The notes beneath the pieces were generated by a model. It made no database searches. It had not been told where the DNA came from and saw nothing but the letters and a program-made list of their open reading frames with translations. A stretch of DNA of 64,000 nt from Bacillales bacterium UBA1188 (GTDB taxonomy: Bacteria; Bacillota_I; Bacilli_A; Izemoplasmatales; UBA1188). The stretch is taken from assembly GCA_002310135.1 (NCBI GenBank), contig DBYK01000003.1, forward strand, positions 24,939 to 88,938, in the 5' to 3' direction. Positions 1 through 64,000 of this stretch are shown here, piece by piece; position 1 is the first letter of the stretch, and each line of letters opens with the position of its first letter. The position numbers were made by a program, and so were the translations under genes.

Positions 1-317
1 ACTTAATAGACTCAGAAAACGAAAAAATAGAAATAGTTACTAGTGAAGAAAGCTTCAAAGAATACAAATTTGTAAGTGATGAAGAAAAAGGAAAAGGCTT
101 TACTGTAACAAAAGATTATGAAAATCTAGTTTATGTAGTAAGTGGACCTATTATAGATGAATTAATGAGAACATTTAGGCAAGATAATCAAGATTCTGTC
201 CTTAAGTTCGCCAAAACCTTAAAGAAATTAGGAGTTGAAGAAGAACTTAAGATTAATGGTTGCCAAAATGGTGATATAGTAAGAATAGGTAAGATTGATT
301 TTGAATTCAATGATTAG
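1..317 (+). CDS. obg: GTPase Obg, C-terminal end (5' part lies outside the window)
   Basis: The frame is open from the window edge to TAG at 315-317. The tail ...VVSGPIIDELMRTFRQDN..FAKTLKKLGVEEELKINGCQNGDIVRIGKIDFEFND fits the Obg C-terminal (OCT) domain pattern of Firmicutes. Confidence 0.75.
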   Translation, partial: LIDSENEKIEIVTSEESFKEYKFVSDEEKGKGFTVTKDYENLVYVVSGPIIDELMRTFRQDNQDSVLKFAKTLKKLGVEEELKINGCQNGDIVRIGKIDFEFND

Positions 318-325
318 GAGTAATT

Positions 326-880
326 ATGTACGATTATTTAATAGGAATAGTTTCTGAAATACAAAAAGATTCTGTAGTAATAGAAGTAAATAATGTAGGC
401 TATAAAGTATATTCACCAAATCCATATTCATTTGTTTTAGATGACAAAGTTAAAGTTTATACATATTTGCACATAAAAGATGAGATTTTGACACTTTATG
501 GATTTTTATCAATTGAAGAAAAAAAATTATTTATGGATTTAATAAGCGTTTCTGGAATCGGCCCAAAGAGCGCAATAGCGATGCTCGCAACTGGATCAGT
601 CCAAAATATCGCTCAAGCCATAAATAAAGGTGATGCGAAATATTTATGTAAATTTCCTGGTATAGGAATGAAATCAGCTCAACAAATTATTCTAGACTTA
701 AAAGGTAAGGTTGAGGTTAAATCGGGTCATGGAAATTATTTGGTACTTGATGAGGTTAGAGATGCGCTTCAAATTCTCGGCTATTCAGATAAAGATATAA
801 ATAAAGTTTTACCAACTCTAGATTCAACTAAACAAACAAGCGAACTTGTAAGAGAAGCTTTACAAAGAATATTAGGTTAA
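326..880 (+). CDS. ruvA: Holliday junction branch migration protein RuvA
   Basis: 184 aa. It has an OB-fold N-terminus (MYDYLIGIV), two helix-hairpin-helix motifs (SGIGPKSA, FPGIGMKSAQ) and a short domain III. AGGAG lies 6 nt upstream and overlaps the obg stop. Confidence 0.9.
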   Translation: MYDYLIGIVSEIQKDSVVIEVNNVGYKVYSPNPYSFVLDDKVKVYTYLHIKDEILTLYGFLSIEEKKLFMDLISVSGIGPKSAIAMLATGSVQNIAQAINKGDAKYLCKFPGIGMKSAQQIILDLKGKVEVKSGHGNYLVLDEVRDALQILGYSDKDINKVLPTLDSTKQTSELVREALQRILG

Positions 881-887
881 AATTTCT

Positions 888-970
888 AAGTGCTCAAAAT
901 CGGACGTAAATTTAATTTTATGGGTAATTATTCATATTTTGGACGATTAGACCGATTAGAGGCACTTTTG
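888..970 (+). terminator. Long imperfect hairpin plus U-run directly after ruvA (terminator or small structured RNA)
   Basis: Nested pairings seen by eye: AAGTGCTC (888-895) with GAGGCACTT (959-967, one bulge), and AATCGG (898-903) with CCGATT (952-957). TTTT follows. Confidence 0.35.
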
Positions 971-1014
971 TACTATAATTAATAAAACTAACAAGAGTAG
1001 TAATAAATACATAG

Positions 1015-1048
1015 AAAATCACTATAAATAAATGGTGATTTTTTTATT
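1015..1048 (+). terminator. Rho-independent terminator-like hairpin
   Basis: AAATCAC (1016-1022) pairs with GTGATTT (1035-1041) across a 12-nt loop. A run of 7 T follows. Confidence 0.5.
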
Positions 1049-1580
1049 ATCTAAAAATATTAATTTCATACGTTAAGTAACCCATTTTAAATTTATATCC
1101 CAGATTTTAGGCAAAAATAAGAGGCTTTCAATTGATTTACATTTTACACGTTTTACACAACGTAACTATATTTGGCTAGATTTAGCAGTATTTATTTAGT
1201 TAACATAATATACATTATAGGAAGTTATTTGAGTTTTCCATTTTCCTTGTTATAAGTATAAATATCTATATTAAAAACATCAATGAATATGAATATCAAG
1301 CAAAATATGATGTTTAAAAACCTCTAATTATAGTCATATATTATTGTTTGACGCCATTTATCCTTAATATATCATCAGTTATCATATTTCTTCCACTTTC
1401 ACCCCCAAATCTGCCTTATTTTTCATTAGTTGAACCATATTAGGGTAAATTATCCTATTAATATATTTAAATAATTTACACTTAAATTTTACTTTTCCTA
1501 TTTTTACTACTTCTTCGCTTATAATATGTGGTGTAAAAATAAAAAAATATCTTATTTTATTTGACCTAAAAACATATATT

Positions 1581-1609
1581 AATTACTTATTTTTATATTA
1601 TGTTATAAT
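1581..1609 (+). promoter_or_regulatory. Candidate promoter of rarA (extended -10)
   Basis: TGTTATAAT at 1601-1609. The RBS GTGAGGAA at 1616-1623 and ATG at 1629 follow. The -35 region is weak (AATTAC). Confidence 0.45.
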
Positions 1610-1628
1610 TTACTTGTGAGGAATTATT

Positions 1629-2891
1629 ATGAATTATAAACCATTAGCAGAAAAGTTAAGGCCTTCTTCTTTTGATGAAATCATTGGCCAAGACTACTTA
1701 GTTGGCAAAGATGGAATCTTGAGAAAGATGTTAGATAATGACAAATTAATATCAATTATTCTATATGGTAATCCTGGAGTTGGCAAAACTACTATCGCTA
1801 AGATCATAGCTGAAAAGTATTCTTTAGAATCTTATTACTTCAGTGCTTCTTCTGACACAAAGGCAACTTTAAAAGAAATTGTTCAAAGTTCTAAAGGTTA
1901 TCATACTATAATTTTGACAGTTGATGAAATCCACAGAATGAACAAAGACATCCAAGATTATCTTCTTTCATTTATGGAAACAGGGAAAATCATAATCATT
2001 GGCTTAACAACAGTTAATCCATATCTTTCTGTGAACCCTGCGATTAGATCAAGATGTTCAATCTTTAAATTAAATGATCTTGAACCAAATATTATAAAAG
2101 ATTATCTAAAAACTATAGTTTCTAAACTCGAACATGAAAATTTATTGATTGATGAAGATGTTTTTGATTATATTTCTAATAGTTGTGGTAATGAACTTAG
2201 AGTTGCGATAAATAATTTAGAACTTCTAGATTCTGTATCAAAAGATAATGAACATATAGATATAGTTAAAGCTGAAAAAATCATAAAAACACCTAATCTA
2301 AGATTAGATAAAAATGGCGATAATTATTATAATTTATTATCAGCTTTACAAAAATCTATAAGAGGATCAGATGTTCATGCAGCAATATATTACACAGCAA
2401 GATTAGTTGTTCTTGGAGACCTAGAAATTATACTTAGAAGACTAACTGTTTGTGCTTATGAAGATATAGGTTTAGCTAATCCAACAATTGGCGAAAAAAT
2501 GCAAGTTATATCTGAAGCTTGTAGAAATTTAGGCTTTCCTGAAGCGAGAATTCCACTTGCAACTATTGTTATAGAAATGGCTCTAAGTCCTAAGTCAAAT
2601 AGTGCAATTACTGCAATAGATAAAGCTATTTCTGATATTAAAACAAAGGGCCTTGATGATGTCCCAGATCATTTAATTAATATAGAAACTTATACAAAAA
2701 GAGATTCATATATTTATCCACATGATTATAAAAATGCTCTTATTTATCAACAATATTTACCAAATAATTTAGTTGGAACAAAATATTATACTCCAAATCT
2801 AAATTCAAAATATGAAGCACAAATGGCCAAATATTATGAATATTTAGAAGAATATTATAAAAAAGCTAAAGAACAATCTAAATCAAAATGA
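1629..2891 (+). CDS. rarA: Replication-associated recombination protein A (MgsA/RarA AAA+ ATPase)
   Basis: 420 aa. It has Walker A GNPGVGKTT, Walker B VDEIH and the C-terminal MgsA-type helical domain (LQKSIRGSDVHAAIYY, YPHDY). Confidence 0.9.
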   Translation: MNYKPLAEKLRPSSFDEIIGQDYLVGKDGILRKMLDNDKLISIILYGNPGVGKTTIAKIIAEKYSLESYYFSASSDTKATLKEIVQSSKGYHTIILTVDEIHRMNKDIQDYLLSFMETGKIIIIGLTTVNPYLSVNPAIRSRCSIFKLNDLEPNIIKDYLKTIVSKLEHENLLIDEDVFDYISNSCGNELRVAINNLELLDSVSKDNEHIDIVKAEKIIKTPNLRLDKNGDNYYNLLSALQKSIRGSDVHAAIYYTARLVVLGDLEIILRRLTVCAYEDIGLANPTIGEKMQVISEACRNLGFPEARIPLATIVIEMALSPKSNSAITAIDKAISDIKTKGLDDVPDHLINIETYTKRDSYIYPHDYKNALIYQQYLPNNLVGTKYYTPNLNSKYEAQMAKYYEYLEEYYKKAKEQSKSK

Positions 2892-3069
2892 TACACAGAA
2901 GAATGTGTGCATAAAAATATATAGTAAATTCAAATTATTTTCATCACATTTCTATCATATTAAATATATATAATAATCTTTTTATTTTCATATCTCTATC
3001 ATAATATTTAACTTGAAATTTACTTACTTATTTATGAACACATATCATGGAATATCATTATAATATTAA

Positions 3070-3108
3070 TAAAAAAATGGCTCAATTTAAAGTTGAACCA
3101 TTTTTTTA
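3070..3108 (-). terminator. Terminator of the RNase J-like gene (near-palindromic, may also stop rarA transcripts)
   Basis: On the minus strand ATGGTTCAA pairs with TTGAGCCAT (9 bp including one G-U). The loop is 7 nt and a T-run follows. A- and T-runs flank it on both sides. Confidence 0.6.
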
Positions 3109-3120
3109 TTTGTTAAATAT

Positions 3121-4809
3121 TTATACAGAAACATCTATTATTACAGGTATTAAAGTTGGTCTTTTCTTAGTTATTTTTTGTATTTCTTTTGATAATTCTA
3201 TTTTTAAATTTGATCTTAATTCTTTAAAATCAATTTTCTTAAGCCTTAAATGTTCATTAACTATTTCTTTAAACTTCTCATTTATTTTAGGAATAAGAGA
3301 ATCTTGTTCTTCTTTTGGCATAAATCCTTGAGATATTAAATCTATATCTCCACATATTTCTCTTTCTTTTAGATTAATTAATCCTGATATAATAACAAAT
3401 CCTTCTTGTGTTAGAGCTTCCCTTTCTCTTGCGACATAGTCGTTAATGTCTGAGTCTGATTCTTCTCCAAACATAATTTCTTGAGTTTCCATTGAATCAA
3501 AATCATCAATATATTCATTGCCTTCAAATTTTGCGTAAACACCATTTTCTAAATAAATTATCTTATCATAATCAAATCCATAGTCTAAAGCAAGAGATTT
3601 TTGCGCTTTAAGCATTCTATAGTCTCCAGATATAGGAATTATATATTCAGGTGATAATAAACTGTAAAGCAACTTTAAGTCTTCTGCGCCACACATAGGA
3701 TCAGGCATGAGTGAAATATCAAAATCAATTAAGTTTGCATTGTCTAGCCAAATATTATCCCAAGAATTCGCTAAAACTTTTTCAAATTTCTTAGGTGTTT
3801 CAAGCAAGAATACAACATTATCTGTCGGTTTTAAGAAATATTTAGGATCTTGGAATGTTGCGATTCTTTGAAGTGCGAAGAACTGTTCTGTTTCTTCACC
3901 CGCAATTATTACTACAGTATTTGGGCTATTTCTATATTCATCATTTAATTTACTCTTTGTAAGATATGTGCCTTCATATTCTGGTGTATAACCTAAAGAC
4001 ATAGATAATTCAACTAATGATCTCGCTTTAGCGCCTATAATTGTAACTTGTCTTCTTTGATTATCTGCAGCATCAATAACCTCAAGCATTCCAGTTACAT
4101 TATCCGCATTCATAATAATGAATGTTCTGCCCTCATGAGACATAAGTTTGTGAAGGCCATTCTTTAAGTTACCATCAGTTGTGATATGACCTGTTTTTGC
4201 CGCTCCAGTTGATGGACTTAGGAGTATAAATACACCTTCATCAGCAATTCTATTCAATGTTTTAAAATCTGTCCTATAACGTCCTTTTTTGTTTTGATCG
4301 AAATCAAAATCTGGAAGATAAACAATGTTCTTAAAAATAGGATTATCATCTTCTCCAACATTAACTTTAACCGCAATACCCAAAGCATCTGGAACTGAAT
4401 TCGAAACGATGAAGAACTCCATTTTTACATCATCAAAATCTAATGAATGGTTTCTCCCTATATGTTGAAAATTGACATCTTCTTTTTCTTCATCAGAAAG
4501 ATATCTATTTTCTATAGCTTTAATTGTAAATCTTGAAGCATAAAAAGGGACTTTTAAATCTTTTATTATTCTTGGAAAACCACCCATAGCTTTTGGTTTA
4601 AAATGAGTTAAAAATATACCTTGAATTCTATCTTGATTTTCTATTAAATACTGATAACCAGCCATAATTGAATCATATCCAAAGACTTGAGACATAGGTG
4701 TAATTGATCCACAATCAAATACAAATATCTTCTCACCGACTTCAAGAACATACATATTTTTACCGATTTCACCTAAACCACCTAAAGCAAAAAACTTTAT
4801 ATTAGTCAT
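3121..4809 (-). CDS. RNase J family protein with degenerate metal-binding motifs (probable inactive paralogue)
   Basis: 562 aa and collinear with RNase J: N-terminus FALGGLGEIGKN and C-terminal end RPTLIPVIIDV. Where H-x-H-x-D-H is expected it reads THFKPKA. Other His ligand positions are also substituted. Confidence 0.8.
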   Translation of the reverse strand: MTNIKFFALGGLGEIGKNMYVLEVGEKIFVFDCGSITPMSQVFGYDSIMAGYQYLIENQDRIQGIFLTHFKPKAMGGFPRIIKDLKVPFYASRFTIKAIENRYLSDEEKEDVNFQHIGRNHSLDFDDVKMEFFIVSNSVPDALGIAVKVNVGEDDNPIFKNIVYLPDFDFDQNKKGRYRTDFKTLNRIADEGVFILLSPSTGAAKTGHITTDGNLKNGLHKLMSHEGRTFIIMNADNVTGMLEVIDAADNQRRQVTIIGAKARSLVELSMSLGYTPEYEGTYLTKSKLNDEYRNSPNTVVIIAGEETEQFFALQRIATFQDPKYFLKPTDNVVFLLETPKKFEKVLANSWDNIWLDNANLIDFDISLMPDPMCGAEDLKLLYSLLSPEYIIPISGDYRMLKAQKSLALDYGFDYDKIIYLENGVYAKFEGNEYIDDFDSMETQEIMFGEESDSDINDYVAREREALTQEGFVIISGLINLKEREICGDIDLISQGFMPKEEQDSLIPKINEKFKEIVNEHLRLKKIDFKELRSNLKIELSKEIQKITKKRPTLIPVIIDVSV

Positions 4810-4933
4810 AAAATCCTCCTCGAATATTTAATGGCTCTAACATTTTTATTTTATCATAGTTTTTAATAAAAAATATATTAAAAAGTTTTCAAAGTATTTT
4901 TTTTATTGTAAACTAATATGTAAAGGTGATGAA

Positions 4934-5518
4934 ATGTATAATTATCCAATCAAAAGAGCCCCATATCAAGCGAAAAAGATTTCAAATTCAAATAGAGGTA
5001 TGGCATTCGAAGATATGATCAATAGCTCAAACGAACAATATTTATCTAGAGATATAGCGGTTATATATAAAAAACCAACTCCAGTTCAAATTGTCGATGT
5101 AGATTACCCTAAAAGAAGTATGGCAAAGATTACCGAAGCTTATTATAAAACTCCATCTACAACAGACTATAATGGATTATACAAAGGATTTTATATTGAT
5201 TTTGATGCAAAACAATGTAATTCTACTACTTCTTTTCCATTAAGTAATGTTCATGAACATCAAATAAGACATTTAGAAAGAGTAATGAAACATGGAGGAA
5301 TTGGTTTTTTACTAGTTTATTTTAATAAATTAAATGAGATATATCTAATTGATTCAAATCAAATACTTGAATATCATAACAATTCCAAAAATGGAGGAAG
5401 AAAATCTATCTCCATAGAAGATTTCAGATCTAACTGTATATTAATTAAAGAATCATTCCCTATTAGAGTTCCATATCTTAATGCAGTAGATATACTAATT
5501 GATAAACTAAAAAAATGA
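4934..5518 (+). CDS. recU: Holliday junction resolvase RecU
   Basis: 194 aa with the RecU pattern: SNRGMAFE, IAVIYKKPTPVQIV, DYNGLYKGFYIDFDAKQ and HQIRHLE. AAAGGTGA RBS lies upstream. Confidence 0.85.
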   Translation: MYNYPIKRAPYQAKKISNSNRGMAFEDMINSSNEQYLSRDIAVIYKKPTPVQIVDVDYPKRSMAKITEAYYKTPSTTDYNGLYKGFYIDFDAKQCNSTTSFPLSNVHEHQIRHLERVMKHGGIGFLLVYFNKLNEIYLIDSNQILEYHNNSKNGGRKSISIEDFRSNCILIKESFPIRVPYLNAVDILIDKLKK

Positions 5519-5537
5519 GCATTGCTCATTTTTTTAT
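5509..5537. terminator. Bidirectional terminator shared by recU (+) and pdp (-)
   Basis: ATGAGCA (5515-5521) pairs with TGCTCAT (5523-5529). It is flanked by an A-run and a T-run and overlaps both stop codons. Confidence 0.6.
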
Positions 5538-6826
5538 TCAATAATCTTATAGATGATAGGTTTTTCTTCTTTAGCTTCACTACTGAATTTATATGCAAGA
5601 TAAAGCCTATCTATTATATCATCACTCCATTTATCATTTGCGTAGATATATAGTAAGATATCTCCCCTAGTTACATATTCACCAATTTGTTTATTTAGAT
5701 ATAGACCTACATTTGGATCAATGATATCTTCTTTTGTCTCTCTTCCTGCCCCTAGTTCTAATGCAATTAAGCCTAATGATAATGCATCAATTCTTGAAAT
5801 ATAACCTTCTGATTTAGATAAAAGTGGAATTACTTTTTTCGCTTCAATAAAATTATCAAAATTAGTAACTTTTGCACCTTGCATTTGAATCATTTCTATA
5901 AATTTATTGTATGCGCTGAAATCTCTTAACTTTTCTAATGCTAGTTTCATGCCATCTTCAACTGATTTAGTGATATTTGAATAATAGTTCATATATCCAC
6001 AAATAGTTACGCACAAATCTTCTAAATCTTTTGGCCCTTTATTTTGTAAGCAATTAACTGCATCTATTACTTCAATCCTATTTCCTATTCCTTTACCCAA
6101 AGGATGTTCCATATCAGTTATAAAACAGATAACTTTCTTATCAAATTTATGAGCTATATTTATCATAGCTTCACTTAGTTTTATCGCATCTTCTGTAGTT
6201 TTCATAAATGCACCTGAGCCATATTTCACATCTAAGCATATAACATCGGCTCCAGATGCGATTTTTTTGCTCATAATCGAAGATGTGATAAGAGGTAATG
6301 AATTAACTGTCTGTGTAACATCTCTTAAAGCATAGAGCTTTTTATCGGCTGGGACAAGATTTTTAGTTTGACCTGCAATAGCGATATGTATCTTATTAAT
6401 TTGATCAGTGAACTTTTCATCACTTAAATTAGTATTTAAACCTGGAATACTTTCAAGTTTATCAATTGTACCACCGGTATGTCCAAGACCTCTTCCTGAT
6501 AATTTAGCCATAATATTTCCACATGATGCAGCAAGAGGGCCTAAAACTAAACTAGTCTTATCGCCAACACCTCCAGTTGAATGTTTATCAACTTTAATTC
6601 CATCGATAAAAGAGAGATCTATTACATCTCCACTTTCAATCATAGCTTTAGTTAAAAAGTATGTCTCTTTTTCACTTAAGCCATTGAATCTAACACACAT
6701 CAACCAACTAGACATCTGATAATCAGGAATTTGATTATTTGTGTATTCCTGAATTAAAAAAGATATTTCTTCTTCTGTTAATTCAATTTTATTAAATGTT
6801 TTTTCAATAATATCAGTTACTTTCAT
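5534..6826 (-). CDS. pdp: Pyrimidine-nucleoside phosphorylase
   Basis: 430 aa. It has KHSTGGVGDK, SGRGLGHTGGTIDK and the C-terminal alpha/beta domain typical of Pdp/thymidine phosphorylase. Confidence 0.9.
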   Translation of the reverse strand: MKVTDIIEKTFNKIELTEEEISFLIQEYTNNQIPDYQMSSWLMCVRFNGLSEKETYFLTKAMIESGDVIDLSFIDGIKVDKHSTGGVGDKTSLVLGPLAASCGNIMAKLSGRGLGHTGGTIDKLESIPGLNTNLSDEKFTDQINKIHIAIAGQTKNLVPADKKLYALRDVTQTVNSLPLITSSIMSKKIASGADVICLDVKYGSGAFMKTTEDAIKLSEAMINIAHKFDKKVICFITDMEHPLGKGIGNRIEVIDAVNCLQNKGPKDLEDLCVTICGYMNYYSNITKSVEDGMKLALEKLRDFSAYNKFIEMIQMQGAKVTNFDNFIEAKKVIPLLSKSEGYISRIDALSLGLIALELGAGRETKEDIIDPNVGLYLNKQIGEYVTRGDILLYIYANDKWSDDIIDRLYLAYKFSSEAKEEKPIIYKIIE

Positions 6827-7814
6827 TTTCTACCTTATCATTTAAAAACTTTAACTTTTTGATTAATAATGGATATACATAAATACCAACAATTACCATA
6901 GCAAAATACCTAATCATATCACATATAGAACATATGAATGTTCCTTCTTCAAAAGCCCAACTATAAGTTAGTTTTAAAGAATAACGAATTCCAAGAAGTA
7001 AAACAAAACCAATTACAAATCTTAATATGTTTTTCCAAATAGATTTTGTATAACTAAAGTTAACATATTTAGATTCTAAATAACTTCCAAGAACGAAACC
7101 TATAGTAGATCCATATACAGAGAATAAATCTTTAGGATTATCACTATAAATTGGAGATATAAATGTCAAAATTCCAAATATACAAATAAATATAATATCT
7201 ACAACCATTGATTCATTAGTCTTTTTCTTTAGAAAGAAATAAAGAGATATGAATCCTAGACCAATTAAATAACCAGTTAGAACATCAGTCATGAAATGAA
7301 CACCTAAAGACATTCTTGAAATCATTACAAGTAAGCATAAAATAGTAGATATAATCCAATATTTCTTCTTCTTTAATTGGTATGCGAATGAATTATAGAA
7401 TGAAGATGCAGTAGTGGAGTGACCTGATGGAAATGATGATGAACTAGAAGCCCAATATTCGCCAGTTTCTCCACTAATTTTATAATATTCACCATCTAAA
7501 TTTTTAGATAATATACTCTTATCTCTACATTCTATTGTATCTGGAGACATTTGGAATGGCCTAAGTCTATTAAACATGCTTTTAACAGAATTAGTTAAAA
7601 GGAGTGAGAAAAATGTTGCGATAGCTACTTTTTTTGATATCTCCTTATTGACGCACCAATAAAGCAAGCATAATACAATCATTATTGCAGTTTCAGTCCC
7701 TAAGAATGTAATCCCTTTAAATAATGTTTCTAGAAAACTATTTTCAGTTAATTTGTTGAAAAATTCAATTATTGAAATGTCAAAATCCCATTTCATTAAA
7801 ACTAAAAAATTCAT
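6813..7814 (-). CDS. PAP2-family membrane phosphatase with extra C-terminal helices
   Basis: 333 aa. All three PAP2 motifs are intact: K-x6-RP (KSMFNRLRP), PSGH (FPSGHSTTA) and SR-x5-H-x3-D (SRMSLGVHFMTD). It has multiple transmembrane segments. Confidence 0.75.
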   Translation of the reverse strand: MNFLVLMKWDFDISIIEFFNKLTENSFLETLFKGITFLGTETAIMIVLCLLYWCVNKEISKKVAIATFFSLLLTNSVKSMFNRLRPFQMSPDTIECRDKSILSKNLDGEYYKISGETGEYWASSSSSFPSGHSTTASSFYNSFAYQLKKKKYWIISTILCLLVMISRMSLGVHFMTDVLTGYLIGLGFISLYFFLKKKTNESMVVDIIFICIFGILTFISPIYSDNPKDLFSVYGSTIGFVLGSYLESKYVNFSYTKSIWKNILRFVIGFVLLLGIRYSLKLTYSWAFEEGTFICSICDMIRYFAMVIVGIYVYPLLIKKLKFLNDKVENESN

Positions 7815-8278
7815 TATAATCTCCTATATTCTCTAAAATGTAATATTCCACTAATATTTTCATTAACCAATTTAAAATTGGATAAATCAATATTTAGATA
7901 TGTATCTCCTTCATGATCAGCATCAATCATTGTTATGAATAGTCTATCAGCTATTTTATAAGTTAATTCTATGATGCCTTTTCCACCTATTATAAATAAA
8001 TCTTCGTCTTTATGTTCATCTAAGTATTTGAATATATCATGTGTAACTTCAACGCCTTCAAATGTATAATCAGTCAAAGTTGCAATAACATTAGTTCTAT
8101 TAGGTAGAGGTTTATTATTTCTCGAAACTATTGATTTAAATGTTTCTTCACCCATTATAACTTTTTTATTCAATGTTTTTTCTTTAAAATATTGTAAGTC
8201 TTCTTTGTAATTCCAAGGAAGACTATTTTTATTTCCAAATAAATTATTTCTATCTATGGCAAATATTACGGATATCAT
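7814..8278 (-). CDS. folA: Dihydrofolate reductase
   Basis: 154 aa with SVIFAIDRNNLFGNKNSLPW, VIMGEETF and LFIIGGKG. Its start overlaps the thyA stop by 1 nt. Confidence 0.85.
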   Translation of the reverse strand: MISVIFAIDRNNLFGNKNSLPWNYKEDLQYFKEKTLNKKVIMGEETFKSIVSRNNKPLPNRTNVIATLTDYTFEGVEVTHDIFKYLDEHKDEDLFIIGGKGIIELTYKIADRLFITMIDADHEGDTYLNIDLSNFKLVNENISGILHFREYRRL

Positions 8279-9144
8279 TAAACTGCAACCTCACCTTTAA
8301 TCTTAGAATGACATTTATAATTGATTAGCTCGAAGTCTTCATATTCAAAGTCTTCAATATTAGTTGTATCTTTTTTAATCAACATTTCTGGAAGCGGATA
8401 TGGTTCTCTTTCAAGTTGAGTTTTAACTTGATCAAGATGATTCTTATATATGTGAGCGTCACCAATTGTGTGAACAAAAACTCCAGGTTTTAATCCAGTT
8501 ACCTTTGCAACCATCATTAGTAATAGAGAATATGACGCAATATTAAAAGGAATTCCTAGGAATATATCGCCACTTCTTTGATATAATTGGAGAGATAATT
8601 TCCCATCAGCAACATAAAATTGATATAAAGAATGGCAAGGAGGAAGAGCCATAAATGGAACTTCTTTAGGGTTCCAACTTGATACTATTAATCTCCTAGA
8701 ATCTGGGTTATTTTTAATCTCTTCAATGATGCCCATTAGTTGGTCAACACCATTAAAATTACGCCATTGTTTTCCATAAACTGGACCTAAATTTCCCCAT
8801 TTTTTTGCAAATTCATTATCGTTTTTAATTAGTTCTTTGAACTCATCCATTGATTCGCCGTTAAATTCATTAGATTCTTTAAAACTTTTATAAGGCCAAT
8901 CATTCCAGATGGATACATTGTGATCTACTAAATATTTAATATTAGTATCGCCCTTAATGAACCATAATAGCTCATAGATTATACTTTTTAGATGAACTTT
9001 CTTTGTAGTAACAAGAGGAAAACCTTCACTTAAATCAAATCTCATTTGATATCCAAAATATGAAATTGTTCCTGTGCCTGTTCTATCAGTTTTTTCAGTT
9101 CCTTTTTCTAAGACAGTTCTAATTAAATCTAAATATTGTTGCAT
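8278..9144 (-). CDS. thyA: Thymidylate synthase
   Basis: 288 aa with [17 protein letters not shown] and the catalytic LPPCH motif, plus DAHIY. Confidence 0.95.
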
Positions 9145-9216
9145 ATAAAAATCCCTCTCTTATCATTATAACATAAAAGAGGGATACAATATATTTTCTA
9201 AATATATAAATAGTTA

Positions 9217-9573
9217 TTAATAGTCTTCGTTTGATACTTCATTTGTTGAATTATTTTGTGAGACATATATTATTTTTTCACCAATAATCCTTACTTCATT
9301 CACCTTCTTGCCTTCTTTGTTTTCGTATTTGTTCTCTTCAAGTCTTCCTTTTACAATAATAATTGAGCCAACTTTACAGTTATTAGCTACTTGTTGAGCC
9401 ATTCCTTGCCACAATACAATATTGAAGAAGTCAGTTTCAAATTCTTGAGTTTCTCTACTTCTAAATGGCCTTGGTACTGCAACTCTAATTTGGCATACTT
9501 TTTTATTATCATCTACTTCTACTAATTTTGGTTCGAATACTAATCTACCAGCTAATAATATTTGATTAAACAT
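9217..9573 (-). CDS. ssb: Single-stranded DNA-binding protein, short SsbB-like form
   Basis: One OB fold (NQILLAGRLVFEPKL, DFFNIVLWQGMAQ, GSIIIVKGRLE). I place the start at the ATG preceded by GGAGG (9581-9585) rather than at the track's upstream Met. There is no Gly-rich tail or DDDLPF tip. Confidence 0.75.
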   Translation of the reverse strand: MFNQILLAGRLVFEPKLVEVDDNKKVCQIRVAVPRPFRSRETQEFETDFFNIVLWQGMAQQVANNCKVGSIIIVKGRLEENKYENKEGKKVNEVRIIGEKIIYVSQNNSTNEVSNEDY

Positions 9574-9867
9574 AATAGTTCCTCCGTAATCAAATATATT
9601 CTTAATATCAAATAAAACATAATTATGCATTTTTAAATGAGATATATATGAAATCATATATTTCTATCAAAACTAATTCTTCTTTATTTAATATAGCCAA
9701 TTTTAGTCATTATTTTGAAATTCGTAATAACTTTTTAATTTATCAAAAATAGTAGAATTGGAAATATTTGGTTAAATATAACAAAGTAATTTTTAGTTTT
9801 TTAAAGCAAACGTTTTTCTTAATTTCGAAAATATTCATATATTTAATATTTTTTTTAAAATATACTA

Positions 9868-9896
9868 TTGATTTTATAATTGTCAAAATATATAAT
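9868..9896 (+). promoter_or_regulatory. Sigma-70-type promoter for the alpha/beta hydrolase gene
   Basis: TTGATT (9868-9873), a 17-nt spacer, then TATAAT (9891-9896). It ends 9 nt before the GAGGTG RBS. Confidence 0.55.
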
Positions 9897-9916
9897 AAAT
9901 ACATGAGGTGACTCGT

Positions 9917-10825
9917 ATGGATAAAAAGATGTTGACTACATCCAAAAATCATGATGTAGTTTTATACGTTTATGACGATGTCAAGAATCCTAAAGCTGTT
10001 ATTCAAATTGTCCATGGAGCCTCTGAACATTTTACAAGATACGAAGATTTTATCAAATTTTTAAATGAAAAGGGTTTTATATGCGTTGGCAATGACATTC
10101 TAGGTCATGGTGATTCATCTCATGCTGATGCAAATTACATATATTTCGAAAAAGATGAAGCATATGAATCCATTACAATGGTTAAGGATTATGCTTTAAA
10201 AGAATATCCAGATTACCCTTTATATCTATTAGGACATTCAATGGGTTCTTTCCTAGCTAGAAAGTTATTAATTGATTATCCTGATGCTTATAAAAAAGCA
10301 ATTATTTCTGGGACAACTACAATGCCTTTATTCTTAACAAAAGCAGCTAAAACACTAGCTTCAATTACAAGATTATTTAGAGGTGCAAAAGGCATATCTC
10401 CATTACTAAGCGAATTAGGAATGAACGGTCTTCCTAAGAAGATGCAAAAAGCTAATTTACTTCCTGATGGTGATTTATGGATAACACATAGGCCTGAAAT
10501 CGCTAAATATTATCAAGAATCTCCAATTTGTGGCGAAGATTTCACTGTAGCAGCTTATCAAGGAATGTTTTCTTGGATAGATTATGTTTCTAATAAGAAA
10601 AATGTTAATAAAGGTAATAAAAATACACCTATTTTATTTATTTCTGGACAAGAAGATCCACTAAGTACATTTGGTAAAGATATAGAAACAACAGTAAAAA
10701 TGTATCAAGAGCTTGAATATCATTATATTGAATCAATTATATATGATAATATGAGACATGAAGTGCTTAATGAGATAGATAATCAAAAAGTATACGAAGA
10801 TTGCAATAGATTCTTTGAAATTTAG
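9917..10825 (+). CDS. Alpha/beta hydrolase (lysophospholipase/monoacylglycerol lipase-like)
   Basis: About 302 aa with an HG oxyanion motif (VHGASEH), nucleophile elbow GHSMGS and a late His (MRHEVL). The ATG at 9917 follows GAGGTG. The track start at 9908 is a GTG inside the RBS. Confidence 0.75.
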   Translation: MDKKMLTTSKNHDVVLYVYDDVKNPKAVIQIVHGASEHFTRYEDFIKFLNEKGFICVGNDILGHGDSSHADANYIYFEKDEAYESITMVKDYALKEYPDYPLYLLGHSMGSFLARKLLIDYPDAYKKAIISGTTTMPLFLTKAAKTLASITRLFRGAKGISPLLSELGMNGLPKKMQKANLLPDGDLWITHRPEIAKYYQESPICGEDFTVAAYQGMFSWIDYVSNKKNVNKGNKNTPILFISGQEDPLSTFGKDIETTVKMYQELEYHYIESIIYDNMRHEVLNEIDNQKVYEDCNRFFEI

Positions 10826-10858
10826 TTATAAATTATTAAATTTAATATAAATTATAAG

Positions 10859-10880
10859 AGCTGGAGAACTCCGGCTTTAT
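10859..10880 (+). terminator. Terminator of the hydrolase gene
   Basis: AGCTGGA pairs with TCCGGCT (7 bp including one G-U) across a 4-nt loop, followed by TTTAT. Confidence 0.45.
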
Positions 10881-10957
10881 CACTTTTAAATACAAAAATA
10901 TATACTTAAAATACTATTAAGTTAAAAAACGTTTGCATTATTTTATATAATCAAAAT

Positions 10958-10990
10958 AAAAAAGAGCTATAAAGCTCCTTTTTTTTATTG
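10958..10990 (-). terminator. Terminator of deoD
   Basis: On the minus strand GGAGCT-TTAT-AGCTCT is followed by a T-rich run. It lies 11 nt after the deoD stop. Confidence 0.45.
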
Positions 10991-11000
10991 AAATATAATC

Positions 11001-11714
11001 TTATAATTTAATAGCAGATTCTAAAGCAAGAGTAATCATCTTATTGAATGATTTTTCTCTTTGTTCTGGTGTTGTTTCTTGATGAGTACATAATGAATCA
11101 CTTATTGTAACAATACAAGCAGCATTTTTATTTAATACTTTAGCATTTGCAAACAAAGCGAATGATTCCATTTCAACACAATAGCAATTCATATCATCAA
11201 CTACCTTCTTATAGTTTGATTTAGATTCATGATAGAAAACATCTGATGAATGAATTCTTCCTTTGATAATTTCATAATTTAACTGACTTGCAGTATCCTC
11301 GATGATATTGTTTAATTCAGTGCTAGGGTCCAAAACGTTTGCATTAATTCCATTAAATATACTTGCAAATGTCGATTCACTATATGCATCATTTGCCAGT
11401 ACAATATCGAATAAATTCAATTCATTTAAGTAAGCTCCAGCTGAACCAATTCTTATAATATTATCTACATCATAGAACTTATATAACTCATAAGAATAGA
11501 TTCCAATTGATGGCATACCCATGCCAGAACCCATAACAGATATTCTTTTCCCTTTATAAGTTCCAGTATAACCAAACATATTTCTAACTTTATTAAAACA
11601 AACAACATCTTCTAAGAAATTATCAGCAATATATTTGGCTCTTAATGGATCGCCAGGCATAAGTACTGTCTTTGCAATATCTCCGTTTTTTGCTTTATTA
11701 TGTGGTGTGGACAT
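11001..11714 (-). CDS. deoD: Purine nucleoside phosphorylase, DeoD type
   Basis: 237 aa with MSTPH, LMPGDPLRAKYIA, VMGSGMGMPS, and CVEMES. Confidence 0.9.
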   Translation of the reverse strand: MSTPHNKAKNGDIAKTVLMPGDPLRAKYIADNFLEDVVCFNKVRNMFGYTGTYKGKRISVMGSGMGMPSIGIYSYELYKFYDVDNIIRIGSAGAYLNELNLFDIVLANDAYSESTFASIFNGINANVLDPSTELNNIIEDTASQLNYEIIKGRIHSSDVFYHESKSNYKKVVDDMNCYCVEMESFALFANAKVLNKNAACIVTISDSLCTHQETTPEQREKSFNKMITLALESAIKL

Positions 11715-11723
11715 AAAACCTCC

Positions 11724-12362
11724 TTATTTTACTATTTCTACTCCTTTTGAAGTACCTATTCTAGATGCGCCAGCTTTAGTCATATTTAGTGCATCTTCTT
11801 TATTTGAGATTCCACCAGAAGCTTTAACTTTTGCATCATTTCCTACAGTTTTATACATTAATTCTACATTTTCAACAGTTGCATTTCCAGTTCCAAAGCC
11901 AGTGGATGTTTTAACAAAATCAGCACCAGCTTTAACTGATATTTTGCATGCTTCTACTATTTCTTCTTTTGTAAGATAACAAGTTTCAATAATAACCTTT
12001 AATACTAAAGATTTGCACACGTTTTTGATTTTTTTGATTTCATTATAAACATAATCGTAGTCTTTATCTTTAAGTTTTGCAACGTTTATAACCATATCTA
12101 TTTCTTGTGCACCTTTTTTAATCGCGTCTTCAGTTTCAAACACTTTAGTTTCAGTAGTATTTTGGCCTAGAGGGAATCCAATTACTGTACAGACTAAACA
12201 ATCACTACCTTTAAGTAGTTCTTTAGCTAAAGGAATATTACAAGGATTTACACAAACACTTTTAAAACCATATTCTTTAGCTTCTTCACATAATTTAACA
12301 ATTACATCTTTTTCCCCGAATGCTTTTAAATATGTATGATCTATTAACTTATTTAATTCCAT
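11724..12362 (-). CDS. deoC: Deoxyribose-phosphate aldolase
   Basis: 212 aa with IDHTYLK, VCVNP, and Schiff-base lysine context DFVKTSTGF, plus KASGGI. Confidence 0.9.
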
Positions 12363-12370
12363 ATTTCCTC

Positions 12371-12649
12371 CTATAAAACTATAGCTAAATATCTAATTAA
12401 TTCAAGTAATAAATAATATAAAATTAGTCCTAATGTTGCGCCTAAATCAAATCCACCAAGTATTAATTTATTTGATACTATTTTCATGAATGGACTTGAG
12501 ATTTTCTCAAATAAATTAAAGATTTTAGTTCCATAAAGTGGACTAATCCAAGTCATTATAAAGAATATAACTATTAGAAGATAATATATTAGTCCTATAT
12601 AGTATAATATTTGAAAAAAATATCCAAAAATAGATAAAAAATTAAACAT
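12371..12649 (-). CDS. YggT-family membrane protein
   Basis: 92 aa with two hydrophobic helices. It lies directly downstream of the sepF-like gene, as in the Firmicute ylmF-ylmG pair. Confidence 0.65.
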
Positions 12650-12655
12650 TATTAA

Positions 12656-12943
12656 TTATTTCCCATATTTTTGTATAAATGCTTTTAATTCAGGGTCTTT
12701 ATAATGTTCTTTTAAAGCAAATATAAATATATTCTTAGATAATGGTTTTACATAACCATCAACTGAATAATTAACCCCTGATAAGAAATATAGGACTTTG
12801 TCTCCTTGATCTTTTGGACAATCATTAAAATCTAGACATAAAGGTGTTCCTTCAAGCATTAGATTTGCAAATTTTAAAGTATTTGAATCATCTTCAACTT
12901 TACTAAATTTCATTATTTTCATTATGTTATCATCTTTTTTCAT
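12656..12943 (-). CDS. sepF: SepF-like cell-division protein, core domain only
   Basis: DKVLYFLSGVNYSVDGYVKPLSKNIFIFA parallels the SepF core ([27 protein letters not shown]). I place the start at the ATG preceded by AGGTGA. Confidence 0.6.
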   Translation of the reverse strand: MKKDDNIMKIMKFSKVEDDSNTLKFANLMLEGTPLCLDFNDCPKDQGDKVLYFLSGVNYSVDGYVKPLSKNIFIFALKEHYKDPELKAFIQKYGK

Positions 12944-12971
12944 ATATATCACCTAAATTAATTATATCATA

Positions 12972-13574
12972 TTAATTTTTGTTTTTTTCGTAATAGGAAT
13001 ATCTACATCCACAATAATCTTGTCTATATAAACCAAATTCTTTAGAATTTTTAATAGAATTTTTGTATCCATCTTTTTTCTTAAAATCAGAATATAAATA
13101 TTTGACACCATATTTATTCTCTAATTCCTGACCAATTTCATTTAAAATGACAGCGTTTTTATATGGAGAAATAGATAGAGTTGTTGTGAAATATTTGAAA
13201 TTATGTTCTTTTGCGTATCTAGCTGTGAATTCTAGCCTTAATCTATAACATATATGGCATCTTTCTTGACCTTCTCTATCATTTTCATGACCGATAACTT
13301 TATTTAAGAATTCATCTTCATTGTAATCTACATCAATTATTTCAAAATTATAATGTTGTTTAAGTTTTTCAAACATGTCATATCTTAAATCGTATTCATC
13401 TTTAGGATAAATATTTGGATTGTAATATAAAAGAACGATATCAAAATAAGGACTTAATTGATCAAATACACCACTTGTGCATGGAGCGCAACACACGTGG
13501 AGTAATATCTTTTCTTTTTTAGTTTTTAATTCTTTTAATTTATTTTCAGTTTCAACTTTATTCAATTGATTCAC
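12972..13574 (-). CDS. queH: Epoxyqueuosine reductase QueH
   Basis: 200 aa. The DUF208 cysteine pattern is present: HVCCAPCTS, CHICYRLRL, and DYCGCRYS. Confidence 0.85.
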   Translation of the reverse strand: MNQLNKVETENKLKELKTKKEKILLHVCCAPCTSGVFDQLSPYFDIVLLYYNPNIYPKDEYDLRYDMFEKLKQHYNFEIIDVDYNEDEFLNKVIGHENDREGQERCHICYRLRLEFTARYAKEHNFKYFTTTLSISPYKNAVILNEIGQELENKYGVKYLYSDFKKKDGYKNSIKNSKEFGLYRQDYCGCRYSYYEKNKN

Positions 13575-14724
13575 CCACTTTAATCCCGCTTAATATTGCG
13601 AATGATATATTATATCCTCCACATGGAGCATCACAATCTAATATATCACCTGAAAAATATAGGCCACTAAATTTATTTGATTCTAATTCTTCATTTATTT
13701 CTTTAGAATCTATTCCACCACATGTAACTTGTGCATGCTCAAAATCACCTAAAGAATCTATTTCAAATTTAAATGATTTGATATCATTTATTATATCATT
13801 TAAATTATTACATCTTTGATATAGAATATTGGCTAAATTTGGATGAAATAAACCTAATAATGTTTTATTTAAATCATTTTCTTTTTTAAATAATTTTAAT
13901 AAATCATCTTTAGAATAATCTTCCATAAAATCTATTGTCAAATATGGTTTAGATATTAAATGATTTTTATATAAATATGCCAGTTTAGATGAGACATTAA
14001 AAGTAACAATCCCAGATATTGCTTTATCTTTAAATAATATTTCACCACTTTCACTATAAATATGATCATTGCTATTATATAGTGATATGCATGCTTTAAA
14101 TCTCAATCCAGATAATTCTTTTAATACATCTGTTTCTTTACAATTAATATAAATGTTTGATGGAAAAATATCAGTAAAATTAATACCTAAAGATTTTATA
14201 GATTTAAAAATAATGCCATCTGAGCCCAAGCTTGGATAATTAATTGACCCAGTAGATATTAAAATATTTTTTGATTTAAATTCTTTATTATCTATAGATA
14301 ATAGAGTCCATATTTTTGATGATTTATCATATTCAATACTTATTATAGTTGTCTTTAATAGGACATCATCTTCATTTATTAAAGATGTTAGTAATGTTTG
14401 AACTGATTTAGCGCTATTAGAATATGGATAGAATCTTCCTTCTTCATCTTTATAATATACAATTCCTAAATCATCAAAAAGTGATAATATCTTTTTATTA
14501 TTAATAATTAGGTTTTTGAAATTTTCACCATTATTATATTTTTTATAATTTAAATAATCATTTGTGAAGTTGCATTTACCATTGCCACTAATAGATAGTT
14601 TTTTTAATAATGAATTATTTCTTTCAATTATTAAACATTTTGAATTTGGTTTTCTCTTTTTATAAGTAAGGTATGAAAAAACTCCTGATATACCACCACC
14701 AATAATTATAAAGTCATATATCAT
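13558..14724 (-). CDS. NAD(P)/FAD-binding flavoprotein of the HI0933/BaiN family
   Basis: 388 aa with a dinucleotide fold (IIIGGGISG), KLSISGNGKCNFTN, and QVTCGGIDSKEI and SGDILDCDAPCGGYN near the C-terminus. Confidence 0.75.
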   Translation of the reverse strand: MIYDFIIIGGGISGVFSYLTYKKRKPNSKCLIIERNNSLLKKLSISGNGKCNFTNDYLNYKKYNNGENFKNLIINNKKILSLFDDLGIVYYKDEEGRFYPYSNSAKSVQTLLTSLINEDDVLLKTTIISIEYDKSSKIWTLLSIDNKEFKSKNILISTGSINYPSLGSDGIIFKSIKSLGINFTDIFPSNIYINCKETDVLKELSGLRFKACISLYNSNDHIYSESGEILFKDKAISGIVTFNVSSKLAYLYKNHLISKPYLTIDFMEDYSKDDLLKLFKKENDLNKTLLGLFHPNLANILYQRCNNLNDIINDIKSFKFEIDSLGDFEHAQVTCGGIDSKEINEELESNKFSGLYFSGDILDCDAPCGGYNISFAILSGIKVGESIE

Positions 14725-15623
14725 TTTTTCTTCCCCCTAAGTTCATTTAATTTAGTTTCAAAATAAGGAGGAAGTGGATAACTAAATTCTTTATATTCTT
14801 TAGTTTCAGGGTCTAAATATCCTATTATTCCAGCATGTAAATATTGACCATTTTCTCTTCCTTTACTAGATTTTGAATAAAGAGGATCTCCAAATATAGA
14901 ATGACCAATATAATCCATATGAACTCTTATTTGATGAGTTCTTCCAGTCTTTAAAACACACTCTATAAATGTATAATCTTTAAATCTTTCTATTACATGA
15001 AATGTAGTAATTGATTCTTTTCCGCCTTCAATTACTTTATATTTAAGTCTATTCTTAGGGTCTCTTCCTATTGGAGCATTTATTATGCCATTATTTTCAA
15101 GTATTATTCCATGAACAAGAGCATAATATACTCTTCTAATAGTTTTATTCTTTAATTGATTTGAAAGTGATGTATGAGCTTTATCGTTTTTCGCAACTAA
15201 TAATAATCCTGTAGTATCTTTATCAATTCTATGAACGATTCCTGGCCTAATTACGCCATTTATTGTGGATAATTCATCTAATGAATAAAGCAGTCCATTA
15301 ACTAATGTTTTATCATAATTTCCAGCTGCAGGATGAACCACCATTCCTTTAGGTTTATATATCACGGCGACATTTTTGTCTTGATATATAATCTCTATAT
15401 TTAGATTTTCTGGAGTTAAATCTATTTTTTTAGGTTCTAATAATTCATATTCAATTTTTTGATTCATTTTTAAAATATAATTAGATTTAACTATTTTTCC
15501 ATCAACAAACACAAGTTCACTATCTATCATTTTTTGAACTTGTGTTCTAGATATATCAAGAACTTTAGATAAATACTTATCTATTCTTTTTTCATCTTCA
15601 TCTAAATATGTGATTTTATGCAT
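14721..15623 (-). CDS. rluD: 23S rRNA pseudouridine synthase, RluD subfamily
   Basis: 300 aa with an S4 domain and the catalytic HRIDKDTTGLLLVAK motif, plus GRTHQIRVH. The lspA-rluD adjacency is conserved. Confidence 0.85.
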   Translation of the reverse strand: MHKITYLDEDEKRIDKYLSKVLDISRTQVQKMIDSELVFVDGKIVKSNYILKMNQKIEYELLEPKKIDLTPENLNIEIIYQDKNVAVIYKPKGMVVHPAAGNYDKTLVNGLLYSLDELSTINGVIRPGIVHRIDKDTTGLLLVAKNDKAHTSLSNQLKNKTIRRVYYALVHGIILENNGIINAPIGRDPKNRLKYKVIEGGKESITTFHVIERFKDYTFIECVLKTGRTHQIRVHMDYIGHSIFGDPLYSKSSKGRENGQYLHAGIIGYLDPETKEYKEFSYPLPPYFETKLNELRGKKK

Positions 15624-16134
15624 TTTTTTCTTTATTCTTATTCTTCTTTGTATCTATAAATAAAATATATATTATAAACATAATAGACCCTATAACGAGG
15701 AAAATATCCGCAATGTTAAAGATAGGAAAAAAGTACTTTTCGAAGTGGAAACCATCCTTGAATGATGGATAATATAATATGAAACTTAAAAAATCAATTA
15801 CAGAGTGATCAGCTTGGAATAACCTATCTATAAAATTACCTATTGTCCCACCAAACAAGAAACCGAGTGTAACTATAAACCATTTATCTTTCTTAATGCT
15901 TAATTTAAAAGATAAAAATATGAATATTCCAAGTGCGATGATTGTTAAGAGGATTAATATCCAAAGCTTAACATCTATTCCCCAAGCTATTCCATCATTT
16001 CTCACATAACATATGTTAAAAAAATCCTTTATTACAGTTACAGAATCATAAAGAACCATATTATCTGTAATTATAAATTTAGTTAATTGATCAAGAATTA
16101 TTATACAAATTCCTATAATAAAAACATATAACAT
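15616..16134 (-). CDS. lspA: Lipoprotein signal peptidase (signal peptidase II)
   Basis: 172 aa with four helices. It has NDGIAWG, GGTIGNFIDR and FNIADI motifs. Confidence 0.85.
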   Translation of the reverse strand: MLYVFIIGICIIILDQLTKFIITDNMVLYDSVTVIKDFFNICYVRNDGIAWGIDVKLWILILLTIIALGIFIFLSFKLSIKKDKWFIVTLGFLFGGTIGNFIDRLFQADHSVIDFLSFILYYPSFKDGFHFEKYFFPIFNIADIFLVIGSIMFIIYILFIDTKKNKNKEKNA

Positions 16135-16142
16135 AATCTAAC

Positions 16143-16520
16143 CTACAAAACAATTATTGGAATAATAAATACAGCTGCTATAATGGTGGCTATAATAATT
16201 AATGTGAAGGTAATTAGAAAATCAATTAAAGTTATTAATTTATAATTTATATCTTCATCTTTTTTGTATCTTAATAAAATATTATTTCTAAATAGATAAA
16301 AAACACATGATAAGCCTGAGAATATTATGCAAGTTAAGATGAGCAAAAGATATGGTCTCATAAGGAATGATAAATAAAGCTGTATGAGGATTAAAATTAA
16401 TGGAATTGCAATAATTATCATCGCTAAAAAAGAGCCTAAATTAGACCTTCTAATTTCTTTTTTATCATATATCTCGTATATGAGATTTGTGCTCTTCTTA
16501 TACTCTTTTATAATATTCAT
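16143..16520 (-). CDS. Small polytopic membrane protein, function unknown
   Basis: 125 aa with 3-4 hydrophobic helices and no recognisable motif. It is tightly packed between the ylbL-like gene and lspA. Confidence 0.45.
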   Translation of the reverse strand: MNIIKEYKKSTNLIYEIYDKKEIRRSNLGSFLAMIIIAIPLILILIQLYLSFLMRPYLLLILTCIIFSGLSCVFYLFRNNILLRYKKDEDINYKLITLIDFLITFTLIIIATIIAAVFIIPIIVL

Positions 16521-16521
16521 T

Positions 16522-17604
16522 TTAACCTTTTAAATCATTTATAATATCTATTAAATATTCAACTTTAACTATTTTAATTTTATCTAAAATACCGTATTTA
16601 GTTGCGGCTTTTATGCATGCATCATAATTTTCTTTCGGACAATAAAATATATCCATATTATCGATATATGCTGCATATATCTTTTGTTCGACACAACCAA
16701 TTGGTCCTACTTTAGAAAATGATTCAATATTTCCATCTCCATCAAGACTATAAGAAATTGTTCCAGTTCCTGAAATCTTTCTTCCCTTAAGTAGGTCTTC
16801 TCTGCTTGATACTAAATAGATATACAAAGCTTCCATAGCGCCACCTGATGGGCCTTCAGTATAAACATTTGATATTTCAGTTTTTATTCCATCTTTTAAA
16901 GTGTATGTAGTTTTGATAGTTATTCCAAAGATTTCTGAATTATTTTGAAGTCTCTTTTTTATATTGATTGTGTATTCGTTTCCAATTTTATCTTCTATAT
17001 AGAGTGTCGCAATTTCACCAACATTTTTGGTTTTTAAATAATCTGATACTTCACTTACTTTAGGATTAGAATTTGGATTATTTTCATATCCTGTGACTTT
17101 TTTACCTACAATAAATAAATATGAATTCTCATTCTTAATATTAGAATCTAAGATTACACAATCAATATCTGAATTTGCGCTATAAATATATGTGAATTCG
17201 TTGTAGAAATCTACTTCATCTTCAATTAAGAGAGAGTATGCTGCAAGACTCGCATTATTAAAAGATTCATCACTATCAAATCTTCCGATAGCACTTGAGA
17301 GTTTAGGATCACTTGATGCAATATCTTCTTTAGTCATCTTATAAGTTACTGCATAAACTGCATCTTTGGTTAATAAATACTGAAATAGAGTTGGCCTTTC
17401 ATAAGTCAATACATAGACAGCAGAAACACTACCATTTAGATTATTATCCTTATCAACAATGGTAATCTTGTTTTTGATATCTGTAGTATTTCCTGGCAAA
17501 TATAGATAATAATCAACTCTTACTATGCATAAGAGGACAACTATTACATATATTGATGAAAAGCGGAAAAACCATTTTTGAAAATCTTTAAAAAATGATT
17601 TCAT
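16522..17604 (-). CDS. Membrane-anchored Lon-like (S16) serine protease, YlbL/SepM-like
   Basis: 360 aa with an N-terminal helix and a C-terminal Lon protease domain ([16 protein letters not shown]...KIYAA). Confidence 0.65.
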
Positions 17605-18068
17605 TTAAGTGTAACTTCTATTTCCTTCATCTGTCTTGTCTTTATTCCAGCGAGTTCTAATAGTTTTCTTGATGCGACAACATTATCATCATCGTGATGA
17701 AAATCTTGCATATAAACTATTTCTTTTATGCCAGATTGAATTAATAGTTTTGTGCATTCATTACATGGGAAGAGTGAAACATAGATAGTTGCGCCTTTTA
17801 AATCTTTTGTAGAATTTAAAATAGCATTAGCTTCAGCATGTACTACATATGGATATTTAGTATCTAAATATGCTCCTGTTCTATCCCAAGGCAATAAATC
17901 ATCATTTATAACTCTTGGAACACCATTATAACCAATACCTATAATTTTGTTTTCATCATTTACGATGCAACAGCCAACTTGAGTGCCAGGATCCTTACTT
18001 CTTTTCGCAGATAGTAAAGCAACTCCCATAAAATATTCATCCCAAGAAATATAATCTAATCTTTTCAT
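17601..18068 (-). CDS. comEB: dCMP deaminase (ComEB type)
   Basis: 155 aa with zinc motifs HAEANAI and PCNECTK. Confidence 0.85.
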
Positions 18069-18089
18069 ATTTTACTCCTATAGTTTTTA

Positions 18090-18118
18090 ATAAAGGCCGC
18101 AGATATAGCGGCCATAAA
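18090..18118 (-). terminator. Terminator after the two lipoprotein genes
   Basis: GGCCGC (18095-18100) pairs with GCGGCC (18108-18113) across a 7-nt loop. On the minus strand TTTATT follows. Confidence 0.55.
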
Positions 18119-18127
18119 GATTCTAAG

Positions 18128-18673
18128 TTATTTTGTATTTAATGCTTTGTTTCTAATGAATTCAACTAATTCTTTGCAAGTGAGTCTTAATGTAAGACTA
18201 GAATTTTCAAGTCTAGATTCACCTTCTGGAATTTCACTTGAAGTTCTAATATCTTCGTATCTAATGTAGATTTCAATACTTAAAGTTGAAACTTCATCAT
18301 AACCTTCACTATCAGTAGTGACTAGAATAAATGGTGCACTATATGTAGCGCTATTCTTTTCAAAATTAAGAGTTGTTTTATCTCCATCAGTAATAACATT
18401 ATATGAACTTGAATATCCACCAATTTCAATTTTATGTTTTTGAAGAGAATATCTAGTATCTTTTAAAACCATATAAACATTCTTTAGCGCTTCATCTTCA
18501 ATTGTAATATATAAATCACCAAATGCTAATTTGTCTCCAATATAATGTAGAACAAATGTTGTGCCTTTTTGTGATTCAATTTCTAAATTACCTGCTGCAT
18601 TTGTTCTTTTTTGGCATGAAGCTAATGTGAAACATAATGCTATTAAAACTAATAATAAACCTATTTTTTTCAT
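18128..18673 (-). CDS. Lipoprotein, function unknown
   Basis: 181 aa. The signal peptide has a lipobox (LIALCFTLASC). Confidence 0.65.
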   Translation of the reverse strand: MKKIGLLLVLIALCFTLASCQKRTNAAGNLEIESQKGTTFVLHYIGDKLAFGDLYITIEDEALKNVYMVLKDTRYSLQKHKIEIGGYSSSYNVITDGDKTTLNFEKNSATYSAPFILVTTDSEGYDEVSTLSIEIYIRYEDIRTSSEIPEGESRLENSSLTLRLTCKELVEFIRNKALNTK

Positions 18674-18682
18674 ATATTACTC

Positions 18683-19813
18683 CTATTTAGCGAAATTTGG
18701 CTGTGTATATTTGAGATTATTGTATTTTATTGTAACTTTAACTTCAATATTCTCATATTCAGTATTTGGCAGTGTAGATAATAAATCAAGAATTTCAAAT
18801 CCAGATACTACCCCACCTATTACATAATATGATGAACTACTTGAATTATCTTTTAGATTGATTTGGATTTGTTGTGAACTATATCCTGATGAATCTTTGA
18901 AGCATAATGAAACAGTTCCTCTTTGATTCTTGATTGTAGATGTAGTTGGAGCGTTAATAGTCTTATCTAAAGTCTTTTCTTGATCTCCAAATTGAATTGC
19001 TGAAGAAGATGCAAGGCCCACATGAGCATTTCTATATAGACCCTTCTTAACTAAATATACAAAGAAATTAATTGAATTTGTATTTAATTCTGTATTTTTA
19101 AATAAAACAAATTCAACTTTTCCGTAACCTTTAAATTCTAAAGTTACAACCGCATTTCCATCTTCAATGTATGTGTTATAATTTTTATCAATATATCCTT
19201 CATATGGGAAATTTTCAATCACAGATTTTCCACAATCTTTAATATCTACATTAATAGTTAATTCAGTATCTGAATATTCAAACTTTAATTTGATATTACT
19301 AATCATACCTTTTTCAGCTTTTAAGACTGCACTTTTAGCACTTATTAAACCATATTCATATGCAGTTGAAAGTTTTGTAACATCATCGAGCTTGATATCT
19401 TCAAGGAATGGTAGAATGAAAATATTTTGTTTTAATTCTTTTAATTCGTATACTCCATTTCCTTTATTCTCACAATCACTTGCCTTTAGTCCTTTTAAAA
19501 CATATGTTATATCTCCAAATACTACACTTGAAGTTTCACTTGTGACATAAGTTAAATCATCTTCAGTATTTGAAACATGTTTAAATGACCCATTATCGAT
19601 AGATGTATAATAACTAACTTCATTATCTTTGTGATATTCATATAAGAAACCACTTTTAATAAATGAATATGAATATTCTTCTTTTCCTTCAACTGTTCTT
19701 TCAAGAGTAAAATTATCTAACAATTTATCATTAACTAGTGTGTCTTCACCTTTACAAGCTGTAAGCGCAACTATAGATAATATAAGAACAATTATTGTTA
19801 AAATTCGCTTCAT
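18683..19813 (-). CDS. Lipoprotein with a C-terminal cyclophilin-like domain
   Basis: 376 aa with lipobox IVALTAC. The C-terminal roughly 160 aa parallel cyclophilin blocks: GKVEFVLF, NFFVYLVKKGLY, IQFGD, KNQRGTVSL, QIQINL and VIGGVVSGFEILD. Confidence 0.6.
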   Translation of the reverse strand: MKRILTIIVLILSIVALTACKGEDTLVNDKLLDNFTLERTVEGKEEYSYSFIKSGFLYEYHKDNEVSYYTSIDNGSFKHVSNTEDDLTYVTSETSSVVFGDITYVLKGLKASDCENKGNGVYELKELKQNIFILPFLEDIKLDDVTKLSTAYEYGLISAKSAVLKAEKGMISNIKLKFEYSDTELTINVDIKDCGKSVIENFPYEGYIDKNYNTYIEDGNAVVTLEFKGYGKVEFVLFKNTELNTNSINFFVYLVKKGLYRNAHVGLASSSAIQFGDQEKTLDKTINAPTTSTIKNQRGTVSLCFKDSSGYSSQQIQINLKDNSSSSSYYVIGGVVSGFEILDLLSTLPNTEYENIEVKVTIKYNNLKYTQPNFAK

Positions 19814-19887
19814 AAATTAGACCTCTAAAAATATTAATATTTTTCCATTAAATTATTATATCATATATAAATATATTTTTAAAATAT

Positions 19888-21594
19888 TTATAAAGATATT
19901 TTTAAGCCCAAATCTTTTAGTTGTGCTTCATCAACATTTGATGGGCAATCAAGCATTAAATCTTGGGCTGTAGTAGTCTTAGGGAATAATATTACATCCC
20001 TTATATTATCAGTTCCTGTTAGAACCATCATTGTTCTTTCAAGCCCAAATGCTAATCCACCATGAGGAGGGAATCCATATTTCATCGCATCTAAGAGATA
20101 ACCAAATTTATTTCTTTGATCTTCTTTACTAATCTTTAAGATGCTGAATACTTTTTCTTGAATATCTTCTTCATAGATTCTTAATGATCCACCACCAAGT
20201 TCATAACCAAATGCAACTAAATCATATGAATATGAATACACCTTAAGAGGATCAGCTAAAAGATATTTTTCATGTTCCTTAAGTGGTCTTGTAAATGGAT
20301 GATGAGATGAAGTAATTTCGCCTTCTTCATTAAGTTCAAATAGTGGGAACTCGACAATCCATTTGAAATCATAAATATTTTTATCAATTAAATCTAGTTC
20401 ACTTGCAACTCTAGATCTTAAAGATCCCATCGCATTACAAGCTTTTACATAATTAGATTTAGTTGTTATAAATAATATATCAGAGTTTGACATATTTAAA
20501 TTAGATAAGATATCTTCATTCAATAATTTAATTATTGAACCACTATATGAATCATCACTCTTTTTAACATATAATAGATTATCTCCAGAGTGCTTTTTGA
20601 TGAATTCAGTTAATTCTTCAATCTTCTTTCTTGAGAAATAATTCGAAGAATCATTTACCTTGATTGCGATTGAATATTTATCTTTAAATAGTGGTGAATC
20701 TATACCATTAAATAAATCTGTTAGATGGATAAGTTTTAGATCAAATCTTGTATCTGGTTTATCACTACCATAATCTTTAATCGCATCATCCCATTTGATT
20801 CTTTCAAATGGAATCTTTAATTCAACATTTAAAATTTCTTTAAATATTTTCTTGTACATTCCTTCCATAATAGTGAGTAATTCATCTTGTTCTAAGAAGG
20901 ATGTTTCAATATCTATTTGAGTGAATTCAGGTTGTCTATCAGCTCTTAAATCTTCATCTCTAAAACATTTAGCGATTTGATAATATCTATCCATTCCTGC
21001 AACCATTAATAACTGTTTTAGGATTTGAGGTGATTGTGGTAGAGCATAGAATTCACCTTTAAATATTCTTGATGGAACTAAATAATCTCTAGCTCCTTCT
21101 GGTGTACTCTTACAGAGTATTGGTGTTTCACATTCAATAAAATTATTATCATTTAAATAATTTCTCACAATTGATAATACTTTAGATTTGGTTTTAAAGA
21201 TTGATTGAAGTTCTTCTCTTCTTAAATCCAAATATCGATATTTGAGTTTAATTTCATCATTAGAATTTTTATCAATAGGAAGGGCTTCACTCTTAGATAA
21301 TAATTTGATAGAAGTTGCATCTATTTCAATTTCACCAGTTTTTATTTTAGGATTAGGGTTTTCTCTTAAGATTACTTTTCCTTTAACTTCAATTACTGAT
21401 TCATTAGTAATTGATTCAGTAGTATTATAGAAATCTTTTTCAGGCCTTACAACAACTTGAGAGATACCACTTATATCTCTTAAATCGATAAAAATTAAGC
21501 CTCCTAATTTCCTTATTTTATTTACCCAGCCATAAAGAACTACATCTTGGCCTAGATTTTGTTTTGTTAATTCACCATTATAATTAGTTCTCAT
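19888..21594 (-). CDS. aspS: Aspartate--tRNA ligase
   Basis: Class II motifs are present (FRDEDLRADRQPEFTQ, GGGSLRI, GLAFGLER). I place the start at the ATG at 21594, which is preceded by GGAGG at 5-nt spacing. This is 8 codons inside the track ORF. Confidence 0.95.
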   Translation of the reverse strand: MRTNYNGELTKQNLGQDVVLYGWVNKIRKLGGLIFIDLRDISGISQVVVRPEKDFYNTTESITNESVIEVKGKVILRENPNPKIKTGEIEIDATSIKLLSKSEALPIDKNSNDEIKLKYRYLDLRREELQSIFKTKSKVLSIVRNYLNDNNFIECETPILCKSTPEGARDYLVPSRIFKGEFYALPQSPQILKQLLMVAGMDRYYQIAKCFRDEDLRADRQPEFTQIDIETSFLEQDELLTIMEGMYKKIFKEILNVELKIPFERIKWDDAIKDYGSDKPDTRFDLKLIHLTDLFNGIDSPLFKDKYSIAIKVNDSSNYFSRKKIEELTEFIKKHSGDNLLYVKKSDDSYSGSIIKLLNEDILSNLNMSNSDILFITTKSNYVKACNAMGSLRSRVASELDLIDKNIYDFKWIVEFPLFELNEEGEITSSHHPFTRPLKEHEKYLLADPLKVYSYSYDLVAFGYELGGGSLRIYEEDIQEKVFSILKISKEDQRNKFGYLLDAMKYGFPPHGGLAFGLERTMMVLTGTDNIRDVILFPKTTTAQDLMLDCPSNVDEAQLKDLGLKISL

Positions 21595-22894
21595 CACAGC
21601 CTCCATCACATGTTTCACAATCTCTATTGCATCTAATTCTATGTAACATATATTCTAATAATTTTGATTCATCAATTAAATCATCAGTATCTTGAACTTT
21701 ATCTTTAATTCTTATCTTTTTATCTTTTAGTTCATCATCCCCACAAATTATTAAGAATCTCGCATTGTTTTGATCGCTTGATTTAAAATGACCTTTTAAA
21801 TTTAAAGATTCATAATTCATCTCAGATGAAAAACCATGTTCTCTTATTTCTTGCATTAATTCTATTAAATGCATTTTCGCATTAATGCCTATCGGAATAA
21901 ATTGAGCGAATATTTTATGTGAATAATCAACTCTTTCATCAATTATTTCAGATAACCTTTCTATTCCAAATGCAAAACCAACTGAACCAAGTTCTGGACC
22001 GCCTAACATTTTAGTTAAATTGTTATATCTTCCACCAGCACAAATTGCTTGTGAGATAGAATTATCATTTTCATCAACTAGTTCAACTTCAAATATAGTG
22101 TTTGTATAATAATCTAAGCCTCTTACAAGCTTTAAATCTACAATATATGGGATATGTAATAAATCGAGATACGATTTAACTACTTCAAATTCTTCTTTAG
22201 ATTTATCTGATAAATAATCACTAATTTTAGGGGCATTTAATAATACTTCATTATCTTTATCTATCTTACAATCAAGAATTCTTAAAGTATTAGTTTCATA
22301 TCTTTTCTTGCAGTCATTGCATAATAAATCAAGTTTATCTTTAAAATACTCTTTTAAAGCAACCTTGTAGTTATTTCTTGAATCGTCATCTCCTAGTGTA
22401 TTAAGTCTTACTCTAAAATTCTTAATTCTAAGCGACTTAAAAATAGTAGTTGCTAGTGTGATAACCTCAGCGTCCATATAAGGACTATTTGAGCCAACTA
22501 CTTCTACACCAAATTGAGAGAATTCTCTATATCTTCCCTTTTGTGGACGTTCATATCTAAACATTGGGCCTGAGTAGAATAATTTTAATGGAAGATTAGA
22601 TGTATATAACTTATTCTCAAGAACGGCTCTTACAACAGGAGCTGTACCTTCAGGTCTTAATGTTACCATTCTATCCCCTCTATCTTTGAAATCAAATGTT
22701 TCTTTAGTGACTATATCACTAGACTCACCACTTGATCTATGGATAAGTTCACTATAAGATAGAATTGGCACTCTTATTTCTTGATATCCATATAAACTTG
22801 CAACATCTTTAAGATAATTCTCTAGTGATGTTAATTTCTTTGATTGTTCTGGAAGAAAATCAATAGTTCCTTTAACTTTTGTATACATATCCAC
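21584..22894 (-). CDS. hisS: Histidine--tRNA ligase with a short Cys-rich C-terminal tail
   Basis: 436 aa with class IIa motifs (LRPEGTAP, FRYERPQKGRYREF, GGRYN, GFAFGIERL). The tail is RIRCNRDCETCDGGCDEN. Confidence 0.95.
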   Translation of the reverse strand: MDMYTKVKGTIDFLPEQSKKLTSLENYLKDVASLYGYQEIRVPILSYSELIHRSSGESSDIVTKETFDFKDRGDRMVTLRPEGTAPVVRAVLENKLYTSNLPLKLFYSGPMFRYERPQKGRYREFSQFGVEVVGSNSPYMDAEVITLATTIFKSLRIKNFRVRLNTLGDDDSRNNYKVALKEYFKDKLDLLCNDCKKRYETNTLRILDCKIDKDNEVLLNAPKISDYLSDKSKEEFEVVKSYLDLLHIPYIVDLKLVRGLDYYTNTIFEVELVDENDNSISQAICAGGRYNNLTKMLGGPELGSVGFAFGIERLSEIIDERVDYSHKIFAQFIPIGINAKMHLIELMQEIREHGFSSEMNYESLNLKGHFKSSDQNNARFLIICGDDELKDKKIRIKDKVQDTDDLIDESKLLEYMLHRIRCNRDCETCDGGCDEN

Positions 22895-22899
22895 CTCTA

Positions 22900-22932
22900 A
22901 AAAATAAGCCCATCAAGTGGGCTATTTTTTTT
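22900..22932 (-). terminator. Hairpin/terminator between acpP and hisS
   Basis: On the minus strand AGCCCA-CTTGA-TGGGCT is followed by TATTTTTT. It ends only a few nt before the hisS RBS AGAGGTGG. Confidence 0.55.
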
Positions 22933-22950
22933 AAATTGCTTAGAAAAAAA

Positions 22951-23190
22951 TTATTGATGAGATTCTATATAATCGACGATTTGTTTAACAGTCTTTAAAT
23001 CCATCGCTTCATCGTCTGAAATTTGAACTCCAAATGTTTCTTCTAGTGAACATACTAGTTCAATTGCATCCAAAGAATCAGCACCAAGGTCGCTCTCGAA
23101 TGAAGAATCCATAGTTACTTTGCTTTCCTCAACTTGTAATTCTTCTACTACTAATTTTTTAACTGTCTCAAATATTTCGTTTCTTTCCAT
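22951..23190 (-). CDS. acpP: Acyl carrier protein
   Basis: 79 aa with the phosphopantetheine site LGADSLDAIEL. Confidence 0.9.
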   Translation of the reverse strand: MERNEIFETVKKLVVEELQVEESKVTMDSSFESDLGADSLDAIELVCSLEETFGVQISDDEAMDLKTVKQIVDYIESHQ

Positions 23191-23290
23191 ATTTTTCTCC
23201 TTATTATTTATATAGTGTATCGAGCCCTTGATTGATACTTCTATACTTCAATATCATAATTATATTATAATTATTATTTTTTTACAACAA

Positions 23291-23725
23291 TTAAATATCT
23301 AAGATTACTGAAACTGGTCCATCATTGATTGAACCAATCTTCATGTCTGCTCCAAATACCCCATCTTTTAGATTGAATAATGTCTTAGCTTTTTCAATTG
23401 TATATTCATAAAGTGGTAAAGATTTATCATATGAAATTGATCTTGAAAATGATGGTCTATTTCCACTTAATAGATTCGCATATAAAGTAAATGAAGATAT
23501 GATTAATACTTCTCCATTTACATCATCAATTGAGAGATTTAGTTTATCAAATTGATCTGTGAAAATCCTGAGTTTCTTTACTTTATTTAATGCCTTATCA
23601 ATTGTCAAAAATGTATCTGTTTCTTCGTATGCTACATATACTAAAAGTCCATTTGAAATACTTGAATGAACCTTAGATGAAATAATACATTTTGCTTCTT
23701 TAACTCTCTCTATTAAAAGTCTCAT
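23291..23725 (-). CDS. dtd: D-aminoacyl-tRNA deacylase
   Basis: 144 aa with a MRLLIERV start, the SSFTLYA motif and a GPVSVILD end. It follows relA, as in Bacillus. Confidence 0.85.
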   Translation of the reverse strand: MRLLIERVKEAKCIISSKVHSSISNGLLVYVAYEETDTFLTIDKALNKVKKLRIFTDQFDKLNLSIDDVNGEVLIISSFTLYANLLSGNRPSFSRSISYDKSLPLYEYTIEKAKTLFNLKDGVFGADMKIGSINDGPVSVILDI

Positions 23726-25911
23726 CTTTTAACCCTTTCGATTTGATATATTCCTTTAATCTTTTCAAGGTTAGAAATCATCAAATCTAATTCAGATTTA
23801 TTTATTACTTCAAGTGTCAAATTGATTATACCTTCATTTATATCATTAGCTCTCGCAGTAACTTTAATAACTTTACAGTTATAGGCTATACTTGTGTTAA
23901 TTATATCAGCAAGAATATTATCTCTATTAAATACGAATAATTTTAGGTCAACTTGGAATCGTTTATCCTTATTTTCAGCCCAAAATACTGGAATAAACCT
24001 ATTCTCATCAAAACCCTTAATATTCTTACAATCGCTCCTATGGATTGCGATACCTACACCTTTAGTTATATAACCTACTATATCATCACCAGGAATAGGT
24101 GAACAACAGTGTGCGAGTTTAACACTTGGAGTGTCAAGACCTTCAACAATTATATCGACGTCTTCATGGTATACTCTATTCTTATTTCTCTTATTGATTA
24201 AATCGATTATCTTTTCACTATTTGATAGATCAGATTGAATAAAATCATTGAGAATTGAAATAGCACTAAATTGTCCTTTTCCACAAGCATAATATAGGTC
24301 TTCTAAATTCTTAAATTGTTTCTCAGGTGAACTTCTTTTAATAACGAGTTCATCTGTCAAAACTAAATCTAATTTTTGATTTTTTATTTCTTGAAGAATA
24401 CTATTCTTACCTTGTTCAATTAGGAGGTCTTTATTCTTCTTATTTAAAAATTGTTTAATCTTAGATCTTGCACTAGATGTCTTTGCGATTTTGAGCCAGT
24501 TTTCATTTGGACCATATGCATTAGCACTTGTCTTAATTTCACACACATCACCAGTTTTAAACACATAATCAAGAGGAACAATTTTGCCGTTTACTATTGC
24601 CCCAGTAAAATTGTCACCAATTCTTGAGTGAATTCTATATGCGAAATCTATAGGTGTTGAACCTTCAGGAAGTGAAATAACTGTATTTTTTGGAGTAAAT
24701 ACATAAACATTTGCGTTTAAAACATCTTCACTAAAAAGAGTAGTTATTTCTTGTTTTTCTTCTTCATCACCAGATGTATATTTTAATAAGTCATTATACC
24801 ATCTGAGTTTAGATGCAGTAGATTCATAATAATTTGATTTGAGCTTAACTCCTTCCTTATATGCCCAGTGAGCAGCGATACCATTTTCAGCTATTTCATC
24901 CATTTCTTTTGTTCTAATTTGTATCTCATAAATCTTCCCATCGTTTACAACTGTTGTATGTAGGGATTGATACATATTAGGTTTAGGTACAGCGATATAA
25001 TCTTTAAATCTCGATGGAACAGGAGCATATTTTGAATGAATAATACCTATTGCTTTATAGCAATCTATTACAGTTTTAACGATTGCTCTTAAGGCTTGTA
25101 GGTCATAAATATTTTCAAATGGTATGCCTTTTTTCTCCATCTTATTATATATAGAATTTATATTCTTTACACGTTTTGAAATATCAGCTTCAATTCCTTC
25201 ACTTTTAAGTAGGTCATGGATGTCTGTGGCCATTTTATTTAAATCAGCTTCTCTTGCCTTCTTGGTTGTCTTTAATTTCTTTGATATTTCTTCATATTCT
25301 TGAGGATATAAATATTTAAACGATAAATCCTCAAGTTCTGCCTTAATTTGATACATACCAAGTTTATGAGCAATTGGAGCATAGATAGCCTGTGTTTCTT
25401 TAGATATCCTTATTTGTTTCTCATATGGCAGATATTTAAGTGTAAGCATATTATTTAATCTATCACTTAATTTAATCCATATAACCCTAATATCTCTAAC
25501 CATAGAGAAAAGCATCTTTTGGAAATTAGATGCATATTCATTCTCATCACTTCTCTTGAGTGATGTAGTATCAGTATATGTCATCTTCCTAATCTTAGTT
25601 AAGCCTTCAACTAAGTTCGCAACTTCCATACCAAAATTATTCTTAATATCGTCAAATGTTTTAGATGTATCTTCGATAACATCGTGTAAGATTGCGGCTA
25701 AAAGTGTCGTAGGGTCAGCGTGATAATCACATAGAGTCTTTGCGACTTCTATAGGATGAATGATATAAGGCTCACCAGATGCACGTTTTTGATCTTTATG
25801 AGCTTCCAATGCGAAAAGATAGGCACTATATATTTCATTCTTAGTGTCTTCATTATGAATATATGTACTTATCGCATCGCCTAAAGGCTTATAAAAATCA
25901 TAATTATCCAT
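23722..25911 (-). CDS. relA: Bifunctional (p)ppGpp synthetase/hydrolase RelA/SpoT
   Basis: 729 aa with an HD hydrolase domain (HPIEVA, LHDVIEDT), a synthetase domain (YQSLHTTV), and TGS and ACT-like C-terminal domains. Confidence 0.9.
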   Translation of the reverse strand: MDNYDFYKPLGDAISTYIHNEDTKNEIYSAYLFALEAHKDQKRASGEPYIIHPIEVAKTLCDYHADPTTLLAAILHDVIEDTSKTFDDIKNNFGMEVANLVEGLTKIRKMTYTDTTSLKRSDENEYASNFQKMLFSMVRDIRVIWIKLSDRLNNMLTLKYLPYEKQIRISKETQAIYAPIAHKLGMYQIKAELEDLSFKYLYPQEYEEISKKLKTTKKAREADLNKMATDIHDLLKSEGIEADISKRVKNINSIYNKMEKKGIPFENIYDLQALRAIVKTVIDCYKAIGIIHSKYAPVPSRFKDYIAVPKPNMYQSLHTTVVNDGKIYEIQIRTKEMDEIAENGIAAHWAYKEGVKLKSNYYESTASKLRWYNDLLKYTSGDEEEKQEITTLFSEDVLNANVYVFTPKNTVISLPEGSTPIDFAYRIHSRIGDNFTGAIVNGKIVPLDYVFKTGDVCEIKTSANAYGPNENWLKIAKTSSARSKIKQFLNKKNKDLLIEQGKNSILQEIKNQKLDLVLTDELVIKRSSPEKQFKNLEDLYYACGKGQFSAISILNDFIQSDLSNSEKIIDLINKRNKNRVYHEDVDIIVEGLDTPSVKLAHCCSPIPGDDIVGYITKGVGIAIHRSDCKNIKGFDENRFIPVFWAENKDKRFQVDLKLFVFNRDNILADIINTSIAYNCKVIKVTARANDINEGIINLTLEVINKSELDLMISNLEKIKGIYQIERVKR

Positions 25912-25912
25912 A

Positions 25913-26437
25913 CTAATATTTAATCAATGATAGATATTCAATATCCTTAATATGATCTTTTCCTTTTAAATCTAATAATTCAATTAGGAATCCAATTCCA
26001 ACTACTTTGGCTCCTAATTTCTCACATAAATGAATAGTTGCTTCAACTGTACCACCAGTTGCGAGTAAATCGTCAATGATTAATACTCTATCACCAGGTT
26101 TTAGTGAATCTTCATGAATACAGAGTTTATTTGTCCCATATTCAAGTTTGTATTCTTCAAATACAGTTTTTCTAGGTAATTTACCTGGTTTTCTAACTGG
26201 GATGAATCCGACATTCATCTCATATGCAACAGGACAACCTATAATGAAACCTCTAGCATCAGGACCAATAACTACATTTGCCCCAACTCTTTTTCCAAAA
26301 TCAGCTAGTCTTTTGCAAGCTTCATGAAAGGCATCTTTATCTCTTAAAAGAGGTGTGATGTCCTTAAATTGTATCCCTTCAATAGGGAAATTTGGTACGT
26401 TTTCAATGTAATCTTCTAATTTCATATTTCCATCCAT
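25913..26437 (-). CDS. apt: Adenine phosphoribosyltransferase
   Basis: 174 aa with FKDITPLL and the PRPP motif VLIIDDLLATGGT. The true start could be the Met 4 codons downstream. Confidence 0.9.
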   Translation of the reverse strand: MDGNMKLEDYIENVPNFPIEGIQFKDITPLLRDKDAFHEACKRLADFGKRVGANVVIGPDARGFIIGCPVAYEMNVGFIPVRKPGKLPRKTVFEEYKLEYGTNKLCIHEDSLKPGDRVLIIDDLLATGGTVEATIHLCEKLGAKVVGIGFLIELLDLKGKDHIKDIEYLSLIKY

Positions 26438-26440
26438 TTT

Positions 26441-28552
26441 TTATTCTAATGCCTCTATAACATATTTTTTGATTGTATTTATATCGGATCTAAGAAGCGT
26501 TAACACTTCTTTTGATTCAACAAATTCATTATAAGTCTTTGAATCTTCTAAGTTTACTTTATAACCTTTTTCACGAGGAATAGGTTTTACTTTTCCATTA
26601 TATCTTTCAACAAGATTTAATTCTTCAAATATTTCAAGTATATGATTTAAAACATACTTACTTGCTTTAACTTCTTTTTGAAGCATTATTTCATTGATTT
26701 CAATTCTTTTACTAATAACATAAATAACTTCTTTTAAAAATTTTAAATCAGTAATTAAATGTTCATCATTCTTCTCTTGGCTTATAGGCGCAAGATATAA
26801 AATCGATGGAGATTGTTCTTTGATTAATAAATTCAAATCCGCAATATTATCAAATTCTTCTTTTAAGATTAATCCATCTTCTAAATCGAAATGACTTACT
26901 GCATATTTGTAATCTTTTCTATTTCTATAATCAATTACTTGAACTCCATTAACCCTGAAATCTTTTGCTATAATTTGAATATTTTCAAAACCATTATAAC
27001 TATTGATATTTAATTCACCAACTACTTCAAGCTCATCGCTTGGAGCTAAATTGAATGATAAACTAGTATCATTAAACACAATTATAGAGATATATTTTCC
27101 ATTATTTAATTTGCATTTAATTTTAGTATGTTTTTCTGCAAGAAGTTGAGTACCTATAACTTCTAAATCATTGAATAGGAACAAAGTTTCTTGCATATCA
27201 TAATATTCAAGTTCTTTAACAAAATCAGTATTAATTAAAGTGTGGTGAAGCGACAATGAAACATCAAGAGATGACTCAAACGGAACAATAGTTGCGACTT
27301 CTTTTGATAATCTATCTTTGAGTTCTTTGATGTTAGATGCTTTCATAGATACACCACAAGCTTTTTCATGACCGCCAAACTTATCTAATAAGTCTTTATT
27401 CTTCTCTAGCATCTCGAGAATATTATAATCGCCTATAGTTCTAAATGAACCTCTCGCATAATTATCTTGATTTACATTGAATACACCAGTAATCTTACCA
27501 GTTTTCTTCATCACTTTTTGAGCGATGATGCCTAAAACACCTTCATAAAATGATGATGAATAAATAATAATAACATTATCATCTTGATTAATCATTTTGT
27601 AAGCTAAATCAGTATTTTGAATAGTTAATTCTTTTCTTAAAGTATCAGCTTCAAGTAAAGCATTAATATCTTCTCTGATCTTATCTATATCATCTTCGAT
27701 TAAGAGCTCAATTGCGATTGTAGCATCTCCGATTCTTCCTAAAGAATTGATTTTAGGAGCTATATTAAAAGATATATCTTTTAAGCCATGAATTTCTAGA
27801 TTTAGTTTTTCAAGAAGCATTCTAAGGCCCAAAACATTAGTGTCATTGATTCTTTTAATACCTTCATTAACTATTGCCTTATTTTCACCGATTATAGGCA
27901 TCATATCCGCAATTGTTCCAAGCATAGCTAAATCGACATATTTTCTTATGAAATCTTTATCTAAAGCTTCAGCAATTTTAAATGATACTCCAACTCCACA
28001 AAGGTGTTCAAAAGGATAATCATTATTTAAATATGAATGGAGAATATAATCTGTCTTAGGAAGTTTTTCTTTAGGTTCATGGTGATCAGTAATAATCACA
28101 ACTATTCCTGCTTGATTTAATCTTTCCACTTCATCAACGGATGTAATACCATTATCTACAGTTATAACTAATTGATATTCTTTTTCTATGATTTCATCTA
28201 CAACTTCATTAGATAGTCCATATCCTTCACTAAATCTATTTGGAACCATGAAAGATACATTTGCGCCTTTCGCTTTTAATGCTCTATACATTACTGCGGT
28301 CGCAGTTATTCCATCGACATCATAGTCTCCATAGATTAGAATCTTTTCATCATTTCTAATGGATAATTTAATCTTTTTTATAACTTTATCCATATTCTTA
28401 AATTCATAAGGATCTATAAAATCTTTGAAACCTAAAAAATGATAACGAACATAGTCATCAATCCCAATATTCTTATGTAAGATATCTATGATTTCATTAT
28501 CAGAATAATTATTCTGATATTTAACAATCCATTTATATTTTGGAAGTATCAT
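26441..28552 (-). CDS. recJ: Single-stranded-DNA-specific exonuclease RecJ
   Basis: 703 aa with DHH family motifs (GDYDVDGITA, ITVDNG, ITDHH) and a DHHA1 domain (GGHEKACG). Confidence 0.9.
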   Translation of the reverse strand: MILPKYKWIVKYQNNYSDNEIIDILHKNIGIDDYVRYHFLGFKDFIDPYEFKNMDKVIKKIKLSIRNDEKILIYGDYDVDGITATAVMYRALKAKGANVSFMVPNRFSEGYGLSNEVVDEIIEKEYQLVITVDNGITSVDEVERLNQAGIVVIITDHHEPKEKLPKTDYILHSYLNNDYPFEHLCGVGVSFKIAEALDKDFIRKYVDLAMLGTIADMMPIIGENKAIVNEGIKRINDTNVLGLRMLLEKLNLEIHGLKDISFNIAPKINSLGRIGDATIAIELLIEDDIDKIREDINALLEADTLRKELTIQNTDLAYKMINQDDNVIIIYSSSFYEGVLGIIAQKVMKKTGKITGVFNVNQDNYARGSFRTIGDYNILEMLEKNKDLLDKFGGHEKACGVSMKASNIKELKDRLSKEVATIVPFESSLDVSLSLHHTLINTDFVKELEYYDMQETLFLFNDLEVIGTQLLAEKHTKIKCKLNNGKYISIIVFNDTSLSFNLAPSDELEVVGELNINSYNGFENIQIIAKDFRVNGVQVIDYRNRKDYKYAVSHFDLEDGLILKEEFDNIADLNLLIKEQSPSILYLAPISQEKNDEHLITDLKFLKEVIYVISKRIEINEIMLQKEVKASKYVLNHILEIFEELNLVERYNGKVKPIPREKGYKVNLEDSKTYNEFVESKEVLTLLRSDINTIKKYVIEALE

Positions 28553-28615
28553 ATTATTCTCCTTTTTTAGGTATTTAAAGATTATAAATTAAAAATTTAT
28601 ATAAATAAATAGGTT

Positions 28616-29656
28616 TTATGCATTTTCGTTTAAAAAATCTATTCCTTCATCGTGTGAATGGTCAAGTCTAATCCAATATGCACTTCTTCCTCTGCCATAT
28701 GAAATTATTTTGCCTTCATCTTGAAGCTCTTTTAAACATCTATCGATTGTTGAATCGGATACATTAGGTAGTTTCTTTCTTATTTCTTCTTTTGTGAATT
28801 TTTCATCTAATTTATAAATTACTGTTTCAACAGTCTCACTCTTTTTGAGTTTTGAATCAAATTCAACAACTTTAGATAAATTCTTAACATCTTCGAATAA
28901 TTCAATTGATAATTTTATAATTAGTTTTAAAAAGAAAGATGTATCAGAATAACCAGCATCATACAAATATAAAGCTTTTAAAATCGAATCATTGTATTCT
29001 TCTTTTCTACTTGATAAAACTTTAAAAAATGAAGAATATTTTAATGCAGAAATATCAGAGGATAGAAGCAATATGTAAAGAAGAATTGATGCAACTATTT
29101 CATTACCATTTTTAAGTGGTTTTAAATGAATAAAATCGACAATAAACGAAATATTTAAATACAAATATTCTATTGTATCAGTATTTTTAATCCTATTATA
29201 TTCATTTACGAGTTCATCTAAAGATAAGGACACAGATTGTTCATTAGCGTTATGTTTTCTAATTGTGTTATTTTTATCTTTTGTATTCTTATAAATCATT
29301 AAGCCTAAGTCTTGAATTTCTCTTGTCGATAAAACGAATTTATTATCGCTATGAATCAATTCAAATATATTCATAAGATTCACAAAAATATTTTCTTCAT
29401 ATGTTTTTGGAACGAAACCTGATCTCTTATTTAAGAATTGTTTTATTCTTGTATCACTCAATTTGTGGTCCTTAAAAAACATATTGAAACAATATGTGAT
29501 ATCTTCTTCAATTGTTAGTTTGTGATAAAGATTTGAATTCCTATCTAATTCATTAACATATTTAGAACAGTTTCCAATACATTTATAGAGCTTAATATAA
29601 TCTAGTAGAATAGTTCTTGGAATTAAATCATTATGACAATTATTCAATGCAGTCAT
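28616..29656 (-). CDS. Fic-fold protein with a degenerate active-site motif and a C-terminal winged helix
   Basis: 346 aa. FIHLKPLKNGNEIVASILLYILL aligns with the Fic core HPFxDGNGRxxR but reads KPLKNGNEIVAS. The C-terminus VSDSTIDRCLKELQDEGKIISYGRGRSAYW looks like a wHTH. Confidence 0.5.
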   Translation of the reverse strand: MTALNNCHNDLIPRTILLDYIKLYKCIGNCSKYVNELDRNSNLYHKLTIEEDITYCFNMFFKDHKLSDTRIKQFLNKRSGFVPKTYEENIFVNLMNIFELIHSDNKFVLSTREIQDLGLMIYKNTKDKNNTIRKHNANEQSVSLSLDELVNEYNRIKNTDTIEYLYLNISFIVDFIHLKPLKNGNEIVASILLYILLLSSDISALKYSSFFKVLSSRKEEYNDSILKALYLYDAGYSDTSFFLKLIIKLSIELFEDVKNLSKVVEFDSKLKKSETVETVIYKLDEKFTKEEIRKKLPNVSDSTIDRCLKELQDEGKIISYGRGRSAYWIRLDHSHDEGIDFLNENA

Positions 29657-29665
29657 TTTTATCCC

Positions 29666-32335
29666 CTAAAACAAATCTTCTTTTAACCTTTCTATTTCTT
29701 CATCATCAACTATTTCATCTTGAGACTTATCTATTAGATCATCTTCTTTAACTTCTAGATAATCAAAAATAGTTGTTTGTTGTTCTATGATTTCACCTAG
29801 TTCATCGATTAAAGATCCTGGATGAGATTTTTGAACTTCTTCCAATGCTTCTTTTAATTGTTTAGATAAATCATTATGGTATTTGTTGTATAATTCTCTA
29901 TCAATAAATCTTAAATATAGAGATTTTGGAGTAGCATTTTGTACAACAGGTGCACCATGTTCATAATTATCTTTTGGAATTTCAGTTCCTTTAAATCTTA
30001 TCAATTCTTTATCAGTTAAGACATCAAGTTCAATAGAATCTTTATATTTAGATGGATTAGTAACTACAGCTTTTAAGAAATAATAAGGATTAGTTTTAAC
30101 ACTCTTTAAGAATGAATAACTTCTACCACTTCTTCTAGTCCTTGTTATATTCTTAAGAAGTATTCTCTTAAGACCACCTCTATTAGTTAGAAGTATTATT
30201 TCCTCTTTATAATAATTTGGGACAAGAATTGAATCTATTACTTCATCTTTAGGTTTCAAATTGATGTTTTTAACACCTAAAGCTTTAGCACCTGAAATAG
30301 GGACTTCACTCTTAGCATATTTTAAAATATTACCGAGTTTAGTCACAACTACTACTTCTTCTTTATCTTTATCTTCTAAAGAAGCACTAACTACGCTATC
30401 ACCATCCGCTAATTTCATAGCAAGGCCTCTTTTATATCTCTTTTCAAAGAATTCATCAGTAGGTGTTAACTTAATCTTGCCTTTTCTTGTTGAAATGAGG
30501 ACATTTGTTCCTTTTTCAAGTGGTTTATCTATATGATATATTCCAACTATCTTATCACTTCCACCTAGGTCAAATAAACTACCAATATATGCACCAAGTT
30601 CTTTGTATTTGAGTTCAGGTATCTTGTATATTGGAAGATTGATATAATAGCCATTCATTGTGAATAATAAGATAGTATTAACAGTATTACATAATTCATC
30701 GAAAATGATATAATCATTTTCTTTAAGACCTGGGTCTGATTGATTAATACTCATCTGATATGCTTTATTAGATAATCTCTTAATATAACCATCTTTAGTT
30801 ATAATTACATGAGTGTCTTCGTGAATAATTAATTCCTCTTCTTTAAACGATAAATCATTCTCTTCTTCACTTATAACTGTCTTTCTTGGGGTAATTACTT
30901 TAGTATTGATATCTTCTAATTCTTCAATAATTACTCTCTTTAAAGCATTTTCATTAGATAAAATATGTTCAAGTCTTTTGATTTCAACTTCTAAGCTATG
31001 TTTTTCGTTTAAGAGTTCTTCAACATCATATTTTGAAAGACGATATAGTTGAAGCATTACAATAGCTTCAGCTTGAAGATCAGTAAAACCATATTTTGTC
31101 ATTATATTCTTTTTAGAATCTTGTTTGCCGTTAGAACTCTTAATTGTTTCAATTACTTCATCGCTAATAGATATTAGTTTAGTAAGACCATTAACGATAT
31201 GAAGTCTTTTTTCACATTTATCTTTTTCATAATTCGATCTATTAGTTATTACTTCTTTTGTATGAAGAATATAAGCATCTATAATATCTAGAATCCCTAA
31301 TGTTTTAGGGCTTCTATCAACTATTGCGACCATATTATAAGATATATTGATTTGAAGGTCAGTATTCTTAAATAAATAATTTAGGATTATATCAGGATTT
31401 GATTCATTTCTTGTCTCAATTACAATCCTTAAACCTTCTTTATCTGATTCATCTCTAACCTCAATAATTCCGTCAATTTTCTTAGTTGATCCGATTGTAT
31501 CAATCTTTCTTACAAGTAAAGATTTATTCACACCATAAGGTATCTCAGTAATGATGATATTGTGGCCTTCTATTTTAGTTTTACTTCTAATTGTAACTCT
31601 TCCTCTACCTGTTTTAAGTGCATCTAAAAGTTCAGGACTATCAATAATTATTCCACCACCTGGAAAATCAGGCCCTGGAAGAATAGTTACAGCTTCTTCG
31701 AAACTCAAATTAGGGTTTTTAATCCTCTCAATTGTTAAATTGATTGTTTCATTTAGATTATGAGGAGGGATGTTTGTAGCATAACCTGCGGATATACCTT
31801 CTGCCCCATTCACGAGTAAATTTGGGAATTTCGCAGGTAAAACTACTGGTTCAATTTCTGAATCATCGTAATTTGGAATAAATTGAACAGTCTTCTTTTC
31901 TATATCTTTAAGTAAATACATCGAAGCAAGCGATAATCTAGCTTCAGTATAACGCATCGCAGCAGCTGAATCTCCATCAATTGAGCCTTTATTACCTTGC
32001 ATATCGATTAATGGTACATTAATCTTGAAGTCTTGGCTCATTCTAACTAAGGCATCATAAACTGAAGCATCACCATGAGGATGATACTTACCAATTACTT
32101 CACCAACGATTCTTGCGCTCTTTTTATATGCTTCGCCATAAACCATTCCTACAGTCTTCATAGCATATAATATTCTTCTCTGAACTGGTTTTAAGCCATC
32201 TCTTACATCAGGAATAGCTCTATCTTGAATGATATATTTTGCATATGAGCCGAAGCAATCGCCCATTACTTTTTCTAGATATTCACTTTGTATCTTTTGT
32301 TCAATTAGAGTATTAATTGGGTCTTTTTTAGCCAT
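29666..32335 (-). CDS. parC: DNA topoisomerase IV subunit A
   Basis: 889 aa with DGLKPVQRR, GKYHPHGD and the catalytic AAMRYTEARL. It lies downstream of parE and I see no clear GyrA box. It has a long acidic C-terminal tail. Confidence 0.8.
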   Translation of the reverse strand: MAKKDPINTLIEQKIQSEYLEKVMGDCFGSYAKYIIQDRAIPDVRDGLKPVQRRILYAMKTVGMVYGEAYKKSARIVGEVIGKYHPHGDASVYDALVRMSQDFKINVPLIDMQGNKGSIDGDSAAAMRYTEARLSLASMYLLKDIEKKTVQFIPNYDDSEIEPVVLPAKFPNLLVNGAEGISAGYATNIPPHNLNETINLTIERIKNPNLSFEEAVTILPGPDFPGGGIIIDSPELLDALKTGRGRVTIRSKTKIEGHNIIITEIPYGVNKSLLVRKIDTIGSTKKIDGIIEVRDESDKEGLRIVIETRNESNPDIILNYLFKNTDLQINISYNMVAIVDRSPKTLGILDIIDAYILHTKEVITNRSNYEKDKCEKRLHIVNGLTKLISISDEVIETIKSSNGKQDSKKNIMTKYGFTDLQAEAIVMLQLYRLSKYDVEELLNEKHSLEVEIKRLEHILSNENALKRVIIEELEDINTKVITPRKTVISEEENDLSFKEEELIIHEDTHVIITKDGYIKRLSNKAYQMSINQSDPGLKENDYIIFDELCNTVNTILLFTMNGYYINLPIYKIPELKYKELGAYIGSLFDLGGSDKIVGIYHIDKPLEKGTNVLISTRKGKIKLTPTDEFFEKRYKRGLAMKLADGDSVVSASLEDKDKEEVVVVTKLGNILKYAKSEVPISGAKALGVKNINLKPKDEVIDSILVPNYYKEEIILLTNRGGLKRILLKNITRTRRSGRSYSFLKSVKTNPYYFLKAVVTNPSKYKDSIELDVLTDKELIRFKGTEIPKDNYEHGAPVVQNATPKSLYLRFIDRELYNKYHNDLSKQLKEALEEVQKSHPGSLIDELGEIIEQQTTIFDYLEVKEDDLIDKSQDEIVDDEEIERLKEDLF

Positions 32336-32341
32336 AAATTC

Positions 32342-34288
32342 CTACTCCTCATTCTCTTGAATTTGATAATCATCTATTTCATTGAATGAAACATTATTAT
32401 CAATCCATTGTTTTCTTGGTTCAACATCATCACCCATTAGAATTCTAACTGTCTTATCCGCATCCGCTAAATCTTCTATTTTAACTTGAACTAAAGTTCT
32501 AGTTTTAGGGTCCATTGTAGTCTCCCATAATTGTTCTGAATTCATCTCACCAAGGCCTTTATATCTTTGAATTGAATATTTCTTTAAATTCTTTAAAAGG
32601 TTGTCTTTTTCTTCATCACTATATACATAAGTGGTCTTCTTATGCTTAGAAGAATTATCATCTATTTTATATAGTGGAGGCTTTGCGCAATAAACTTTCC
32701 CTTGAAGTACTAAATCAGTCATATATCTAAAGAAGAATGTTAATAGTAAGATTTGGATGTGAGCACCATCGACATCCGCATCAGTCATAATTATGATTTT
32801 ATCATAATTACATTTCTTAATATTGAAATCCTTACCAAACCCAGCACCAATCGCATAAATCATGGTGTTAAGTTCTTCGTTTTTAAGCACTTCTTCTAAA
32901 GTTGCTTTTTCTGTATTTAATACTTTACCCCTCAAAGGAAGTATTGCTTGAAATTTTCTATCTCTTCCCTGTTTCGCAGATCCACCTGCAGAATCACCCT
33001 CAACTAAGAATAATTCATTCAATTTATTATTCTTTGAAGATGCAGGAGATAATTTACCAGATAAATTTTGTTCAACTTTAGTTTTGCTCTTAATAAGTCT
33101 TACAGAATCTCTAGCTTTTCTTGCTGCTTCTCTAGCCATTCTTGCTTGATAAGCTCTCTGTAATAAATTTTGAATAATTTGTTGATTCTCTGTGAAGAAA
33201 TATAATAATTTTTCTGATACTACTTCTTCACAGACATTTTTTGCAATTGGAGTTCCTAGTTTTTCCTTTGTTTGGCCTTCAAATTCAAGTATAGATTCAG
33301 GAACTTTTAATGACAGCACAGCAACAAGACCATCTCTTACATCTGGCCCTTCAAAAGGAGAATCTTTTTCTTTAAGAACTCCTAGTTTATATGCAAAATC
33401 ATTGAATGTTTTAGTTAGTGCAGTTTTAAAGCCCACTTCATGAGTACCTGCATCTTTAGTTCTTACATTATTTACAAATGAGTGAATATTTTCTCCATAT
33501 CCATTCTTTAAATATTGAATAGAGAATTCTACATTAATTTCTTGAAGTTCTTGTTCGAAATAGATTGGTTTTTCTAGTATTCTTTCATGTTCATTAGATA
33601 GATAATCGACATATTCAACAATTCCAGTTTCATAACAATAATTTTCTTTAACTTTATTTCTTTCATCAATTAAATTGAGGGTTAAACCTTTAATTAAAAA
33701 AGCTGATTCTTTAATCCTTTCTCTTATAGTTGATAAAGAAAATAAAGTAGTTGAAAAAATAGTATGATCAGGTTTAAACCATACTTCAGTTCCATGCTTC
33801 TTAGTATCACCTAAACATTCTATTTCTTTATTAAATTTTTTACCGCCATTTGAAAATAATTGATGATAAATTTTACCTTGTTTATAACTCTTAACGTCAA
33901 CCCATTCAGATAAAGCATTCACAACAGACGCACCAACACCATGAAGCCCACCTGCAGTTTTATATGCACCATTAGAATTGAATTTACCACCTGCATGCAA
34001 AACAGTGAAGATAACATTTAAAACATCATCTCCATTTTTATGTTTTCCAACTGGGAGTCCTCTTCCGTCATCACAAATAAGAATTGAATTATCTTCTTTT
34101 ATAGTAACTGAAATATTCTTACAATATCCACTTAAAGCTTCATCTATTGCATTGTCTAATATTTCCCATACTAATTGATGTAGTCCTCTTGTATCAGTTG
34201 AACCAATATACATTCCTGGTCTTTTTCTTACTGCTTCAAGGCCTTCAAGAATCTGTATACTCGATGCATCGTATTTATCATTTGGCAT
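32342..34288 (-). CDS. parE: DNA topoisomerase IV subunit B
   Basis: 648 aa with a GHKL ATPase (EILDNAIDE, DDGRGLP, GGLHGVG) and Toprim (LVEGDSAGGSAKQGRDR, IMTDADVDG). The yneF-parE-parC neighbourhood matches Bacillus. Confidence 0.8.
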   Translation of the reverse strand: MPNDKYDASSIQILEGLEAVRKRPGMYIGSTDTRGLHQLVWEILDNAIDEALSGYCKNISVTIKEDNSILICDDGRGLPVGKHKNGDDVLNVIFTVLHAGGKFNSNGAYKTAGGLHGVGASVVNALSEWVDVKSYKQGKIYHQLFSNGGKKFNKEIECLGDTKKHGTEVWFKPDHTIFSTTLFSLSTIRERIKESAFLIKGLTLNLIDERNKVKENYCYETGIVEYVDYLSNEHERILEKPIYFEQELQEINVEFSIQYLKNGYGENIHSFVNNVRTKDAGTHEVGFKTALTKTFNDFAYKLGVLKEKDSPFEGPDVRDGLVAVLSLKVPESILEFEGQTKEKLGTPIAKNVCEEVVSEKLLYFFTENQQIIQNLLQRAYQARMAREAARKARDSVRLIKSKTKVEQNLSGKLSPASSKNNKLNELFLVEGDSAGGSAKQGRDRKFQAILPLRGKVLNTEKATLEEVLKNEELNTMIYAIGAGFGKDFNIKKCNYDKIIIMTDADVDGAHIQILLLTFFFRYMTDLVLQGKVYCAKPPLYKIDDNSSKHKKTTYVYSDEEKDNLLKNLKKYSIQRYKGLGEMNSEQLWETTMDPKTRTLVQVKIEDLADADKTVRILMGDDVEPRKQWIDNNVSFNEIDDYQIQENEE

Positions 34289-34330
34289 AAAATTACCTCA
34301 CAACTATTAATTATAATATAAAATAGAAAA

Positions 34331-34357
34331 ATAAAAAACCTCAAATGAGGTTTTTTC
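34331..34357 (-). terminator. Terminator after yneF
   Basis: AAAAAACCTC-AAAT-GAGGTTTTTT is a palindromic hairpin with a U-run on either strand. Confidence 0.6.
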
Positions 34358-34370
34358 TATCAAAAATTGT

Positions 34371-34589
34371 TTATTTATTGTTTTGTTGAATAGATGCCAT
34401 TACTTGACGAACTTGTTTTTCAGATGGAGTTCTTCCCATTTGTCTCATCATAATTCTCACAACATCTTCTGTGATTGGAGGATTCTTCTTTTGATAATTC
34501 TTAAAATATTTTACTGCAATAAAGAAACCGGCAACTGCACCTAAAATTAATGCTCCAATTCCAATTAATAATACTCCCCACCAAGGCAT
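34371..34589 (-). CDS. yneF: UPF0154 (YneF) small membrane protein
   Basis: 72 aa with one N-terminal helix, then PPITEDVVRIMMRQMGRTPSEKQVRQVM, which is typical of YneF. Confidence 0.8.
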   Translation of the reverse strand: MPWWGVLLIGIGALILGAVAGFFIAVKYFKNYQKKNPPITEDVVRIMMRQMGRTPSEKQVRQVMASIQQNNK

Positions 34590-34622
34590 TCTGTATTTCC
34601 TCCTTATTTATACTACTTATAA

Positions 34623-34651
34623 ATAATACCTTATTTCATAAGATTATTCAA
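34623..34651 (-). promoter_or_regulatory. Candidate promoter of yneF
   Basis: On the minus strand: TTGAAT, a 17-nt spacer, then TATTAT. It lies about 30 nt upstream of the AAGGAGG RBS. Confidence 0.45.
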
Positions 34652-34711
34652 CTTTTTCTTTACAAACTACTCTTTTTAAGTTAAAGTTTAAATATCCTAT
34701 AGGAGGGTAAC

Positions 34712-34879
34712 ATGCCAAGAAAAATTACAGATTCTTGTATCGCTTGCGGTACATGCGCAGCAAACTGCCCTGTTGGATGCATCAGTGAAGGTGATATATA
34801 TAAAATTGATCCAGATCAATGCATAGACTGTGGAGTTTGTCAAGAAAATTGCCCAGTTCAAGCTATCGAAGAAGAATAG
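34712..34879 (+). CDS. 2x[4Fe-4S] ferredoxin (55 aa, absent from the ORF track)
   Basis: The product is MPRKITDSCIACGTCAANCPVGCISEGDIYKIDPDQCIDCGVCQENCPVQAIEEE, with two CxxCxxCxxxCP motifs. AGGAGGG lies 5 nt upstream and a hairpin terminator follows. Confidence 0.85.
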   Translation: MPRKITDSCIACGTCAANCPVGCISEGDIYKIDPDQCIDCGVCQENCPVQAIEEE

Positions 34880-34887
34880 TTTGAATT

Positions 34888-34920
34888 AAAAAATGAGTGC
34901 TCGAAACACTCATTTTTTAA
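34888..34920. terminator. Bidirectional terminator between the ferredoxin (+) and lipoprotein (-) genes
   Basis: AATGAGTG (34892-34899) pairs with CACTCATT (34907-34914) across a 7-nt loop. It is flanked by A5 and T6. Confidence 0.65.
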
Positions 34921-34931
34921 TTTTTTCATTA

Positions 34932-35318
34932 TTATTTTTGTTTATTATAAGTTAGGCTTCCAATCTTGATGAACTCAACTCCATCAGCATTTTTGCCTTT
35001 AGAAAAACTATAAGTTCCACTGTATGAAGAATCATCATCAGAAAATGTTAATACGATAACTAAACCGTCTTTTTCTTCATTGTCTTTAATTTCATAAGTT
35101 CCTTCATATACAGAAGTTTCTTGTTGACCAATTACAGTTCCTGTTACAGTTAATTTTACTTTCTTACCACTGAATTCATATAAAGCAGTTGATTCAGCTA
35201 AACCAGAAACACCAATAGATCCTTTATATTTACCAGATAAAGTGTTTCCACATGCTGCAAGAGTGAAACATACTGCAGCTACTAATACTAATGATAAAAT
35301 TCTAGTTAATCTTTTCAT
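34932..35318 (-). CDS. Small lipoprotein, function unknown
   Basis: 128 aa with lipobox FTLAACG and a beta-rich mature part. It has its own consensus promoter and terminator. Confidence 0.7.
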   Translation of the reverse strand: MKRLTRILSLVLVAAVCFTLAACGNTLSGKYKGSIGVSGLAESTALYEFSGKKVKLTVTGTVIGQQETSVYEGTYEIKDNEEKDGLVIVLTFSDDDSSYSGTYSFSKGKNADGVEFIKIGSLTYNKQK

Positions 35319-35349
35319 ATCTCTTCTCCTTTTATTTTATTATGATTTA

Positions 35350-35378
35350 ATTATAGATATTATTATTATTTTTGTCAA
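35350..35378 (-). promoter_or_regulatory. Consensus sigma-70 promoter of the small lipoprotein gene
   Basis: On the minus strand: a perfect TTGACA (35378-35373), a 17-nt spacer and a perfect TATAAT (35355-35350). The RBS AAGGAGAAG follows. Confidence 0.7.
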
Positions 35379-35398
35379 ATACACTTAATAAAAATTAA

Positions 35399-36100
35399 TT
35401 ATTTTAATAAATACATAAAAATTGAACCAGCAACTCCAACATTTAAAGATTCAATTTTATTCATTGGAATTGTCAAATTGATATCAGTAATATCCTGGTA
35501 TTCTTTTCTAATTCCATTTCCTTCATTTCCTAAAATTAATACTAACTTTTTACACAAATTGTAATTTAATGTATTAACACTATCCCCATTTAAAGTGGTA
35601 CCAATTAGATAATATCCCTTGTTCTTTAAATTAGGTAAAGATTCTTTAATAAAATTAAGGTGGAATATAGCTCCCTCACTCGATCTTACTACTTTAGGAT
35701 TATATATATCAGCGCATTCATCAAGTATTACTGTATCAAAATTAAATGCGATTGAAGATCTCAAAAGTGTACCTATATTTCCTGGGTCTTGAAGTCTATC
35801 AAGGTATAATATTTTATTCCCAATTTTAGATGAATTTTCTTTCTTAACTACAGCAATAATTCCTTCTGGAGTGATAGTATTTGTGATTTTAGATAAGAGT
35901 TCTTCTGAAATAATTATTGCATCTTTATATTTTTCTTCTTCTTTAATAGAATAAATACTGACTAGTCTAGATGCTTTAATAGCTTCATCAATCAAATTAT
36001 ATCCTTCAACAATAAAGAGAGATTTTTCATCTCTATATTTTTTATTTTTATATAATTTGACTAATTCCTTTATTTTATTATTATCCTTAGAAGTTATCAT
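35399..36100 (-). CDS. TrmH/SpoU-family RNA 2'-O-methyltransferase
   Basis: 233 aa with an L30e-like N-terminal domain and SPOUT motifs (LDRLQDPGNIGTLLRS, ILGNEGNGI, IPMNKIESLNVGVAGSI). Confidence 0.8.
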   Translation of the reverse strand: MITSKDNNKIKELVKLYKNKKYRDEKSLFIVEGYNLIDEAIKASRLVSIYSIKEEEKYKDAIIISEELLSKITNTITPEGIIAVVKKENSSKIGNKILYLDRLQDPGNIGTLLRSSIAFNFDTVILDECADIYNPKVVRSSEGAIFHLNFIKESLPNLKNKGYYLIGTTLNGDSVNTLNYNLCKKLVLILGNEGNGIRKEYQDITDINLTIPMNKIESLNVGVAGSIFMYLLK

Positions 36101-36683
36101 ATCTTACATCTTCTTTTTCATCTATATAAGTTGCAAGAGAGTCAGCAATATATGTCAAAAGCACAATATCATCAATCTTATATGCAGCCTCGATTGTAGT
36201 TGTATTTTGTGCTTTAACTCTATTGTCATATGGACCCATATGCCAATTAATAGCTAGAGCTTCAATATCAGATAATTTCATAAATTTTGAAATAATATAT
36301 ACTGATTTTTCTCCATGGCCATATGGCAATACTTCATCAATTTTATATACTGATTTAGTTAGCCATACACCACCTTCATTTACTTTTCTATAATCTTTCT
36401 TATAGAAATTTATTTTACATACATCATGAAGTAGGCCAATAATCGCAATTGTTTCATCTGAATATTTGTTATATAAAGAGTCTTCATTACTGATTAAGTT
36501 TTTAAGTCTATAATAAACATTTATTGAATGATTACAAAGACCTCCTTCATAAGCGTTATGGAATTTACTAGATGCAGGAGCAGTGAAAAAATCAGTAGAT
36601 TGCAAATATTCTAGCATCTTATCTGATCCTTCTCTTTTGATATTTTCTCTATATATTTTAATGAATTCTTCTTTTACACCCAT
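36087..36683 (-). CDS. HD-domain phosphohydrolase, function unknown
   Basis: 198 aa with SSKFHNAYEGGLCNHS, the HD dyad in GLLHDVCK and a later GHGEKS. It overlaps the trmH-like start by 14 nt. Confidence 0.6.
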   Translation of the reverse strand: MGVKEEFIKIYRENIKREGSDKMLEYLQSTDFFTAPASSKFHNAYEGGLCNHSINVYYRLKNLISNEDSLYNKYSDETIAIIGLLHDVCKINFYKKDYRKVNEGGVWLTKSVYKIDEVLPYGHGEKSVYIISKFMKLSDIEALAINWHMGPYDNRVKAQNTTTIEAAYKIDDIVLLTYIADSLATYIDEKEDVRYDNF

Positions 36684-36694
36684 AAAGTAGCTCC

Positions 36695-38362
36695 TTAGAT
36701 TATTCCAAATGGATTACCATCTTCATCAATACCCATATGTTTACATACAGGATCTATTGGTAAGCCTGGCATAGTGATGATTTTACCTGTATATACAACT
36801 ATAAACCCAGCACCTAGTGATAATGATACATCCTTAACATGTATAGTGAAATCTTTTGGTGCGTTTAATATCTTAGAATCATCTGTGACAGAATTCTGAG
36901 TTTTAGCTATGCATATTAGTAGATTAGAATAACCTAATTTCTTATATAATTCTATTTTTTCTAAAGCTTTAGGTGAATATTCAACACTTCCTGCACCATA
37001 TGCTTTTTTCGCAACTTTCAAGATTTTATCCTTTATATCATCTTTAGTTTCATATAAGAAATGAAGTTCATCTTTCTTATTTTCATTTAGAACTTTAAGT
37101 ACTCTTTCTGCGAGTTTAATTCCACCATTACCGCCATTTGTATGAATATCTGCGAGTTCAAAATTGTATCCTTTATCTCTAAGATATCCTTCTAATGCGT
37201 CAATTTCTTTATCTGTATCAGTATAGAATTTATTTATTGCAATAACAAATGGAAGATTGAAATTTTTAATTGTTTCAATATGCCTTTCTAGGTTTTCACA
37301 ACCCTTAATCATTGCTTCTATATTTTCTTCTTTTAGATTTTCAAGTTCTACTCCACCATGCATCTTAAGAGCTCTAATAGTTGCGACTAAAATACAGGCA
37401 CTTGGGTGAATCCCTGAGATTCTTGCTTTAATATCTAAGAATTTTTCAAGTCCTAAATCTGCGCCAAATCCAGCCTCTGTAATAACTACATCACTTAAAT
37501 GTTTCGCATAAGTTGTAGCCATAATGGAATTACATCCATGGGCAATATTTGCGAATGGTCCACCATGAATTATTGCAGGGCCTCCTTCAGTAGTTTGAAC
37601 TAAATTTGGTTTAAATGCTTCTTTTAATAAAAGAAGGAGTGAACCAGTGATGTTTAAATCTTTTAATAATATTTCCTTTCCATCTTTAGAATATGCAACT
37701 AATGAATTATTGAGTCTATTTTCTAAATCTTTGAAATCTTTAGATAAACATAAAATCGCCATTAATTCAGTTGCAACAGTAATTCTGAATTGATCTAATC
37801 TTTCAACACCATTGAATTTTGAACCCTGACCAATTTTTACACTTCTAAGCGCTCTATCGTTTACATCTAGACATCTCGCCCAAACAACTCTATCAGGATC
37901 TATATTTAATTGTGAATCATAATATATTTCATTATCTATTACTGCAGAAACTAAATTATTTGCGCTTGTTAAAGCGTGCATATCACCTGTGAAATGGAAA
38001 TTGATATCCTCCATTGGTACTACTTGTGAATATCCTCCACCAGTTGCACCACCTTTAAGACCCATAACAGGTCCAAGTGATGGTTCTCTTAACGCTAGGC
38101 AAACATTAACGTTTAGTTTCCTTAAAGCTTGAGCAAGACCAATAGAGACTGTAGTTTTACCTTCACCAGCTTTAGTTGGAGTAATTGCGGATACTAAAAC
38201 AACTTTTCCGTTATGATTTTTCTTATTTAAGATTGAATCATTGATTTTAGCTTTATATTTTCCATATAATTCTAAATCATCTTCACCTAAATCTAGTTCT
38301 TTTGCTACATCTTTAATATTTCTTAATTTAATCTCTTGTTGAACTTCTAAATCGCTTTTCAT
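36695..38362 (-). CDS. fhs: Formate--tetrahydrofolate ligase
   Basis: 555 aa with PTKAGEGKTT, EPSLGPVMGLKGGATGGGY and GGPFANIAHG. Confidence 0.95.
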   Translation of the reverse strand: MKSDLEVQQEIKLRNIKDVAKELDLGEDDLELYGKYKAKINDSILNKKNHNGKVVLVSAITPTKAGEGKTTVSIGLAQALRKLNVNVCLALREPSLGPVMGLKGGATGGGYSQVVPMEDINFHFTGDMHALTSANNLVSAVIDNEIYYDSQLNIDPDRVVWARCLDVNDRALRSVKIGQGSKFNGVERLDQFRITVATELMAILCLSKDFKDLENRLNNSLVAYSKDGKEILLKDLNITGSLLLLLKEAFKPNLVQTTEGGPAIIHGGPFANIAHGCNSIMATTYAKHLSDVVITEAGFGADLGLEKFLDIKARISGIHPSACILVATIRALKMHGGVELENLKEENIEAMIKGCENLERHIETIKNFNLPFVIAINKFYTDTDKEIDALEGYLRDKGYNFELADIHTNGGNGGIKLAERVLKVLNENKKDELHFLYETKDDIKDKILKVAKKAYGAGSVEYSPKALEKIELYKKLGYSNLLICIAKTQNSVTDDSKILNAPKDFTIHVKDVSLSLGAGFIVVYTGKIITMPGLPIDPVCKHMGIDEDGNPFGII

Positions 38363-38365
38363 ATC

Positions 38366-39112
38366 TCAATCCTCCATCTGCCTTCTAAGCTTCTTTAAAG
38401 ACAAATTAATTATTTGTCTTATTCTTTCATGTGAAACATTATATAAGTTAGATATTTCATCTATACTCATCTTCTTTTTTCCAAATACCCCATAATAATG
38501 AGATAATATCTTCTTTTCTTTATCATTTAATATTTCAAATGATAACAATAAAGTATCCAAATCATCATCTATAGATGTGTCATCTTTAATTTCAGATTCG
38601 ATATATAAAGATATACAATCATCTTTTTTGATTTCAACATTCAAAATAGATGATGCAAGATTTTTTAAATCTTCGTGCTCTTCTTTTTCAATTTTCAAAT
38701 ATTCAACTACTTCAATATCGCTAGGATATCTTTTAAGTTTTTTATATAATGCTTTTTCTGCATCAATTAATTTATTCAATTTTTTAGTCATATCTTCTGG
38801 AATAGATGAGGTGGATAGCGCTTCATCATTCGCTTTTTTTATTTTGTTTACTAAATATGTCTTTAAGAAATCTTTGAAATTAATCTTCCTTGATAAATCA
38901 AATATATTTAGTGCATTTAAAAACGCTAAATATGATTCTTGAATTAATTCATCATTAGATAAATAATTTGATTTAACTTTAGATGCAGCATCTTTAATTA
39001 TATCTATATTATCATTTAGAAGAGTCTCTATTATCTTTTCATTTTCAGTTTTGTTTATATCCAATCTTAATTTTAAGATTAAGTCTAAAGTTTCTTTATT
39101 TGTTAGTGCCAT
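38366..39112 (-). CDS. Divergent sigma-70 family factor (second sigma in the rpoD operon)
   Basis: About 248 aa. Region 2 reads DELIQESYLAFLNALNIFD, region 3.0-like reads SSIPEDMTKKLNKL and region 4.2 reads MSIDEISNLYNVSHERIRQIINLSLKKLRR. I place the start at the ATG at 39112, because the track's upstream 18 codons overlap nif3. Confidence 0.65.
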   Translation of the reverse strand: MALTNKETLDLILKLRLDINKTENEKIIETLLNDNIDIIKDAASKVKSNYLSNDELIQESYLAFLNALNIFDLSRKINFKDFLKTYLVNKIKKANDEALSTSSIPEDMTKKLNKLIDAEKALYKKLKRYPSDIEVVEYLKIEKEEHEDLKNLASSILNVEIKKDDCISLYIESEIKDDTSIDDDLDTLLLSFEILNDKEKKILSHYYGVFGKKKMSIDEISNLYNVSHERIRQIINLSLKKLRRQMED

Positions 39113-39119
39113 AATATAC

Positions 39120-39878
39120 CTACATTCTTCTATATGGAATAACATTAGTTTTAGATGTAATAACATTTAATTTATCATCAAGATTCTTTAAATCTTCAGC
39201 AATACAATCTGCGAACCTTATTTCTATGTGATGCCCTACATCTAAAACATTTAAGCCTAATCTTTTAGCTTCTATTCCTTTAGAATAAGTCATATCTCCA
39301 GTGATAAATAAATCTAATTCTTTCTCTTTAGCAGAACTAAAATACTGAGATCCACTTCCTCCAATAATTCCAACTTTTTCTACTACTAAATTAGAAATTC
39401 CATAATAATCACAAGATTCGATATTTAGAACTCTTTTTATATTTTTAACAAAGTCTTCTAAAGAAGACTTATCAATATTTCCATAAACACCAATATTATC
39501 TTCCATAGATAATATTTCTTTATTTTTAAGTCCAATTAAATCTCCTAAATAATCATTCATTTTAACTGAATCAAAATTTGTATGAAGAGAATAATTTGCA
39601 ATATCATATTTTATTAAATCTTTAATAATAGAACCTAGACCTTCATCCAAATTTAAATTAGATAGAGGATGGAATAATAGAGGATGATGAGTGATTATTA
39701 AATCAACATTCTCAAGGATTGCTTCATCCATTACTTCTCTTGTAAGATCTAGTGCGAGTAATACTTTCTTTACATCTTTTTCGTATGAACCAACCATTAA
39801 TCCTACGTTATCGTAGGATGCTTTTAAGTCTATTGGATATAGGTTAGATAAATATGAGGTTAATTCCTTTAATTTCAT
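39120..39878 (-). CDS. Nif3-family dinuclear-metal protein (YqfO/YbgI-like)
   Basis: 252 aa with DLIITHHPLLF and LDVGHH motifs. It follows trmK, as in Bacillus yqfN-yqfO. Confidence 0.8.
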   Translation of the reverse strand: MKLKELTSYLSNLYPIDLKASYDNVGLMVGSYEKDVKKVLLALDLTREVMDEAILENVDLIITHHPLLFHPLSNLNLDEGLGSIIKDLIKYDIANYSLHTNFDSVKMNDYLGDLIGLKNKEILSMEDNIGVYGNIDKSSLEDFVKNIKRVLNIESCDYYGISNLVVEKVGIIGGSGSQYFSSAKEKELDLFITGDMTYSKGIEAKRLGLNVLDVGHHIEIRFADCIAEDLKNLDDKLNVITSKTNVIPYRRM

Positions 39879-40528
39879 TTAATTATCTCCTCTAATTGCT
39901 TAATTTCATTTATTATTGATTCTTTGGATTTAGCTTTATTTTTAGCTTCAGTTAAGATGTTAATCTTCTTTTCGATATATTCAATAAATTCTTTAGGCTT
40001 GTTCTTTAAAATTTTAGGCCCATATTCTAGTTCAGGTTGAGAATATTTAATAATTGAATTTGATTTAATTCCTACAATTATAGGATAAAAATGGCCTTTA
40101 CATTTAATAAATGCTTCATCTATTATCTCATAACCATTATTCATAAGATGACATCTTACAATATTAGAATCATTGTTAGGTTCAAGTATTAAAAGAGGAT
40201 TATTCTTTATAAGAGAAAAATCTAATATATCTTTTATAAGAATTCCTCCCATCCCTGCAATAACAACTGTGTCATATTTAAGGTCAGTAAGATTCTTAAA
40301 GCCATCAGATAGAATTGGGATTATAAAATCAGTTAAGTTATTGGCTTCGATGTTTAGAGTTGCTCTATTAAGAGGACCAATTTTATTATCAACTGCGTAT
40401 ACTATTTTTGTTTTATTCTCTTTAACAAGATAAATAGGTAGTAACGCATGGTCACAACCGATATCTACAACTATTGAATCCTCATTTATAAATGAGGAAA
40501 TAACCTTAAGCCTATAACTGATGTTCAT
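39875..40528 (-). CDS. trmK: tRNA (adenine22-N1)-methyltransferase TrmK
   Basis: 217 aa with the SAM motif VVDIGCDHALLPIYL and VIAGMGG. It lies directly downstream of rpoD. Confidence 0.8.
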   Translation of the reverse strand: MNISYRLKVISSFINEDSIVVDIGCDHALLPIYLVKENKTKIVYAVDNKIGPLNRATLNIEANNLTDFIIPILSDGFKNLTDLKYDTVVIAGMGGILIKDILDFSLIKNNPLLILEPNNDSNIVRCHLMNNGYEIIDEAFIKCKGHFYPIIVGIKSNSIIKYSQPELEYGPKILKNKPKEFIEYIEKKINILTEAKNKAKSKESIINEIKQLEEIIK

Positions 40529-41904
40529 TATTTCATATAATCCCTGAGTTTATTGCTTCTTGACGGATGTCTAAGTTTCCTTAAAGCTTTAGCTTCTATT
40601 TGACGTATTCTTTCTCTTGTAACGCCAAATTCTTTGCCTACTTCTTCTAAAGTTTTAGTTCTTCCATCAATTAGTCCGAATCTCAATTTAATTACTCTTT
40701 CTTCTCTATCTGAAAGATTATTTAGAAGATTATTTAATTCTCTTTTCAATGATTCATTTGCGGTATATTCTTCTGGATTTAAATTTTCATTATCTGGAAC
40801 AAAATCGCCATATGATGAATCATCTTCTTCACCTACTGGGTCTTCTAAAGACTTAGTCTTTTGAGATATCCTTTTAATCATCATCAATTTTTCAAGAGTT
40901 ATTCCCATACAATATGCAAGTTCTTCATAAGTAGGTTTTCTTCCAAGTTCATGAGTTAATTCTCTTTCTCTTTTATTCAATTTATTGATTGTTTCATTCA
41001 TATGAACAGGAATTCTAATAGTTCTTGCTTGATCAGCAATCGCTCTTGTGATAGCTTGTTTAATCCAGCCTGTTGCATAAGTTGAAAACTTATTACCTTT
41101 TGTATAATCAAATTTTAATACAGCTTTAGATAGACCAATAGAACCTTCTTGAATTAAATCAGCGAATTCCATATCTGGATTATTGAAATGTTTCGCAATA
41201 TTAACGACTAATCTTAAATTAGCTTCAGTGAGAGCTTTTCTCGCTTTTTCTCCTTTATCTTGTCTTTTTTGGTATTCTTCAAGTTCTAAATCTGTAAATT
41301 CAACACCTTCATCTAAGAGTCTTTGATGTTCTTCTTTTTCCATCTTTGTATCATAGATGATTTTTGCGATTTCTCTTTCTTTTTCAGGTGTTAAAAGATC
41401 GATTCTACCAATTTCTTTAAGATACATCTTAACTGGGTCTGAAACAACGATTTTTTGGTTAGTTAAAGATGATTGTGAATCGATTAAGTCATCAAAATTA
41501 TCGTATAAAATTATTTCATCGCTCTTTTCTAATGAACTATCTTCATAGAAACTACTGTCATCTAAAGAATCAAAATCAATATCATCTTCATCTTCAAGTT
41601 CTTCTAGTTCCTCATCTAAGTCGCTATCTTTATCTAGTTCATCTAAATATTCTTCTAAGTTATCCTTGTTGTCATTTATATCATCATAATATTGATCGTC
41701 ATCTTGATTTTCCATATCATATGATTCATAGCCATCTTCATCATCAAGTGGTTTAAAACCATCAACGATTCCTTCTTTTTTTAAAATATCTATTATTTCA
41801 ATTCTTTCTGGATCACTACTAGCGTATAACTTATTGAGCTCATCAAGTGGAATATATCCTAACTTTTTAGCTTGTTCATAAATTTTCTTTTGATTTTCAG
41901 TCAT
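40528..41904 (-). CDS. rpoD: Primary RNA polymerase sigma factor
   Basis: 458 aa. Region 2 reads [18 protein letters not shown] and [27 protein letters not shown]. Region 4.2 reads [28 protein letters not shown]. It has a long acidic N-terminal insert. Confidence 0.95.
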
Positions 41905-43640
41905 CTTCTAAACTCCTTTTTTAATTCAATTAATCTTTTTTGAATTTCAATCTTTTCTTCTTTGGATTTCAACCCAGAAAATAATTCGTTTTCACAATTC
42001 TTTATTTCATCTTTAATAAGAGACTTTTTATAATTATTAATGATATTTGTGTTTAAATCATTTATGGAATAATCGATTTTTTCATCAAAGATGAAATCTT
42101 TATATACACCTCTTCTAATAAGTTCTTCTATTAAATCATTTGATTTAAAATTAGAATTTGTGTCATATAAATCTGAAATCTCCACAAATATTTTTCTATA
42201 ATTCTTATTCGTCATGAATGTTATTCTATCAAAGGCATCAATTATCGACTTGTAATAAGAATAATCTTTGATTGAATAATTAATCATGAATTCTTCGGCT
42301 TTATCTTTAATACTCACAATTGAGAATCTTTCATCAACGTTCTTTTTATCTTTTTTAATAGGTTTAAACCTATTAATAAATGATTTATAATCTTCACTTA
42401 TAGATTCATATGAGACTTTTAAATCTATAGATAATCTTTTTAAGTAAACTTCAATAGCAGTTTTGGATGTTTCTCCTTTGATTTTTTCGAATATATCATT
42501 CTTAAAAGACTCTAGATTGAAAGATGAAAGGTTTGGATAATCTAATTTAGTTAGTTCATATAGATATCCAATTTTATCTAGTCTATTTTTAGTAATTTCT
42601 TCTAAATATTTATCTTTTCCATATTTTCTTAGATATTCATCAGGATCAAGGCCATCTTTTAAGATTGTGATAGAATAGTTAACATTTACTTCTTCTAATC
42701 TATTGATACAAGTTTTAACTGCCTTTATACCTGCATCATCACCATCTAAACATATCACAACATTTTTAGTGTATTTAGATATTAATTCAGCTTGTTCTTT
42801 GGTCATACTTGTGCCCATTAACGCAACTGAATTCAAAATTCCAAAAGCATAAGATGAGATAACATCCATATATCCTTCATTTAAGATGAGATAATTAACT
42901 TTACTTAGGCTTCTAATAGCTTTATCTAAATTGAATACAAGTTCACCTTTTCTAAAAATAGTAGTTTCTTTAGAATTCAAATATTTATTTAGTGAAGATG
43001 AATCATCTTTATAAATTCTTCCACCAAAAGCCACAGTTCTTCCTTGTACGTCTCTAATTGGGACAACAATTCTATCTGTGAAGATATCTGTAGTTCCATT
43101 AGAGAGGCCATTTTCTATGATATCTGACATCAAATAACCTTTACTAACTAATGAATTAGTTAAGGCCTTTTCATCGCTTGGAGCAATACCGATTTGATAT
43201 TCTTTTATTGTCTTATCATTTATTCCTCTTTTATTTAAATAATCTCTCGCATCTTTAGATGCATTCTCATCATTCATTAGGAATGTATAAAATTTAGATG
43301 CAAGACCCATTATTTCATAATCTTTTTTTGTTTTATCTTGCTTTTCAGTTAGATATTCTGAAATATCGATATGATATTCATTAGCTAAAAATTTTGTTGC
43401 ATCTATTACTGACAAATGTTTGAATTCTTCAATAAATTTAATAGCATTTCCAGCTTTATGACAAACCCAACACTGAAATATACCTCTTTCACGAGATACA
43501 CTCATAGATGGGTTGTTGTCATCATGAAATGGACAAAGACCGAAAAGATTCTTTCCTTTCGGTTCTAAGTGGACATATTTTGATACAACATCCACAATAT
43601 CTACATTTTCGAGGACTTTTTCAAAAATGTTTGTTGCCAT
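41901..43640 (-). CDS. dnaG: DNA primase
   Basis: 579 aa with a zinc finger ([13 protein letters not shown]...CWVC) and Toprim ([15 protein letters not shown]). It overlaps rpoD by 4 nt. Confidence 0.9.
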
Positions 43641-45019
43641 TAAAAATTAACTCTTTCTCTTAAATAATCCTTTATATCTTCTACTTTTACAATGTCTTGT
43701 TTCATTGTGTCTCTATCTCTTATAGTAACTGTACCATTAGCTAATGTATCGTCATCAATAGTTATAGCGAATGGTGTACCTATTGCATCAGATCTTCTGT
43801 ATCTTTTTCCTATTGCTTGTGTATCATCATATGATACGTTAAATTCTTTACTCAACATTTCGAATACTTCAGTAGCTTTTTCACTGTGAACTTTTTTAAT
43901 TAATGGTAAAACTACAGCTTTATATGGAGCTAAATAAGGATGAAGGTGAAGTATTTCTCTTGTATCGCCATTTTCTAATAGTTCATTCTCGTATGAATTT
44001 AGAATTAAAGCTAAAAATAATCTTCCAACACCTAGTGAAGGTTCAACTACATAAGGAATATATTTTTCATTTGTTTCTGGATCTAAATATTCTAAAGATT
44101 CGCCACTAAATTCCATATGTTTAGATAAATCATAGTTTGTTCTTGAGGCTATTCCCCATAGTTCATCAAAACCCCAAGGATATCTAAACATGATATCTGT
44201 TGTGCCTTTAGAATAAAAAGCGAGTTTTTCTTTTGGGTGATCATATAAAGATAGATTTTCTTCTTTTATTCCTAAATTTGTTAAGAATTTAAATGAAAAA
44301 TCTTTATAATATTCAAACCAATAATTTTCATCCCCAGGTTTTAAGAAGAATTCAAGTTCTAATTGTTCAAATTCTCTCACTCTAAATAGGAAATTACCAG
44401 GAGTAATCTCATTTCTAAATGCTTTTCCTGCTTGGCCTATACCAAATGGTAGTTTTAATCTCATAGCACGTTGAACATTTTTAAAATCAATATATATTCC
44501 TTGAGCTGTTTCAGGTCTTAAATATACAGTTGAAGATGAGTCTTCAACAACACCTTGATTTGTCTTATACATTAAAGAAAATGTTCTAGCTTGTGTCCAA
44601 TCGCTCTTTCCACATACTGGACATTTAACATTATTCTCTTTTATAAATTTATCAATATCTTCTAGTTTCATTCCATCTGCATCTATTGTTCCTTTTGATG
44701 CTTTTTCAACTAGTTTATCAGCTCTTTCTCTATTATGGCAGTTCTTACAATCAACTTTAGGATCGTTAAATGATTGAAGATGTCCTGATGCTTCCCAAAC
44801 TTTAGAATTTAAAATTATAGGAGTATCTAGTCTCACATTGTATTTTGATTCATCAATAAATTTTTTAAACCATGCTTTTTTTATGTTATCTGTAAGGAGT
44901 GCGCCAAGAGGCCCAAAATCCCAGGCATTTGCGAGTCCGCCATATATTTCGCTTCCCGCAAAAACGAAGCCATATCTTTTCGCATAACTTACTAATTCTT
45001 CTAGTGTCATCATAATCAT
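43640..45019 (-). CDS. glyQS: Glycine--tRNA ligase (alpha2 GlyQS type)
   Basis: 459 aa with GFVFAGSEIYGGL, RPETAQG, FRNEITPG and an anticodon-binding C-terminus. Confidence 0.95.
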   Translation of the reverse strand: MIMMTLEELVSYAKRYGFVFAGSEIYGGLANAWDFGPLGALLTDNIKKAWFKKFIDESKYNVRLDTPIILNSKVWEASGHLQSFNDPKVDCKNCHNRERADKLVEKASKGTIDADGMKLEDIDKFIKENNVKCPVCGKSDWTQARTFSLMYKTNQGVVEDSSSTVYLRPETAQGIYIDFKNVQRAMRLKLPFGIGQAGKAFRNEITPGNFLFRVREFEQLELEFFLKPGDENYWFEYYKDFSFKFLTNLGIKEENLSLYDHPKEKLAFYSKGTTDIMFRYPWGFDELWGIASRTNYDLSKHMEFSGESLEYLDPETNEKYIPYVVEPSLGVGRLFLALILNSYENELLENGDTREILHLHPYLAPYKAVVLPLIKKVHSEKATEVFEMLSKEFNVSYDDTQAIGKRYRRSDAIGTPFAITIDDDTLANGTVTIRDRDTMKQDIVKVEDIKDYLRERVNF

Positions 45020-45022
45020 TCC

Positions 45023-45640
45023 CTACCTATTCATTATTTGATTGTATATTTTTTTACTTTTTAAATTGATTCCTAACTCTCTTTTAAAATAATCTATAAA
45101 GAAATTCTCTAAAAGTATTTCATCTATTAAAGAATCATTGTTCATTAATGATTCTATTGATTTAATTATTAAATCACCACATTCATATTCGTTTAAAAGA
45201 TATTCTTTATTAGGGTTTATACCTAAAATCTTTAAGAGTAATAATTCGAACTTAAACAATGTGATTTTTGGATTATTAGATGTTTTAAGTTCATCTAAAG
45301 TGATTAGTATTAAATTATATAATTTAGATTCATCATTGGAATGATTAATCAACTCTAGAATATATTCAATCATTATATTTGAAATTAAATATTTAGATAA
45401 ATCATTCTTGATTTCACTATAATCATCTATTACATTTGCCTCTATCAAAGTTGGAAGTTTAGGGTTTTTTGATGGAACAAAATCAATCAAAGTTAGAGGT
45501 TCTGAAACAGCGAGTTTTTCAGAATTCTTTCTTTTCGCACCTCTTACTAGTAAAGATATTGAACTATCTTTAGAAAGACATGTGATTATATAAGATGTTT
45601 CTTCATAATCTATTCTTCTTAAAACTAAACCCTTAATCAT
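45023..45640 (-). CDS. recO: DNA repair protein RecO (short form without an evident zinc finger)
   Basis: 205 aa with an OB-fold N-terminus (GLVLRRIDYEETS). The position between era and glyQS is conserved. I see no CxxC pairs. Confidence 0.7.
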   Translation of the reverse strand: MIKGLVLRRIDYEETSYIITCLSKDSSISLLVRGAKRKNSEKLAVSEPLTLIDFVPSKNPKLPTLIEANVIDDYSEIKNDLSKYLISNIMIEYILELINHSNDESKLYNLILITLDELKTSNNPKITLFKFELLLLKILGINPNKEYLLNEYECGDLIIKSIESLMNNDSLIDEILLENFFIDYFKRELGINLKSKKIYNQIMNR

Positions 45641-46529
45641 TATTTTCTTCTTTTAATAAACCATAATTCTTGAGTAATTGTGGTCTATCTCTCCACCCTT
45701 CTCTAACTTTAACGAATAATTCCAGATAAATTTTTTGTGACATCAAAGCTTCTATATCTTTTCTCGCTTCAACGCCAATTTTCTTTATCATTTGACCATT
45801 TTTACCAATTATGATTGGTTTTTGACTTTCTTTATCACAAATAATTGATGCGGAGATATGAGTAGACGTTATAGACTCTTTGAATTCATCTATATCAACT
45901 GTAATTGAGTGTGGAATTTCTTCATGAGTTAAATTGATTACTTTTTCTCTAATATATTCAGAAACGATGAATCTTAAAGGCCTATCTGTGAACAAATCTA
46001 CATCGTAAATTGGTTCACCTTCATCTAAGAATTCTTTAATATCTAAAATTAATTTATCGACATTATCTCCTTTTAAAGATGATATACAAACCCTATTAAC
46101 AAAATTATATTCATTCTTAAAACCATCAAGTCTTGAGAAAAAATCAGCTTCATCAATAATTAAATCAGCTTTATTAATTACTAAAAAAGCTGGTGTTTCG
46201 CTTTCTTTAATAATATTGATTATACCTAAATCTGTATCATTAATCCTATCATATGAATTGATGAAATATAGGATTAAATCACTATTCTTAAGACTCCTTC
46301 TTGTCTCCTTCATCATCTCTTTATTCATAAGATTATGAGTCTTATAGATACCTGGAGTATCATAAAAGATGATTTGAGAAGATGAATCATTATAAATGCC
46401 CCTAATAGAGTTCCTTGTAGTTTGAACTTTTGAAGAGGTTATAGATAATTTGAGTTTTAATACTTGATTTAAGAATGTTGATTTGCCAACATTACTTTTG
46501 CCTATGAGTGCAACACTCCCAAATTTCAT
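45633..46529 (-). CDS. era: GTPase Era
   Basis: It has G1 GKSNVGKST, DTPG, NKAD and a KH domain (IIGKNGQMIK). I prefer the ATG at 46529. The track start at 46550 is a TTG that overlaps cdd by 20 nt. Confidence 0.85.
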   Translation of the reverse strand: MKFGSVALIGKSNVGKSTFLNQVLKLKLSITSSKVQTTRNSIRGIYNDSSSQIIFYDTPGIYKTHNLMNKEMMKETRRSLKNSDLILYFINSYDRINDTDLGIINIIKESETPAFLVINKADLIIDEADFFSRLDGFKNEYNFVNRVCISSLKGDNVDKLILDIKEFLDEGEPIYDVDLFTDRPLRFIVSEYIREKVINLTHEEIPHSITVDIDEFKESITSTHISASIICDKESQKPIIIGKNGQMIKKIGVEARKDIEALMSQKIYLELFVKVREGWRDRPQLLKNYGLLKEENND

Positions 46530-46530
46530 A

Positions 46531-46929
46531 TTATAAACTACCTTCGTCAAAAGAATGTGGGAGAAGACTTTCTACTGTATAATATTCAGGTTTTAATAGA
46601 TCATTTACAACTATTACTTCAGTATTTTTGTTTAGAAGTTCTACCATAACCTGTCTACAAGCACCACATGGATAAGGCATTGAATAATTGTTTGGGCTAT
46701 AAATGAGTATTGAAATCATATCTTCTTTTTTATAACCTCTTGAAAGAGCATTGAAAAGTGCGCATCTTTCTGCACAAATTGTTAGAGAAAATGAAGCATT
46801 TTCAATATTCATACCAGTAACAATTTCACCATTTTTCATAAGAATGGCTGCGCTTACTTTGTAGTTCGAATATGGAGTATATGCAAGTTGACTTTGTGCT
46901 TTCGCAGCTTCTAACATTTTGTCAAACAT
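46531..46929 (-). CDS. cdd: Cytidine deaminase
   Basis: 132 aa with zinc ligands CAERCA and PCGACRQ. Confidence 0.9.
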   Translation of the reverse strand: MFDKMLEAAKAQSQLAYTPYSNYKVSAAILMKNGEIVTGMNIENASFSLTICAERCALFNALSRGYKKEDMISILIYSPNNYSMPYPCGACRQVMVELLNKNTEVIVVNDLLKPEYYTVESLLPHSFDEGSL

Positions 46930-46930
46930 C

Positions 46931-47356
46931 TTAAACCCTCCTTAAATTAACTTTATTTAAAATTTTTTCTTGGATAGAAAACATTATTTCTTCTTCATCC
47001 TTATTCATATGATCATAACCTAGACAGTGAAGTGTTCCGTGAACAAGTAAGAAACCAAGTTCTCTATCTAATGAATGGCCATAATCATGAGCCTGTTCTA
47101 AAGCCTTAGGAAAAGAAATTATGATATCTCCAAGTTCACCTTTTTCATCGCTAGGAAAAGACAATACATCAGTTTCTTTATCAACATTTCTAAATTTTAA
47201 ATTGTATGATTTGATTGTATCATTATCAGTAATTAAAACATTTAGAATTCTTCTCTTAAAAACTTTAAGTTCAATAGAAGCTCTAAATACAATCTTTTTG
47301 AATATTTTTTTATAGTCTTCACTATTATATTCATTGATGATGTTGACTTTAATCAT
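46931..47356 (-). CDS. ybeY: rRNA maturation endoribonuclease YbeY
   Basis: 141 aa with the HGTLHCLGYDH metal motif. Confidence 0.9.
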   Translation of the reverse strand: MIKVNIINEYNSEDYKKIFKKIVFRASIELKVFKRRILNVLITDNDTIKSYNLKFRNVDKETDVLSFPSDEKGELGDIIISFPKALEQAHDYGHSLDRELGFLLVHGTLHCLGYDHMNKDEEEIMFSIQEKILNKVNLRRV

Positions 47357-48302
47357 TGTTTAGCCTCTCAATTATTTTTTGAACTAATGGATTTCTAACA
47401 ACATCATTTTTATCGAATTCAACAATTTTAATATTGTTGATATTATTAAGCTTATTTATGGCGTATTTCAGGCCAGAATCATTCTCGTTTATTAGATCAA
47501 TTTGAGTTAAATCTCCTGTAACAATCATCTTCGCGTTGAAGCCTAATCTTGTTAAAAACAACTTAATTTGTTTTTTAGTTGTATTTTGTGCTTCATCTAG
47601 AATAACATAAGCATTATCTAAAGTTCTTCCTCTCATATATGCAAGTGGCGCAATCTCGATAGTACCATTTTCTATGTATTCATCAGTTGTTTTCTTACCA
47701 AGAAGTTCATATAAAGAATCGTATAGTGGAATTAAATATGGATCAACTTTTTCTTTGATTTCTCCAGGTAAATAACCTAGTGATTCACCAGCTTCAACAA
47801 TAGGCCTTGATAATATTATTTTTTGATATTGATTTTGTTTAAATCTTTTAACTGCATCACATACAGCAATATAAGTTTTACCAACTCCTGCAGGACCATA
47901 AGCTAATACAATATCATTTTTGGATATATCTTTAAGATATGATACTTGAGAGAAAGTCTTAGGATAGATTGATTTCCCATTACAAGTTTTAACAATTTCT
48001 TCTCTAGATTTATAAAAATCAATAATTTCTTCTTTATCAACTTTATCGATGATTGATGAAATATAGATTACATCTCTTTCTCTCAATTGAACTTTAATTG
48101 AAGATAATGTGTAAAGGCAACCAAAAACATCTTCAATCTTTCTTGCCAAATCTTTTGATTCAGTATCAACTATAACTTCTTTATTTGATACAATAATCTT
48201 TGTTTGGAAATAGTCAGATAAAGCTTTTAAATTCTTATCAAATTCTCCAAGAATATTATGAAGATGGTTAGATTCTTTTATTATCAATTCAGTTTTATAC
48301 AT
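47349..48302 (-). CDS. phoH: PhoH-family ATPase
   Basis: 317 aa with Walker A GPAGVGKTY and Walker B ILDEAQN. Confidence 0.9.
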   Translation of the reverse strand: MYKTELIIKESNHLHNILGEFDKNLKALSDYFQTKIIVSNKEVIVDTESKDLARKIEDVFGCLYTLSSIKVQLRERDVIYISSIIDKVDKEEIIDFYKSREEIVKTCNGKSIYPKTFSQVSYLKDISKNDIVLAYGPAGVGKTYIAVCDAVKRFKQNQYQKIILSRPIVEAGESLGYLPGEIKEKVDPYLIPLYDSLYELLGKKTTDEYIENGTIEIAPLAYMRGRTLDNAYVILDEAQNTTKKQIKLFLTRLGFNAKMIVTGDLTQIDLINENDSGLKYAINKLNNINNIKIVEFDKNDVVRNPLVQKIIERLNND

Positions 48303-48323
48303 TAATACACCTTTTTCTTAAAT

Positions 48324-48332
48324 ATTATAGCA
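48324..48332 (-). promoter_or_regulatory. Extended -10 element (TGCTATAAT), candidate promoter of the phoH operon
   Basis: On the minus strand TGCTATAAT lies about 10 nt upstream of the AAAGGTG RBS. There is no good -35. In this AT-rich DNA the match could be chance. Confidence 0.35.
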
Positions 48333-48388
48333 TAAAAAATATTAAAAAGAATAGTTTACTATCTTTTTATATAATATTTTTTTGAAAT

Positions 48389-48417
48389 AAAAAAATGCCA
48401 TTGGCATTTTTTTTATC
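48389..48417. terminator. Palindromic terminator after rpsU
   Basis: ATGCCA-T-TGGCAT (48395-48407) is flanked by A7 and T8. It lies 9 nt after the rpsU stop. Confidence 0.6.
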
Positions 48418-48425
48418 TTTAGCAA

Positions 48426-48605
48426 TTAATGAGAGAATTTTCTTTTTCTATTCTCTCTCATTTTTTCTTTACGAGCAACACTAGGTTTGAGGTAAAATTC
48501 TCTTCTTCTGCATTCTTGTAGAGTACCTGTTCTAGATACATCTCTCTTGAAACGACGAAGAGCATCTTCTAAAGATTCATTTTCACGAACTATAGTCTTT
48601 GACAT
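48426..48605 (-). CDS. rpsU: 30S ribosomal protein S21 (absent from the ORF track)
   Basis: The product is [59 protein letters not shown] (59 aa), the classic bS21 sequence. AGAGGTG lies 6 nt upstream. Confidence 0.9.
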
Positions 48606-48640
48606 TTTTTCACCTCTTTTCTTTTAAAATTACCTTAATA

Positions 48641-48669
48641 ATTATATATTGTGAGATTTGAAATGTAAA
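48641..48669 (-). promoter_or_regulatory. Promoter of rpsU
   Basis: On the minus strand: TTTACA (48669-48664), a 17-nt spacer, then TATAAT (48646-48641). Confidence 0.55.
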
Positions 48670-48739
48670 GAAAAATTATTTAAAATATTTAAATACCCAT
48701 TTTTTCTTATTTAATAGCTTAAATTATCTAACAAAAATA

Positions 48740-48768
48740 TTGTTATATATTTTTAATTTTGTTAAAAT
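48740..48768 (+). promoter_or_regulatory. Candidate promoter of the 202-aa membrane protein gene
   Basis: TTGTTA (48740-48745), a 17-nt spacer ending in TGT, then TAAAAT (48763-48768). It is divergent from the rpsU promoter. Confidence 0.4.
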
Positions 48769-48787
48769 ATTAGAGAGGTATTTTTAT

Positions 48788-49396
48788 ATGATAAGCATAC
48801 TATTTGCAATTGATGACTTTCAAATTGATTTTAAAACTATCTTAATAATTTTAGGTGCTTTACTCATTACTATCTTTTTCTTATATATAATTGGAAAGAG
48901 AATAAGATTTAAAGGAAAAGTTAAACAACAAAGCAAAAAACTAAAGAAAAAATTTGCGAGTACATCAAAAAGTATAGAAACTATAATGTCTGAAATTGAT
49001 CAAACAAAAAAATACAATGGTTCATATAATTCTTTAAGAGGTTCTACTAAATCTAAGATTACAAAATATCTAATTAAGTGGATAGAAAAAGTTCCATTCT
49101 ATGTTTCTTTGAATCATAAAGCTAGAGAAAATAAATACAGAATCGTATGTATTGCCATTCAAGATGATTTAGAAGCAAGAAAAAATAAAGGCCAATGGAT
49201 TTATAATCCATCAGTTAAGAATAAAAAGAATTTAAAAACTCTATTAAAAGTAATCAACAAATTTAAAGTATGTAAAGCTACTTTAGATGTAATTAGTCAT
49301 ATTTTTGAACAAGAATCAATAAAAGAAAATTTCAATCAATTATATTATTCACAAGAAAATAATTTATATGTTAAATATTTAACAACAAAGAGGTGA
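48788..49396 (+). CDS. Single-pass membrane protein with a basic cytoplasmic domain, function unknown
   Basis: About 202 aa counted from the ATG that follows the GAGAGG RBS. One helix (ILIILGALLITIFFLYII) is followed by KRIRFKGKVKQQSKKLKKK. No known motif. Confidence 0.5.
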   Translation: MISILFAIDDFQIDFKTILIILGALLITIFFLYIIGKRIRFKGKVKQQSKKLKKKFASTSKSIETIMSEIDQTKKYNGSYNSLRGSTKSKITKYLIKWIEKVPFYVSLNHKARENKYRIVCIAIQDDLEARKNKGQWIYNPSVKNKKNLKTLLKVINKFKVCKATLDVISHIFEQESIKENFNQLYYSQENNLYVKYLTTKR

Positions 49397-49415
49397 TTTT
49401 TCACCTCTTTTTTAT
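49386..49415. terminator. Bidirectional terminator shared by convergent genes
   Basis: AAGAGGTGA pairs with TCACCTCTT across a 4-nt TTTT loop. It overlaps both stop codons and is followed by a T-run. Confidence 0.65.
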
Positions 49416-50239
49416 GAATTAATTATTATATTTTCAATCATTGTTTTACATTCATCAACTGTTTTAAGTGTTGGACCAATTGATAGTGTTTCTTTTATTG
49501 TTCCCCTTAAAACATAATAGCTACTTCCATCAGGGTTTACTGATATAACAAAAGATTGTTTAGAGATTTGTTTAATAAAATAATCAATTAATCGTTTAGC
49601 TTCCTTTTTATTCACGATATTAAAACTCTTCAATAACAAATTTTTATCTGAATCATATAAATGTATTTGATAAGTATCTTCATTAGATTCAATTTTCCAA
49701 TTTGATTTAGATATTTTTTTATTTATTCCTAAGTCTGAACTAAATTCAATTAAAGTGTTCTCTTCAACTAATTCAGCAGAAAATGAAGCTAAATCATTTA
49801 TTTTTAAAATATAGTCTTTAAAAGTGATCAATTCATCTACTGATTCTCTAGAATCAGATATTGCAACTATTTGATTATTAAACATGTAAATTAATCTATA
49901 TTTACCATTAATATCTTCAAAAATATTATAATTATTATCCAATATAGAACTTTTTATTTTCGATAATATTTGTTTACAAACTAAGACTGAAGATGTGTTT
50001 TCACTTTCAAGTAATTTATTTCCTTTTGAATCTAATAGATAAATATAATAATCTTGAATAGCTCTTTTAACTATTATATACGAATCTTGAGTAATAGTTA
50101 ATTTCTTGTTATTTTCTTCTCTTGGCTTTTTAATGCTTTTAATCAAAATAACTATTAAATTGACTATAATTACAACTACAAGTATGAGTATTAAAATTAA
50201 AGAATAGTACTCTTTCAAAAAATCAATGATTGTAAGCAT
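49412..50239 (-). CDS. Membrane-anchored protein with four YegP (DUF1508)-like repeats
   Basis: 275 aa with an N-terminal helix followed by KSIKKPREENNKK. Four units of about 55 aa follow, each of the form aromatic-x-hydrophobic...(D/N)(G/K)N..L..S......(A/C)...I (for example YYIYLLDSKGNKLLESE, YQIHLYDSDKNLLLKS). Confidence 0.5.
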   Translation of the reverse strand: MLTIIDFLKEYYSLILILILVVVIIVNLIVILIKSIKKPREENNKKLTITQDSYIIVKRAIQDYYIYLLDSKGNKLLESENTSSVLVCKQILSKIKSSILDNNYNIFEDINGKYRLIYMFNNQIVAISDSRESVDELITFKDYILKINDLASFSAELVEENTLIEFSSDLGINKKISKSNWKIESNEDTYQIHLYDSDKNLLLKSFNIVNKKEAKRLIDYFIKQISKQSFVISVNPDGSSYYVLRGTIKETLSIGPTLKTVDECKTMIENIIINS

Positions 50240-50241
50240 TT

Positions 50242-51720
50242 TTATTCCTCAACTAATATTTCAAATGTAGATTTTGATTCTTTTAGAATCTTTTCAGCTA
50301 TAGGTGAGATTGATTGAAGTACAAAATGCAACTTCTTATCATAAACGCCACCTCTATAAATAAGTTTATAAAATTTAACATCTTCTTTAAGTAAACCTTT
50401 TTCTTTAAGTGTTTTGACAGAAACAACTTCATTATCTTCATATAGTTTATTTACAACATCAAGGTATACAATATCTCTTTCACCTTCAACTGGAATCTTA
50501 ACAGTTTCATAAGATTCAACAAAGTTATTATTATCATCAATAGATAAAACATATCTTTTTTCTTCTCTATAAACTGCGAAGTTGTTTTTCTTTTTAGACT
50601 GTATTTCTGCGACTAAATCTGCTTCAAATTTACTAGAATAATCGCCATATTTAGCATAAGTTTTGATAAGTCCTTTTTCTCTTAATGATTCTTTTGTTTG
50701 ATATTCATAAGAATAGATTTGTTTTTCTTTTATAAATCCTTCATCAAGTAAGAATCTCTTTTTTAGATCTTTAATAAGTTCGATACCTAATTCTAGTCTT
50801 TCATCATTCTTTATTCTAAGCATTAATGGAGTTTCTTTAAATAGCGAATAATTTGACACATTTTCTAATTTAAGTTTTCTTAGATTATATTTCTCAGGCA
50901 TTAGATTTAGATAAAGAACTAAATACTTCCCTCTTATTTGCATTTTAGCGAGTTTAATCTTACCGATTGAATAGGCATCGTACTTCCAGCTGATTCTAGA
51001 TTTGACTTTTATATATGATAATAATGTATTTTTTAAAATTGAATAATATTCTTGTACCTTTGAACTTGATTGTATTAATTTAGCTTCAAAACTTCTTCTC
51101 TCTTTAACAAATACTTTTGAACCATCCACAAATATAGGTACTTTTTTGTATTTATAATCATCTTTTTTATCATCTTTATAATAATTGTCTACTTCAACAA
51201 ATTCAGTTGGATCGTATGTATATTTTTCTTCTTTTGGTTCATATTTATCTTCAATTTGAATAAGGCCTCTTTTTACGAGTTCACTTTCACTTTCAATATT
51301 TAGATAATAATTCTCATTTGGAATCTTTGAAGTTTTTAATTTAAATAAAGCAATTTCTTCATCAATTAATCTAAATGCGTATTTAAGAGTTCTATCTGAT
51401 TTAACATGCATTTTAAATTTAGTGTCTTTATATCTTCTTCTATCACTTACATCTTCTTGATGATAAATATTTTGTGGATAATTATTTGGATCTAAATTCA
51501 AATAAAGAGAAACGTATTTTCCTCTTACTGATAATTTCGCAAAATTGATTCTTCCAACATTAAATGCATCATAAAACCAACTGATTCTTGATTTCATCCC
51601 ATTAATTGACATCAATTTATTCTTTAAAATCTCATAAACCTTCTTTACTCTATCATCAGATAAAATATATTTTGCGATAAATGATTTTCTATAAGTTATT
51701 GGAACTTCCTTTTTTGGCAT
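50242..51720 (-). CDS. Lysine-rich protein with an internal duplication and a uL15-like C-terminal domain, function unknown
   Basis: 492 aa. Residues about 11-125 and 209-325 are clear paralogues (SFIAKYI...MKSRISWFYDAFNVGRINFAKLSVRGKYVSLYLNLDP versus SFEAKLI...VKSRISWKYDAYSIGKIKLAKMQIRGKYLVLYLNLMP). The tail is LKEKGLLKEDVKFYKLIYRGGVYDKKLHFVLQSISPIAEKIL. Confidence 0.5.
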   Translation of the reverse strand: MPKKEVPITYRKSFIAKYILSDDRVKKVYEILKNKLMSINGMKSRISWFYDAFNVGRINFAKLSVRGKYVSLYLNLDPNNYPQNIYHQEDVSDRRRYKDTKFKMHVKSDRTLKYAFRLIDEEIALFKLKTSKIPNENYYLNIESESELVKRGLIQIEDKYEPKEEKYTYDPTEFVEVDNYYKDDKKDDYKYKKVPIFVDGSKVFVKERRSFEAKLIQSSSKVQEYYSILKNTLLSYIKVKSRISWKYDAYSIGKIKLAKMQIRGKYLVLYLNLMPEKYNLRKLKLENVSNYSLFKETPLMLRIKNDERLELGIELIKDLKKRFLLDEGFIKEKQIYSYEYQTKESLREKGLIKTYAKYGDYSSKFEADLVAEIQSKKKNNFAVYREEKRYVLSIDDNNNFVESYETVKIPVEGERDIVYLDVVNKLYEDNEVVSVKTLKEKGLLKEDVKFYKLIYRGGVYDKKLHFVLQSISPIAEKILKESKSTFEILVEE

Positions 51721-51739
51721 ATAATCACCTCAACTAAAA

Positions 51740-51760
51740 ATAGTAGAATATTTCTACTAT
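51740..51760 (-). terminator. AT-rich 9-bp hairpin between mtaB and the 492-aa gene (weak terminator or leader structure)
   Basis: ATAGTAGAA-TAT-TTCTACTAT. On the minus strand only TTTT follows, then the GAGGTGA RBS. Confidence 0.35.
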
Positions 51761-51817
51761 TATTATATAAATATTTATAAAAAAAGTCCATTAAAAATAT
51801 TAAAACGTGTGCTTAAT

Positions 51818-53116
51818 CTATAAGATTTGCGATAAAACAGCATCTTTCTCAATATTTAATAATTTAACATTAATTAATTTATTTAAATATTCTTTATTAC
51901 CTTTTGCCTTAACATATATATAATTGCCTGTATGACCATAGAGATAACCATCTTTATATATCTCAAATATGACATCTAATTCTTTAAATAAATTATTTTG
52001 AATATAAGATAAACTGTTATCATCTGATAATTTTAGAACTATTTTACTTCTTTCTTTCTTTATTTTTTCATCTACTTGGGGAAGCGCTTCAGCTTTAGTC
52101 CCTTTTCTAATTGAATATTTAAATGTGTGAATCTTTTGAAAATTAATATTTTTTAATGTTTCTAATGATTCATTAAAATCATCAATTGTTTCAGTTGGGA
52201 ATCCGACAATGAAATCAGTTGTAATTGATATATTATTAATTTCTTTTCTTATCTTATCAATTGTTTCAATAAAATATTCTTTATCATAATGTCTATTCAT
52301 GAGCTTTAAAATTCTATTGGAACCAGATTGTAAAGGAATATGAAGATGTTTCACAATCTTTTTACTATTTTTTAAAAGATCAATAAATTCATCAGTTATT
52401 TGTTTAGCTTCAATTGATGAAATTCTTATTCTATCTAAACCTTCTATTTTTTCTAATTCTTTAAGTAAATCAACTAAAGATGTGCCAATATCTTTGCCAT
52501 ATGAACCAGTATCTATTCCAGTAACAACTATCTCTTTATGCCCATTTAAAACCAACGTTTTGGCTTCTTTTATTACATCTTTTAGCTCCTTGCTCCTTGA
52601 ATTACCTCTAGCATATGGAATAATACAATATGAACAAAAATTTGTACAGCCATCTTGAACTTTTAAAAAAGCTCTTGTGTGTTCTTTGAAACTATCTACA
52701 AGTAAATTGTCATATTTACTATGAAAGATATTGTCGTCAATTTCACATATATCTTCTTTATTATTTATATATTCTAGTAATTTATTATATACTTCTTCTT
52801 TATTTGTGCTTCCAAGAACGATATTTAATCCAGGAATATCTTTAAGTGTCTTATCGATTTGTGCGAGACATCCAAATGCAACAGATATTCCATTTGGGTT
52901 CATTGATATAACTCTTCTAATTAACTTTTTAGATTTTCTACTTCCTTCTTCTGTAACTGTACAAGTATTGATTAAAGAAATATCTGATTTTTTTTGATCA
53001 GATACTCTTATTAATCCTTTAGATGAAAGTAATTGAGAAATCGCTTCAGTTTCATAATAATTTACTTTGCATCCTAGGCTTATCACTTTATACGTTAATC
53101 CTTTTAATTCATTCAT
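51818..53116 (-). CDS. mtaB: tRNA threonylcarbamoyladenosine methylthiotransferase MtaB (radical SAM)
   Basis: 432 aa with an N-terminal MTTase cluster (LGCKVNYYETEA ... NTCTVT), radical-SAM CTNFCSYCIIPYARG and a TRAM-like end. Confidence 0.85.
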   Translation of the reverse strand: MNELKGLTYKVISLGCKVNYYETEAISQLLSSKGLIRVSDQKKSDISLINTCTVTEEGSRKSKKLIRRVISMNPNGISVAFGCLAQIDKTLKDIPGLNIVLGSTNKEEVYNKLLEYINNKEDICEIDDNIFHSKYDNLLVDSFKEHTRAFLKVQDGCTNFCSYCIIPYARGNSRSKELKDVIKEAKTLVLNGHKEIVVTGIDTGSYGKDIGTSLVDLLKELEKIEGLDRIRISSIEAKQITDEFIDLLKNSKKIVKHLHIPLQSGSNRILKLMNRHYDKEYFIETIDKIRKEINNISITTDFIVGFPTETIDDFNESLETLKNINFQKIHTFKYSIRKGTKAEALPQVDEKIKKERSKIVLKLSDDNSLSYIQNNLFKELDVIFEIYKDGYLYGHTGNYIYVKAKGNKEYLNKLINVKLLNIEKDAVLSQIL

Positions 53117-53142
53117 ATTAAAACCTAATTCTATTACTTTTT

Positions 53143-54048
53143 TTAAAAAACCATTTTAAACTCTTTTGGAAGTGCTGCAGTGATTTCTATATCCTCGCCC
53201 TTATTAATGTCATAGAAGACAAGTTTTGAGGCATGAAGGCCTAATCTTCCTATTGGGTTCTTTGTGTATCCATATTTTTCATCAAAAACTATTGGATGAC
53301 CTAAATCATGCATATGGACTCTTATCTGGTTTTTCCTTCCTGTATCTATTTCAACTTTTAATAAACTATATTCTTTATTTTCATTTATAACCTTATATCT
53401 TGTGATTGCTTTTTTGCCATTTGGATCTTTTGTTGAATAAACCAAATTATTTGCGTTTAATTTTAAATAAGATTTAATAGTTCCTTCTTTCTTTTCAAAT
53501 ACACCTTCAACAAGCGCATAGTACTCTCTTACTTTAACGTCTTCATTCCAGTGCATTTTTAGCTTAGAATGAAGTTTGATGTCTTTCGCGAATAATAAGA
53601 CTCCTGATGTCTCCTTGTCGATTCTATGCAAAATATAAGGCCTTAACTTAGGATTTTTATTACTTAAATATTTTGAAACATAATAATAAGCTGATTCAAT
53701 CTCTTTATTAGATTCAATAGATAAAAGACCTGCCTTTTTATTAATCGCAATATAATCTTCATTTTCAAATATGATATCTAGTTTATAATTTGAATCTAAA
53801 TTATTATTTTTAACAATATCTACTCTGTTTTTCAATATTTTAACTTCATCATCTTTAGCGAGTGGATAATCAAATTTAGTAACTACAAAACCATTTACTA
53901 AGACTTTATGAGAAGATAATATAGATTTAACACTATTTCTTGAAAGTGGTAATTTATCTAATAAATAATCAAGCAAAAAAGAAGATTTATTAATCTTAAA
54001 AATATATGTATATTCTATTCTTTTTTGTCTATTATCGTTTTTATTCAT
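53143..54048 (-). CDS. RluA-family pseudouridine synthase with an S4 domain
   Basis: 301 aa with catalytic HRIDKETSGVLLFAK and GRKNQIRVH. Confidence 0.85.
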   Translation of the reverse strand: MNKNDNRQKRIEYTYIFKINKSSFLLDYLLDKLPLSRNSVKSILSSHKVLVNGFVVTKFDYPLAKDDEVKILKNRVDIVKNNNLDSNYKLDIIFENEDYIAINKKAGLLSIESNKEIESAYYYVSKYLSNKNPKLRPYILHRIDKETSGVLLFAKDIKLHSKLKMHWNEDVKVREYYALVEGVFEKKEGTIKSYLKLNANNLVYSTKDPNGKKAITRYKVINENKEYSLLKVEIDTGRKNQIRVHMHDLGHPIVFDEKYGYTKNPIGRLGLHASKLVFYDINKGEDIEITAALPKEFKMVF

Positions 54049-54050
54049 TT

Positions 54051-56534
54051 TTATCCAACAGTATTTAATTGAGCGAATATTTCATCTACTAGAGTATTAC
54101 TGTGAATAATCGCAGCCTCTCTTGTTAGGTGAGATACACTATCAGTACAATCTTCAGCACTGAATAGATGATCTAAATAATTTGAAATGTAAGGAAAACT
54201 AATAGTAGATTTAACTAAGTTTGCGAAATCACCATATAATTCACTTTCACATTCAAATGCATTTTCCCACATTCCTACATGTGCAAAATACAATTTAATA
54301 GAATAAGGTAAATATTTCTCCTCATAAATTCTTTCAACTTTAGTTTGCACAATATTAGCCAATACTTGGAAATTAGGCGCAGGAGTTCTTGGCTCTAAAG
54401 AATAATGAATTATTTCAAAATTTTCTGCCCTAGTGAAGAATTCATCAACAGTATCATTATAATCTAGATATGTTAGAGTTTCATTATTTAAAATAGCTTC
54501 TATTTTCGCGCCAAATGTGAATTCACTGCTTCCATTCATATAATCATAATATGAATCGAAAAATCTTTCATAATCTCTTATATCTATTAATTTTAATAAG
54601 TCATAATAAGTCTCAAATACATACCAAACAGGTAATTCTAATGTATTAGACATCATTGTTTGACCGTATTCTGGAATGAAAACCATGATATCATTCAAAT
54701 CCATAAAATATGAGAATAGTTCGAGCATCAAACAACCACTTATATATGCGTTTTGTGCACAATTTAAGAATGTATATCCTCTTTCACTTACTCTATCGTT
54801 GATAGTTTTGCCATCTATACCTTGGAATGTAGAACTTCCACCATAGAATAAAATATAATTAAGTTCTGAATCTTTATTCTTATTTAGTATTTCAAATCTT
54901 CTAATTGTTGTTCCAATTAAATGAGCTGTACCCATAGGTGGATAATAAGCATTAACTCTTAAATTCTTAAGATTAGGACAATCTATAAATGAAGAATCAT
55001 GAATGATTTCTACTCTATCTGTCATATGTAGTGTAGTAAAGTTTATGAGGTTATTAAATGCATTATCTTTTACTTCTATGATTGAGGTAGATAAATAAAT
55101 CTCTTGAACTATAGAATTATTAATTAAGAATGAAGAATCGATTATTTTAACTTCTAAGTCTTCTATATAACTTGGTATAACGAGCACACTATCATTTCCT
55201 TTATAATTAGTAAGTTTAATGCCAGTTTTGTTCTGATGGTTATCCAAAATATAGCTATATTCAAAATCTTCTGTGTTAGATTCTTTTATCCAAATCAAAT
55301 ATAAATCTATTTCTTTATTTTCTTCAAATACCCTTGAACCTAAAGAATATGATTTACCACTTCCATCAGAAAGAGTATTATATTCTTTTATTAAATAACC
55401 TTCTCTATAAAAAGTTTTATATCCCCATTCACCTAAAGATGCAGGATAAAGATATACTGGACTATCAAAAACATAATTGATTAATTCATCGGTTGAGTCT
55501 TTGATGTTTCCACCATTTGTATGATATCTCACTAAAGCTTTATAGTTATCAGCTAAGACAAAGACAGGTGTTATATCATCTATGTCTATTTCTTCACTTA
55601 TATTTAAATTATTTGCGTATGAATATAATTCATCATTCAACAAATAATGAGAAAAGATATATCCATGATTCGGATATGCACTAAGCGTTCTCTTATCATT
55701 ATCACTAAATACATCAAGCCTACCATTTGTAAAATACAAAGATGTAGTATTCTTTTTTCTAGTATAAATAATTATATCTTGATCAGATTCAACATTATTA
55801 AAAGAGATTACTCCATCAAGATAAATTGCGCCACAATTATTTGAATAATATTCATAATCATCATCTAGAATAATGCTAAATGTTGCGTCTTCTCCTCTTT
55901 CAATAACTAATTCACTATCACCATCTATAGTATATCCTTCGCCACTAAGTAGTCTTATAGTGTATGTATCTTTGATGATTGATTTATTTCTAAGTTGAAT
56001 ACTAATATCTAAATTTGATTTGATATTAAAGATAGTTAGAATTGAATTAGTATAACTATAATCAAGATTAATTAAAGAATCTGAATTAATAATTGAGTAA
56101 AATTCTTGGCTATCATCTATTACTAAAGATAATTCTATGCTTGAACCATATAAAACACTGAATGTTTGATCATAATTGACTGTTTCTTCATTCACTAAAA
56201 AAGATAAGCCATCAGTTTTATGAACAGTTACATTATATTCATTCTTTCTGACATCTAAAGATATTGTTTTATTTGTTTTCACATTATTTATGGATAATAC
56301 ACCATTTTCAAAAGTTGCTCCTGCATTATTAGAGAAATATGTGCATCCTTCATCTATAACTATATCGAAAGTTGCTGAAGCACCATATTCAATGTCTTGA
56401 TATTTAGAAGATGTTGTATGATAAAAATCCCCATCTTCAACCATTACTCTTAAAAGTTTAGAAGTAGTGTTTACATTACATGAGGTTAAAAATATAAAAG
56501 TTATTGATAATAAAAGTAATAAGAATTTTTTCAT
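54051..56534 (-). CDS. Large lipoprotein: three tandem beta-modules, a Listeria-Bacteroides repeat, BspA-type LRR and a C-terminal SGNH/DltD-like domain
   Basis: 827 aa with lipobox FLTSC. It has three repeats of about 85 aa (…YGASATFDIVIDEGCTYFSNNAGATFENGVLS…). It also has Flg_new-like YHTNGG...GYLIKEYNT...LYLIW, LRR_5-like IEVKDNAFNNLINFTTL and GGSSTFQG ... DSVSHL. Confidence 0.6.
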   Translation of the reverse strand: MKKFLLLLLSITFIFLTSCNVNTTSKLLRVMVEDGDFYHTTSSKYQDIEYGASATFDIVIDEGCTYFSNNAGATFENGVLSINNVKTNKTISLDVRKNEYNVTVHKTDGLSFLVNEETVNYDQTFSVLYGSSIELSLVIDDSQEFYSIINSDSLINLDYSYTNSILTIFNIKSNLDISIQLRNKSIIKDTYTIRLLSGEGYTIDGDSELVIERGEDATFSIILDDDYEYYSNNCGAIYLDGVISFNNVESDQDIIIYTRKKNTTSLYFTNGRLDVFSDNDKRTLSAYPNHGYIFSHYLLNDELYSYANNLNISEEIDIDDITPVFVLADNYKALVRYHTNGGNIKDSTDELINYVFDSPVYLYPASLGEWGYKTFYREGYLIKEYNTLSDGSGKSYSLGSRVFEENKEIDLYLIWIKESNTEDFEYSYILDNHQNKTGIKLTNYKGNDSVLVIPSYIEDLEVKIIDSSFLINNSIVQEIYLSTSIIEVKDNAFNNLINFTTLHMTDRVEIIHDSSFIDCPNLKNLRVNAYYPPMGTAHLIGTTIRRFEILNKNKDSELNYILFYGGSSTFQGIDGKTINDRVSERGYTFLNCAQNAYISGCLMLELFSYFMDLNDIMVFIPEYGQTMMSNTLELPVWYVFETYYDLLKLIDIRDYERFFDSYYDYMNGSSEFTFGAKIEAILNNETLTYLDYNDTVDEFFTRAENFEIIHYSLEPRTPAPNFQVLANIVQTKVERIYEEKYLPYSIKLYFAHVGMWENAFECESELYGDFANLVKSTISFPYISNYLDHLFSAEDCTDSVSHLTREAAIIHSNTLVDEIFAQLNTVG

Positions 56535-56537
56535 ATA

Positions 56538-57986
56538 TTATTCTTCTTTCACTAAATTATCACTATATCTACTCCAGAAATAACCTGTCTTAAATTCTGA
56601 CAATTTCCCATTTACAATCACAATCTTTAAAGTAGTTGGAGCGCCTTTAAGTAGGTTATCTGAAACAGAGATATTAGCTTCAGATTTTTCTAAAATATAA
56701 ATATGCGTTAAAGAACTACATCCTAAGAAAGCTCCATTATCAATAAAACTATATCCAACTGGTACTCTTACTTTTTTAAGGTTAGATAAGTTGTTCAGTG
56801 ATGTAGATGAAAGAGATATTATATATTTATTATCATGGATTACTGGAAGAATTATTTCTTCTAATTCTTTTACTTCGTTCTTATAACCTACTATACTTAA
56901 GAATCCATTTTCATCTTCTTCATACAAGAAAAGATTTGAATCTGTGTAATTTAAAGTAAAATCTATGTCTCTACCTTGATAAATTGGTTCAGGTGGAGTT
57001 GGAAGAATATAATCTAATTTTGTTGCATCCCCATCTTTAAGTTTTAAATCTTTAACTAGTTGTACAGTTCTCAATATTTTACCTTTATCATTCAAATGAA
57101 AATTTGTATCATAAAAATACCTATAATCATAAATGTAGTCTACTGGGTCAGAAATAATGCTACAATCCAAGTTATCAAATAAGAATTTATAATAATCTTC
57201 TATATCGCTCATATAAGTGTTTGGATTAAGCGCTCTTTCATTTACCGGTGAAAATGAATAATAAACAGTTGCACCTAATTTAGTGCAATACTTCACATAT
57301 TTATTCACATATTCGATGAAATCTTTCTCAATATCGTTTTTGTTGTGCTCAACTACATTATTTAAAAAACCAGTTGGAAGAATATTCCCTTCACGTGGGA
57401 ATAAATCTTCGCCGATTTCTCCATATTCATTCACAGAATTATTGCAATAAACATTAGATAAATCAAAAACTATATTATTTCTTTTATTATCAATCTTAGT
57501 TAATGAAAAATCATAGAATGCGCCAATTACATCTTTATAATTATCAAAACCAATCTTCGATAATATATCTAGTCTTTCTTCAGTTGCTTTAAGCATTGAT
57601 TCTTTACCAAAATATAGAGAAGTAGATTCTTTTGTAACTTCAGGTGCGATGATGATAATGTCACCTTTATTGATATTAGTCTTAGATAAATCTAACATCA
57701 CTTTAGTGCCAAAAGAGCCATATAGTCCGAAAGATACTATAGGTTTATGATATAGTTCAAAGAATAATTCTGAATCCATTCCAAAAGCAATGTTTGATCC
57801 ACCAATTAAGATAACTTTTTCTTCATTGATGGAATTAAGCCTATCATATTGTTTAGATAAAGCAGCATAATAAGTTTTATCGTATTGTGGTGAATATGAC
57901 ATAGCAACTATAGGGATGCTTAAAAGAGGTGTTAAAACTAACACAAAGAATATAATTATATATATCAAAAGGTGTTTCTTTTTCAT
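56538..57986 (-). CDS. Membrane-anchored SGNH/DltD-like domain fused to a BspA-type LRR
   Basis: 482 aa with an N-terminal helix. It has ILIGGSNIAFGMD, a later DTNFHLNDKG and the C-terminal LRR_5-like FIDNGAFLGCSSLTHIYI. The stop lies 3 nt before the next gene. Confidence 0.55.
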   Translation of the reverse strand: MKKKHLLIYIIIFFVLVLTPLLSIPIVAMSYSPQYDKTYYAALSKQYDRLNSINEEKVILIGGSNIAFGMDSELFFELYHKPIVSFGLYGSFGTKVMLDLSKTNINKGDIIIIAPEVTKESTSLYFGKESMLKATEERLDILSKIGFDNYKDVIGAFYDFSLTKIDNKRNNIVFDLSNVYCNNSVNEYGEIGEDLFPREGNILPTGFLNNVVEHNKNDIEKDFIEYVNKYVKYCTKLGATVYYSFSPVNERALNPNTYMSDIEDYYKFLFDNLDCSIISDPVDYIYDYRYFYDTNFHLNDKGKILRTVQLVKDLKLKDGDATKLDYILPTPPEPIYQGRDIDFTLNYTDSNLFLYEEDENGFLSIVGYKNEVKELEEIILPVIHDNKYIISLSSTSLNNLSNLKKVRVPVGYSFIDNGAFLGCSSLTHIYILEKSEANISVSDNLLKGAPTTLKIVIVNGKLSEFKTGYFWSRYSDNLVKEE

Positions 57987-58009
57987 TATAACACTCCCTT
58001 TTTACAAGC

Positions 58010-58040
58010 AAATAAAGTGAGGAAAACCTCACTTTATTAT
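58010..58040 (-). terminator. Hairpin/terminator after the GH3 gene
   Basis: AAAGTGAGG-AAAA-CCTCACTTT, a 9-bp stem. On the minus strand ATTTGCTT follows, so there is no clean U-tract. Confidence 0.55.
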
Positions 58041-58065
58041 ATCATAATTATTTAAATAATTTATA

Positions 58066-61000
58066 TTATTCGTTCAAATTTTGAACATTCTCTTCTACTG
58101 AAATTGAATCATCAGAAGAGGCATCAATTTCTAAAGCCAGTTCTTTTTTAGCTTTTGTAATTGCGAAGAATCCCCATACTGCAAATCCTAGTGCAAGAGC
58201 AACTGGTAAGAATTGAAGTACAGTTTCCCACCAAGCATAGTATTCGATATAATATCCACCTTCGCCAGAACCATTCATAGCGTTAGATCTAGAAATTGTA
58301 TATAGAATATTCTTAGTTGCTTGTCTTAAAACAGTGATATCTGCTGCAGTTGTTGCATTCCAAGATTTTGGTAATGTAGCAAGGTTCAAATCTCCACCAG
58401 CATAACACATTTGTTTAGTGTTCATAAATGGTTCAGTATTGAAGTCGCAGATTACTAAGCCTTTGAACCCCCATTCATCTCTTAAAATAGTTGTTAAGAG
58501 TCTGTAGTCACCACCAGTCCAAAGTGTACCAATTCTATTAAATGATGACATAACGCCCATTGCTCCGCCTTCTTTAACAGCGATTTCAAATGGTTTTAAG
58601 TATAATTCTCTTAAAGATTGTTCAGTGAGCCATGTACATACACCGCTTCTATTTGTTTCTTGATCGTTTACACAGAAGTGCTTAACTTGACAATATACAC
58701 CTCTACTTCTAGCACCGAGAACAACTTGAGCAGCTAATTTGCCTGAAATAAATGGATCTTCTGAATAATATTCAAAGTTACGTCCTGAGAATGGAGTTCT
58801 GTGTAAGTTAACAGCTGGAGCATACCAACCTGCATAAGGTTTCTTATCACCTCTTTGGTTACCAATAACACCTTCATTACCTACTGATTGACCCATTTCA
58901 TATGCGAGTTCTGTATTCCAAGTTGCAGCAATAACGCATTCACTAGCATAAGAACATGTTCTATATACTGGGTTAGATGATTCAATAGCTGCTAAGAAGA
59001 ATACGAATCCAACTGGTCCATCTGATGAGAATGTTGGCATTAAACCGATTGATGATAAGGCAGTAGTCTTGAACGCACCTTTCATAGTGAAATCCATCAT
59101 CTCATTAACTGTTAAGATATTGAGATAATTTTCCCATCTAGCATCATTATAAAGAACCATTGTAGTTCCAGCATCATCTCTTATAACTTCATCGTTTTCA
59201 TCGAACATAATTAATCTAAATAATTGTTCTGTTGAGTCTGGAGATGCTACTGTTGCTTGTTCAGGCATTGGAACGTTATCTTGAGTATAAATTGGGTTAT
59301 TGATATAAGTTTCATCTTTAATCTTATTTAAGAATTCTTGAGGTACAGTTCTTTCAGCATTAGAGCCATTTAATACTTCGTTTACTGGGAATGTTCCAGC
59401 AAAATTAGTTCTTGAAAGCACTGATTCCATACCATAATTTTCTTCAAAACTTACATCATCATATAAATTTTCAACTACAGTTCCTGTAGTAGTATCATTT
59501 CTATATTGAACATTTGATGTTAGAGTGAATGATCTATTTAATACTTCAGTGTGAGAGTTCTTCATTACTCTTACAGTATAGAGTCCTGAATCTAGTTCAT
59601 AACCTCTAAAGCTGTTATTATTCTTATCATCAAAGTCGTATGATGCGAAATCATAACCATTAAATTCAATAACAACATCTTCTTGTTGATTTGGATTTAG
59701 AAGACTAGTTTTTGCAAATCCAGTGAGCACTATATAAGATTTTTCAATCTCACCTTGAGTATATGGAGCAGTCACATAAACTTGAACAACATCTTTACCA
59801 GCAACACTACCAGTATTCTTTACAGTAACTGTTAGTGTGAATTTTTGATCTTGTGCTTGAGTCCAAGTTAATTCTTCACCAGCATCGAATGATGCATCTT
59901 TTAATGTCCAAGTAAATGTAGTGTATGATAGGCCATATCCAAATGGGAATACAACATTATTGTTATACCAAGTTTCATTGTCTAATCCTCTTGTTTCATA
60001 ATATCTATAACCTAAATAGATTCCTTCTTCATAATCTACATAGTGTTCTGTGATATCTTGAGTGCCACCACCTTGTGGTAAATATTGGTTACCATTTTCT
60101 ACTAAATAATCTGAAAAGTTTTGGTAAGTTGGATCTTTTGTGAAATCTCTTTGATATAAATCAATAGTTCTACCAGAAGGATTTACACTACCTTTAAGCA
60201 CTCTACCAAGTGCCATAATTCCTGAGTATCCAGGACCACCAATCCATAGCGCACCTTGAATCTTAGTATCGATATTTGCCATACCATCAACGAGAGTTAA
60301 ATCATTATCATTGATATTATCTAAGAATCCAAGTTCCATTTGAGTTGAAGAGTTGATTATGACAATAACTTTATTAAAGTTATTGCATGCCTCAACAAGC
60401 ATATCTTGTTCATTTTTATCAAGTTCAAGATAATGGTCGGCAGGATTAAGTGCACCTTCAGTATCAATCATAGTTCTTGGAAGGTCATAAGATTCACCAC
60501 CAATTCTTGTGAATACTACTAAAGCAGCATCGCTAAAGTTAGCGTAACTATTTCTGATATCTTGTGTATATTTTGAAATTGGTGTTTCACCAGTAGCCAT
60601 TCCTGAATATGTTCCTCTACCATTATCTAATCCAGGAGAATCAGGTCTACCATTTCCTGATAGATTAGATTTTGAATAGAAGTTATGAAGTACTGTATTA
60701 TAAACAAATCCAGCAGCTTCCAAGCTATCGTAAAGTGTAGGAGTTTCGCTTGTTACAGTGAAAGCACCAGAACCTGAACCACCATAAGATAGATTCACAG
60801 AGTTTTTACCAAACACACTAATTCTGCTTCCCTCTGCGAGTGGTAAAGCATTACCTTCGTTTTTAAGAAGAATGATACCTTCTTCATTTATTTTTTCATT
60901 TAATAAATTAGCTTTTTTAAATGCATCTTCTTTATCATCATAATCAGATACATAATATGTACCGCCACCAAAATTCTTTGTCATTCTAGGGCCAAGTACA

Positions 61001-61125
61001 CCTGTTAATAATTCAAAGAATACAGTTTCAGCGAGAATTAAAACTATTACAAAGAATACAATAAGAGATACTGATGTAATAAGCCATGATCTTACGCCTT
61101 TATTTTTAAATACGTTAACTTTCAT
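58066..61125 (-). CDS. Glycoside hydrolase family 3 (beta-glucosidase-like), domain-permuted, with a membrane helix at each end
   Basis: The catalytic (beta/alpha)8 block lies in the C-terminal half (SSDGPVG, GRNFEYYSEDP, KHFCVNDQETNR, GFKGLVICDFN). The alpha/beta-sandwich and FnIII-like parts come first. I place the start at the ATG preceded by AGGAGGG. Hydrophobic helices lie at both termini. Confidence 0.8.
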   Translation of the reverse strand: MKVNVFKNKGVRSWLITSVSLIVFFVIVLILAETVFFELLTGVLGPRMTKNFGGGTYYVSDYDDKEDAFKKANLLNEKINEEGIILLKNEGNALPLAEGSRISVFGKNSVNLSYGGSGSGAFTVTSETPTLYDSLEAAGFVYNTVLHNFYSKSNLSGNGRPDSPGLDNGRGTYSGMATGETPISKYTQDIRNSYANFSDAALVVFTRIGGESYDLPRTMIDTEGALNPADHYLELDKNEQDMLVEACNNFNKVIVIINSSTQMELGFLDNINDNDLTLVDGMANIDTKIQGALWIGGPGYSGIMALGRVLKGSVNPSGRTIDLYQRDFTKDPTYQNFSDYLVENGNQYLPQGGGTQDITEHYVDYEEGIYLGYRYYETRGLDNETWYNNNVVFPFGYGLSYTTFTWTLKDASFDAGEELTWTQAQDQKFTLTVTVKNTGSVAGKDVVQVYVTAPYTQGEIEKSYIVLTGFAKTSLLNPNQQEDVVIEFNGYDFASYDFDDKNNNSFRGYELDSGLYTVRVMKNSHTEVLNRSFTLTSNVQYRNDTTTGTVVENLYDDVSFEENYGMESVLSRTNFAGTFPVNEVLNGSNAERTVPQEFLNKIKDETYINNPIYTQDNVPMPEQATVASPDSTEQLFRLIMFDENDEVIRDDAGTTMVLYNDARWENYLNILTVNEMMDFTMKGAFKTTALSSIGLMPTFSSDGPVGFVFFLAAIESSNPVYRTCSYASECVIAATWNTELAYEMGQSVGNEGVIGNQRGDKKPYAGWYAPAVNLHRTPFSGRNFEYYSEDPFISGKLAAQVVLGARSRGVYCQVKHFCVNDQETNRSGVCTWLTEQSLRELYLKPFEIAVKEGGAMGVMSSFNRIGTLWTGGDYRLLTTILRDEWGFKGLVICDFNTEPFMNTKQMCYAGGDLNLATLPKSWNATTAADITVLRQATKNILYTISRSNAMNGSGEGGYYIEYYAWWETVLQFLPVALALGFAVWGFFAITKAKKELALEIDASSDDSISVEENVQNLNE

Positions 61126-61136
61126 TATTCTCCCTC

Positions 61137-62846
61137 CTATTGTCCAAATTCGTTTCCTGTTATAGGATCCCAACTTAATTCTGCAGATGTTGTAATCTTG
61201 ATACAGTCGATAACTGGAGCAGTACCAGCCATTGTACCACCCATACCATGAGAGTTAGCTGTTGTAAATCTGATTACATTTATACCTTCTTTTAAGTGAA
61301 GTGTAGTTGTTAGAACATGATCAGAGAATGGTCTCTTTCCACCTGTTGCTTCATGTCCTTGAGCATCAGTAATTTCGATAGTTGGATATATAATAGGTTC
61401 TCCATTGATTGTTATTTCATAACAAGAATAAAGAGTACCATTTTCAGTTTCACCATCATTTAAAATTGGGTCAAGAGCGAATCCCATACTTTCACATGAT
61501 ATTCTAAAGATTAATGTTGCATCTTCTACTTCTCTATCTGAGGTGATAATAAATTGAATAAATAAATCTTCTTGGAATAAGTATGTTACATAATAGCCAT
61601 TAGAAGCATTGATACCTTCTTGTCCTGTTCCAGGAGGATCAACCATGTTACGGCCTTCTGCACCACCTGATGCACCCATACCTTTTGTAGGTTGTCCGTT
61701 ATCATCAACTAACATTACGTGTTCAGCTTCAAAGATATAAGTTGCAGTCCATTTAGCATATAATGTGAAATCGCTACTTACTGAAGTATTGAAGTCATAT
61801 GCAGTTGTGCAAGCACTATCAGTATACCAACCTATGAATGTGTATTGAGATACTTGATGTCCTTTTGTACCGACACCATCTCTTGTTGGAGATGCTGGTT
61901 GAGCAACTTTCAAACCTTCTAGTACTTCAACATCATCCATTTCATCTGCACCACTATAGTTAAGATCAAATGAAACGTGGAATGTTTCAAGGTTTTGAGC
62001 TGAAGTATCTTGCCATCCAGCGTAAATAGTAATATTTGATGTGATATTGGTATCAAAACTAAACATATTTTCGCATTCTGGATCACTATACCAGCCAGTA
62101 AACACTATAGCACCATTTTCGCCTCTATTTGAAACAGATTTAGATTGAGCTTTTCCTCTTACAGTTAAACCTTCTTCATTAGTTGCGCCATCATAATTGA
62201 AGTTGTAAGTTACAGTATATTTTTGAATCCATTTAGCATATATAGTTGTATCAGCTAGAATATGTGTTAAGTTGAAATCAAATAGATTATCAAATTCAGA
62301 AGTTGTATACCAACCCATGAAATCAAAGCCACTTCTTTGTGGTTCTTCTGGAACTTCAACTAAACTATTGATTATTACTTCAACAGGCTCTAATGGCTCA
62401 GATGCTTCATAACCTAAATTGAAACTTACTAAGAATTTTGGATCACCTACTTCTATTAAATACCTAACAGTCTTGTCCTTGTATTGTAATAGAACATATT
62501 TGTCACCCTTAGATTCCATACCTGGAGCTACAACAGTAACATCATCATTAGGTAAAGTAATTTCAAGGTCAGCAGTACCATCATTGAATGTAACTAAAAG
62601 TTTTCCGCCTGATACATCCAAAGATTCATTAATCGCAAAATATAATTTATCAGGTTGCTTACTCAATGTAAGACTTTCGATATTAGATTTTACGACTTCT
62701 CCAAGCTTTTGATGGCAGTTATCGCACTTACCATCACCATCTCTATCGATATGGCTTATACAAACTAGCTTAGCTTGACAAGCAATTAATATGATAGAAA
62801 TAGAAAGCATTAATATGGAGAGAATTACATTAAAAACTTTTTTCAT
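61137..62846 (-). CDS. Lipoprotein with Listeria-Bacteroides (Flg_new) repeats and a C-terminal CBM-like beta-sandwich
   Basis: 569 aa with lipobox ILIAC. There are three repeats of the type GFDFMGWYT...IYAKW, FTGWYSD...IYAGW and FIGWYTD...LYAKW. The C-terminus YIFEAEH...NVIRF...APVIDCIKI resembles a CBM6/35-type module. Confidence 0.6.
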   Translation of the reverse strand: MKKVFNVILSILMLSISIILIACQAKLVCISHIDRDGDGKCDNCHQKLGEVVKSNIESLTLSKQPDKLYFAINESLDVSGGKLLVTFNDGTADLEITLPNDDVTVVAPGMESKGDKYVLLQYKDKTVRYLIEVGDPKFLVSFNLGYEASEPLEPVEVIINSLVEVPEEPQRSGFDFMGWYTTSEFDNLFDFNLTHILADTTIYAKWIQKYTVTYNFNYDGATNEEGLTVRGKAQSKSVSNRGENGAIVFTGWYSDPECENMFSFDTNITSNITIYAGWQDTSAQNLETFHVSFDLNYSGADEMDDVEVLEGLKVAQPASPTRDGVGTKGHQVSQYTFIGWYTDSACTTAYDFNTSVSSDFTLYAKWTATYIFEAEHVMLVDDNGQPTKGMGASGGAEGRNMVDPPGTGQEGINASNGYYVTYLFQEDLFIQFIITSDREVEDATLIFRISCESMGFALDPILNDGETENGTLYSCYEITINGEPIIYPTIEITDAQGHEATGGKRPFSDHVLTTTLHLKEGINVIRFTTANSHGMGGTMAGTAPVIDCIKITTSAELSWDPITGNEFGQ

Positions 62847-62928
62847 TCTATGTTCTCCTTTTAATATTTTTTATTCTACAAAAATAATTAATTAACTTAA
62901 CTATCTTTATAGAACAAAAAATAACATA

Positions 62929-62958
62929 ACATTCGGAGGGTTAAAACCCTCCGAACTT
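62929..62958 (-). terminator. Terminator of the collagen-like protein gene
   Basis: TTCGGAGGG (62932-62940) pairs with CCCTCCGAA (62947-62955), a perfect 9 bp. On the minus strand a T-rich tract follows. Confidence 0.65.
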
Positions 62959-62982
62959 ATATTATATTTAGAGTGAATAGAA

Positions 62983-64000
62983 TTAGTCTTCTCTTCTTCT
63001 TAATACTACACAAGCACCAAGAGATGCAATTGCGAAGATTGCAAGACCAGAGAGGCCAATTACAGATTCACAACCAGATTTAGCATCAGCACCAGCAGGG
63101 CCTTGTGGACCTTGTGGACCAACTGGACCTTGAGGACCTTGAGCACCAGTTTCACCTTGAGGACCTTGTGGACCTTGAGCACCTGTAGCACCTGTAGCAC
63201 CAGTGTCACCCTTAGGACCTTGTGGACCTACTAATTCTTCTACTTCAATAACATCAACCCATTCACCACCATTGATGCTAGCTTGAATCTTTCCATCTTC
63301 AACTCTGAATTCGATTGTATCAGGAATATTTTCAAATCTAGCAGTGTATGAAGCATTAGCGTTAACTGGAGCAGTTGCATCAAATTCAGCGCCTTGAGCT
63401 GTGAACCATCCAACAAATTGTTTGCCTTCTGGAGCAGCTGGAGCAGCTGGAGCTTGAACGTTTCCGCCAGCTAAAACTTTTTGTTCAACACCATCAAATG
63501 ATACAGTGTATGCAGTACCAACAACTAATTGTACAGTCTTGTTATATCTAGAAGTTGATTCACTTGCTCTACCATTTCTAACTGTTCTAGTTACAACTGC
63601 ATATGTGAATGTTACATCGTAAATTCCATCAGTTGTAGCAGCACCAGAAATATCACCTGTTTCAGCATTTAATGTTAAACCTTCTGGAAGTCCTGCAGCA
63701 CTTAATGTTACAGATACTGTACCAGCTTGGTTAGAACCTAGATTTGGAGTTGGAGCCCATGCAGATTGACTAACACTAGCAGTGTATGCAGCATCCTTAG
63801 TTAAGTTAGTTTGGCCACTAAATACTATAGCATCAACTAATCTAACTTTGATTGTTCTAGTAACAGATGCCCAGTTATCATAAGATACTTTGATTACAAC
63901 GTTACCAGTAGCACCAGCTACAGTTCTATTAGTTCCACTGAATGTTAAGTTGCTTGCATTGAATGTTACGTTTTCAGGTAAGTTACTACTTACAACTTCG
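62983..64000 (-). CDS. Surface protein (5' part outside the window): beta-rich/Flg_new domains, a collagen-like G-X-Y stalk and a C-terminal membrane anchor
   Basis: I checked codon by codon that the frame stays open from the window edge to TAA at 62983-62985. The ORF track missed it because there is no in-window start. The product ends ...YTVSFDG..FVGWFTAQG..YTARF...(GXY)16..SGCESVIGLSGLAIFAIASLGACVVLRRRED. Confidence 0.7.
   Translation of the reverse strand, partial: EVVSSNLPENVTFNASNLTFSGTNRTVAGATGNVVIKVSYDNWASVTRTIKVRLVDAIVFSGQTNLTKDAAYTASVSQSAWAPTPNLGSNQAGTVSVTLSAAGLPEGLTLNAETGDISGAATTDGIYDVTFTYAVVTRTVRNGRASESTSRYNKTVQLVVGTAYTVSFDGVEQKVLAGGNVQAPAAPAAPEGKQFVGWFTAQGAEFDATAPVNANASYTARFENIPDTIEFRVEDGKIQASINGGEWVDVIEVEELVGPQGPKGDTGATGATGAQGPQGPQGETGAQGPQGPVGPQGPQGPAGADAKSGCESVIGLSGLAIFAIASLGACVVLRRRED
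63085..63228 (-). repeat. In-frame collagen-like repeat, 16 uninterrupted G-X-Y triplets
   Basis: The translation is GPQ GPK GDT GAT GAT GAQ GPQ GPQ GET GAQ GPQ GPV GPQ GPQ GPA GAD. The DNA shows the 9-nt GGACCTTGT/GGACCTTGA periodicity. Confidence 0.85.

Follow-up and report, generated by a model that had tools for sequence, protein, structure and literature searches.

A second RNase J paralogue in the Izemoplasmatales with nearly all catalytic residues replaced is kept under strong purifying selection

It is a matter of debate whether RNase J2 is an enzyme or supports RNase J1 as a cofactor without catalysis of its own, and the evidence brought to it so far has come from point mutants of Staphylococcus aureus and Bacillus subtilis. 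In S. aureus the deletion of J2 has a phenotype and a double mutant of its active site has none, the active site being dispensable in vivo, and the authors proposed a structural role for J2 within a complex of J1 and J2 (PMC3937233). The S. aureus protein binds one Mn via H76, H78, H80, H144 and E166 and has measurable nuclease activity; the single Mn is mainly structural, changes to single ligands sometimes leave activity in place and the change H78A raised it (PMC11815676). The J2 of S. epidermidis is mostly a monomer in vitro (PMC7864078). In B. subtilis J2 has been described as a specificity cofactor of J1 that stimulates it on a subset of mRNAs, an effect that is independent of H76 (H76A has no effect) and dependent on R544, and a parallel with CPSF73 and CPSF100 has been drawn for the J1/J2 pair (bioRxiv 10.64898/2026.05.27.728192). 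A review of the Mollicutes treats both RNase J paralogues as enzymes (PMC4014445).

The gene described here, which we refer to as J2x, lies in a window of 64,000 nucleotides from the genome of Bacillales bacterium UBA1188, an uncultured rumen bacterium of the order Izemoplasmatales, the source genome being a MAG-type assembly of 1.13 Mb in 7 contigs that is 84% complete. The ORF begins with ATG and ends with TAA, and it stands by itself, there being no other gene between rarA/mgsA and recU (Table 1). It was originally predicted from the sequence of the window that the gene has an RBS and a terminator; the former is present as GAGGAGG and the latter is a reasonable call, as the hairpin beyond the stop codon has a folding energy of -18.6 kcal/mol (z = -6.7) and on direct folding none of 200 shuffled sequences was equally stable. 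A consensus terminator scan gave no match, its G+C criterion being too strict for this hairpin, and the A-run and U-run that flank it make it a possible candidate for a bidirectional terminator. An Rfam scan of positions 1-9000 of the window returned zero matches.

Table 1. Features of the J2x locus, with positions given on the window and residues numbered on J2x
Feature	Position	Strand	Basis or remark
J2x gene (putatively dead RNase J2-type paralogue), 562 aa	3121..4809 incl. stop codon	-	ORF, domain matches, AF2 model
Shine-Dalgarno GAGGAGG	4815..4821	-	5 nt upstream of J2x ATG, read from sequence
Hairpin then U7, putative intrinsic terminator	3068..3110	-	begins 10 nt past J2x stop
recU	4934..5518	+	divergent neighbour of J2x; synteny anchor common to the order's second RNase J paralogue
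rarA/mgsA	1629..2891	+	convergent neighbour of J2x; second synteny anchor
Motif II remnant (HxHxDH to H69-F70-K71-P72-K73-A74)	4588..4605	-	alignment
N137, motif III His position (B. subtilis H142)	4399..4401	-	clade N/S/T/G/A
D167 (B. subtilis D164), sole canonical metal ligand kept	4309..4311	-	invariant, 14/14 in clade
P199, beta-CASP motif A acid (B. subtilis D195)	4213..4215	-	clade P 12, A 2
HxSGH loop remnant M368-P-D-P-M372 (5'-phosphate pocket and motif B His)	3694..3708	-	alignment
S394, motif C His position (B. subtilis H390)	3628..3630	-	variable in clade
D454 (B. subtilis D449), inter-subunit salt bridge	3448..3450	-	invariant in clade
K549 (B. subtilis R544), inter-subunit salt bridge	3163..3165	-	invariant Lys in clade

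That J2x is a full-length homologue of RNase J, as had been predicted, is borne out by HMM alignments, Pfam domains and the match in fold. Alignments to the NCBIfam RNase J HMMs run end to end over residues 4-559 of 562, and the domain order is collinear with that of RNase J from one end to the other, with MBL, beta-CASP insertion, MBL, linker and C-terminal domain in turn. The scores are 320 bits for RNase J1 (NF047419) against a curated cut-off of 820, and 301 bits for TIGR00649 against a curated cut-off of 400, so that J2x lies below the family threshold. In Pfam, J2x matches RNase_J_C (1.7e-16) and RNase_J_b_CASP (4e-10), has no match to Lactamase_B and scores under the cut-off for RMMBL. 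The best match of J2x in an HMMER search of the PDB is RNase J2 of S. epidermidis (2e-80, full length), followed by the J1 of B. subtilis (8e-69) and that of S. epidermidis (4e-61), both of which align end to end. An AF2 model of J2x made with 20 clade sequences has a pLDDT of 82 and a pTM of 0.72, and when it is used as a Foldseek query RNase J1 and J2 structures come top, with a TM of 0.88-0.89 (target-normalised) and an rmsd of ~3 A to the J2 catalytic core; IntS11 and CPSF73 are matched at E ~1e-17 to 1e-19. The J2 of S. aureus and S. epidermidis (RnjB; PDB 6K6W, 8YYK) is the best match to J2x both in sequence and in the structure of the core.

To map the residues of the active site, 53 sequences, among them 14 of the J2x clade, were aligned with MAFFT and numbered after B. 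subtilis J1 (3ZQ4), and only one of the eight canonical catalytic or metal-binding residues is conserved in that clade, namely D167. Within the former motif II, H69 stands at the position of B. subtilis H74 and is H, R, Q, N or K across the clade, K71 stands at that of H76 and is K, R, G or S, K73 at that of D78 is K or R without exception, and A74 at that of H79 is variable; the intervening F70 is invariant. The two-metal MBL motifs of J2x have therefore been reduced to HFKPKA for motif II, an Asn for the His of motif III and the Asp of motif IV, which alone is kept. None of the beta-CASP motifs A, B and C remains, the residues at their key positions being P199, M372 and S394, and the loop formed in B. 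subtilis by H364, S366, G367 and H368 is replaced in the clade, with M368, D370, P371 and M372 at the corresponding positions of J2x.

Every one of the ligand substitutions that were originally predicted holds in this alignment, and aligning J2x with J1 and J2 sequences restores no His or Asp at the canonical ligand positions beyond H69 and D167. The change of the motif A acid and the full replacement of the HxSGH 5'-phosphate loop were missing from the earlier list. Ligands hidden by misalignment were considered and can be ruled out, as three independent alignments agree, namely that of HMMER to PDB sequences and those of MAFFT with 21 and with 53 sequences. Every motif of J2x is flanked by conserved blocks that serve as anchors, these being GIFLTH, VPD, PDFxFD, EDLKLL and PIxGDY. 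There are also features specific to the J2x clade, which include an invariant PKKYEK, W350 and F363-D364 and an insertion of 8-11 residues before D167.

From its residues it would seem that J2x has lost catalysis, and a salt bridge between K/R73 and the invariant D167 may substitute for the structural metal. The same two residues are those on which J2x might still work as an enzyme, that is as a metal-independent or reorganised nuclease or hydrolase using residues such as D167, K73 and D396, whether kept or new. D167 and K/R73 are conserved throughout the clade; in S. aureus J2 the counterpart of D167 is E166, on which J2 activity depends most, and that of K/R73 is H80, for which a role as proton donor has been proposed (PMC11815676). 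However, positions 69, 71, 74, 137, 372 and 394 of the pocket vary freely, as those of an active site would not be expected to do, neither the motif A acid nor the phosphate-binding loop is present any longer and there is no match to the Lactamase_B profile. Most of the former ligand positions drift freely within the clade, which speaks against a new catalytic centre having arisen at that site, and we consider it improbable that J2x is an enzyme of this kind.

Set beside the best studied J2 proteins, J2x is like that of the staphylococci in being a second paralogue found next to an active J1, and the staphylococcal protein is itself degenerate, with a motif II that reads HGHEHA and a replaced motif C His. 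It differs in holding its Mn and a measurable activity, whereas in J2x only the equivalent of E166 (D167) is conserved at the Mn site, the equivalent of H76 varies and those of H78, H80 and H144 are replaced; J2x is additionally without the motif A acid and the motif B His. With the J2 of B. subtilis, for which a non-catalytic action via R544 has been proposed, J2x shares the basic residue at that position (K549) and the acidic one at D449 (D454). The B. subtilis protein differs in that it retains a recognisable catalytic site, and the two systems differ again in J1, where the partner residues are missing from the genus studied here, with Gly at the position of D449 and Q, H or L at that of R544.

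The closest relative of J2x comes from independent rumen metagenomes and is 97.5% identical to it in amino acid sequence, the two genes being separated by 122 synonymous and 18 non-synonymous differences (dN 0.012, dS 0.49, dN/dS 0.025). Neighbouring genes compared between the same pair of genomes have dN/dS values of 0.022 (dhfr), 0.025 (thyA), 0.031 (rarA), 0.052 (pynp), 0.053 (ruvA), 0.057 (recU) and 0.081 (PAP2), which places J2x at the level of thyA, close to dhfr and under recU, ruvA and pynp. J2x is under strong purifying selection, as strict as that on housekeeping genes. Identity within the clade is 52-53% for the former MBL domain, 59% for the beta-CASP domain, 69% for the linker and 62% for the C-terminal domain, and ~100 columns are invariant across 20 clade sequences. 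The gene is intact in five genomes of the genus and truncated by contig ends in two others, and further intact ORFs are found in ~20 metagenomic clusters of 50-98% identity from independent samples.

These observations bear on whether J2x is a decaying gene or recent pseudogene, or else an artefact of annotation or assembly. Its scores under the curated RNase J cut-offs and the fragmented, incomplete nature of the MAG-type assembly would be in keeping with such an origin, but the pseudogene reading is refuted by the low dN/dS and by conservation, full-length ORFs having been recovered from separate genomes and from clusters of independent samples, and the RBS and putative terminator also speak against it. 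The probability that remains for decay or artefact is negligible, and in this the original prediction was right. As the catalytic residues have been lost and J2x is nevertheless tightly constrained, the function under selection would be something other than metal-dependent RNA cleavage.

An intact paralogue had been suggested as something to look for in the rest of the genome, and it is present: contig 3 of the source genome encodes an RNase J1 with all motifs, which scores 565 bits against TIGR00649 and matches B. subtilis J1 at 3e-167. J1 accompanies the gene in all seven genomes of the genus that carry J2x. The order was sampled through 61 genomes from 3 families and 22 genera, and 59 of the 60 other genomes have a match to the J2x query, most of them having two RNase J paralogues. 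The J1-type paralogue keeps eight of eight ligands in each of the 16 genomes of the order that were examined. The ordinary second paralogue of the order, whose hosts are labelled Acholeplasmataceae, Izemoplasmatales or Mycoplasmatota in NCBI, keeps five to seven of the eight; H74, H76, H142, a Glu in motif A and H368 are retained, H390 is always gone and D78 and H79 are often gone, commonly in favour of Lys-Ala. D164 is kept in nine of ten of the ordinary second paralogues examined and is Asn in that of the sister genus (G009), a protein that is intermediate in its ligands (D78N, D164N, H390C). J2x and the ordinary second paralogue have in common the Lys at D78, a GH-T-D after motif A and a C-terminus of the form IIDxS.

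In the source genus the J2x form occupies the place of the second paralogue. Its identity is 51-63% among members of the genus and 30-36% to the second paralogue elsewhere in the order, and in a maximum likelihood tree the J2x clade is monophyletic (100/100) and nested within the clade of second paralogues of the order, on a stem of 1.52 substitutions/site compared with 0.57 for the J1 of the same genus. Across the order both the J2x form and the ordinary second paralogue adjoin recU and often rarA too, and this shared recU-rnj-rarA slot makes them positional orthologues. J2x is thus, by position and by phylogeny, the orthologue of the order's second RNase J paralogue, which is itself degenerate in part, and the description of it as an extreme version of RNase J2, which had been put forward on sequence grounds, is accurate in this sense. 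The J2 of S. epidermidis falls outside the second-paralogue group of the order in the tree, and as it groups apart the tree gives no support to an orthology of J2x with the RnjB of Bacillales and Staphylococcus.

The J2x family is narrow. When 1.84 billion representative proteins were searched exhaustively with HMMER, the form came up only as one full-length 50%-identity cluster and two fragments, the next match being at 32% identity, and there were no intermediates between the J2x clade and the ordinary second paralogues. A scan of genome contigs with back-translated patterns recovered one clade member, from a yak-rumen MAG (isolate RGIG10250); as these patterns are common to the whole family, its other matches were to generic RNase J of Bacillaceae.

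Taking these lines of evidence together, we think it somewhat more probable than the reverse that J2x is an RNase J2-type second paralogue that has turned into a pseudo-nuclease and is likely to act through binding beside J1. J2x keeps the whole RNase J fold, comprising the MBL domain, the beta-CASP domain, the linker and the C-terminal oligomerisation domain, and would be unable to bind either the catalytic metals or a 5'-phosphate. RNA would be cleaved by the intact RNase J1, whose gene is elsewhere in the genome, with J2x most likely serving the RNase J machinery as a subunit without catalysis or as a specificity factor. Precedent for a role in binding may be seen in the proposals made for the J2 of S. 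aureus and B. subtilis and in CPSF100 and IntS9 beside CPSF73 and IntS11, and J2x may associate physically with J1. The role of scaffold or regulatory partner that was originally suggested for J2x is likewise an inference; it fits with published work in which S. aureus (PMC3937233) and B. subtilis (bioRxiv 10.64898/2026.05.27.728192) can do without the active site of J2, and is complicated because the J1 of this lineage is without the conserved residues of the dimer salt bridge.

The loss of these residues from J1 is confined to part of the order. The J1 of the genus has Gly and Q, H or L at the D449 and R544 positions as given above, that of the sister genus has Asn and His, and J1 in the other families of the order keeps D or E and R. 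Among 248 RNase J representatives the D449 position is D or E in 203 and the R544 position is R or K in 210. Furthermore the C-terminal domain of the J1 of the genus has only 28% identity to the other J1s of the order. As this J1 has neither salt-bridge residue the classical J1-J2 contact of B. subtilis cannot form, and it would follow from the residues at the two positions that either J1 and J2x meet at a remodelled interface, or the pair has come apart and J2x acts alone, for example as a homodimer. It is for this reason that a mechanism with J1 as the partner is held with moderate confidence.

The second of these options leads to a different view of J2x, as an autonomous and non-catalytic protein, probably a homodimer, that would bind RNA or protect 5' ends or would serve as a scaffold for decay factors such as RNase Y, which is encoded in the source genome. 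Its premise is that a change in the dimer interface of J1, at the root of the family, released the second paralogue. J2x has both of the salt-bridge residues that its J1 has lost, and a homodimer of J2x could form both salt bridges; the very long stem branch of the clade suggests a change in function, and the invariant motifs and the insertion before D167 that are specific to the clade would be in keeping with one. However, the 5'-phosphate pocket of J2x is destroyed, its acidic pI of ~5.0, which is below that of J1 and of other second paralogues, gives no hint of stronger RNA binding, every J2 function that has been studied experimentally runs via J1 and J2x never occurs without J1 among the sampled genomes. 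Autonomous action of this kind would seem possible but rather unlikely, and that J1 and J2x are uncoupled, with J2x an autonomous homodimeric regulator or scaffold of RNA decay that is not catalytic, we would regard as a shade less likely again. If true, the uncoupled J2x would represent a novel functional class that descends from RNase J, and the degenerate paralogues that arose independently in Spiroplasma, Phytoplasma and further organisms with reduced genomes could be convergent examples of it.

Returning to J2x as a pseudo-nuclease beside J1, a close parallel is with CPSF100 and IntS9, which have the same superfamily fold and the same logic of a dead paralogue next to an active one. Like them J2x is, to judge by its residues, an inactive paralogue, it is under purifying selection and an intact J1 is encoded in the same genome. 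The eukaryotic CPSF and IntS pairs differ in having arisen from independent duplications, and their heterodimerisation via the C-terminal domains has been shown experimentally. J2x is a new, extreme variant of the known RNase J2-type paralogue and the natural end point of the trend of J2 toward non-catalytic action.

Similar losses can be seen elsewhere, with 15 of 248 retrieved RNase J homologues keeping at most three of the eight ligands. Strongly degenerate examples are found in a Spiroplasma endosymbiont (WP_342252449.1), in Ca. Phytoplasma pruni (MCQ9618866.1) and in unnamed metagenomic clusters; they are full length, annotated simply as 'ribonuclease J' and 24-31% identical to J2x. In a 77-sequence tree the degenerate homologues fall in at least 6 separate places, none of them sister to the J2x clade, and they therefore represent independent losses. 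The equivalents of D449 and R544 are kept in most of them. Judged by the residues at these sites, it is a recurrent outcome that an RNase J paralogue is retained although its catalytic site has gone altogether, and a full-text literature search found no description of it.

J2x is in effect a natural experiment on the debate over RNase J2, as it is a protein of the J2 lineage from which nearly all the catalytic residues have gone and which is under constraint like that on thymidylate synthase. There is a caution here for annotation, as pipelines list among the RNases what is apparently not an enzyme. The residues that are conserved across the degenerate paralogues, including the equivalents of D449 and R544, provide a map of what may be the non-catalytic functional surface, and the recurrence of such paralogues in several lineages with reduced genomes points to a general bacterial counterpart of CPSF100 and IntS9.

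In the family to which the UBA1188 genome belongs, the intact RNase J1 has itself lost both of the conserved inter-subunit salt-bridge residues, the equivalent of B. subtilis D449 being Gly or Asn and that of R544 being Q, H or L in the J1 genes compared (the own-genome copy in the table, L098, L099-L102 and L109). The C-terminal domain of these proteins is also unusually divergent, sharing 28% identity with the J1s of the rest of the order, which are 53% identical to one another.

In the sister genus (L097, G009) the second RNase J paralogue sits on a long terminal branch and is in an intermediate state, carrying D78N, D164N and H390C (B. subtilis J1 numbering) with the other His residues kept, and the degeneration of this paralogue may have started at the base of the family. 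Residues 1-462 of the dead paralogue, J2x, are matched in G015, and the start of the same contig holds an inverted fragment matching residues 456-533 with one TAA inside, which is probably an assembly artefact at the contig end. Neither RNase J type was found at E <= 1e-10 in G012, a genome of the same genus as UBA1188 that is 82% complete, and this is probably due to its incompleteness.

A low-complexity, AT-rich ORF of 94 aa, almost certainly not a gene, runs antisense to the J2x gene at its 3' end. At the window locus ruvA is not followed by ruvB, and the 750-bp stretch separating ruvA from rarA has neither an ORF of at least 35 aa nor an Rfam match; the gap is also present in the closest relative.

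Coordinates of the features discussed
Feature	Location	Positions	Strand
ruvA-rarA gap	window	881-1628	
ruvA-rarA gap, closest relative	L116	9180-9929	
Antisense ORF	window	3047-3331	+
Locus with the J2x match and the inverted fragment	L090 (G015 contig 23)	1-2181	- (match to residues 1-462)
Intact J1, own genome	L001 (contig 3)	1480-3171	

At most three of the eight catalytic or metal-binding residues are kept in 15 of the 248 RNase J homologues retrieved (P0133, P0178, P0207, P0209, P0211, P0222, P0241 and P0245 among others), including proteins annotated as ribonuclease J from a Spiroplasma endosymbiont (WP_342252449.1) and Ca. Phytoplasma pruni (MCQ9618866.1). As these ligand-poor homologues are scattered over the tree, dead RNase J paralogues seem to have arisen repeatedly.

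Follow-up and report, generated by a model that had tools for sequence, protein, structure and literature searches.

In the 64,000-nt stretch of Bacillales bacterium UBA1188 analysed here (the window), three genes lie between mtaB and rpsU, and the locus raises the question of what kind of proteins they encode and whether these proteins belong together. A preliminary description had placed three ORFs, here called A, B and C, in this gap, and their coordinates, lengths and strands proved to be exactly as claimed (Table 1). Both flanks had also been named correctly, rpsU and mtaB being identified by TIGR00030 and TIGR01579, respectively. Of the Firmicute backbone described alongside, NCBIfam models recovered the order phoH-ybeY-cdd-era-recO-glyS-dnaG-rpoD-x-nif3, whereas the 217-aa ORF that had been labelled trmK had no NCBIfam match at 1e-10. 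No well-characterised family covers any of the three proteins in Pfam, NCBIfam and profile searches, and thus they were rightly called uncharacterised. All three are functional genes under purifying selection: in a comparison with a sister strain, dN/dS is lowest for A (0.043), intermediate for C (0.078) and highest for B (0.147), mtaB having a value of 0.105. These low values, together with an arrangement that recurs in other genomes, indicate that the three are more than chance ORFs. That they form a foreign island is ruled out by their G+C content (0.21–0.27), which is similar to that of the flanking genes (0.22–0.34, mostly 0.26–0.30). Several surface and lipoprotein genes are located 2–10 kb upstream within the window.

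Table 1. Features of the mtaB–rpsU gap and its flanks; positions are counted from the first letter of the window.
Feature	Position	Strand	Description
mtaB flank	51818-53116	-	tRNA t6A37 methylthiotransferase; TIGR01579 419 bits (cut-off 357); Pfam UPF0004, Radical_SAM
Motif AAGCACACGT	51805-51814	-	3 nt past mtaB stop, upstream of A promoter-like site; conserved
A-B promoter-like site	51762-51790	-	TGGACT-17-TATAAT; 10/12 consensus positions
AU-rich hairpin and U-run	51735-51758	-	between -10 box and A ribosome-binding site; -11.7 kcal/mol, z = -2.8
Gene A	50242-51720	-	492 aa, soluble, basic; X120, linker, X120, beta-rich spacer, uL15-like C-terminal domain
A X120 domain 1	51337-51699	-	residues 8-128; net charge +12; model pLDDT 94.5
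A X120 domain 2	50743-51108	-	residues 205-326; net charge +14; 42% identical to domain 1
A uL15-derived C-terminal domain	50245-50487	-	residues 412-492; Foldseek and family profile
Gene B	49412-50239	-	275 aa; N-terminal membrane helix, K/R patch, two putative tandem YegP/DUF1508-like units
B hydrophobic helix	50141-50209		residues 11-33, then K/R patch; read from sequence
C/B convergent terminator hairpin	49387-49410	.	AAAGAGGUGA-UUUU-UCACCUCUUU; 10-bp perfect stem, overlaps C TGA stop
Gene C	48788-49396	+	202 aa; N-terminal membrane helix, very basic ~165-aa cytoplasmic domain
C hydrophobic helix	48836-48895		residues 17-36
C promoter-like site	48740-48768	+	TTGTTA-17-TAAAAT with TG extension; consensus match, background-level
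rpsU flank	48426-48605	-	ribosomal protein bS21; TIGR00030 68.8 bits, PF01165 75 bits

Protein A is indeed very basic, as had been noted (pI 9.3, net charge +21). Its most basic parts are two copies of a domain of about 120 aa, for which the name X120 is used here. For the X120 family no Pfam or NCBIfam model and no PDB match at the sequence level was found; PF18899, PF04237 and PF08818 matched none of 25 X120 domains at E ≤ 1, and a single full-length A orthologue had a Pfam DUF5655 match (E 4.1e-6). At the level of structure, the model of X120 domain 1 resembles a DUF5655 phage protein (E 2.3e-4, TM 0.67), and the best PDB fold match of X120 is YjbR (2fki; E 0.019, TM 0.58; YdhG ~0.5). The model has the alpha-beta sandwich of the DUF5655/MmcQ-YjbR/YdhG (DUF1801) group, but the family differs from this group in having no sequence-level match to it and in occurring as tandem copies behind membrane anchors, with a uL15-like cap. 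The arrangement of the domains relative to each other is uncertain, as the full-length model of A has a pTM of only 0.41.

The ribosomal-protein-like tail of A that had been proposed earlier turned out to be a genuine uL15-type domain by structure as well as by profile. The last ~80 residues resemble the C-terminal globular domain of uL15 (rplO; PF00828, TIGR01071) in fold and sequence, with Foldseek matches to the Borrelia and Listeria proteins (E 4e-5, rmsd 1.0–2.0 Å, 27–32% identity). A search of the family profile against the PDB found Enterococcus uL15 with an E-value of 5.8e-18, over chain residues ~70–146 only, and E. coli uL15 with an E-value of 5.6e-5. This far stronger match to Enterococcus points to a Firmicute origin, and the tail is clearly derived from the C-terminal half of a Firmicute uL15. 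Of 14 aligned sequences (alignment A1), 12 matched PF00828 at E ≤ 1 (best E 3.1e-10), while A from the window itself stays below the curated cut-offs (17.6 vs 21.5 for PF00828; 24.3 vs 77.95 for TIGR01071). The G/K/R-rich N-terminal half of uL15 (about residues 1–70) is absent from A, the matches covering profile positions 73–141 only. With a net charge of -2, the uL15-like tail of A from the window is slightly acidic, and it lacks the C-terminal GG that most relatives have kept.

At E ≤ 1e-3, about 3,500 protein clusters contain X120. Among the 148 best clusters, a strong transmembrane helix precedes the first X120 in 91 and follows X120 in none, and the linker is acidic in 89 of these 91 helix-bearing proteins. 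The uL15-like domain is present in 45 of the 148; it lies ≤ 9 residues from the C-terminus in all of them and has an upstream helix in 44. In 72 of 79 genome loci the helix and X120 are part of the same ORF, and 57 of the 79 encode a single X120 behind a short anchor. Almost every relative carries the module attached to the inner side of the membrane, usually in the order helix, K/R patch, acidic linker and module. In some of them it forms the tail of a giant surface protein or is encoded beside one. No description of such an architecture, with one to seven tandem X120 copies per protein behind a membrane anchor and a uL15-like cap, was found in the literature searched. In A this cytoplasmic module, which is widespread in Firmicutes, undescribed and built from known folds, stands free of a membrane anchor. 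The idea of a membrane-associated function, which had been put forward from the genes next to A, receives independent support from these relatives, since they almost always carry the same module fused behind a transmembrane helix.

The two neighbouring proteins were expected to be anchored in the membrane by a single helix. Both have one N-terminal helix followed by a K/R patch, so that according to the positive-inside rule their bulk should be cytoplasmic. The ATG of B lies, as claimed, 2 nt past the stop codon of A and is preceded by a ribosome-binding site (GAGGA); from its sequence B is predicted to be translationally coupled to A. A profile made from seven B orthologues matched YegP (2k8e; E 3.3e-5, two stretches), SO_3888 (2k49; E 2e-3), 2k7i and 3bid in the PDB, and Pfam DUF1508 matches three of the seven orthologues (best E 4.6e-5), B from the window, as a single sequence, not being one of them. 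The cytoplasmic part of B profile-matches the tandem repeats of the YegP/UPF0339/DUF1508 type, the units of which are described as tandem pairs in YegP, but B would have two such pairs and adds an N-terminal membrane anchor. For C, the ATG at 48788 with its ribosome-binding site (GAGAGG) was taken as the start, while a mechanical ORF list extends the frame to a TTG at 48740. The cytoplasmic domain of C has a net charge of +25. No Pfam or PDB match, no profile match to A or B and no relatives outside the lineage were detected for C; TIGR04561 reached 19.9 bits against a cut-off of 30 and covered the helix and the charged stretch only.

A survey of other genomes showed that A, B and C form a conserved lineage-specific cluster of uncultured low-G+C rumen and gut Bacilli. 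The order mtaB-A-B-C-rpsU, with C convergent, is kept in five or more genomes of divergent, uncultured Bacilli (L005, L006, L008, L010, L032). The co-localisation of the three genes was hence recovered in several genomes, always within the mtaB–rpsU gap, but neither B nor C is an obligatory partner, as L001 carries A and C without B, whereas L003/L007 carry A and a B-like gene without C. A orthologues are 56–63% identical, which means that A is conserved to the same degree as mtaB (55–65%). B and C evolve much faster (about 28–38% identity between genomes, with 27–38% given for the C orthologues), and C is convergent between A/B and rpsU in every case. B starts 1–4 nt past the stop codon of A wherever its start is unambiguous (L003/L007, L005, L008, L010, L032 and the window). 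In every genome examined the neighbours of the A locus are mtaB, rpsU, phoH, ybeY and era. The ribosome-biogenesis neighbourhood, from which a role in ribosome binding had been derived, is hence real at this locus, but it is weak evidence, as the Clostridia relatives sit in many other contexts. Module genes do recur beside genes of translation and RNA metabolism (rpsU-phoH-ybeY-era here, rpsO-pnp, lysS, infC-rpmI-rplT...rnj); in small genomes, adjacency to translation genes arises fairly often by chance.

Among the intergenic elements, the bidirectional terminator that had been proposed to be common to B and C is confirmed, its perfect stem folding at -14.1 kcal/mol (z = -5.3) and none of 200 shuffles folding equally well. 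Upstream of A, AAGCACACGT has a single exact copy in the window, and its GCAYRCRT core is present in seven of eight orthologous loci despite a protein identity of just 55–65%. The A-B promoter-like site is no more than plausible, and the promoters that had been claimed for C and rpsU are putative, since sigma-70-like matches are not enriched over shuffled sequence (43 found, 42.2 expected). The AU-rich hairpin downstream of it, the stem of which is kept with a different loop in the sister strain L032 (z = -1.8), may act as a weak terminator of mtaB or form a stem-loop at the 5′ end of the A mRNA.

Taken as a working explanation, A may be a membrane-proximal docking module for nucleic acid, probably for ribosomes or rRNA, which is tethered in trans; this reading is tentative. 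The X120 pair and the uL15-derived domain would bind a nucleic-acid partner, most likely the 50S subunit or 23S rRNA. The membrane tether that A lacks might be supplied by B, which would combine its anchor with two YegP-like units and translational coupling to A, and/or by C, with its anchor and very basic domain. Neither can be an obligatory tether, as L001 does without B and L003/L007 without C. Against ribosome docking count the slightly acidic tail, the lost GG and the fact that the uL15 site of a mature 50S subunit is no longer free. Moreover, X120 has fold relatives that suggest DNA rather than RNA as its partner, which counts against rRNA docking.

It is conceivable, if rather unlikely, that X120 binds chromosomal or foreign DNA and that the module works at the membrane as a sensor of DNA or as a tether between nucleoid and membrane, with the uL15-derived part being just an extra nucleic-acid or protein contact. 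This would fit with the strongly basic character of each X120 domain and with YjbR as the best PDB fold match, as YjbR-type 'double-wing' domains, which have a T4 MotA-like motif and are fused to nucleases, are predicted DNA binders. It would also fit with two further observations: X120 genes in L018, L019 and L022 are immediately followed by a bona fide YjbR gene, and in P0043 and P0028 X120 is fused to DUF2357, which is a domain of restriction systems. Furthermore, X120 shows homology to the last ~120 positions in the profile of the PADLOC candidate PDC-S18, for which no literature was found (E 3e-13 for X120 domain 2; positions ~195–330 matched in A and nine other X120 proteins). However, this likeness is limited to the domain, the N-terminal ~195 of the 302–365 PDC-S18 positions being matched in no X120 protein, and the A locus lies among housekeeping genes and not among defence or mobile genes, a PHROGs search yielding nothing significant. 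Binding of DNA also leaves unexplained why 45 of the 148 best hits retain, as their C-terminal end, a domain so similar to Firmicute uL15. That A, B and C are independent lineage-specific neighbours which fill a variable gap without a common function is unlikely, although B or C is missing in some of the genomes, B and C are far less conserved than A (about 28–38% vs 56–63% identity), C is encoded on the other strand and has signals of its own, and the mtaB–rpsU gap of Bacillus subtilis presumably holds unrelated genes too. The B and C families were seen nowhere except beside A, and the tight A-B junction is conserved wherever the B start is clear; as elsewhere the module found in A has its membrane tether in cis, adjoining membrane anchors would be a non-trivial coincidence.

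Quite unlikely appears a protein scaffold without nucleic-acid binding, in which the module anchors, sorts or helps to assemble membrane-anchored, often giant surface proteins and A is a soluble adaptor for B, C or others. It draws on giant module proteins in which a signal peptide and a huge ectodomain (Flg_new, beta-helix) are followed by a helix and a KKK patch, which places the module behind them in the cytoplasm. In split versions, a giant protein with a C-terminal helix anchor is followed directly by a gene for helix and X120; this layout was found in L012, L014, L016, L017, L024, L025 and L026 and in about 14% of 79 further loci. The surface and lipoprotein genes upstream in the window would also be in line with a scaffold. 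Most module proteins in the 79 loci, however, have no giant partner nearby, no giant gene adjoins the A cluster in the Bacilli lineage loci examined, and charge, fold relatives and uL15 ancestry all indicate nucleic acid. Finally, A could be regarded as a paralogous or alternative uL15, given the homology of its C-terminal domain and the NCBI name of P0007, 'uL15 family ribosomal protein'. This is highly improbable and, for membership in the uL15 family, effectively refuted, as only residues ~70–146 of uL15 are matched, with scores under the curated cut-offs, and the rRNA-penetrating N-terminal half is missing. Unlike uL15 (~145 aa), A comprises 492 aa with the domain appended to about 410 unrelated residues, its gene lies outside the spc operon, and in its relatives the domain is found at the end of membrane proteins as long as 4,721 aa.

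Tethered docking, the reading preferred here, has a counterpart in YqjD, ElaB and YgaM, known membrane-anchored ribosome-binding (hibernation) proteins which bind the 50S subunit and hold it at the membrane. The likeness would lie in the working principle only; ribosome binding is demonstrated for these proteins and proposed for A, B and C. There is no relationship in sequence or fold: YqjD, ElaB and YgaM are C-tail anchored DUF883 proteins, mainly of Proteobacteria, whereas A, B and C have no Pfam match to DUF883 and the anchors of B and C are N-terminal. If A acts in this way, its net effect in these Bacilli would be that ribosomes or RNA are docked at the membrane.

The three ORFs that the preliminary description had placed between rpsU and mtaB, here called A, B and C, were reproduced by a mechanical ORF list. 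They are flanked on one side by mtaB, whose product reaches 419 bits on TIGR01579 and thereby exceeds the curated cut-off, and on the other side by rpsU, encoding bS21. Past rpsU the window continues with phoH, ybeY, cdd, era, recO, glyS, dnaG, rpoD, a 217-aa ORF and a Nif3-family gene. The textbook gene order proposed earlier holds from phoH through to the Nif3-family gene, with the exception of trmK, as the 217-aa ORF found no NCBIfam match at E ≤ 1e-10 while its nine neighbours were matched. Measured against the sister strain at locus L032, which has diverged by a dS of about 0.4–0.6, the dN/dS values of A, B and C amount to 0.043, 0.147 and 0.078, compared with 0.105 for mtaB, 0.063 for ybeY and 0.027 for phoH. 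A, B and C are real genes under purifying selection.

Table. Coordinates of features in the window and in two of the other genome loci
Feature	Location	Strand	Size or sequence	Remarks
A	window 50242-51720	-	492 aa	mechanical ORF list
B	window 49412-50239	-	275 aa	mechanical ORF list
C	window 48788-49396	+	202 aa	ATG start at 48788; the ORF list starts at an upstream TTG, the ATG has the better ribosome-binding site
Hairpin at the C/B convergence point	window 49387-49410		10 bp, perfect	-14.1 kcal/mol, z = -5.3
217-aa ORF	window 39875-40528	-	217 aa	
Motif 5′ of A	window 51805-51814	-	(A/T)RGCACACGT	just past the mtaB stop
AU-rich hairpin with U-run	window 51735-51758	-		-11.7 kcal/mol, z = -2.8
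Four large surface-protein genes	window 54051-62846	-		upstream, 2-10 kb from the A-B-C cluster
ORF replacing C	L003 10326-10505	-	59 aa	also in L007
YjbR-family gene	L018 6420-6773		117 aa	PF04237, E 2e-9

The stop codon of A and the ATG of B are, as described before, separated by 2 nt, and the GAGGA ribosome-binding site of B lies within the end of A. A itself has a GAGGTGA ribosome-binding site and an upstream promoter-like site, TGGACT-17-TATAAT. The terminator hairpin common to C and B was likewise recovered. The promoters claimed in the preliminary description have no statistical support, since promoter-like matches are not enriched (43 found vs 42.2 in shuffled DNA), and the predicted promoters of the region are plausible. 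A search of positions 47000-54000 against Rfam for a structured RNA or a ribosomal-protein leader yielded no match at E ≤ 1. The motif (A/T)RGCACACGT, of which the copy in front of A is the sole exact one within the 64-kb window, precedes the A gene in seven of eight orthologous loci (besides the window L001, L003, L006, L008, L009, L010 and L032), whose proteins are 55–65% identical; it could be an operator or promoter element. The AU-rich hairpin between the -10-like box and the ribosome-binding site of A may act either as a weak terminator of mtaB or as a stem-loop at the 5′ end of the A mRNA; the sister strain keeps its stem, with a different loop. Among the products of the four large upstream genes, two carry lipoprotein-like signal peptides (…LTSC, …IACQ), an 827-aa product has an orthologue with LRR_5 repeats, and a 1,035-aa product exhibits hydrophobic segments at both ends, with an acidic tail after the C-terminal one.

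About 20 orthologues of A (478–508 aa, 56–63% identity) were found in rumen and gut metagenomes. Their source genomes are labelled as uncultured Bacilli, Firmicutes or Bacillales, with cattle, sheep, yak and reindeer as hosts, and cow-rumen runs contain identical copies of the window's genes. A survey of the neighbourhood, as had been proposed, found A, B and C co-localised in the order mtaB-A-B-C(convergent)-rpsU-phoH in the window and in L005, L006, L008, L010 and L032/L033. This co-localisation is conserved and the junction between A and B is tight. The genome of L006 (JAILNJ010000093.1) is labelled 'Gammaproteobacteria bacterium' and its A orthologue, P0007, 'uL15 family ribosomal protein'; both labels look wrong, as gene order and sequences are those of a low-G+C Bacilli lineage. 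L001/L002 contain A and C and lack B. In L003/L004/L007, A is accompanied by a B of weak similarity (26%), and a 59-aa ORF made up solely of a membrane helix and a basic tail occupies the site of C, of which it is a remnant or else a minimal form. Between placed genomes the conservation of A matches that of MtaB (56–61% vs 55–66%), and B and C share only about 28–38% identity. A word-indexed search with B alone returned B itself and one 84% relative; the B orthologues were taken from loci located through A. A horizontally acquired, phage or defence island was rejected, given the composition of the three genes, which resembles that of their neighbours with a flank-like G+C content, and their same position across genomes that are 55–65% identical. 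PHROGs, consulted for a phage origin, gave no significant match, and PADLOC matched at the level of domains only.

An alignment-based AlphaFold model of A reached a mean pLDDT of 80 and a pTM of 0.41, meaning that the domains are reliable and their mutual arrangement is not. It contains two copies of a basic domain of about 120 residues, for which we coined the name X120 (residues 8–128 and 205–326), a beta-hairpin spacer and a C-terminal domain (about 412–492). The X120 copies are alpha/beta domains, 42% identical to each other, each followed by a short helix-strand extension, and both are strongly basic (net charge +12 and +14, pI about 9.9). Modelled alone, X120 reached a pLDDT of 94.5. Its best structural match was a phage 'DUF5655 domain-containing protein' (E 2.3e-4, TM 0.67), followed in the PDB by YjbR (2fki; E 0.019, TM 0.58) and YdhG/DUF1801 proteins. 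By sequence, X120 found no match in the PDB at E ≤ 10 and no Pfam model that fits its domains consistently; DUF5655 was reached by a single A orthologue (4e-6). Two further links exist at the domain level only, namely a match to the PADLOC candidate PDC-S18 over its C-terminal ~120 positions (E 3e-13) and a fusion with DUF2357 in some proteins. In L018 a genuine YjbR-family gene is located directly downstream of an X120 gene, between lysS and pflB, and the same gene occurs in L019 and L022.

For the C-terminal domain of A, Foldseek returned dozens of uL15 chains from the PDB, the best of them from Borrelia and Listeria (E 4e-5 to 8e-5, rmsd 1.0–1.9 Å, 27–32% identity, about 77 residues). A profile built from 22 family members matched uL15 sequences of the PDB with E-values down to 5.8e-18, with Enterococcus, Listeria, Bacillus and Staphylococcus scoring far above E. 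coli (5.6e-5), and always covered residues ~70–146 of uL15 only. The domain thus corresponds to the globular domain of uL15. Because of this Firmicute preference and the restriction to one half, it appears to have arisen by duplication of the C-terminal half of a Firmicute rplO, and the profile comparison argues firmly for a Firmicute uL15 ancestry. 'ARG' and 'KMI' are motifs specific to the family. One A orthologue is named 'uL15 family ribosomal protein' by NCBI. This name is misleading: that A might be a true ribosomal-protein paralogue is extremely improbable, as the N-terminal half of uL15 is absent, only the C-terminal half matches and the score of the window's A stays under the curated cut-offs for PF00828 and TIGR01071. 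The uL15-like tail of A is slightly acidic.

The module formed by X120 and, often, the uL15-like end extends far beyond this lineage. Searching 1.84 billion representative proteins with a profile of 38 X120 domains brought up at least 3,500 clusters at E ≤ 1e-3, of which 3,172 also pass E ≤ 1e-10, with one to seven X120 copies in proteins of up to 4,721 aa. In 91 of the 148 best of the 3,500 clusters a strongly hydrophobic helix precedes the first X120, and in none of the 148 does such a helix come after the last copy. Of these 91, 66 show a net charge of +2 or more over the 12 residues past the helix, and 89 have an acidic linker beyond that. The uL15-like domain is present in 45 of these 148, always at most 9 residues from the C-terminus, and 44 of the 45 have the upstream helix. 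Two architectures recur. One starts with a short N-terminal anchor that no positive charges precede and continues with a K/R patch, an acidic/Pro linker, one to three X120 copies and sometimes the uL15-like domain. The other is a giant protein with a cleavable-looking signal peptide and an ectodomain of more than 1,000 residues (Flg_new repeats, beta-helix), followed by a helix, a KKK/RRR patch, an acidic linker, two to three X120 copies and the uL15-like domain. In either case the positive-inside rule places the module in the cytoplasm. In 79 further genome loci, mostly of Christensenellales-type and other uncultured Clostridia with some Bacilli and Erysipelotrichales, helix and X120 share one ORF in 72 and the uL15-like end is found in 38. 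About 14% of these loci, as well as seven Clostridia loci of the first scan (L012, L014, L016, L017, L024, L025, L026), exhibit a split form, in which a gene for helix and X120 lies directly 3′ of a very large gene encoding a protein that ends in a helix and KKK. The split-form genes of the seven Clostridia loci lie at about 5.4–6.0 kb in each, with an acidic linker between helix and X120; the very large gene of L026 encodes a 4,664-aa product. Such pairs look like the separated form of fused giant-protein-X120-uL15-like proteins, for example P0189 (4,721 aa). As the module is membrane-tethered in nearly all relatives, the soluble A of the window's lineage is the exception. It is the single helix-less protein among the 45 with a uL15-like end, and this helix-less form is the one that has genes for two small N-anchored membrane proteins next to it.

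B has a single N-terminal helix (residues 11–33), a K/R patch and about 240 cytoplasmic residues. Seven B orthologues, combined into a profile, matched solved YegP/UPF0339 structures, namely 2k8e in two stretches (E 3.3e-5) and 2k49 over about 100 residues (E 2e-3), with 2k7i and 3bid also among the six listed. Three of the seven orthologues match Pfam DUF1508 (best E 4.6e-5), which the window's B alone does not. Judged from these profile matches, the most fitting description of B is a membrane anchor joined to two tandem YegP-like pairs; domains of the YegP type are induced by stress, and tandem copies of them form pseudo-dimers. C has a single N-terminal helix (residues 17–36) and a domain of about 165 residues with a net charge of +25, for which no relatives were detected outside the window's lineage and a PDB search of C came back empty. 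A relationship of C to the domains of A or B was rejected (hhalign probabilities of 0.1% and 16% over 7–21 columns).

The membrane association suggested in the preliminary description is thus supported by independent evidence, whereas the RNA or ribosome binding suggested along with it is something we only infer. Tentatively, we favour a nucleic-acid-binding module whose anchor is supplied in trans: the two basic X120 copies together with the uL15-derived domain would bind a nucleic-acid partner, with B and/or C providing the membrane anchor in the window's lineage. The 50S subunit or rRNA would be the favoured partner, because of the ribosomal ancestry and the repeated adjacency of module genes to translation and RNA genes (rpsU-phoH-ybeY-era in the window; rpsO-pnp, lysS and infC-rpmI-rplT...rnj in Clostridia). 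The full proposal, that the module serves as a membrane docking site for 50S or pre-50S particles or for rRNA and that the putative mtaB-rpsU operon, embedded among ribosome-biogenesis genes, is its split, trans-tethered version, is rather doubtful.

A role in binding DNA or tethering the nucleoid would fit with the links to DUF2357, PDC-S18 and YjbR, as domains of the YjbR type are predicted to bind DNA through a 'double wing' and are found fused to nucleases; it does not explain the uL15 domain, however, and appears unlikely. The fusions to giant proteins could also point to a pure protein adaptor for the anchoring or biogenesis of surface proteins, yet the majority of module proteins have no giant partner, which makes this quite improbable. 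That A, B and C are three functionally unrelated neighbours might be concluded from the uneven distribution of B and C, but the profiles of both match relatives in these loci only, each adjoining A; this reading is distinctly unlikely. The nearest counterparts in function are the proteobacterial membrane-anchored 50S binders YqjD/ElaB/YgaM, to which A, B and C are unrelated in sequence.

Known fold groups stand behind the domains (the uL15 C-domain, DUF5655/YjbR/YdhG and YegP). No Pfam, NCBIfam or PHROGs model and no description in the searchable literature was found for the X120 family, for its combination with a uL15-derived end, for X120 behind a helix and acidic linker or for the A-B-C cluster, and nothing relevant was found on a uL15-domain membrane protein or on PDC-S18. 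The module is well supported, widespread and unannotated, and it reuses a ribosomal-protein domain. Whatever its function, it defines a large domain family, of about 3,500 clusters at 50% identity, without a Pfam or NCBIfam model, and the soluble 492-aa A offers biochemistry a tractable version of a module otherwise found, in uncultured gut anaerobes, as part of very large membrane proteins. If the binding of ribosomes or rRNA is true, it would be a Firmicute counterpart of YqjD/ElaB/YgaM built from entirely different parts and a rare reuse of a ribosomal-protein domain outside the ribosome, and it may bear on how translation at the membrane is organised in bacteria with giant surface proteins.

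Follow-up and report, generated by a model that had tools for sequence, protein, structure and literature searches.

The question raised by this locus is what kind of protein joins a duplicated domain to a C-terminus resembling ribosomal protein uL15, and what such a protein may do in the cell. We examined the gene within the window, the whole 64,000-nucleotide stretch of DNA from Bacillales bacterium UBA1188 that was analysed. The first-pass annotation had described the product as a basic protein built from two copies of an unknown domain and a uL15-like C-terminal domain. The gene and its upstream signals were located as follows:

50242..51720, minus strand: 492-aa open reading frame with stop codon (ORF listing), its boundaries exactly as first annotated.
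51726..51731, minus strand: Shine-Dalgarno sequence GAGGTG with the ATG 5 nt downstream (direct sequence reading).
51762..51790, minus strand: promoter-like TGGACT-17-TATAAT, a consensus match only (10/12), in the 97-bp gap that follows the mtaB-like gene.

Promoter-like sites were no more numerous in the region than in shuffled sequence, so the promoter evidence is weak. The ORF listing held no competing frame of 50 aa or more on the opposite strand of 50242..51720, an Rfam search of the whole window returned no RNA family, and no further copy of the module or the tail was found elsewhere in the window. The protein was indeed basic (pI 9.32, net charge +21). It carried neither a signal peptide nor a hydrophobic segment, and its N-terminus reads MPKKEVPITYRKSF. 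Full-length orthologs (n = 21) shared 56-96% identity, and the family is one of uncultured rumen Bacilli. An AlphaFold2 model of the full protein reached a mean pLDDT of 80, and its parts follow one another in this order:

51247..51705, minus strand: module 1, residues 6-158, divergent DUF5655-type with a C-terminal extension ending VKRGLIQ (HMM, models, PADLOC).
51115..51246, minus strand: inter-module linker, residues 159-202, predicted disordered (pLDDT <50 at 159-191).
50638..51114, minus strand: module 2, residues 203-361, DUF5655-type, ending REKGLIK (HMM, PADLOC).
50488..50637, minus strand: helix and long beta-hairpin, residues 362-411 (model: helix 364-378, strands 384-394 and 400-410).
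50245..50487, minus strand: uL15-like tail, residues 412-492 (TIGR, Pfam, profile and fold matches).

The duplication was confirmed by self-comparison with BLASTP, which aligned residues 6-~190 with 203-~390 at 35% identity (187 columns, 95.9 bits, E=1e-28). The repeat is therefore longer than the extents first proposed for it (11-125 and 209-325); the modules themselves, about 155 aa each, are bounded by HMM. Both are strongly basic (module 1: pI 9.6, net charge +10; module 2: pI 9.7, net charge +15), and the linker between them is acidic (pI 5.0), variable in length, gapped and unconserved in the ortholog alignment. With 78 invariant columns among the orthologs compared to 32 in module 2, module 1 is the most constrained part of the protein. 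A local HMM of segment 362-411, searched against 180 proteins, matched P0001-P0021 only, indicating that by this profile the helix/hairpin is confined to the orthologous family and has no known relative.

Three [KR]GL[IL] elements (residues 150-154, 347-352 and 439-444) had been noted after each copy and at the C-terminus. All three are real: 0.05 were expected by chance, and none of 20,000 shuffles of the protein reached three. The first two belong to the conserved module end, GLIK (L144 96%, L149 91%, K151 97% across 375 modules), while the third is the ordinary uL15 motif 'L..e.Gli' and no repeat. A third, degenerate module in the tail region was considered and dismissed, the profile-profile comparison of module and tail (hhalign) aligning just 13 columns at a probability of 1.1%, without significance. 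The triple element thus reflects the duplication plus a short shared structural motif and does not prove a third repeat.

The identity of the module emerged from its relatives. Pfam reported no DUF5655 (PF18899) match for the 492-aa protein, and among 25 isolated modules none rose above threshold, with one reaching DUF5655 at E=0.011. Module 2 of ortholog P0019 passed the gathering threshold of 24 with 27.3 bits (residues 213-309; profile positions 9-103, i.e. the first ~110 module residues), and P0033 scored 62.8 bits over a stretch within its module. The AlphaFold2 model of the module alone was confident (pLDDT 94.7, pTM 0.87), and its top Foldseek match in BFVD was a viral protein annotated DUF5655 (E=4.2e-4, prob 1.0, rmsd 3.3 Å, 111 columns). 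Against the PDB, a module sequence profile found no match, and the best fold matches were 2fki (YjbR, prob 0.99), 2oc6 (YdhG, prob 0.84), the YdhG-like 9t2w, and 2kl4; those matches were weak (E 0.03-0.08, TM 0.46-0.57, 12-17% identity), and the likeness to YjbR/MmcQ (PF04237) and YdhG/DUF1801 (PF08818; B. subtilis Fra) exists at fold level only. On this profile and model evidence, the duplicated module is a divergent DUF5655 of the YjbR/YdhG-type alpha+beta fold, differing from DUF5655 in scoring below the Pfam threshold in the window protein and in bearing a further ~40-aa helix-strand C-terminal extension that ends in GLIK. The domain is thus no orphan, although the one family it maps to, DUF5655, is without assigned function.

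PADLOC profiles of the candidate system PDC-S18 also matched both modules, PDLC04946 at residues 205-318 (E=3e-13) and PDLC04945 at residues 21-122 (E=1.4e-10), which raises the question whether the protein is kin to this candidate and to DUF2357-type restriction-like proteins and serves in anti-phage defence, its modules sensing or binding foreign DNA. DUF2357 is present in many multi-module relatives, and YjbR-type domains are found in defence contexts (PMC7641849). We nevertheless regard such a role as very improbable. The matches covered profile positions ~195-326 only, that is, the C-terminal ~120 of 302-365 positions; the modules occur in tandem arrays of 1-7 and lack the N-terminal part of PDC-S18; and Pfam and TIGR profile searches found no nuclease, ATPase or other effector domain in the 492-aa protein. 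Furthermore, the gene belongs to a housekeeping cluster, conserved vertically across six MAG loci, and to no defence island, a single module searched by tblastn matched nothing in 50,697 GenBank phage or 72,556 PLSDB plasmid records, and the PDC systems are themselves candidates (bioRxiv 10.1101/2024.01.29.577857).

The uL15-like nature of the C-terminal domain, claimed at first sight, was borne out by both profile and structure. A profile of 13 tails (the window protein and orthologs) matched 34 distinct uL15 chains among PDB sequences at E<=0.01 (best 5.9e-8) and no protein other than uL15, the best matches being the Firmicute uL15s of Enterococcus, Listeria and Staphylococcus, plus Borrelia. 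In a Foldseek search of the PDB with the AlphaFold2 model, the top 13 matches were all uL15 (prob 1.00, 73-86 columns, rmsd 1.0-2.3 Å except one at 5.5 Å), with a target-normalised TM of ~0.5 that corresponds to half of uL15; the best, 8fmw_AN, had E=6.5e-5, rmsd 1.0 Å and 32% identity over 76 columns. Likeness to the uL15/L18e fold therefore appeared in profile and structure comparison alike. The single sequence was a weaker witness: TIGR01071 (rplO) matched residues 415-484 over profile positions 73-141 of 144 (E=2.3e-5, 24.3 bits; curated cut-off 77.95 bits), and Pfam PF00828 (Ribosomal_L27A) scored 17.6 bits (E=0.005), below its gathering threshold of 21.5. Ortholog P0019 reached 37.9 bits against PF00828, precomputed PF00828 matches exist in 19 of the 21 orthologs, and 12 of 25 large relatives passed the threshold (best E=3.2e-14). 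By these profile scores, the homology of the tail to uL15 is secure at family level, with the window sequence itself below the PF00828 threshold.

The comparison also revealed what the protein is not. Residues 412-490 align with positions ~72-145 of bacterial uL15 (RplO) in the same fold, and the tail, like uL15, keeps K-[LIV]-[LIV]-x-x-G ... S-x-x-A ... GG. Upstream of residue 412, nothing resembled uL15 residues 1-70, the G/R/K-rich N-terminal extension of ~70 aa, and the domain instead ends a multidomain protein. Because this N-terminal rRNA-threading half is missing, the 492-aa protein cannot be ribosomal uL15; the sequence and model comparisons indicate that its tail is a paralogue of the uL15 C-terminal globular domain and no ribosomal protein. 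A canonical rplO, sought as a check for replacement, was absent from the window, an uninformative result. The strict PROSITE uL15 signature PS00475, K-[LIVM](2)-[GASL]-x-[GT]-x-[LIVMA]-x(2,5)-[LIVM]-x-[LIVMF]-x(3,4)-[LIVMFCA]-[ST]-x(2)-A-x(3)-[LIVM]-x(3)-G, was matched by 32 of 48 non-orthologous tails, and by none of the 21 orthologs nor by the window protein. The failure lies in a Y in place of [GASL], the window tail reading KLIYRGG where uL15 has K-[VI]-L-G-x-G; the window protein also lacks the final G. The tail is slightly acidic (pI 5.5).

Immediately downstream lies a second gene:

49412..50239, minus strand: 275-aa protein, N-terminal transmembrane helix followed by KSIKKPREENNKK (ORF listing, sequence).

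Its ATG falls 2 nt past the stop of the 492-aa gene, and its ribosome-binding site, GAGGA, lies inside the end of that gene, making the membrane-protein gene a probable operon partner. A homologue occupies the same place in loci L001, L002, L004 and L006 at 25-32% identity only, L003 has a same-sized ORF in that slot with no detectable similarity, and the 275-aa protein matched no Pfam family. We also considered whether it could be an anchor split off from fused forms; this was dismissed, as a simple fission would have left the genes in the opposite order, and the 275-aa protein resembled no module protein. Six MAG loci kept, entirely or partly, the order mtaB, 492-aa gene, downstream membrane-protein gene, rpsU, phoH, ybeY. 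What lies between mtaB and rpsU differs among Firmicutes, and for this reason the synteny is weak functional evidence.

This setting bears on whether the protein could be a ribosome-associated factor, accessory or acting in 50S assembly or hibernation, that occupies or neighbours the uL15 site and whose position by rpsU, ybeY and era is functional. The uL15 homology of the tail, the basic composition, the kept placement beside tRNA-modification and ribosome-related genes (mtaB, rpsU, phoH, ybeY) and the names given to relatives by NCBI ('uL15 family ribosomal protein') and JGI ('ribosomal protein L15') would all fit. Those names are automatic, however, uL15 residues 1-70 are missing, TIGR01071 gave 24 bits against a cut-off of 78, and every other relative examined that bears the tail has a membrane anchor, in some cases after ectodomains of 1,000-4,000 aa, which would be strange in a component of the ribosome. 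We consider a ribosomal factor of this kind doubtful.

At least 3,580 protein clusters contain the module, with as many as 7 copies in one protein; relatives carry 2-7 copies joined by flexible linkers. A uL15-like tail stood at the extreme C-terminus of 48 of the 159 non-orthologous module proteins examined, each of these 48 with a membrane anchor ahead of the cassette, which leaves the window family as the sole soluble tail-bearing form observed among 180 proteins. MAG entries named 'uL15 family ribosomal protein' (P0057, P0205, P0259, P0269; also P0025, P0040, P0171) share the module and C-terminal tail with it and differ in having an N-terminal anchor or a 1,000-4,000-aa ectodomain, in lacking the helix/hairpin 362-411 and in tails that keep the strict uL15 signature (32/48 versus 0/21 in the window family). 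From these profile matches, module plus uL15-like tail is a recurrent C-terminal cassette of membrane proteins of Firmicutes (Clostridia, Bacilli). The annotation had known of no characterised protein with this combination; none is characterised, but the combination itself is not unique. Its fusion partners include adhesin-like ectodomains, GGDEF/EAL, CBM20 and, recurrently, DUF2357; a NCBIfam search of the DUF2357-type relatives yielded nothing useful. The genomic contexts of distant module proteins were unrelated to each other.

The topology of these relatives was then compared across the set. The membrane segment lay solely N-terminal of the modules in 102 of 159 relatives, and K/R was richer after the anchor than before it (3.19 versus 0.36; 47 proteins with a single N-terminal anchor). 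Giant adhesin-like relatives, some of 2,000-4,700 aa, carry Flg_new, beta-helix, MBG and FIVAR domains ahead of the basic modules, and in 17 of them a pair of adjacent hydrophobic segments precedes the cassette, which would end up outside the cell if both segments are membrane-spanning. These giants are the grounds for reading the modules as extracellular envelope-binding repeats (GW, SLH, CWB2-like) on anionic wall polymers, with the window protein secreted or leaderless, a reading that we find scarcely plausible. A hydrophobic segment is absent from the window family, as from 57 of the 159 relatives, and the K/R enrichment is on the far side of the anchor. In addition, cassettes are fused to cytoplasmic GGDEF/EAL and DUF2357 domains, in 15 giants just one transmembrane segment separates the ectodomain from the cassette, and LPxTG preceded the anchor in none of 32 large relatives, on which count sortase anchoring of the giants was also dismissed.

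What is established here is how the protein is built, what its parts are homologous to, how they are distributed and that it has no export signal. As to function, we put at about even odds that the 492-aa protein is a cytoplasmic adaptor near the membrane that binds a polyanion (RNA, ribosome or DNA). It is the free-standing version of a cassette, made up of 1-7 modules to which the uL15-like tail may or may not be added, that in Clostridia and Bacilli normally ends membrane-anchored proteins on their cytoplasmic side, from minimal ones with an N-terminal anchor to giant adhesin-like ones. Through avidity, the modules may hold on to a polyanionic polymer of the cytoplasm, with RNA, ribosomal particles or DNA as the most probable ligands; an rRNA- or ribosome-type contact may be contributed by the uL15-derived domain, and the protein would thus act as an adaptor that binds nucleic acid at the inner membrane face or close to it, possibly together with the membrane protein encoded downstream. 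Cytoplasmic location is suggested by the lack of a hydrophobic segment, the N-terminal-only anchors, the anchoring of all 48 tail-bearing non-orthologs, the K/R after the anchor and the GGDEF/EAL fusions. The gene order retained across the MAG loci and the coupled stop and start signals of the gene and its downstream neighbour also speak for the adaptor.

Polyanion binding is suggested by charge, copy number and fold. Across 375 modules, 15 columns were at least 70% K/R and 2 at least 70% D/E, the mean net charge was +8.2 and 93% were net positive, in multiple copies on flexible linkers; the recurrent DUF2357 fusions point the same way, and the basic DUF5655-type domain is probably nucleic-acid-binding. 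An acidic ridge is associated with frataxin-like iron binding. The conserved module residues are basic and form no such ridge, in which they differ from frataxin-like YdhG/Fra, and iron binding was dismissed on charge. For YjbR, a 'double-wing' DNA-binding surface like that of the T4 MotA C-terminal domain has been proposed (PMC7641849, PMC3424535), and this DNA-binding role is itself a prediction. Ligand, avidity, partner and cellular role we infer from these features.

Several observations were counted against the adaptor: the slightly acidic tail (pI 5.5) and the orthologs' departure from the strict uL15 signature, the weak fold similarity between the module and solved structures, the status of YjbR's DNA binding as itself a prediction, the variable slot between mtaB and rpsU, the unrelated contexts of distant relatives, the 17 giants with two hydrophobic segments and the poorly conserved downstream partner. 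Some of the same features suit a protein-protein scaffold, in which modules and tail would serve for interaction or oligomerisation and would cluster or position membrane proteins without nucleic acid, and the uL15 fold would simply have been recycled to bind protein. The extreme diversity of partners (adhesin-like, GGDEF/EAL, DUF2357, CBM20) is what a domain for general localisation or clustering would show, the tail lacks basic character, and the 78 invariant columns of module 1 against 32 in module 2 suggest a specific partner. Yet polyanion binding more typically goes with features such as the 15 conserved basic columns and +8.2 per module, DNA binding is predicted for the nearest folds, and 32 of 48 tails retain the uL15 signature. 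A scaffold appears unlikely.

Starting from the adaptor, one may speculate that the tail and DUF5655 modules tether ribosomes (or pre-50S/rRNA) or the nucleoid to the cytoplasmic membrane face, with the window protein as a soluble adaptor version paired with the downstream membrane protein; we rate this stronger proposal as a long shot. If this is true, bacteria would have a membrane receptor for ribosomes or nucleic acid that derives from a paralogue of a ribosomal protein, and in Firmicutes giant adhesins, minimal anchor proteins and GGDEF/EAL enzymes would share the device. Ribosomal-protein domains of several folds, e.g. S1, KOW, L7Ae and S4, are re-used outside the ribosome. We found no report of extra-ribosomal re-use of uL15, and a literature search on DUF5655, PDC-S18, uL15-like fusions and PF00828/PF18899 found nothing relevant.

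The 492-aa protein represents a large unstudied cassette in its simplest, soluble form; in relatives the cassette sits on the cytoplasmic end of membrane proteins, including adhesin-like ones from Firmicutes of gut and rumen. The label 'uL15 family ribosomal protein', assigned automatically, misleads and deserves to be corrected. Soluble, 492 aa long and confidently modelled, the protein offers a convenient biochemical entry point. Binding of ribosomes, RNA or DNA by the cassette, if it occurs, would indicate that envelope proteins are widely coupled to the machinery of translation or of the chromosome, and would provide a first function for DUF5655, a domain that recurs in a candidate anti-phage system.

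The 492-aa protein is encoded by a single ORF in the ORF listing (50242..51720, minus strand), with a GAGGTG ribosome-binding site 5 nt upstream of its ATG and, in the same listing, no overlapping ORF of 50 aa or more on the opposite strand. The product is a basic (pI 9.32, net charge +21), cytoplasmic, multidomain protein, which AlphaFold2 modelled as a whole with a mean pLDDT of 80 (83-90 in the tail). BLASTP of its two halves (residues 6 to about 190 against 203 to about 390) gave 35% identity (95.9 bits, E=1e-28), confirming the duplicated domain claimed in the first-pass annotation; the bounds proposed there were too short, as HMM analysis placed the modules at residues 6-158 and 203-361. 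Module 1 was 38% identical to module 2 and 24-40% identical to modules of unrelated proteins; being no closer to its partner than to these, it points to an ancient duplication. Among the orthologs, 78 invariant columns fell in module 1, 32 in module 2 and 12 in the rest of the protein, and the helix/hairpin segment (residues 362-411) was found in this ortholog family (P0001-P0021) alone.

To identify the module, we combined profile and structure comparisons. The two modules passed no Pfam model, and a module profile found nothing among PDB sequences. Four lines of evidence nevertheless identify the module as a divergent member of the DUF5655 family. In ortholog P0019, module 2 cleared the DUF5655 gathering threshold (27.3 vs 24 bits; residues 213-309 on profile positions 9-103), and P0033, a non-orthologous module protein, scored 62.8 bits, with the matched stretches inside its modules. 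Both modules of the 492-aa protein matched PADLOC PDC-S18 profiles (E=3e-13 and 1.4e-10) over the C-terminal ~120 profile positions. AlphaFold2 modelled the module alone very confidently (pLDDT 94.7, pTM 0.87); the top PDB folds for this model were YjbR (2fki, probability 0.99, E 0.03) and YdhG/DUF1801 (2oc6 and 9t2w, probability 0.84), and the top predicted viral structure was a 'DUF5655 domain-containing protein' (E=4.2e-4, probability 1.0). On these profile and fold matches, the module consists of a DUF5655 core of ~110-120 aa and, specific to this family, a helix-strand extension of ~40 aa with the consensus DY..PYE....L..RGLIK. The PDC-S18 matches raise the reading of a defence component, which we consider highly improbable: the PDC systems are themselves untested candidates, put forward on the basis of 'guilt by embedding' (bioRxiv 10.1101/2024.01.29.577857), and searches at single-sequence sensitivity found no module in GenBank phages or in PLSDB plasmids.

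The three (K/R)GL(I/L) elements noticed at first reading are present at residues 150-154, 347-352 and 439-444; shuffled versions of the protein held 0.05 on average, and 0 of 20,000 shuffles reached three. Since the extension consensus ends in RGLIK, the GLIK element is part of the module, where conservation across 375 modules was 96% at L144, 91% at L149 and 97% at K151. The element in the tail is the normal uL15 'L..e.Gli' motif. A third repeat in the tail was also considered and rejected, as hhalign of module against tail aligned the 13 GLIK-element columns and nothing more (probability 1.1%).

For the tail, its own sequence stayed below threshold against Pfam PF00828 (17.6 bits, threshold 21.5), TIGR01071 (24.3 bits vs 77.95; residues 415-484 on profile positions 73-141) and the PDB uL15 chain 8fmw_AN (E=0.031), whereas the family-level evidence for homology to uL15 was decisive. 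Precomputed PF00828 matches existed for 19/21 orthologs, with P0019 reaching 37.9 bits. A profile of 13 tails (this protein and orthologs) retrieved 34 distinct uL15 sequences from the PDB at E<=0.01 (best 5.9e-8) and, at that cutoff, no other protein. In Foldseek against the PDB, the best 13 matches of the AlphaFold2 model were all uL15 (probability 1.00, 73-86 columns, rmsd 1.0-2.3 Å with one exception at 5.5 Å); the target-normalised TM of ~0.5 means that half of uL15 is covered. The results upheld the suggested parallel with the uL15 C-terminal domain, in sequence and in predicted structure, and the tail is derived from uL15. It corresponds to uL15 residues about 72-145, and because the G/R/K-rich N-terminal extension of ribosomal uL15 is missing, it is a domain paralogue rather than ribosomal uL15. 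The strict PROSITE uL15 signature, scored with what we take to be its pattern, was intact in 32/48 non-orthologous tails and in 0/21 members of the ortholog family, where it is altered to K-[LIV]-[LIV]-Y-R-G-G. Its retention in most relatives is compatible with rRNA-type contact and equally with plain fold maintenance; that the protein is a true ribosome-associated factor seems quite unlikely.

To survey relatives, we searched the module profile against 1.84 billion representative proteins, which returned at least 3,580 proteins at E<=1e-3 and 1,770 at E<=1e-30, with up to seven copies and lengths to 4,721 aa; within the window, the module occurred once. Named relatives belonged to Bacilli, Clostridia and Ruminococcaceae/Oscillospiraceae MAGs, and their labels were either 'hypothetical protein' or the automatic 'uL15 family ribosomal protein'; the genomic contexts of distant module proteins differed among themselves. 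We examined 159 non-orthologous module proteins (148 non-orthologous best matches plus distant matches of the first homologue search). The uL15-like tail occurred in 48; in each of these it ended no more than 10 residues from the C-terminus, and a hydrophobic segment lay N-terminal of the modules. The ortholog family was the only soluble tail-bearing architecture seen. Membrane segments lay solely N-terminal of the modules in 102/159 and were absent from 57/159. The architectures were as follows.

Single N-terminal anchor followed by K/R: 47 proteins, with K+R per 15 residues of 0.36 before the anchor and 3.19 after it
Signal peptide, ectodomain of 1,000-4,000 aa (Flg_new, Beta_helix_3, MBG, FIVAR or Ig domains), a single transmembrane segment and the cassette, in that order: 15 proteins
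Giant form as above, except that a pair of neighbouring hydrophobic segments precedes the cassette: 17 proteins, whose topology this arrangement leaves ambiguous
Soluble, with DUF2357 and coiled coils
Fusions to GGDEF/EAL or CBM20

Soluble forms lack export signals, the charge around the anchor is positive-inside and partner domains are cytoplasmic; together these observations place the cassette in the cytoplasm. An external wall-binding repeat is thus barely credible. In the 17 two-segment giants (P0051, P0052, P0161, P0171, P0173 and 12 others), the second hydrophobic segment carries a conserved K-x-x-S-[FIV]-x-x-x-[LIV]-P-x-[IV]-x-[LF]-x-S-H-Y (e.g. KVASFSGLLPIIFLSH) and may be re-entrant or serve as a sorting signal that has gone unrecognised; none of these giants contains LPxTG. 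At locus L007 (1-7557), the gene of P0024 (membrane anchor plus two modules) begins at locus coordinate 6001, the very position at which a 4,664-aa ORF ends, as if the fusion of giant protein and cassette had here been split in two.

In the window, the gene order from high to low coordinates is RluA-type pseudouridine synthase, MtaB-like radical-SAM enzyme, the 492-aa protein, the 275-aa membrane protein, a 218-aa ORF, rpsU, phoH and ybeY, all on the minus strand save the 218-aa ORF.

51742-51758, minus strand: within the 97 bp that separate the mtaB-like gene from the gene of the 492-aa protein, an AT-rich hairpin (AGTAGAA-ATA-TTCTACT) and, after it, a T-run
49412-50239, minus strand: downstream membrane-protein gene, 275 aa; N-terminal transmembrane helix, then KSIKKPREENNKK and a soluble part of ~230 aa
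48740-49396, plus strand: 218-aa ORF between the membrane-protein gene and rpsU, with an N-terminal hydrophobic segment

A promoter-like TGGACT-17-TATAAT (51762-51790) closely precedes the hairpin, which could be a weak terminator or attenuator; its G-C pairs were too few for the terminator scan to flag it. Between the stop codon of the gene for the 492-aa protein and the next ATG are 2 nt, and the GAGGA site of the membrane-protein gene sits within the end of the gene before it. Co-transcription of the pair, with translational coupling, is probable. The same order, whole or partial (some contigs are short), was found in six rumen-type MAG loci (reindeer, sheep, yak), where the 492-aa protein was 56-61% identical and the membrane protein, present after it in four loci, only 25-32%. 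The soluble part of the membrane protein matched no Pfam family; the whole resembled no module protein and gave only a weak NCBIfam match (SPE_1075/MLC_0560 membrane protein family, E=0.0026). The 218-aa ORF also matched no Pfam family, and is probably a real gene because its position and orientation are kept in L001, L002, L004 and L006 (28-39% identity). Among the named carriers, L002 (JAILNJ010000093.1; ortholog P0007) stands apart: it has the same locus, with rpsU and the genes of both the 492-aa protein and the membrane protein, yet its MAG is labelled 'Gammaproteobacteria bacterium', while the others go under Firmicutes, Bacilli, Bacillales or simply 'Bacterium'. Probably this contig was binned wrongly or its MAG assigned to the wrong taxon.

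Elsewhere in the window, the N-terminus of an 827-aa protein (54051-56534, minus strand) resembles that of lipoproteins (MKKFLLLLLSITFIFLTSC), and this protein carries leucine-rich repeats of the BspA type; a 569-aa protein (61137-62846, minus strand) has Listeria-Bacteroides (Flg_new) repeats, the ectodomain repeat type of the giant relatives; neither contains module or tail. The interval 58001-64000, with a GC of 0.34-0.36 compared to about 0.27 elsewhere, encodes this Flg_new protein and a GH3 glycosidase that looks circularly permuted, its C-terminal domain preceding the N-terminal one; Rfam found no rRNA or other match there.

Across the 375 modules, 15 columns were conserved K/R compared to 2 conserved D/E, the mean charge was +8.2 and 93% were net positive. 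Together with the copy arrays, the DUF2357 fusion and the fold of YjbR, the nearest solved one, for which a double-wing DNA-binding mode like that of the T4 MotA C-terminal domain has been proposed (PMC7641849, PMC3424535), this suggests that the modules may bind a polyanionic polymer, with avidity through arrays of 2-7 copies on flexible linkers. A pure protein scaffold we regard as unlikely. We give about an even chance to a nucleic-acid-binding adaptor (RNA, ribosome or DNA) at the inner membrane face, of which the 492-aa protein would be a soluble form, possibly recruited by the downstream membrane protein. Both component families, the uL15 C-domain and DUF5655 (a family without assigned function), were already known, and we found no description in the literature of their combination, its abundance or its membrane-proximal deployment. 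The cassette thus appears to be an extra-ribosomal re-use of a ribosomal-protein domain, its function inferential, and it is of interest as widespread and open to experiment.
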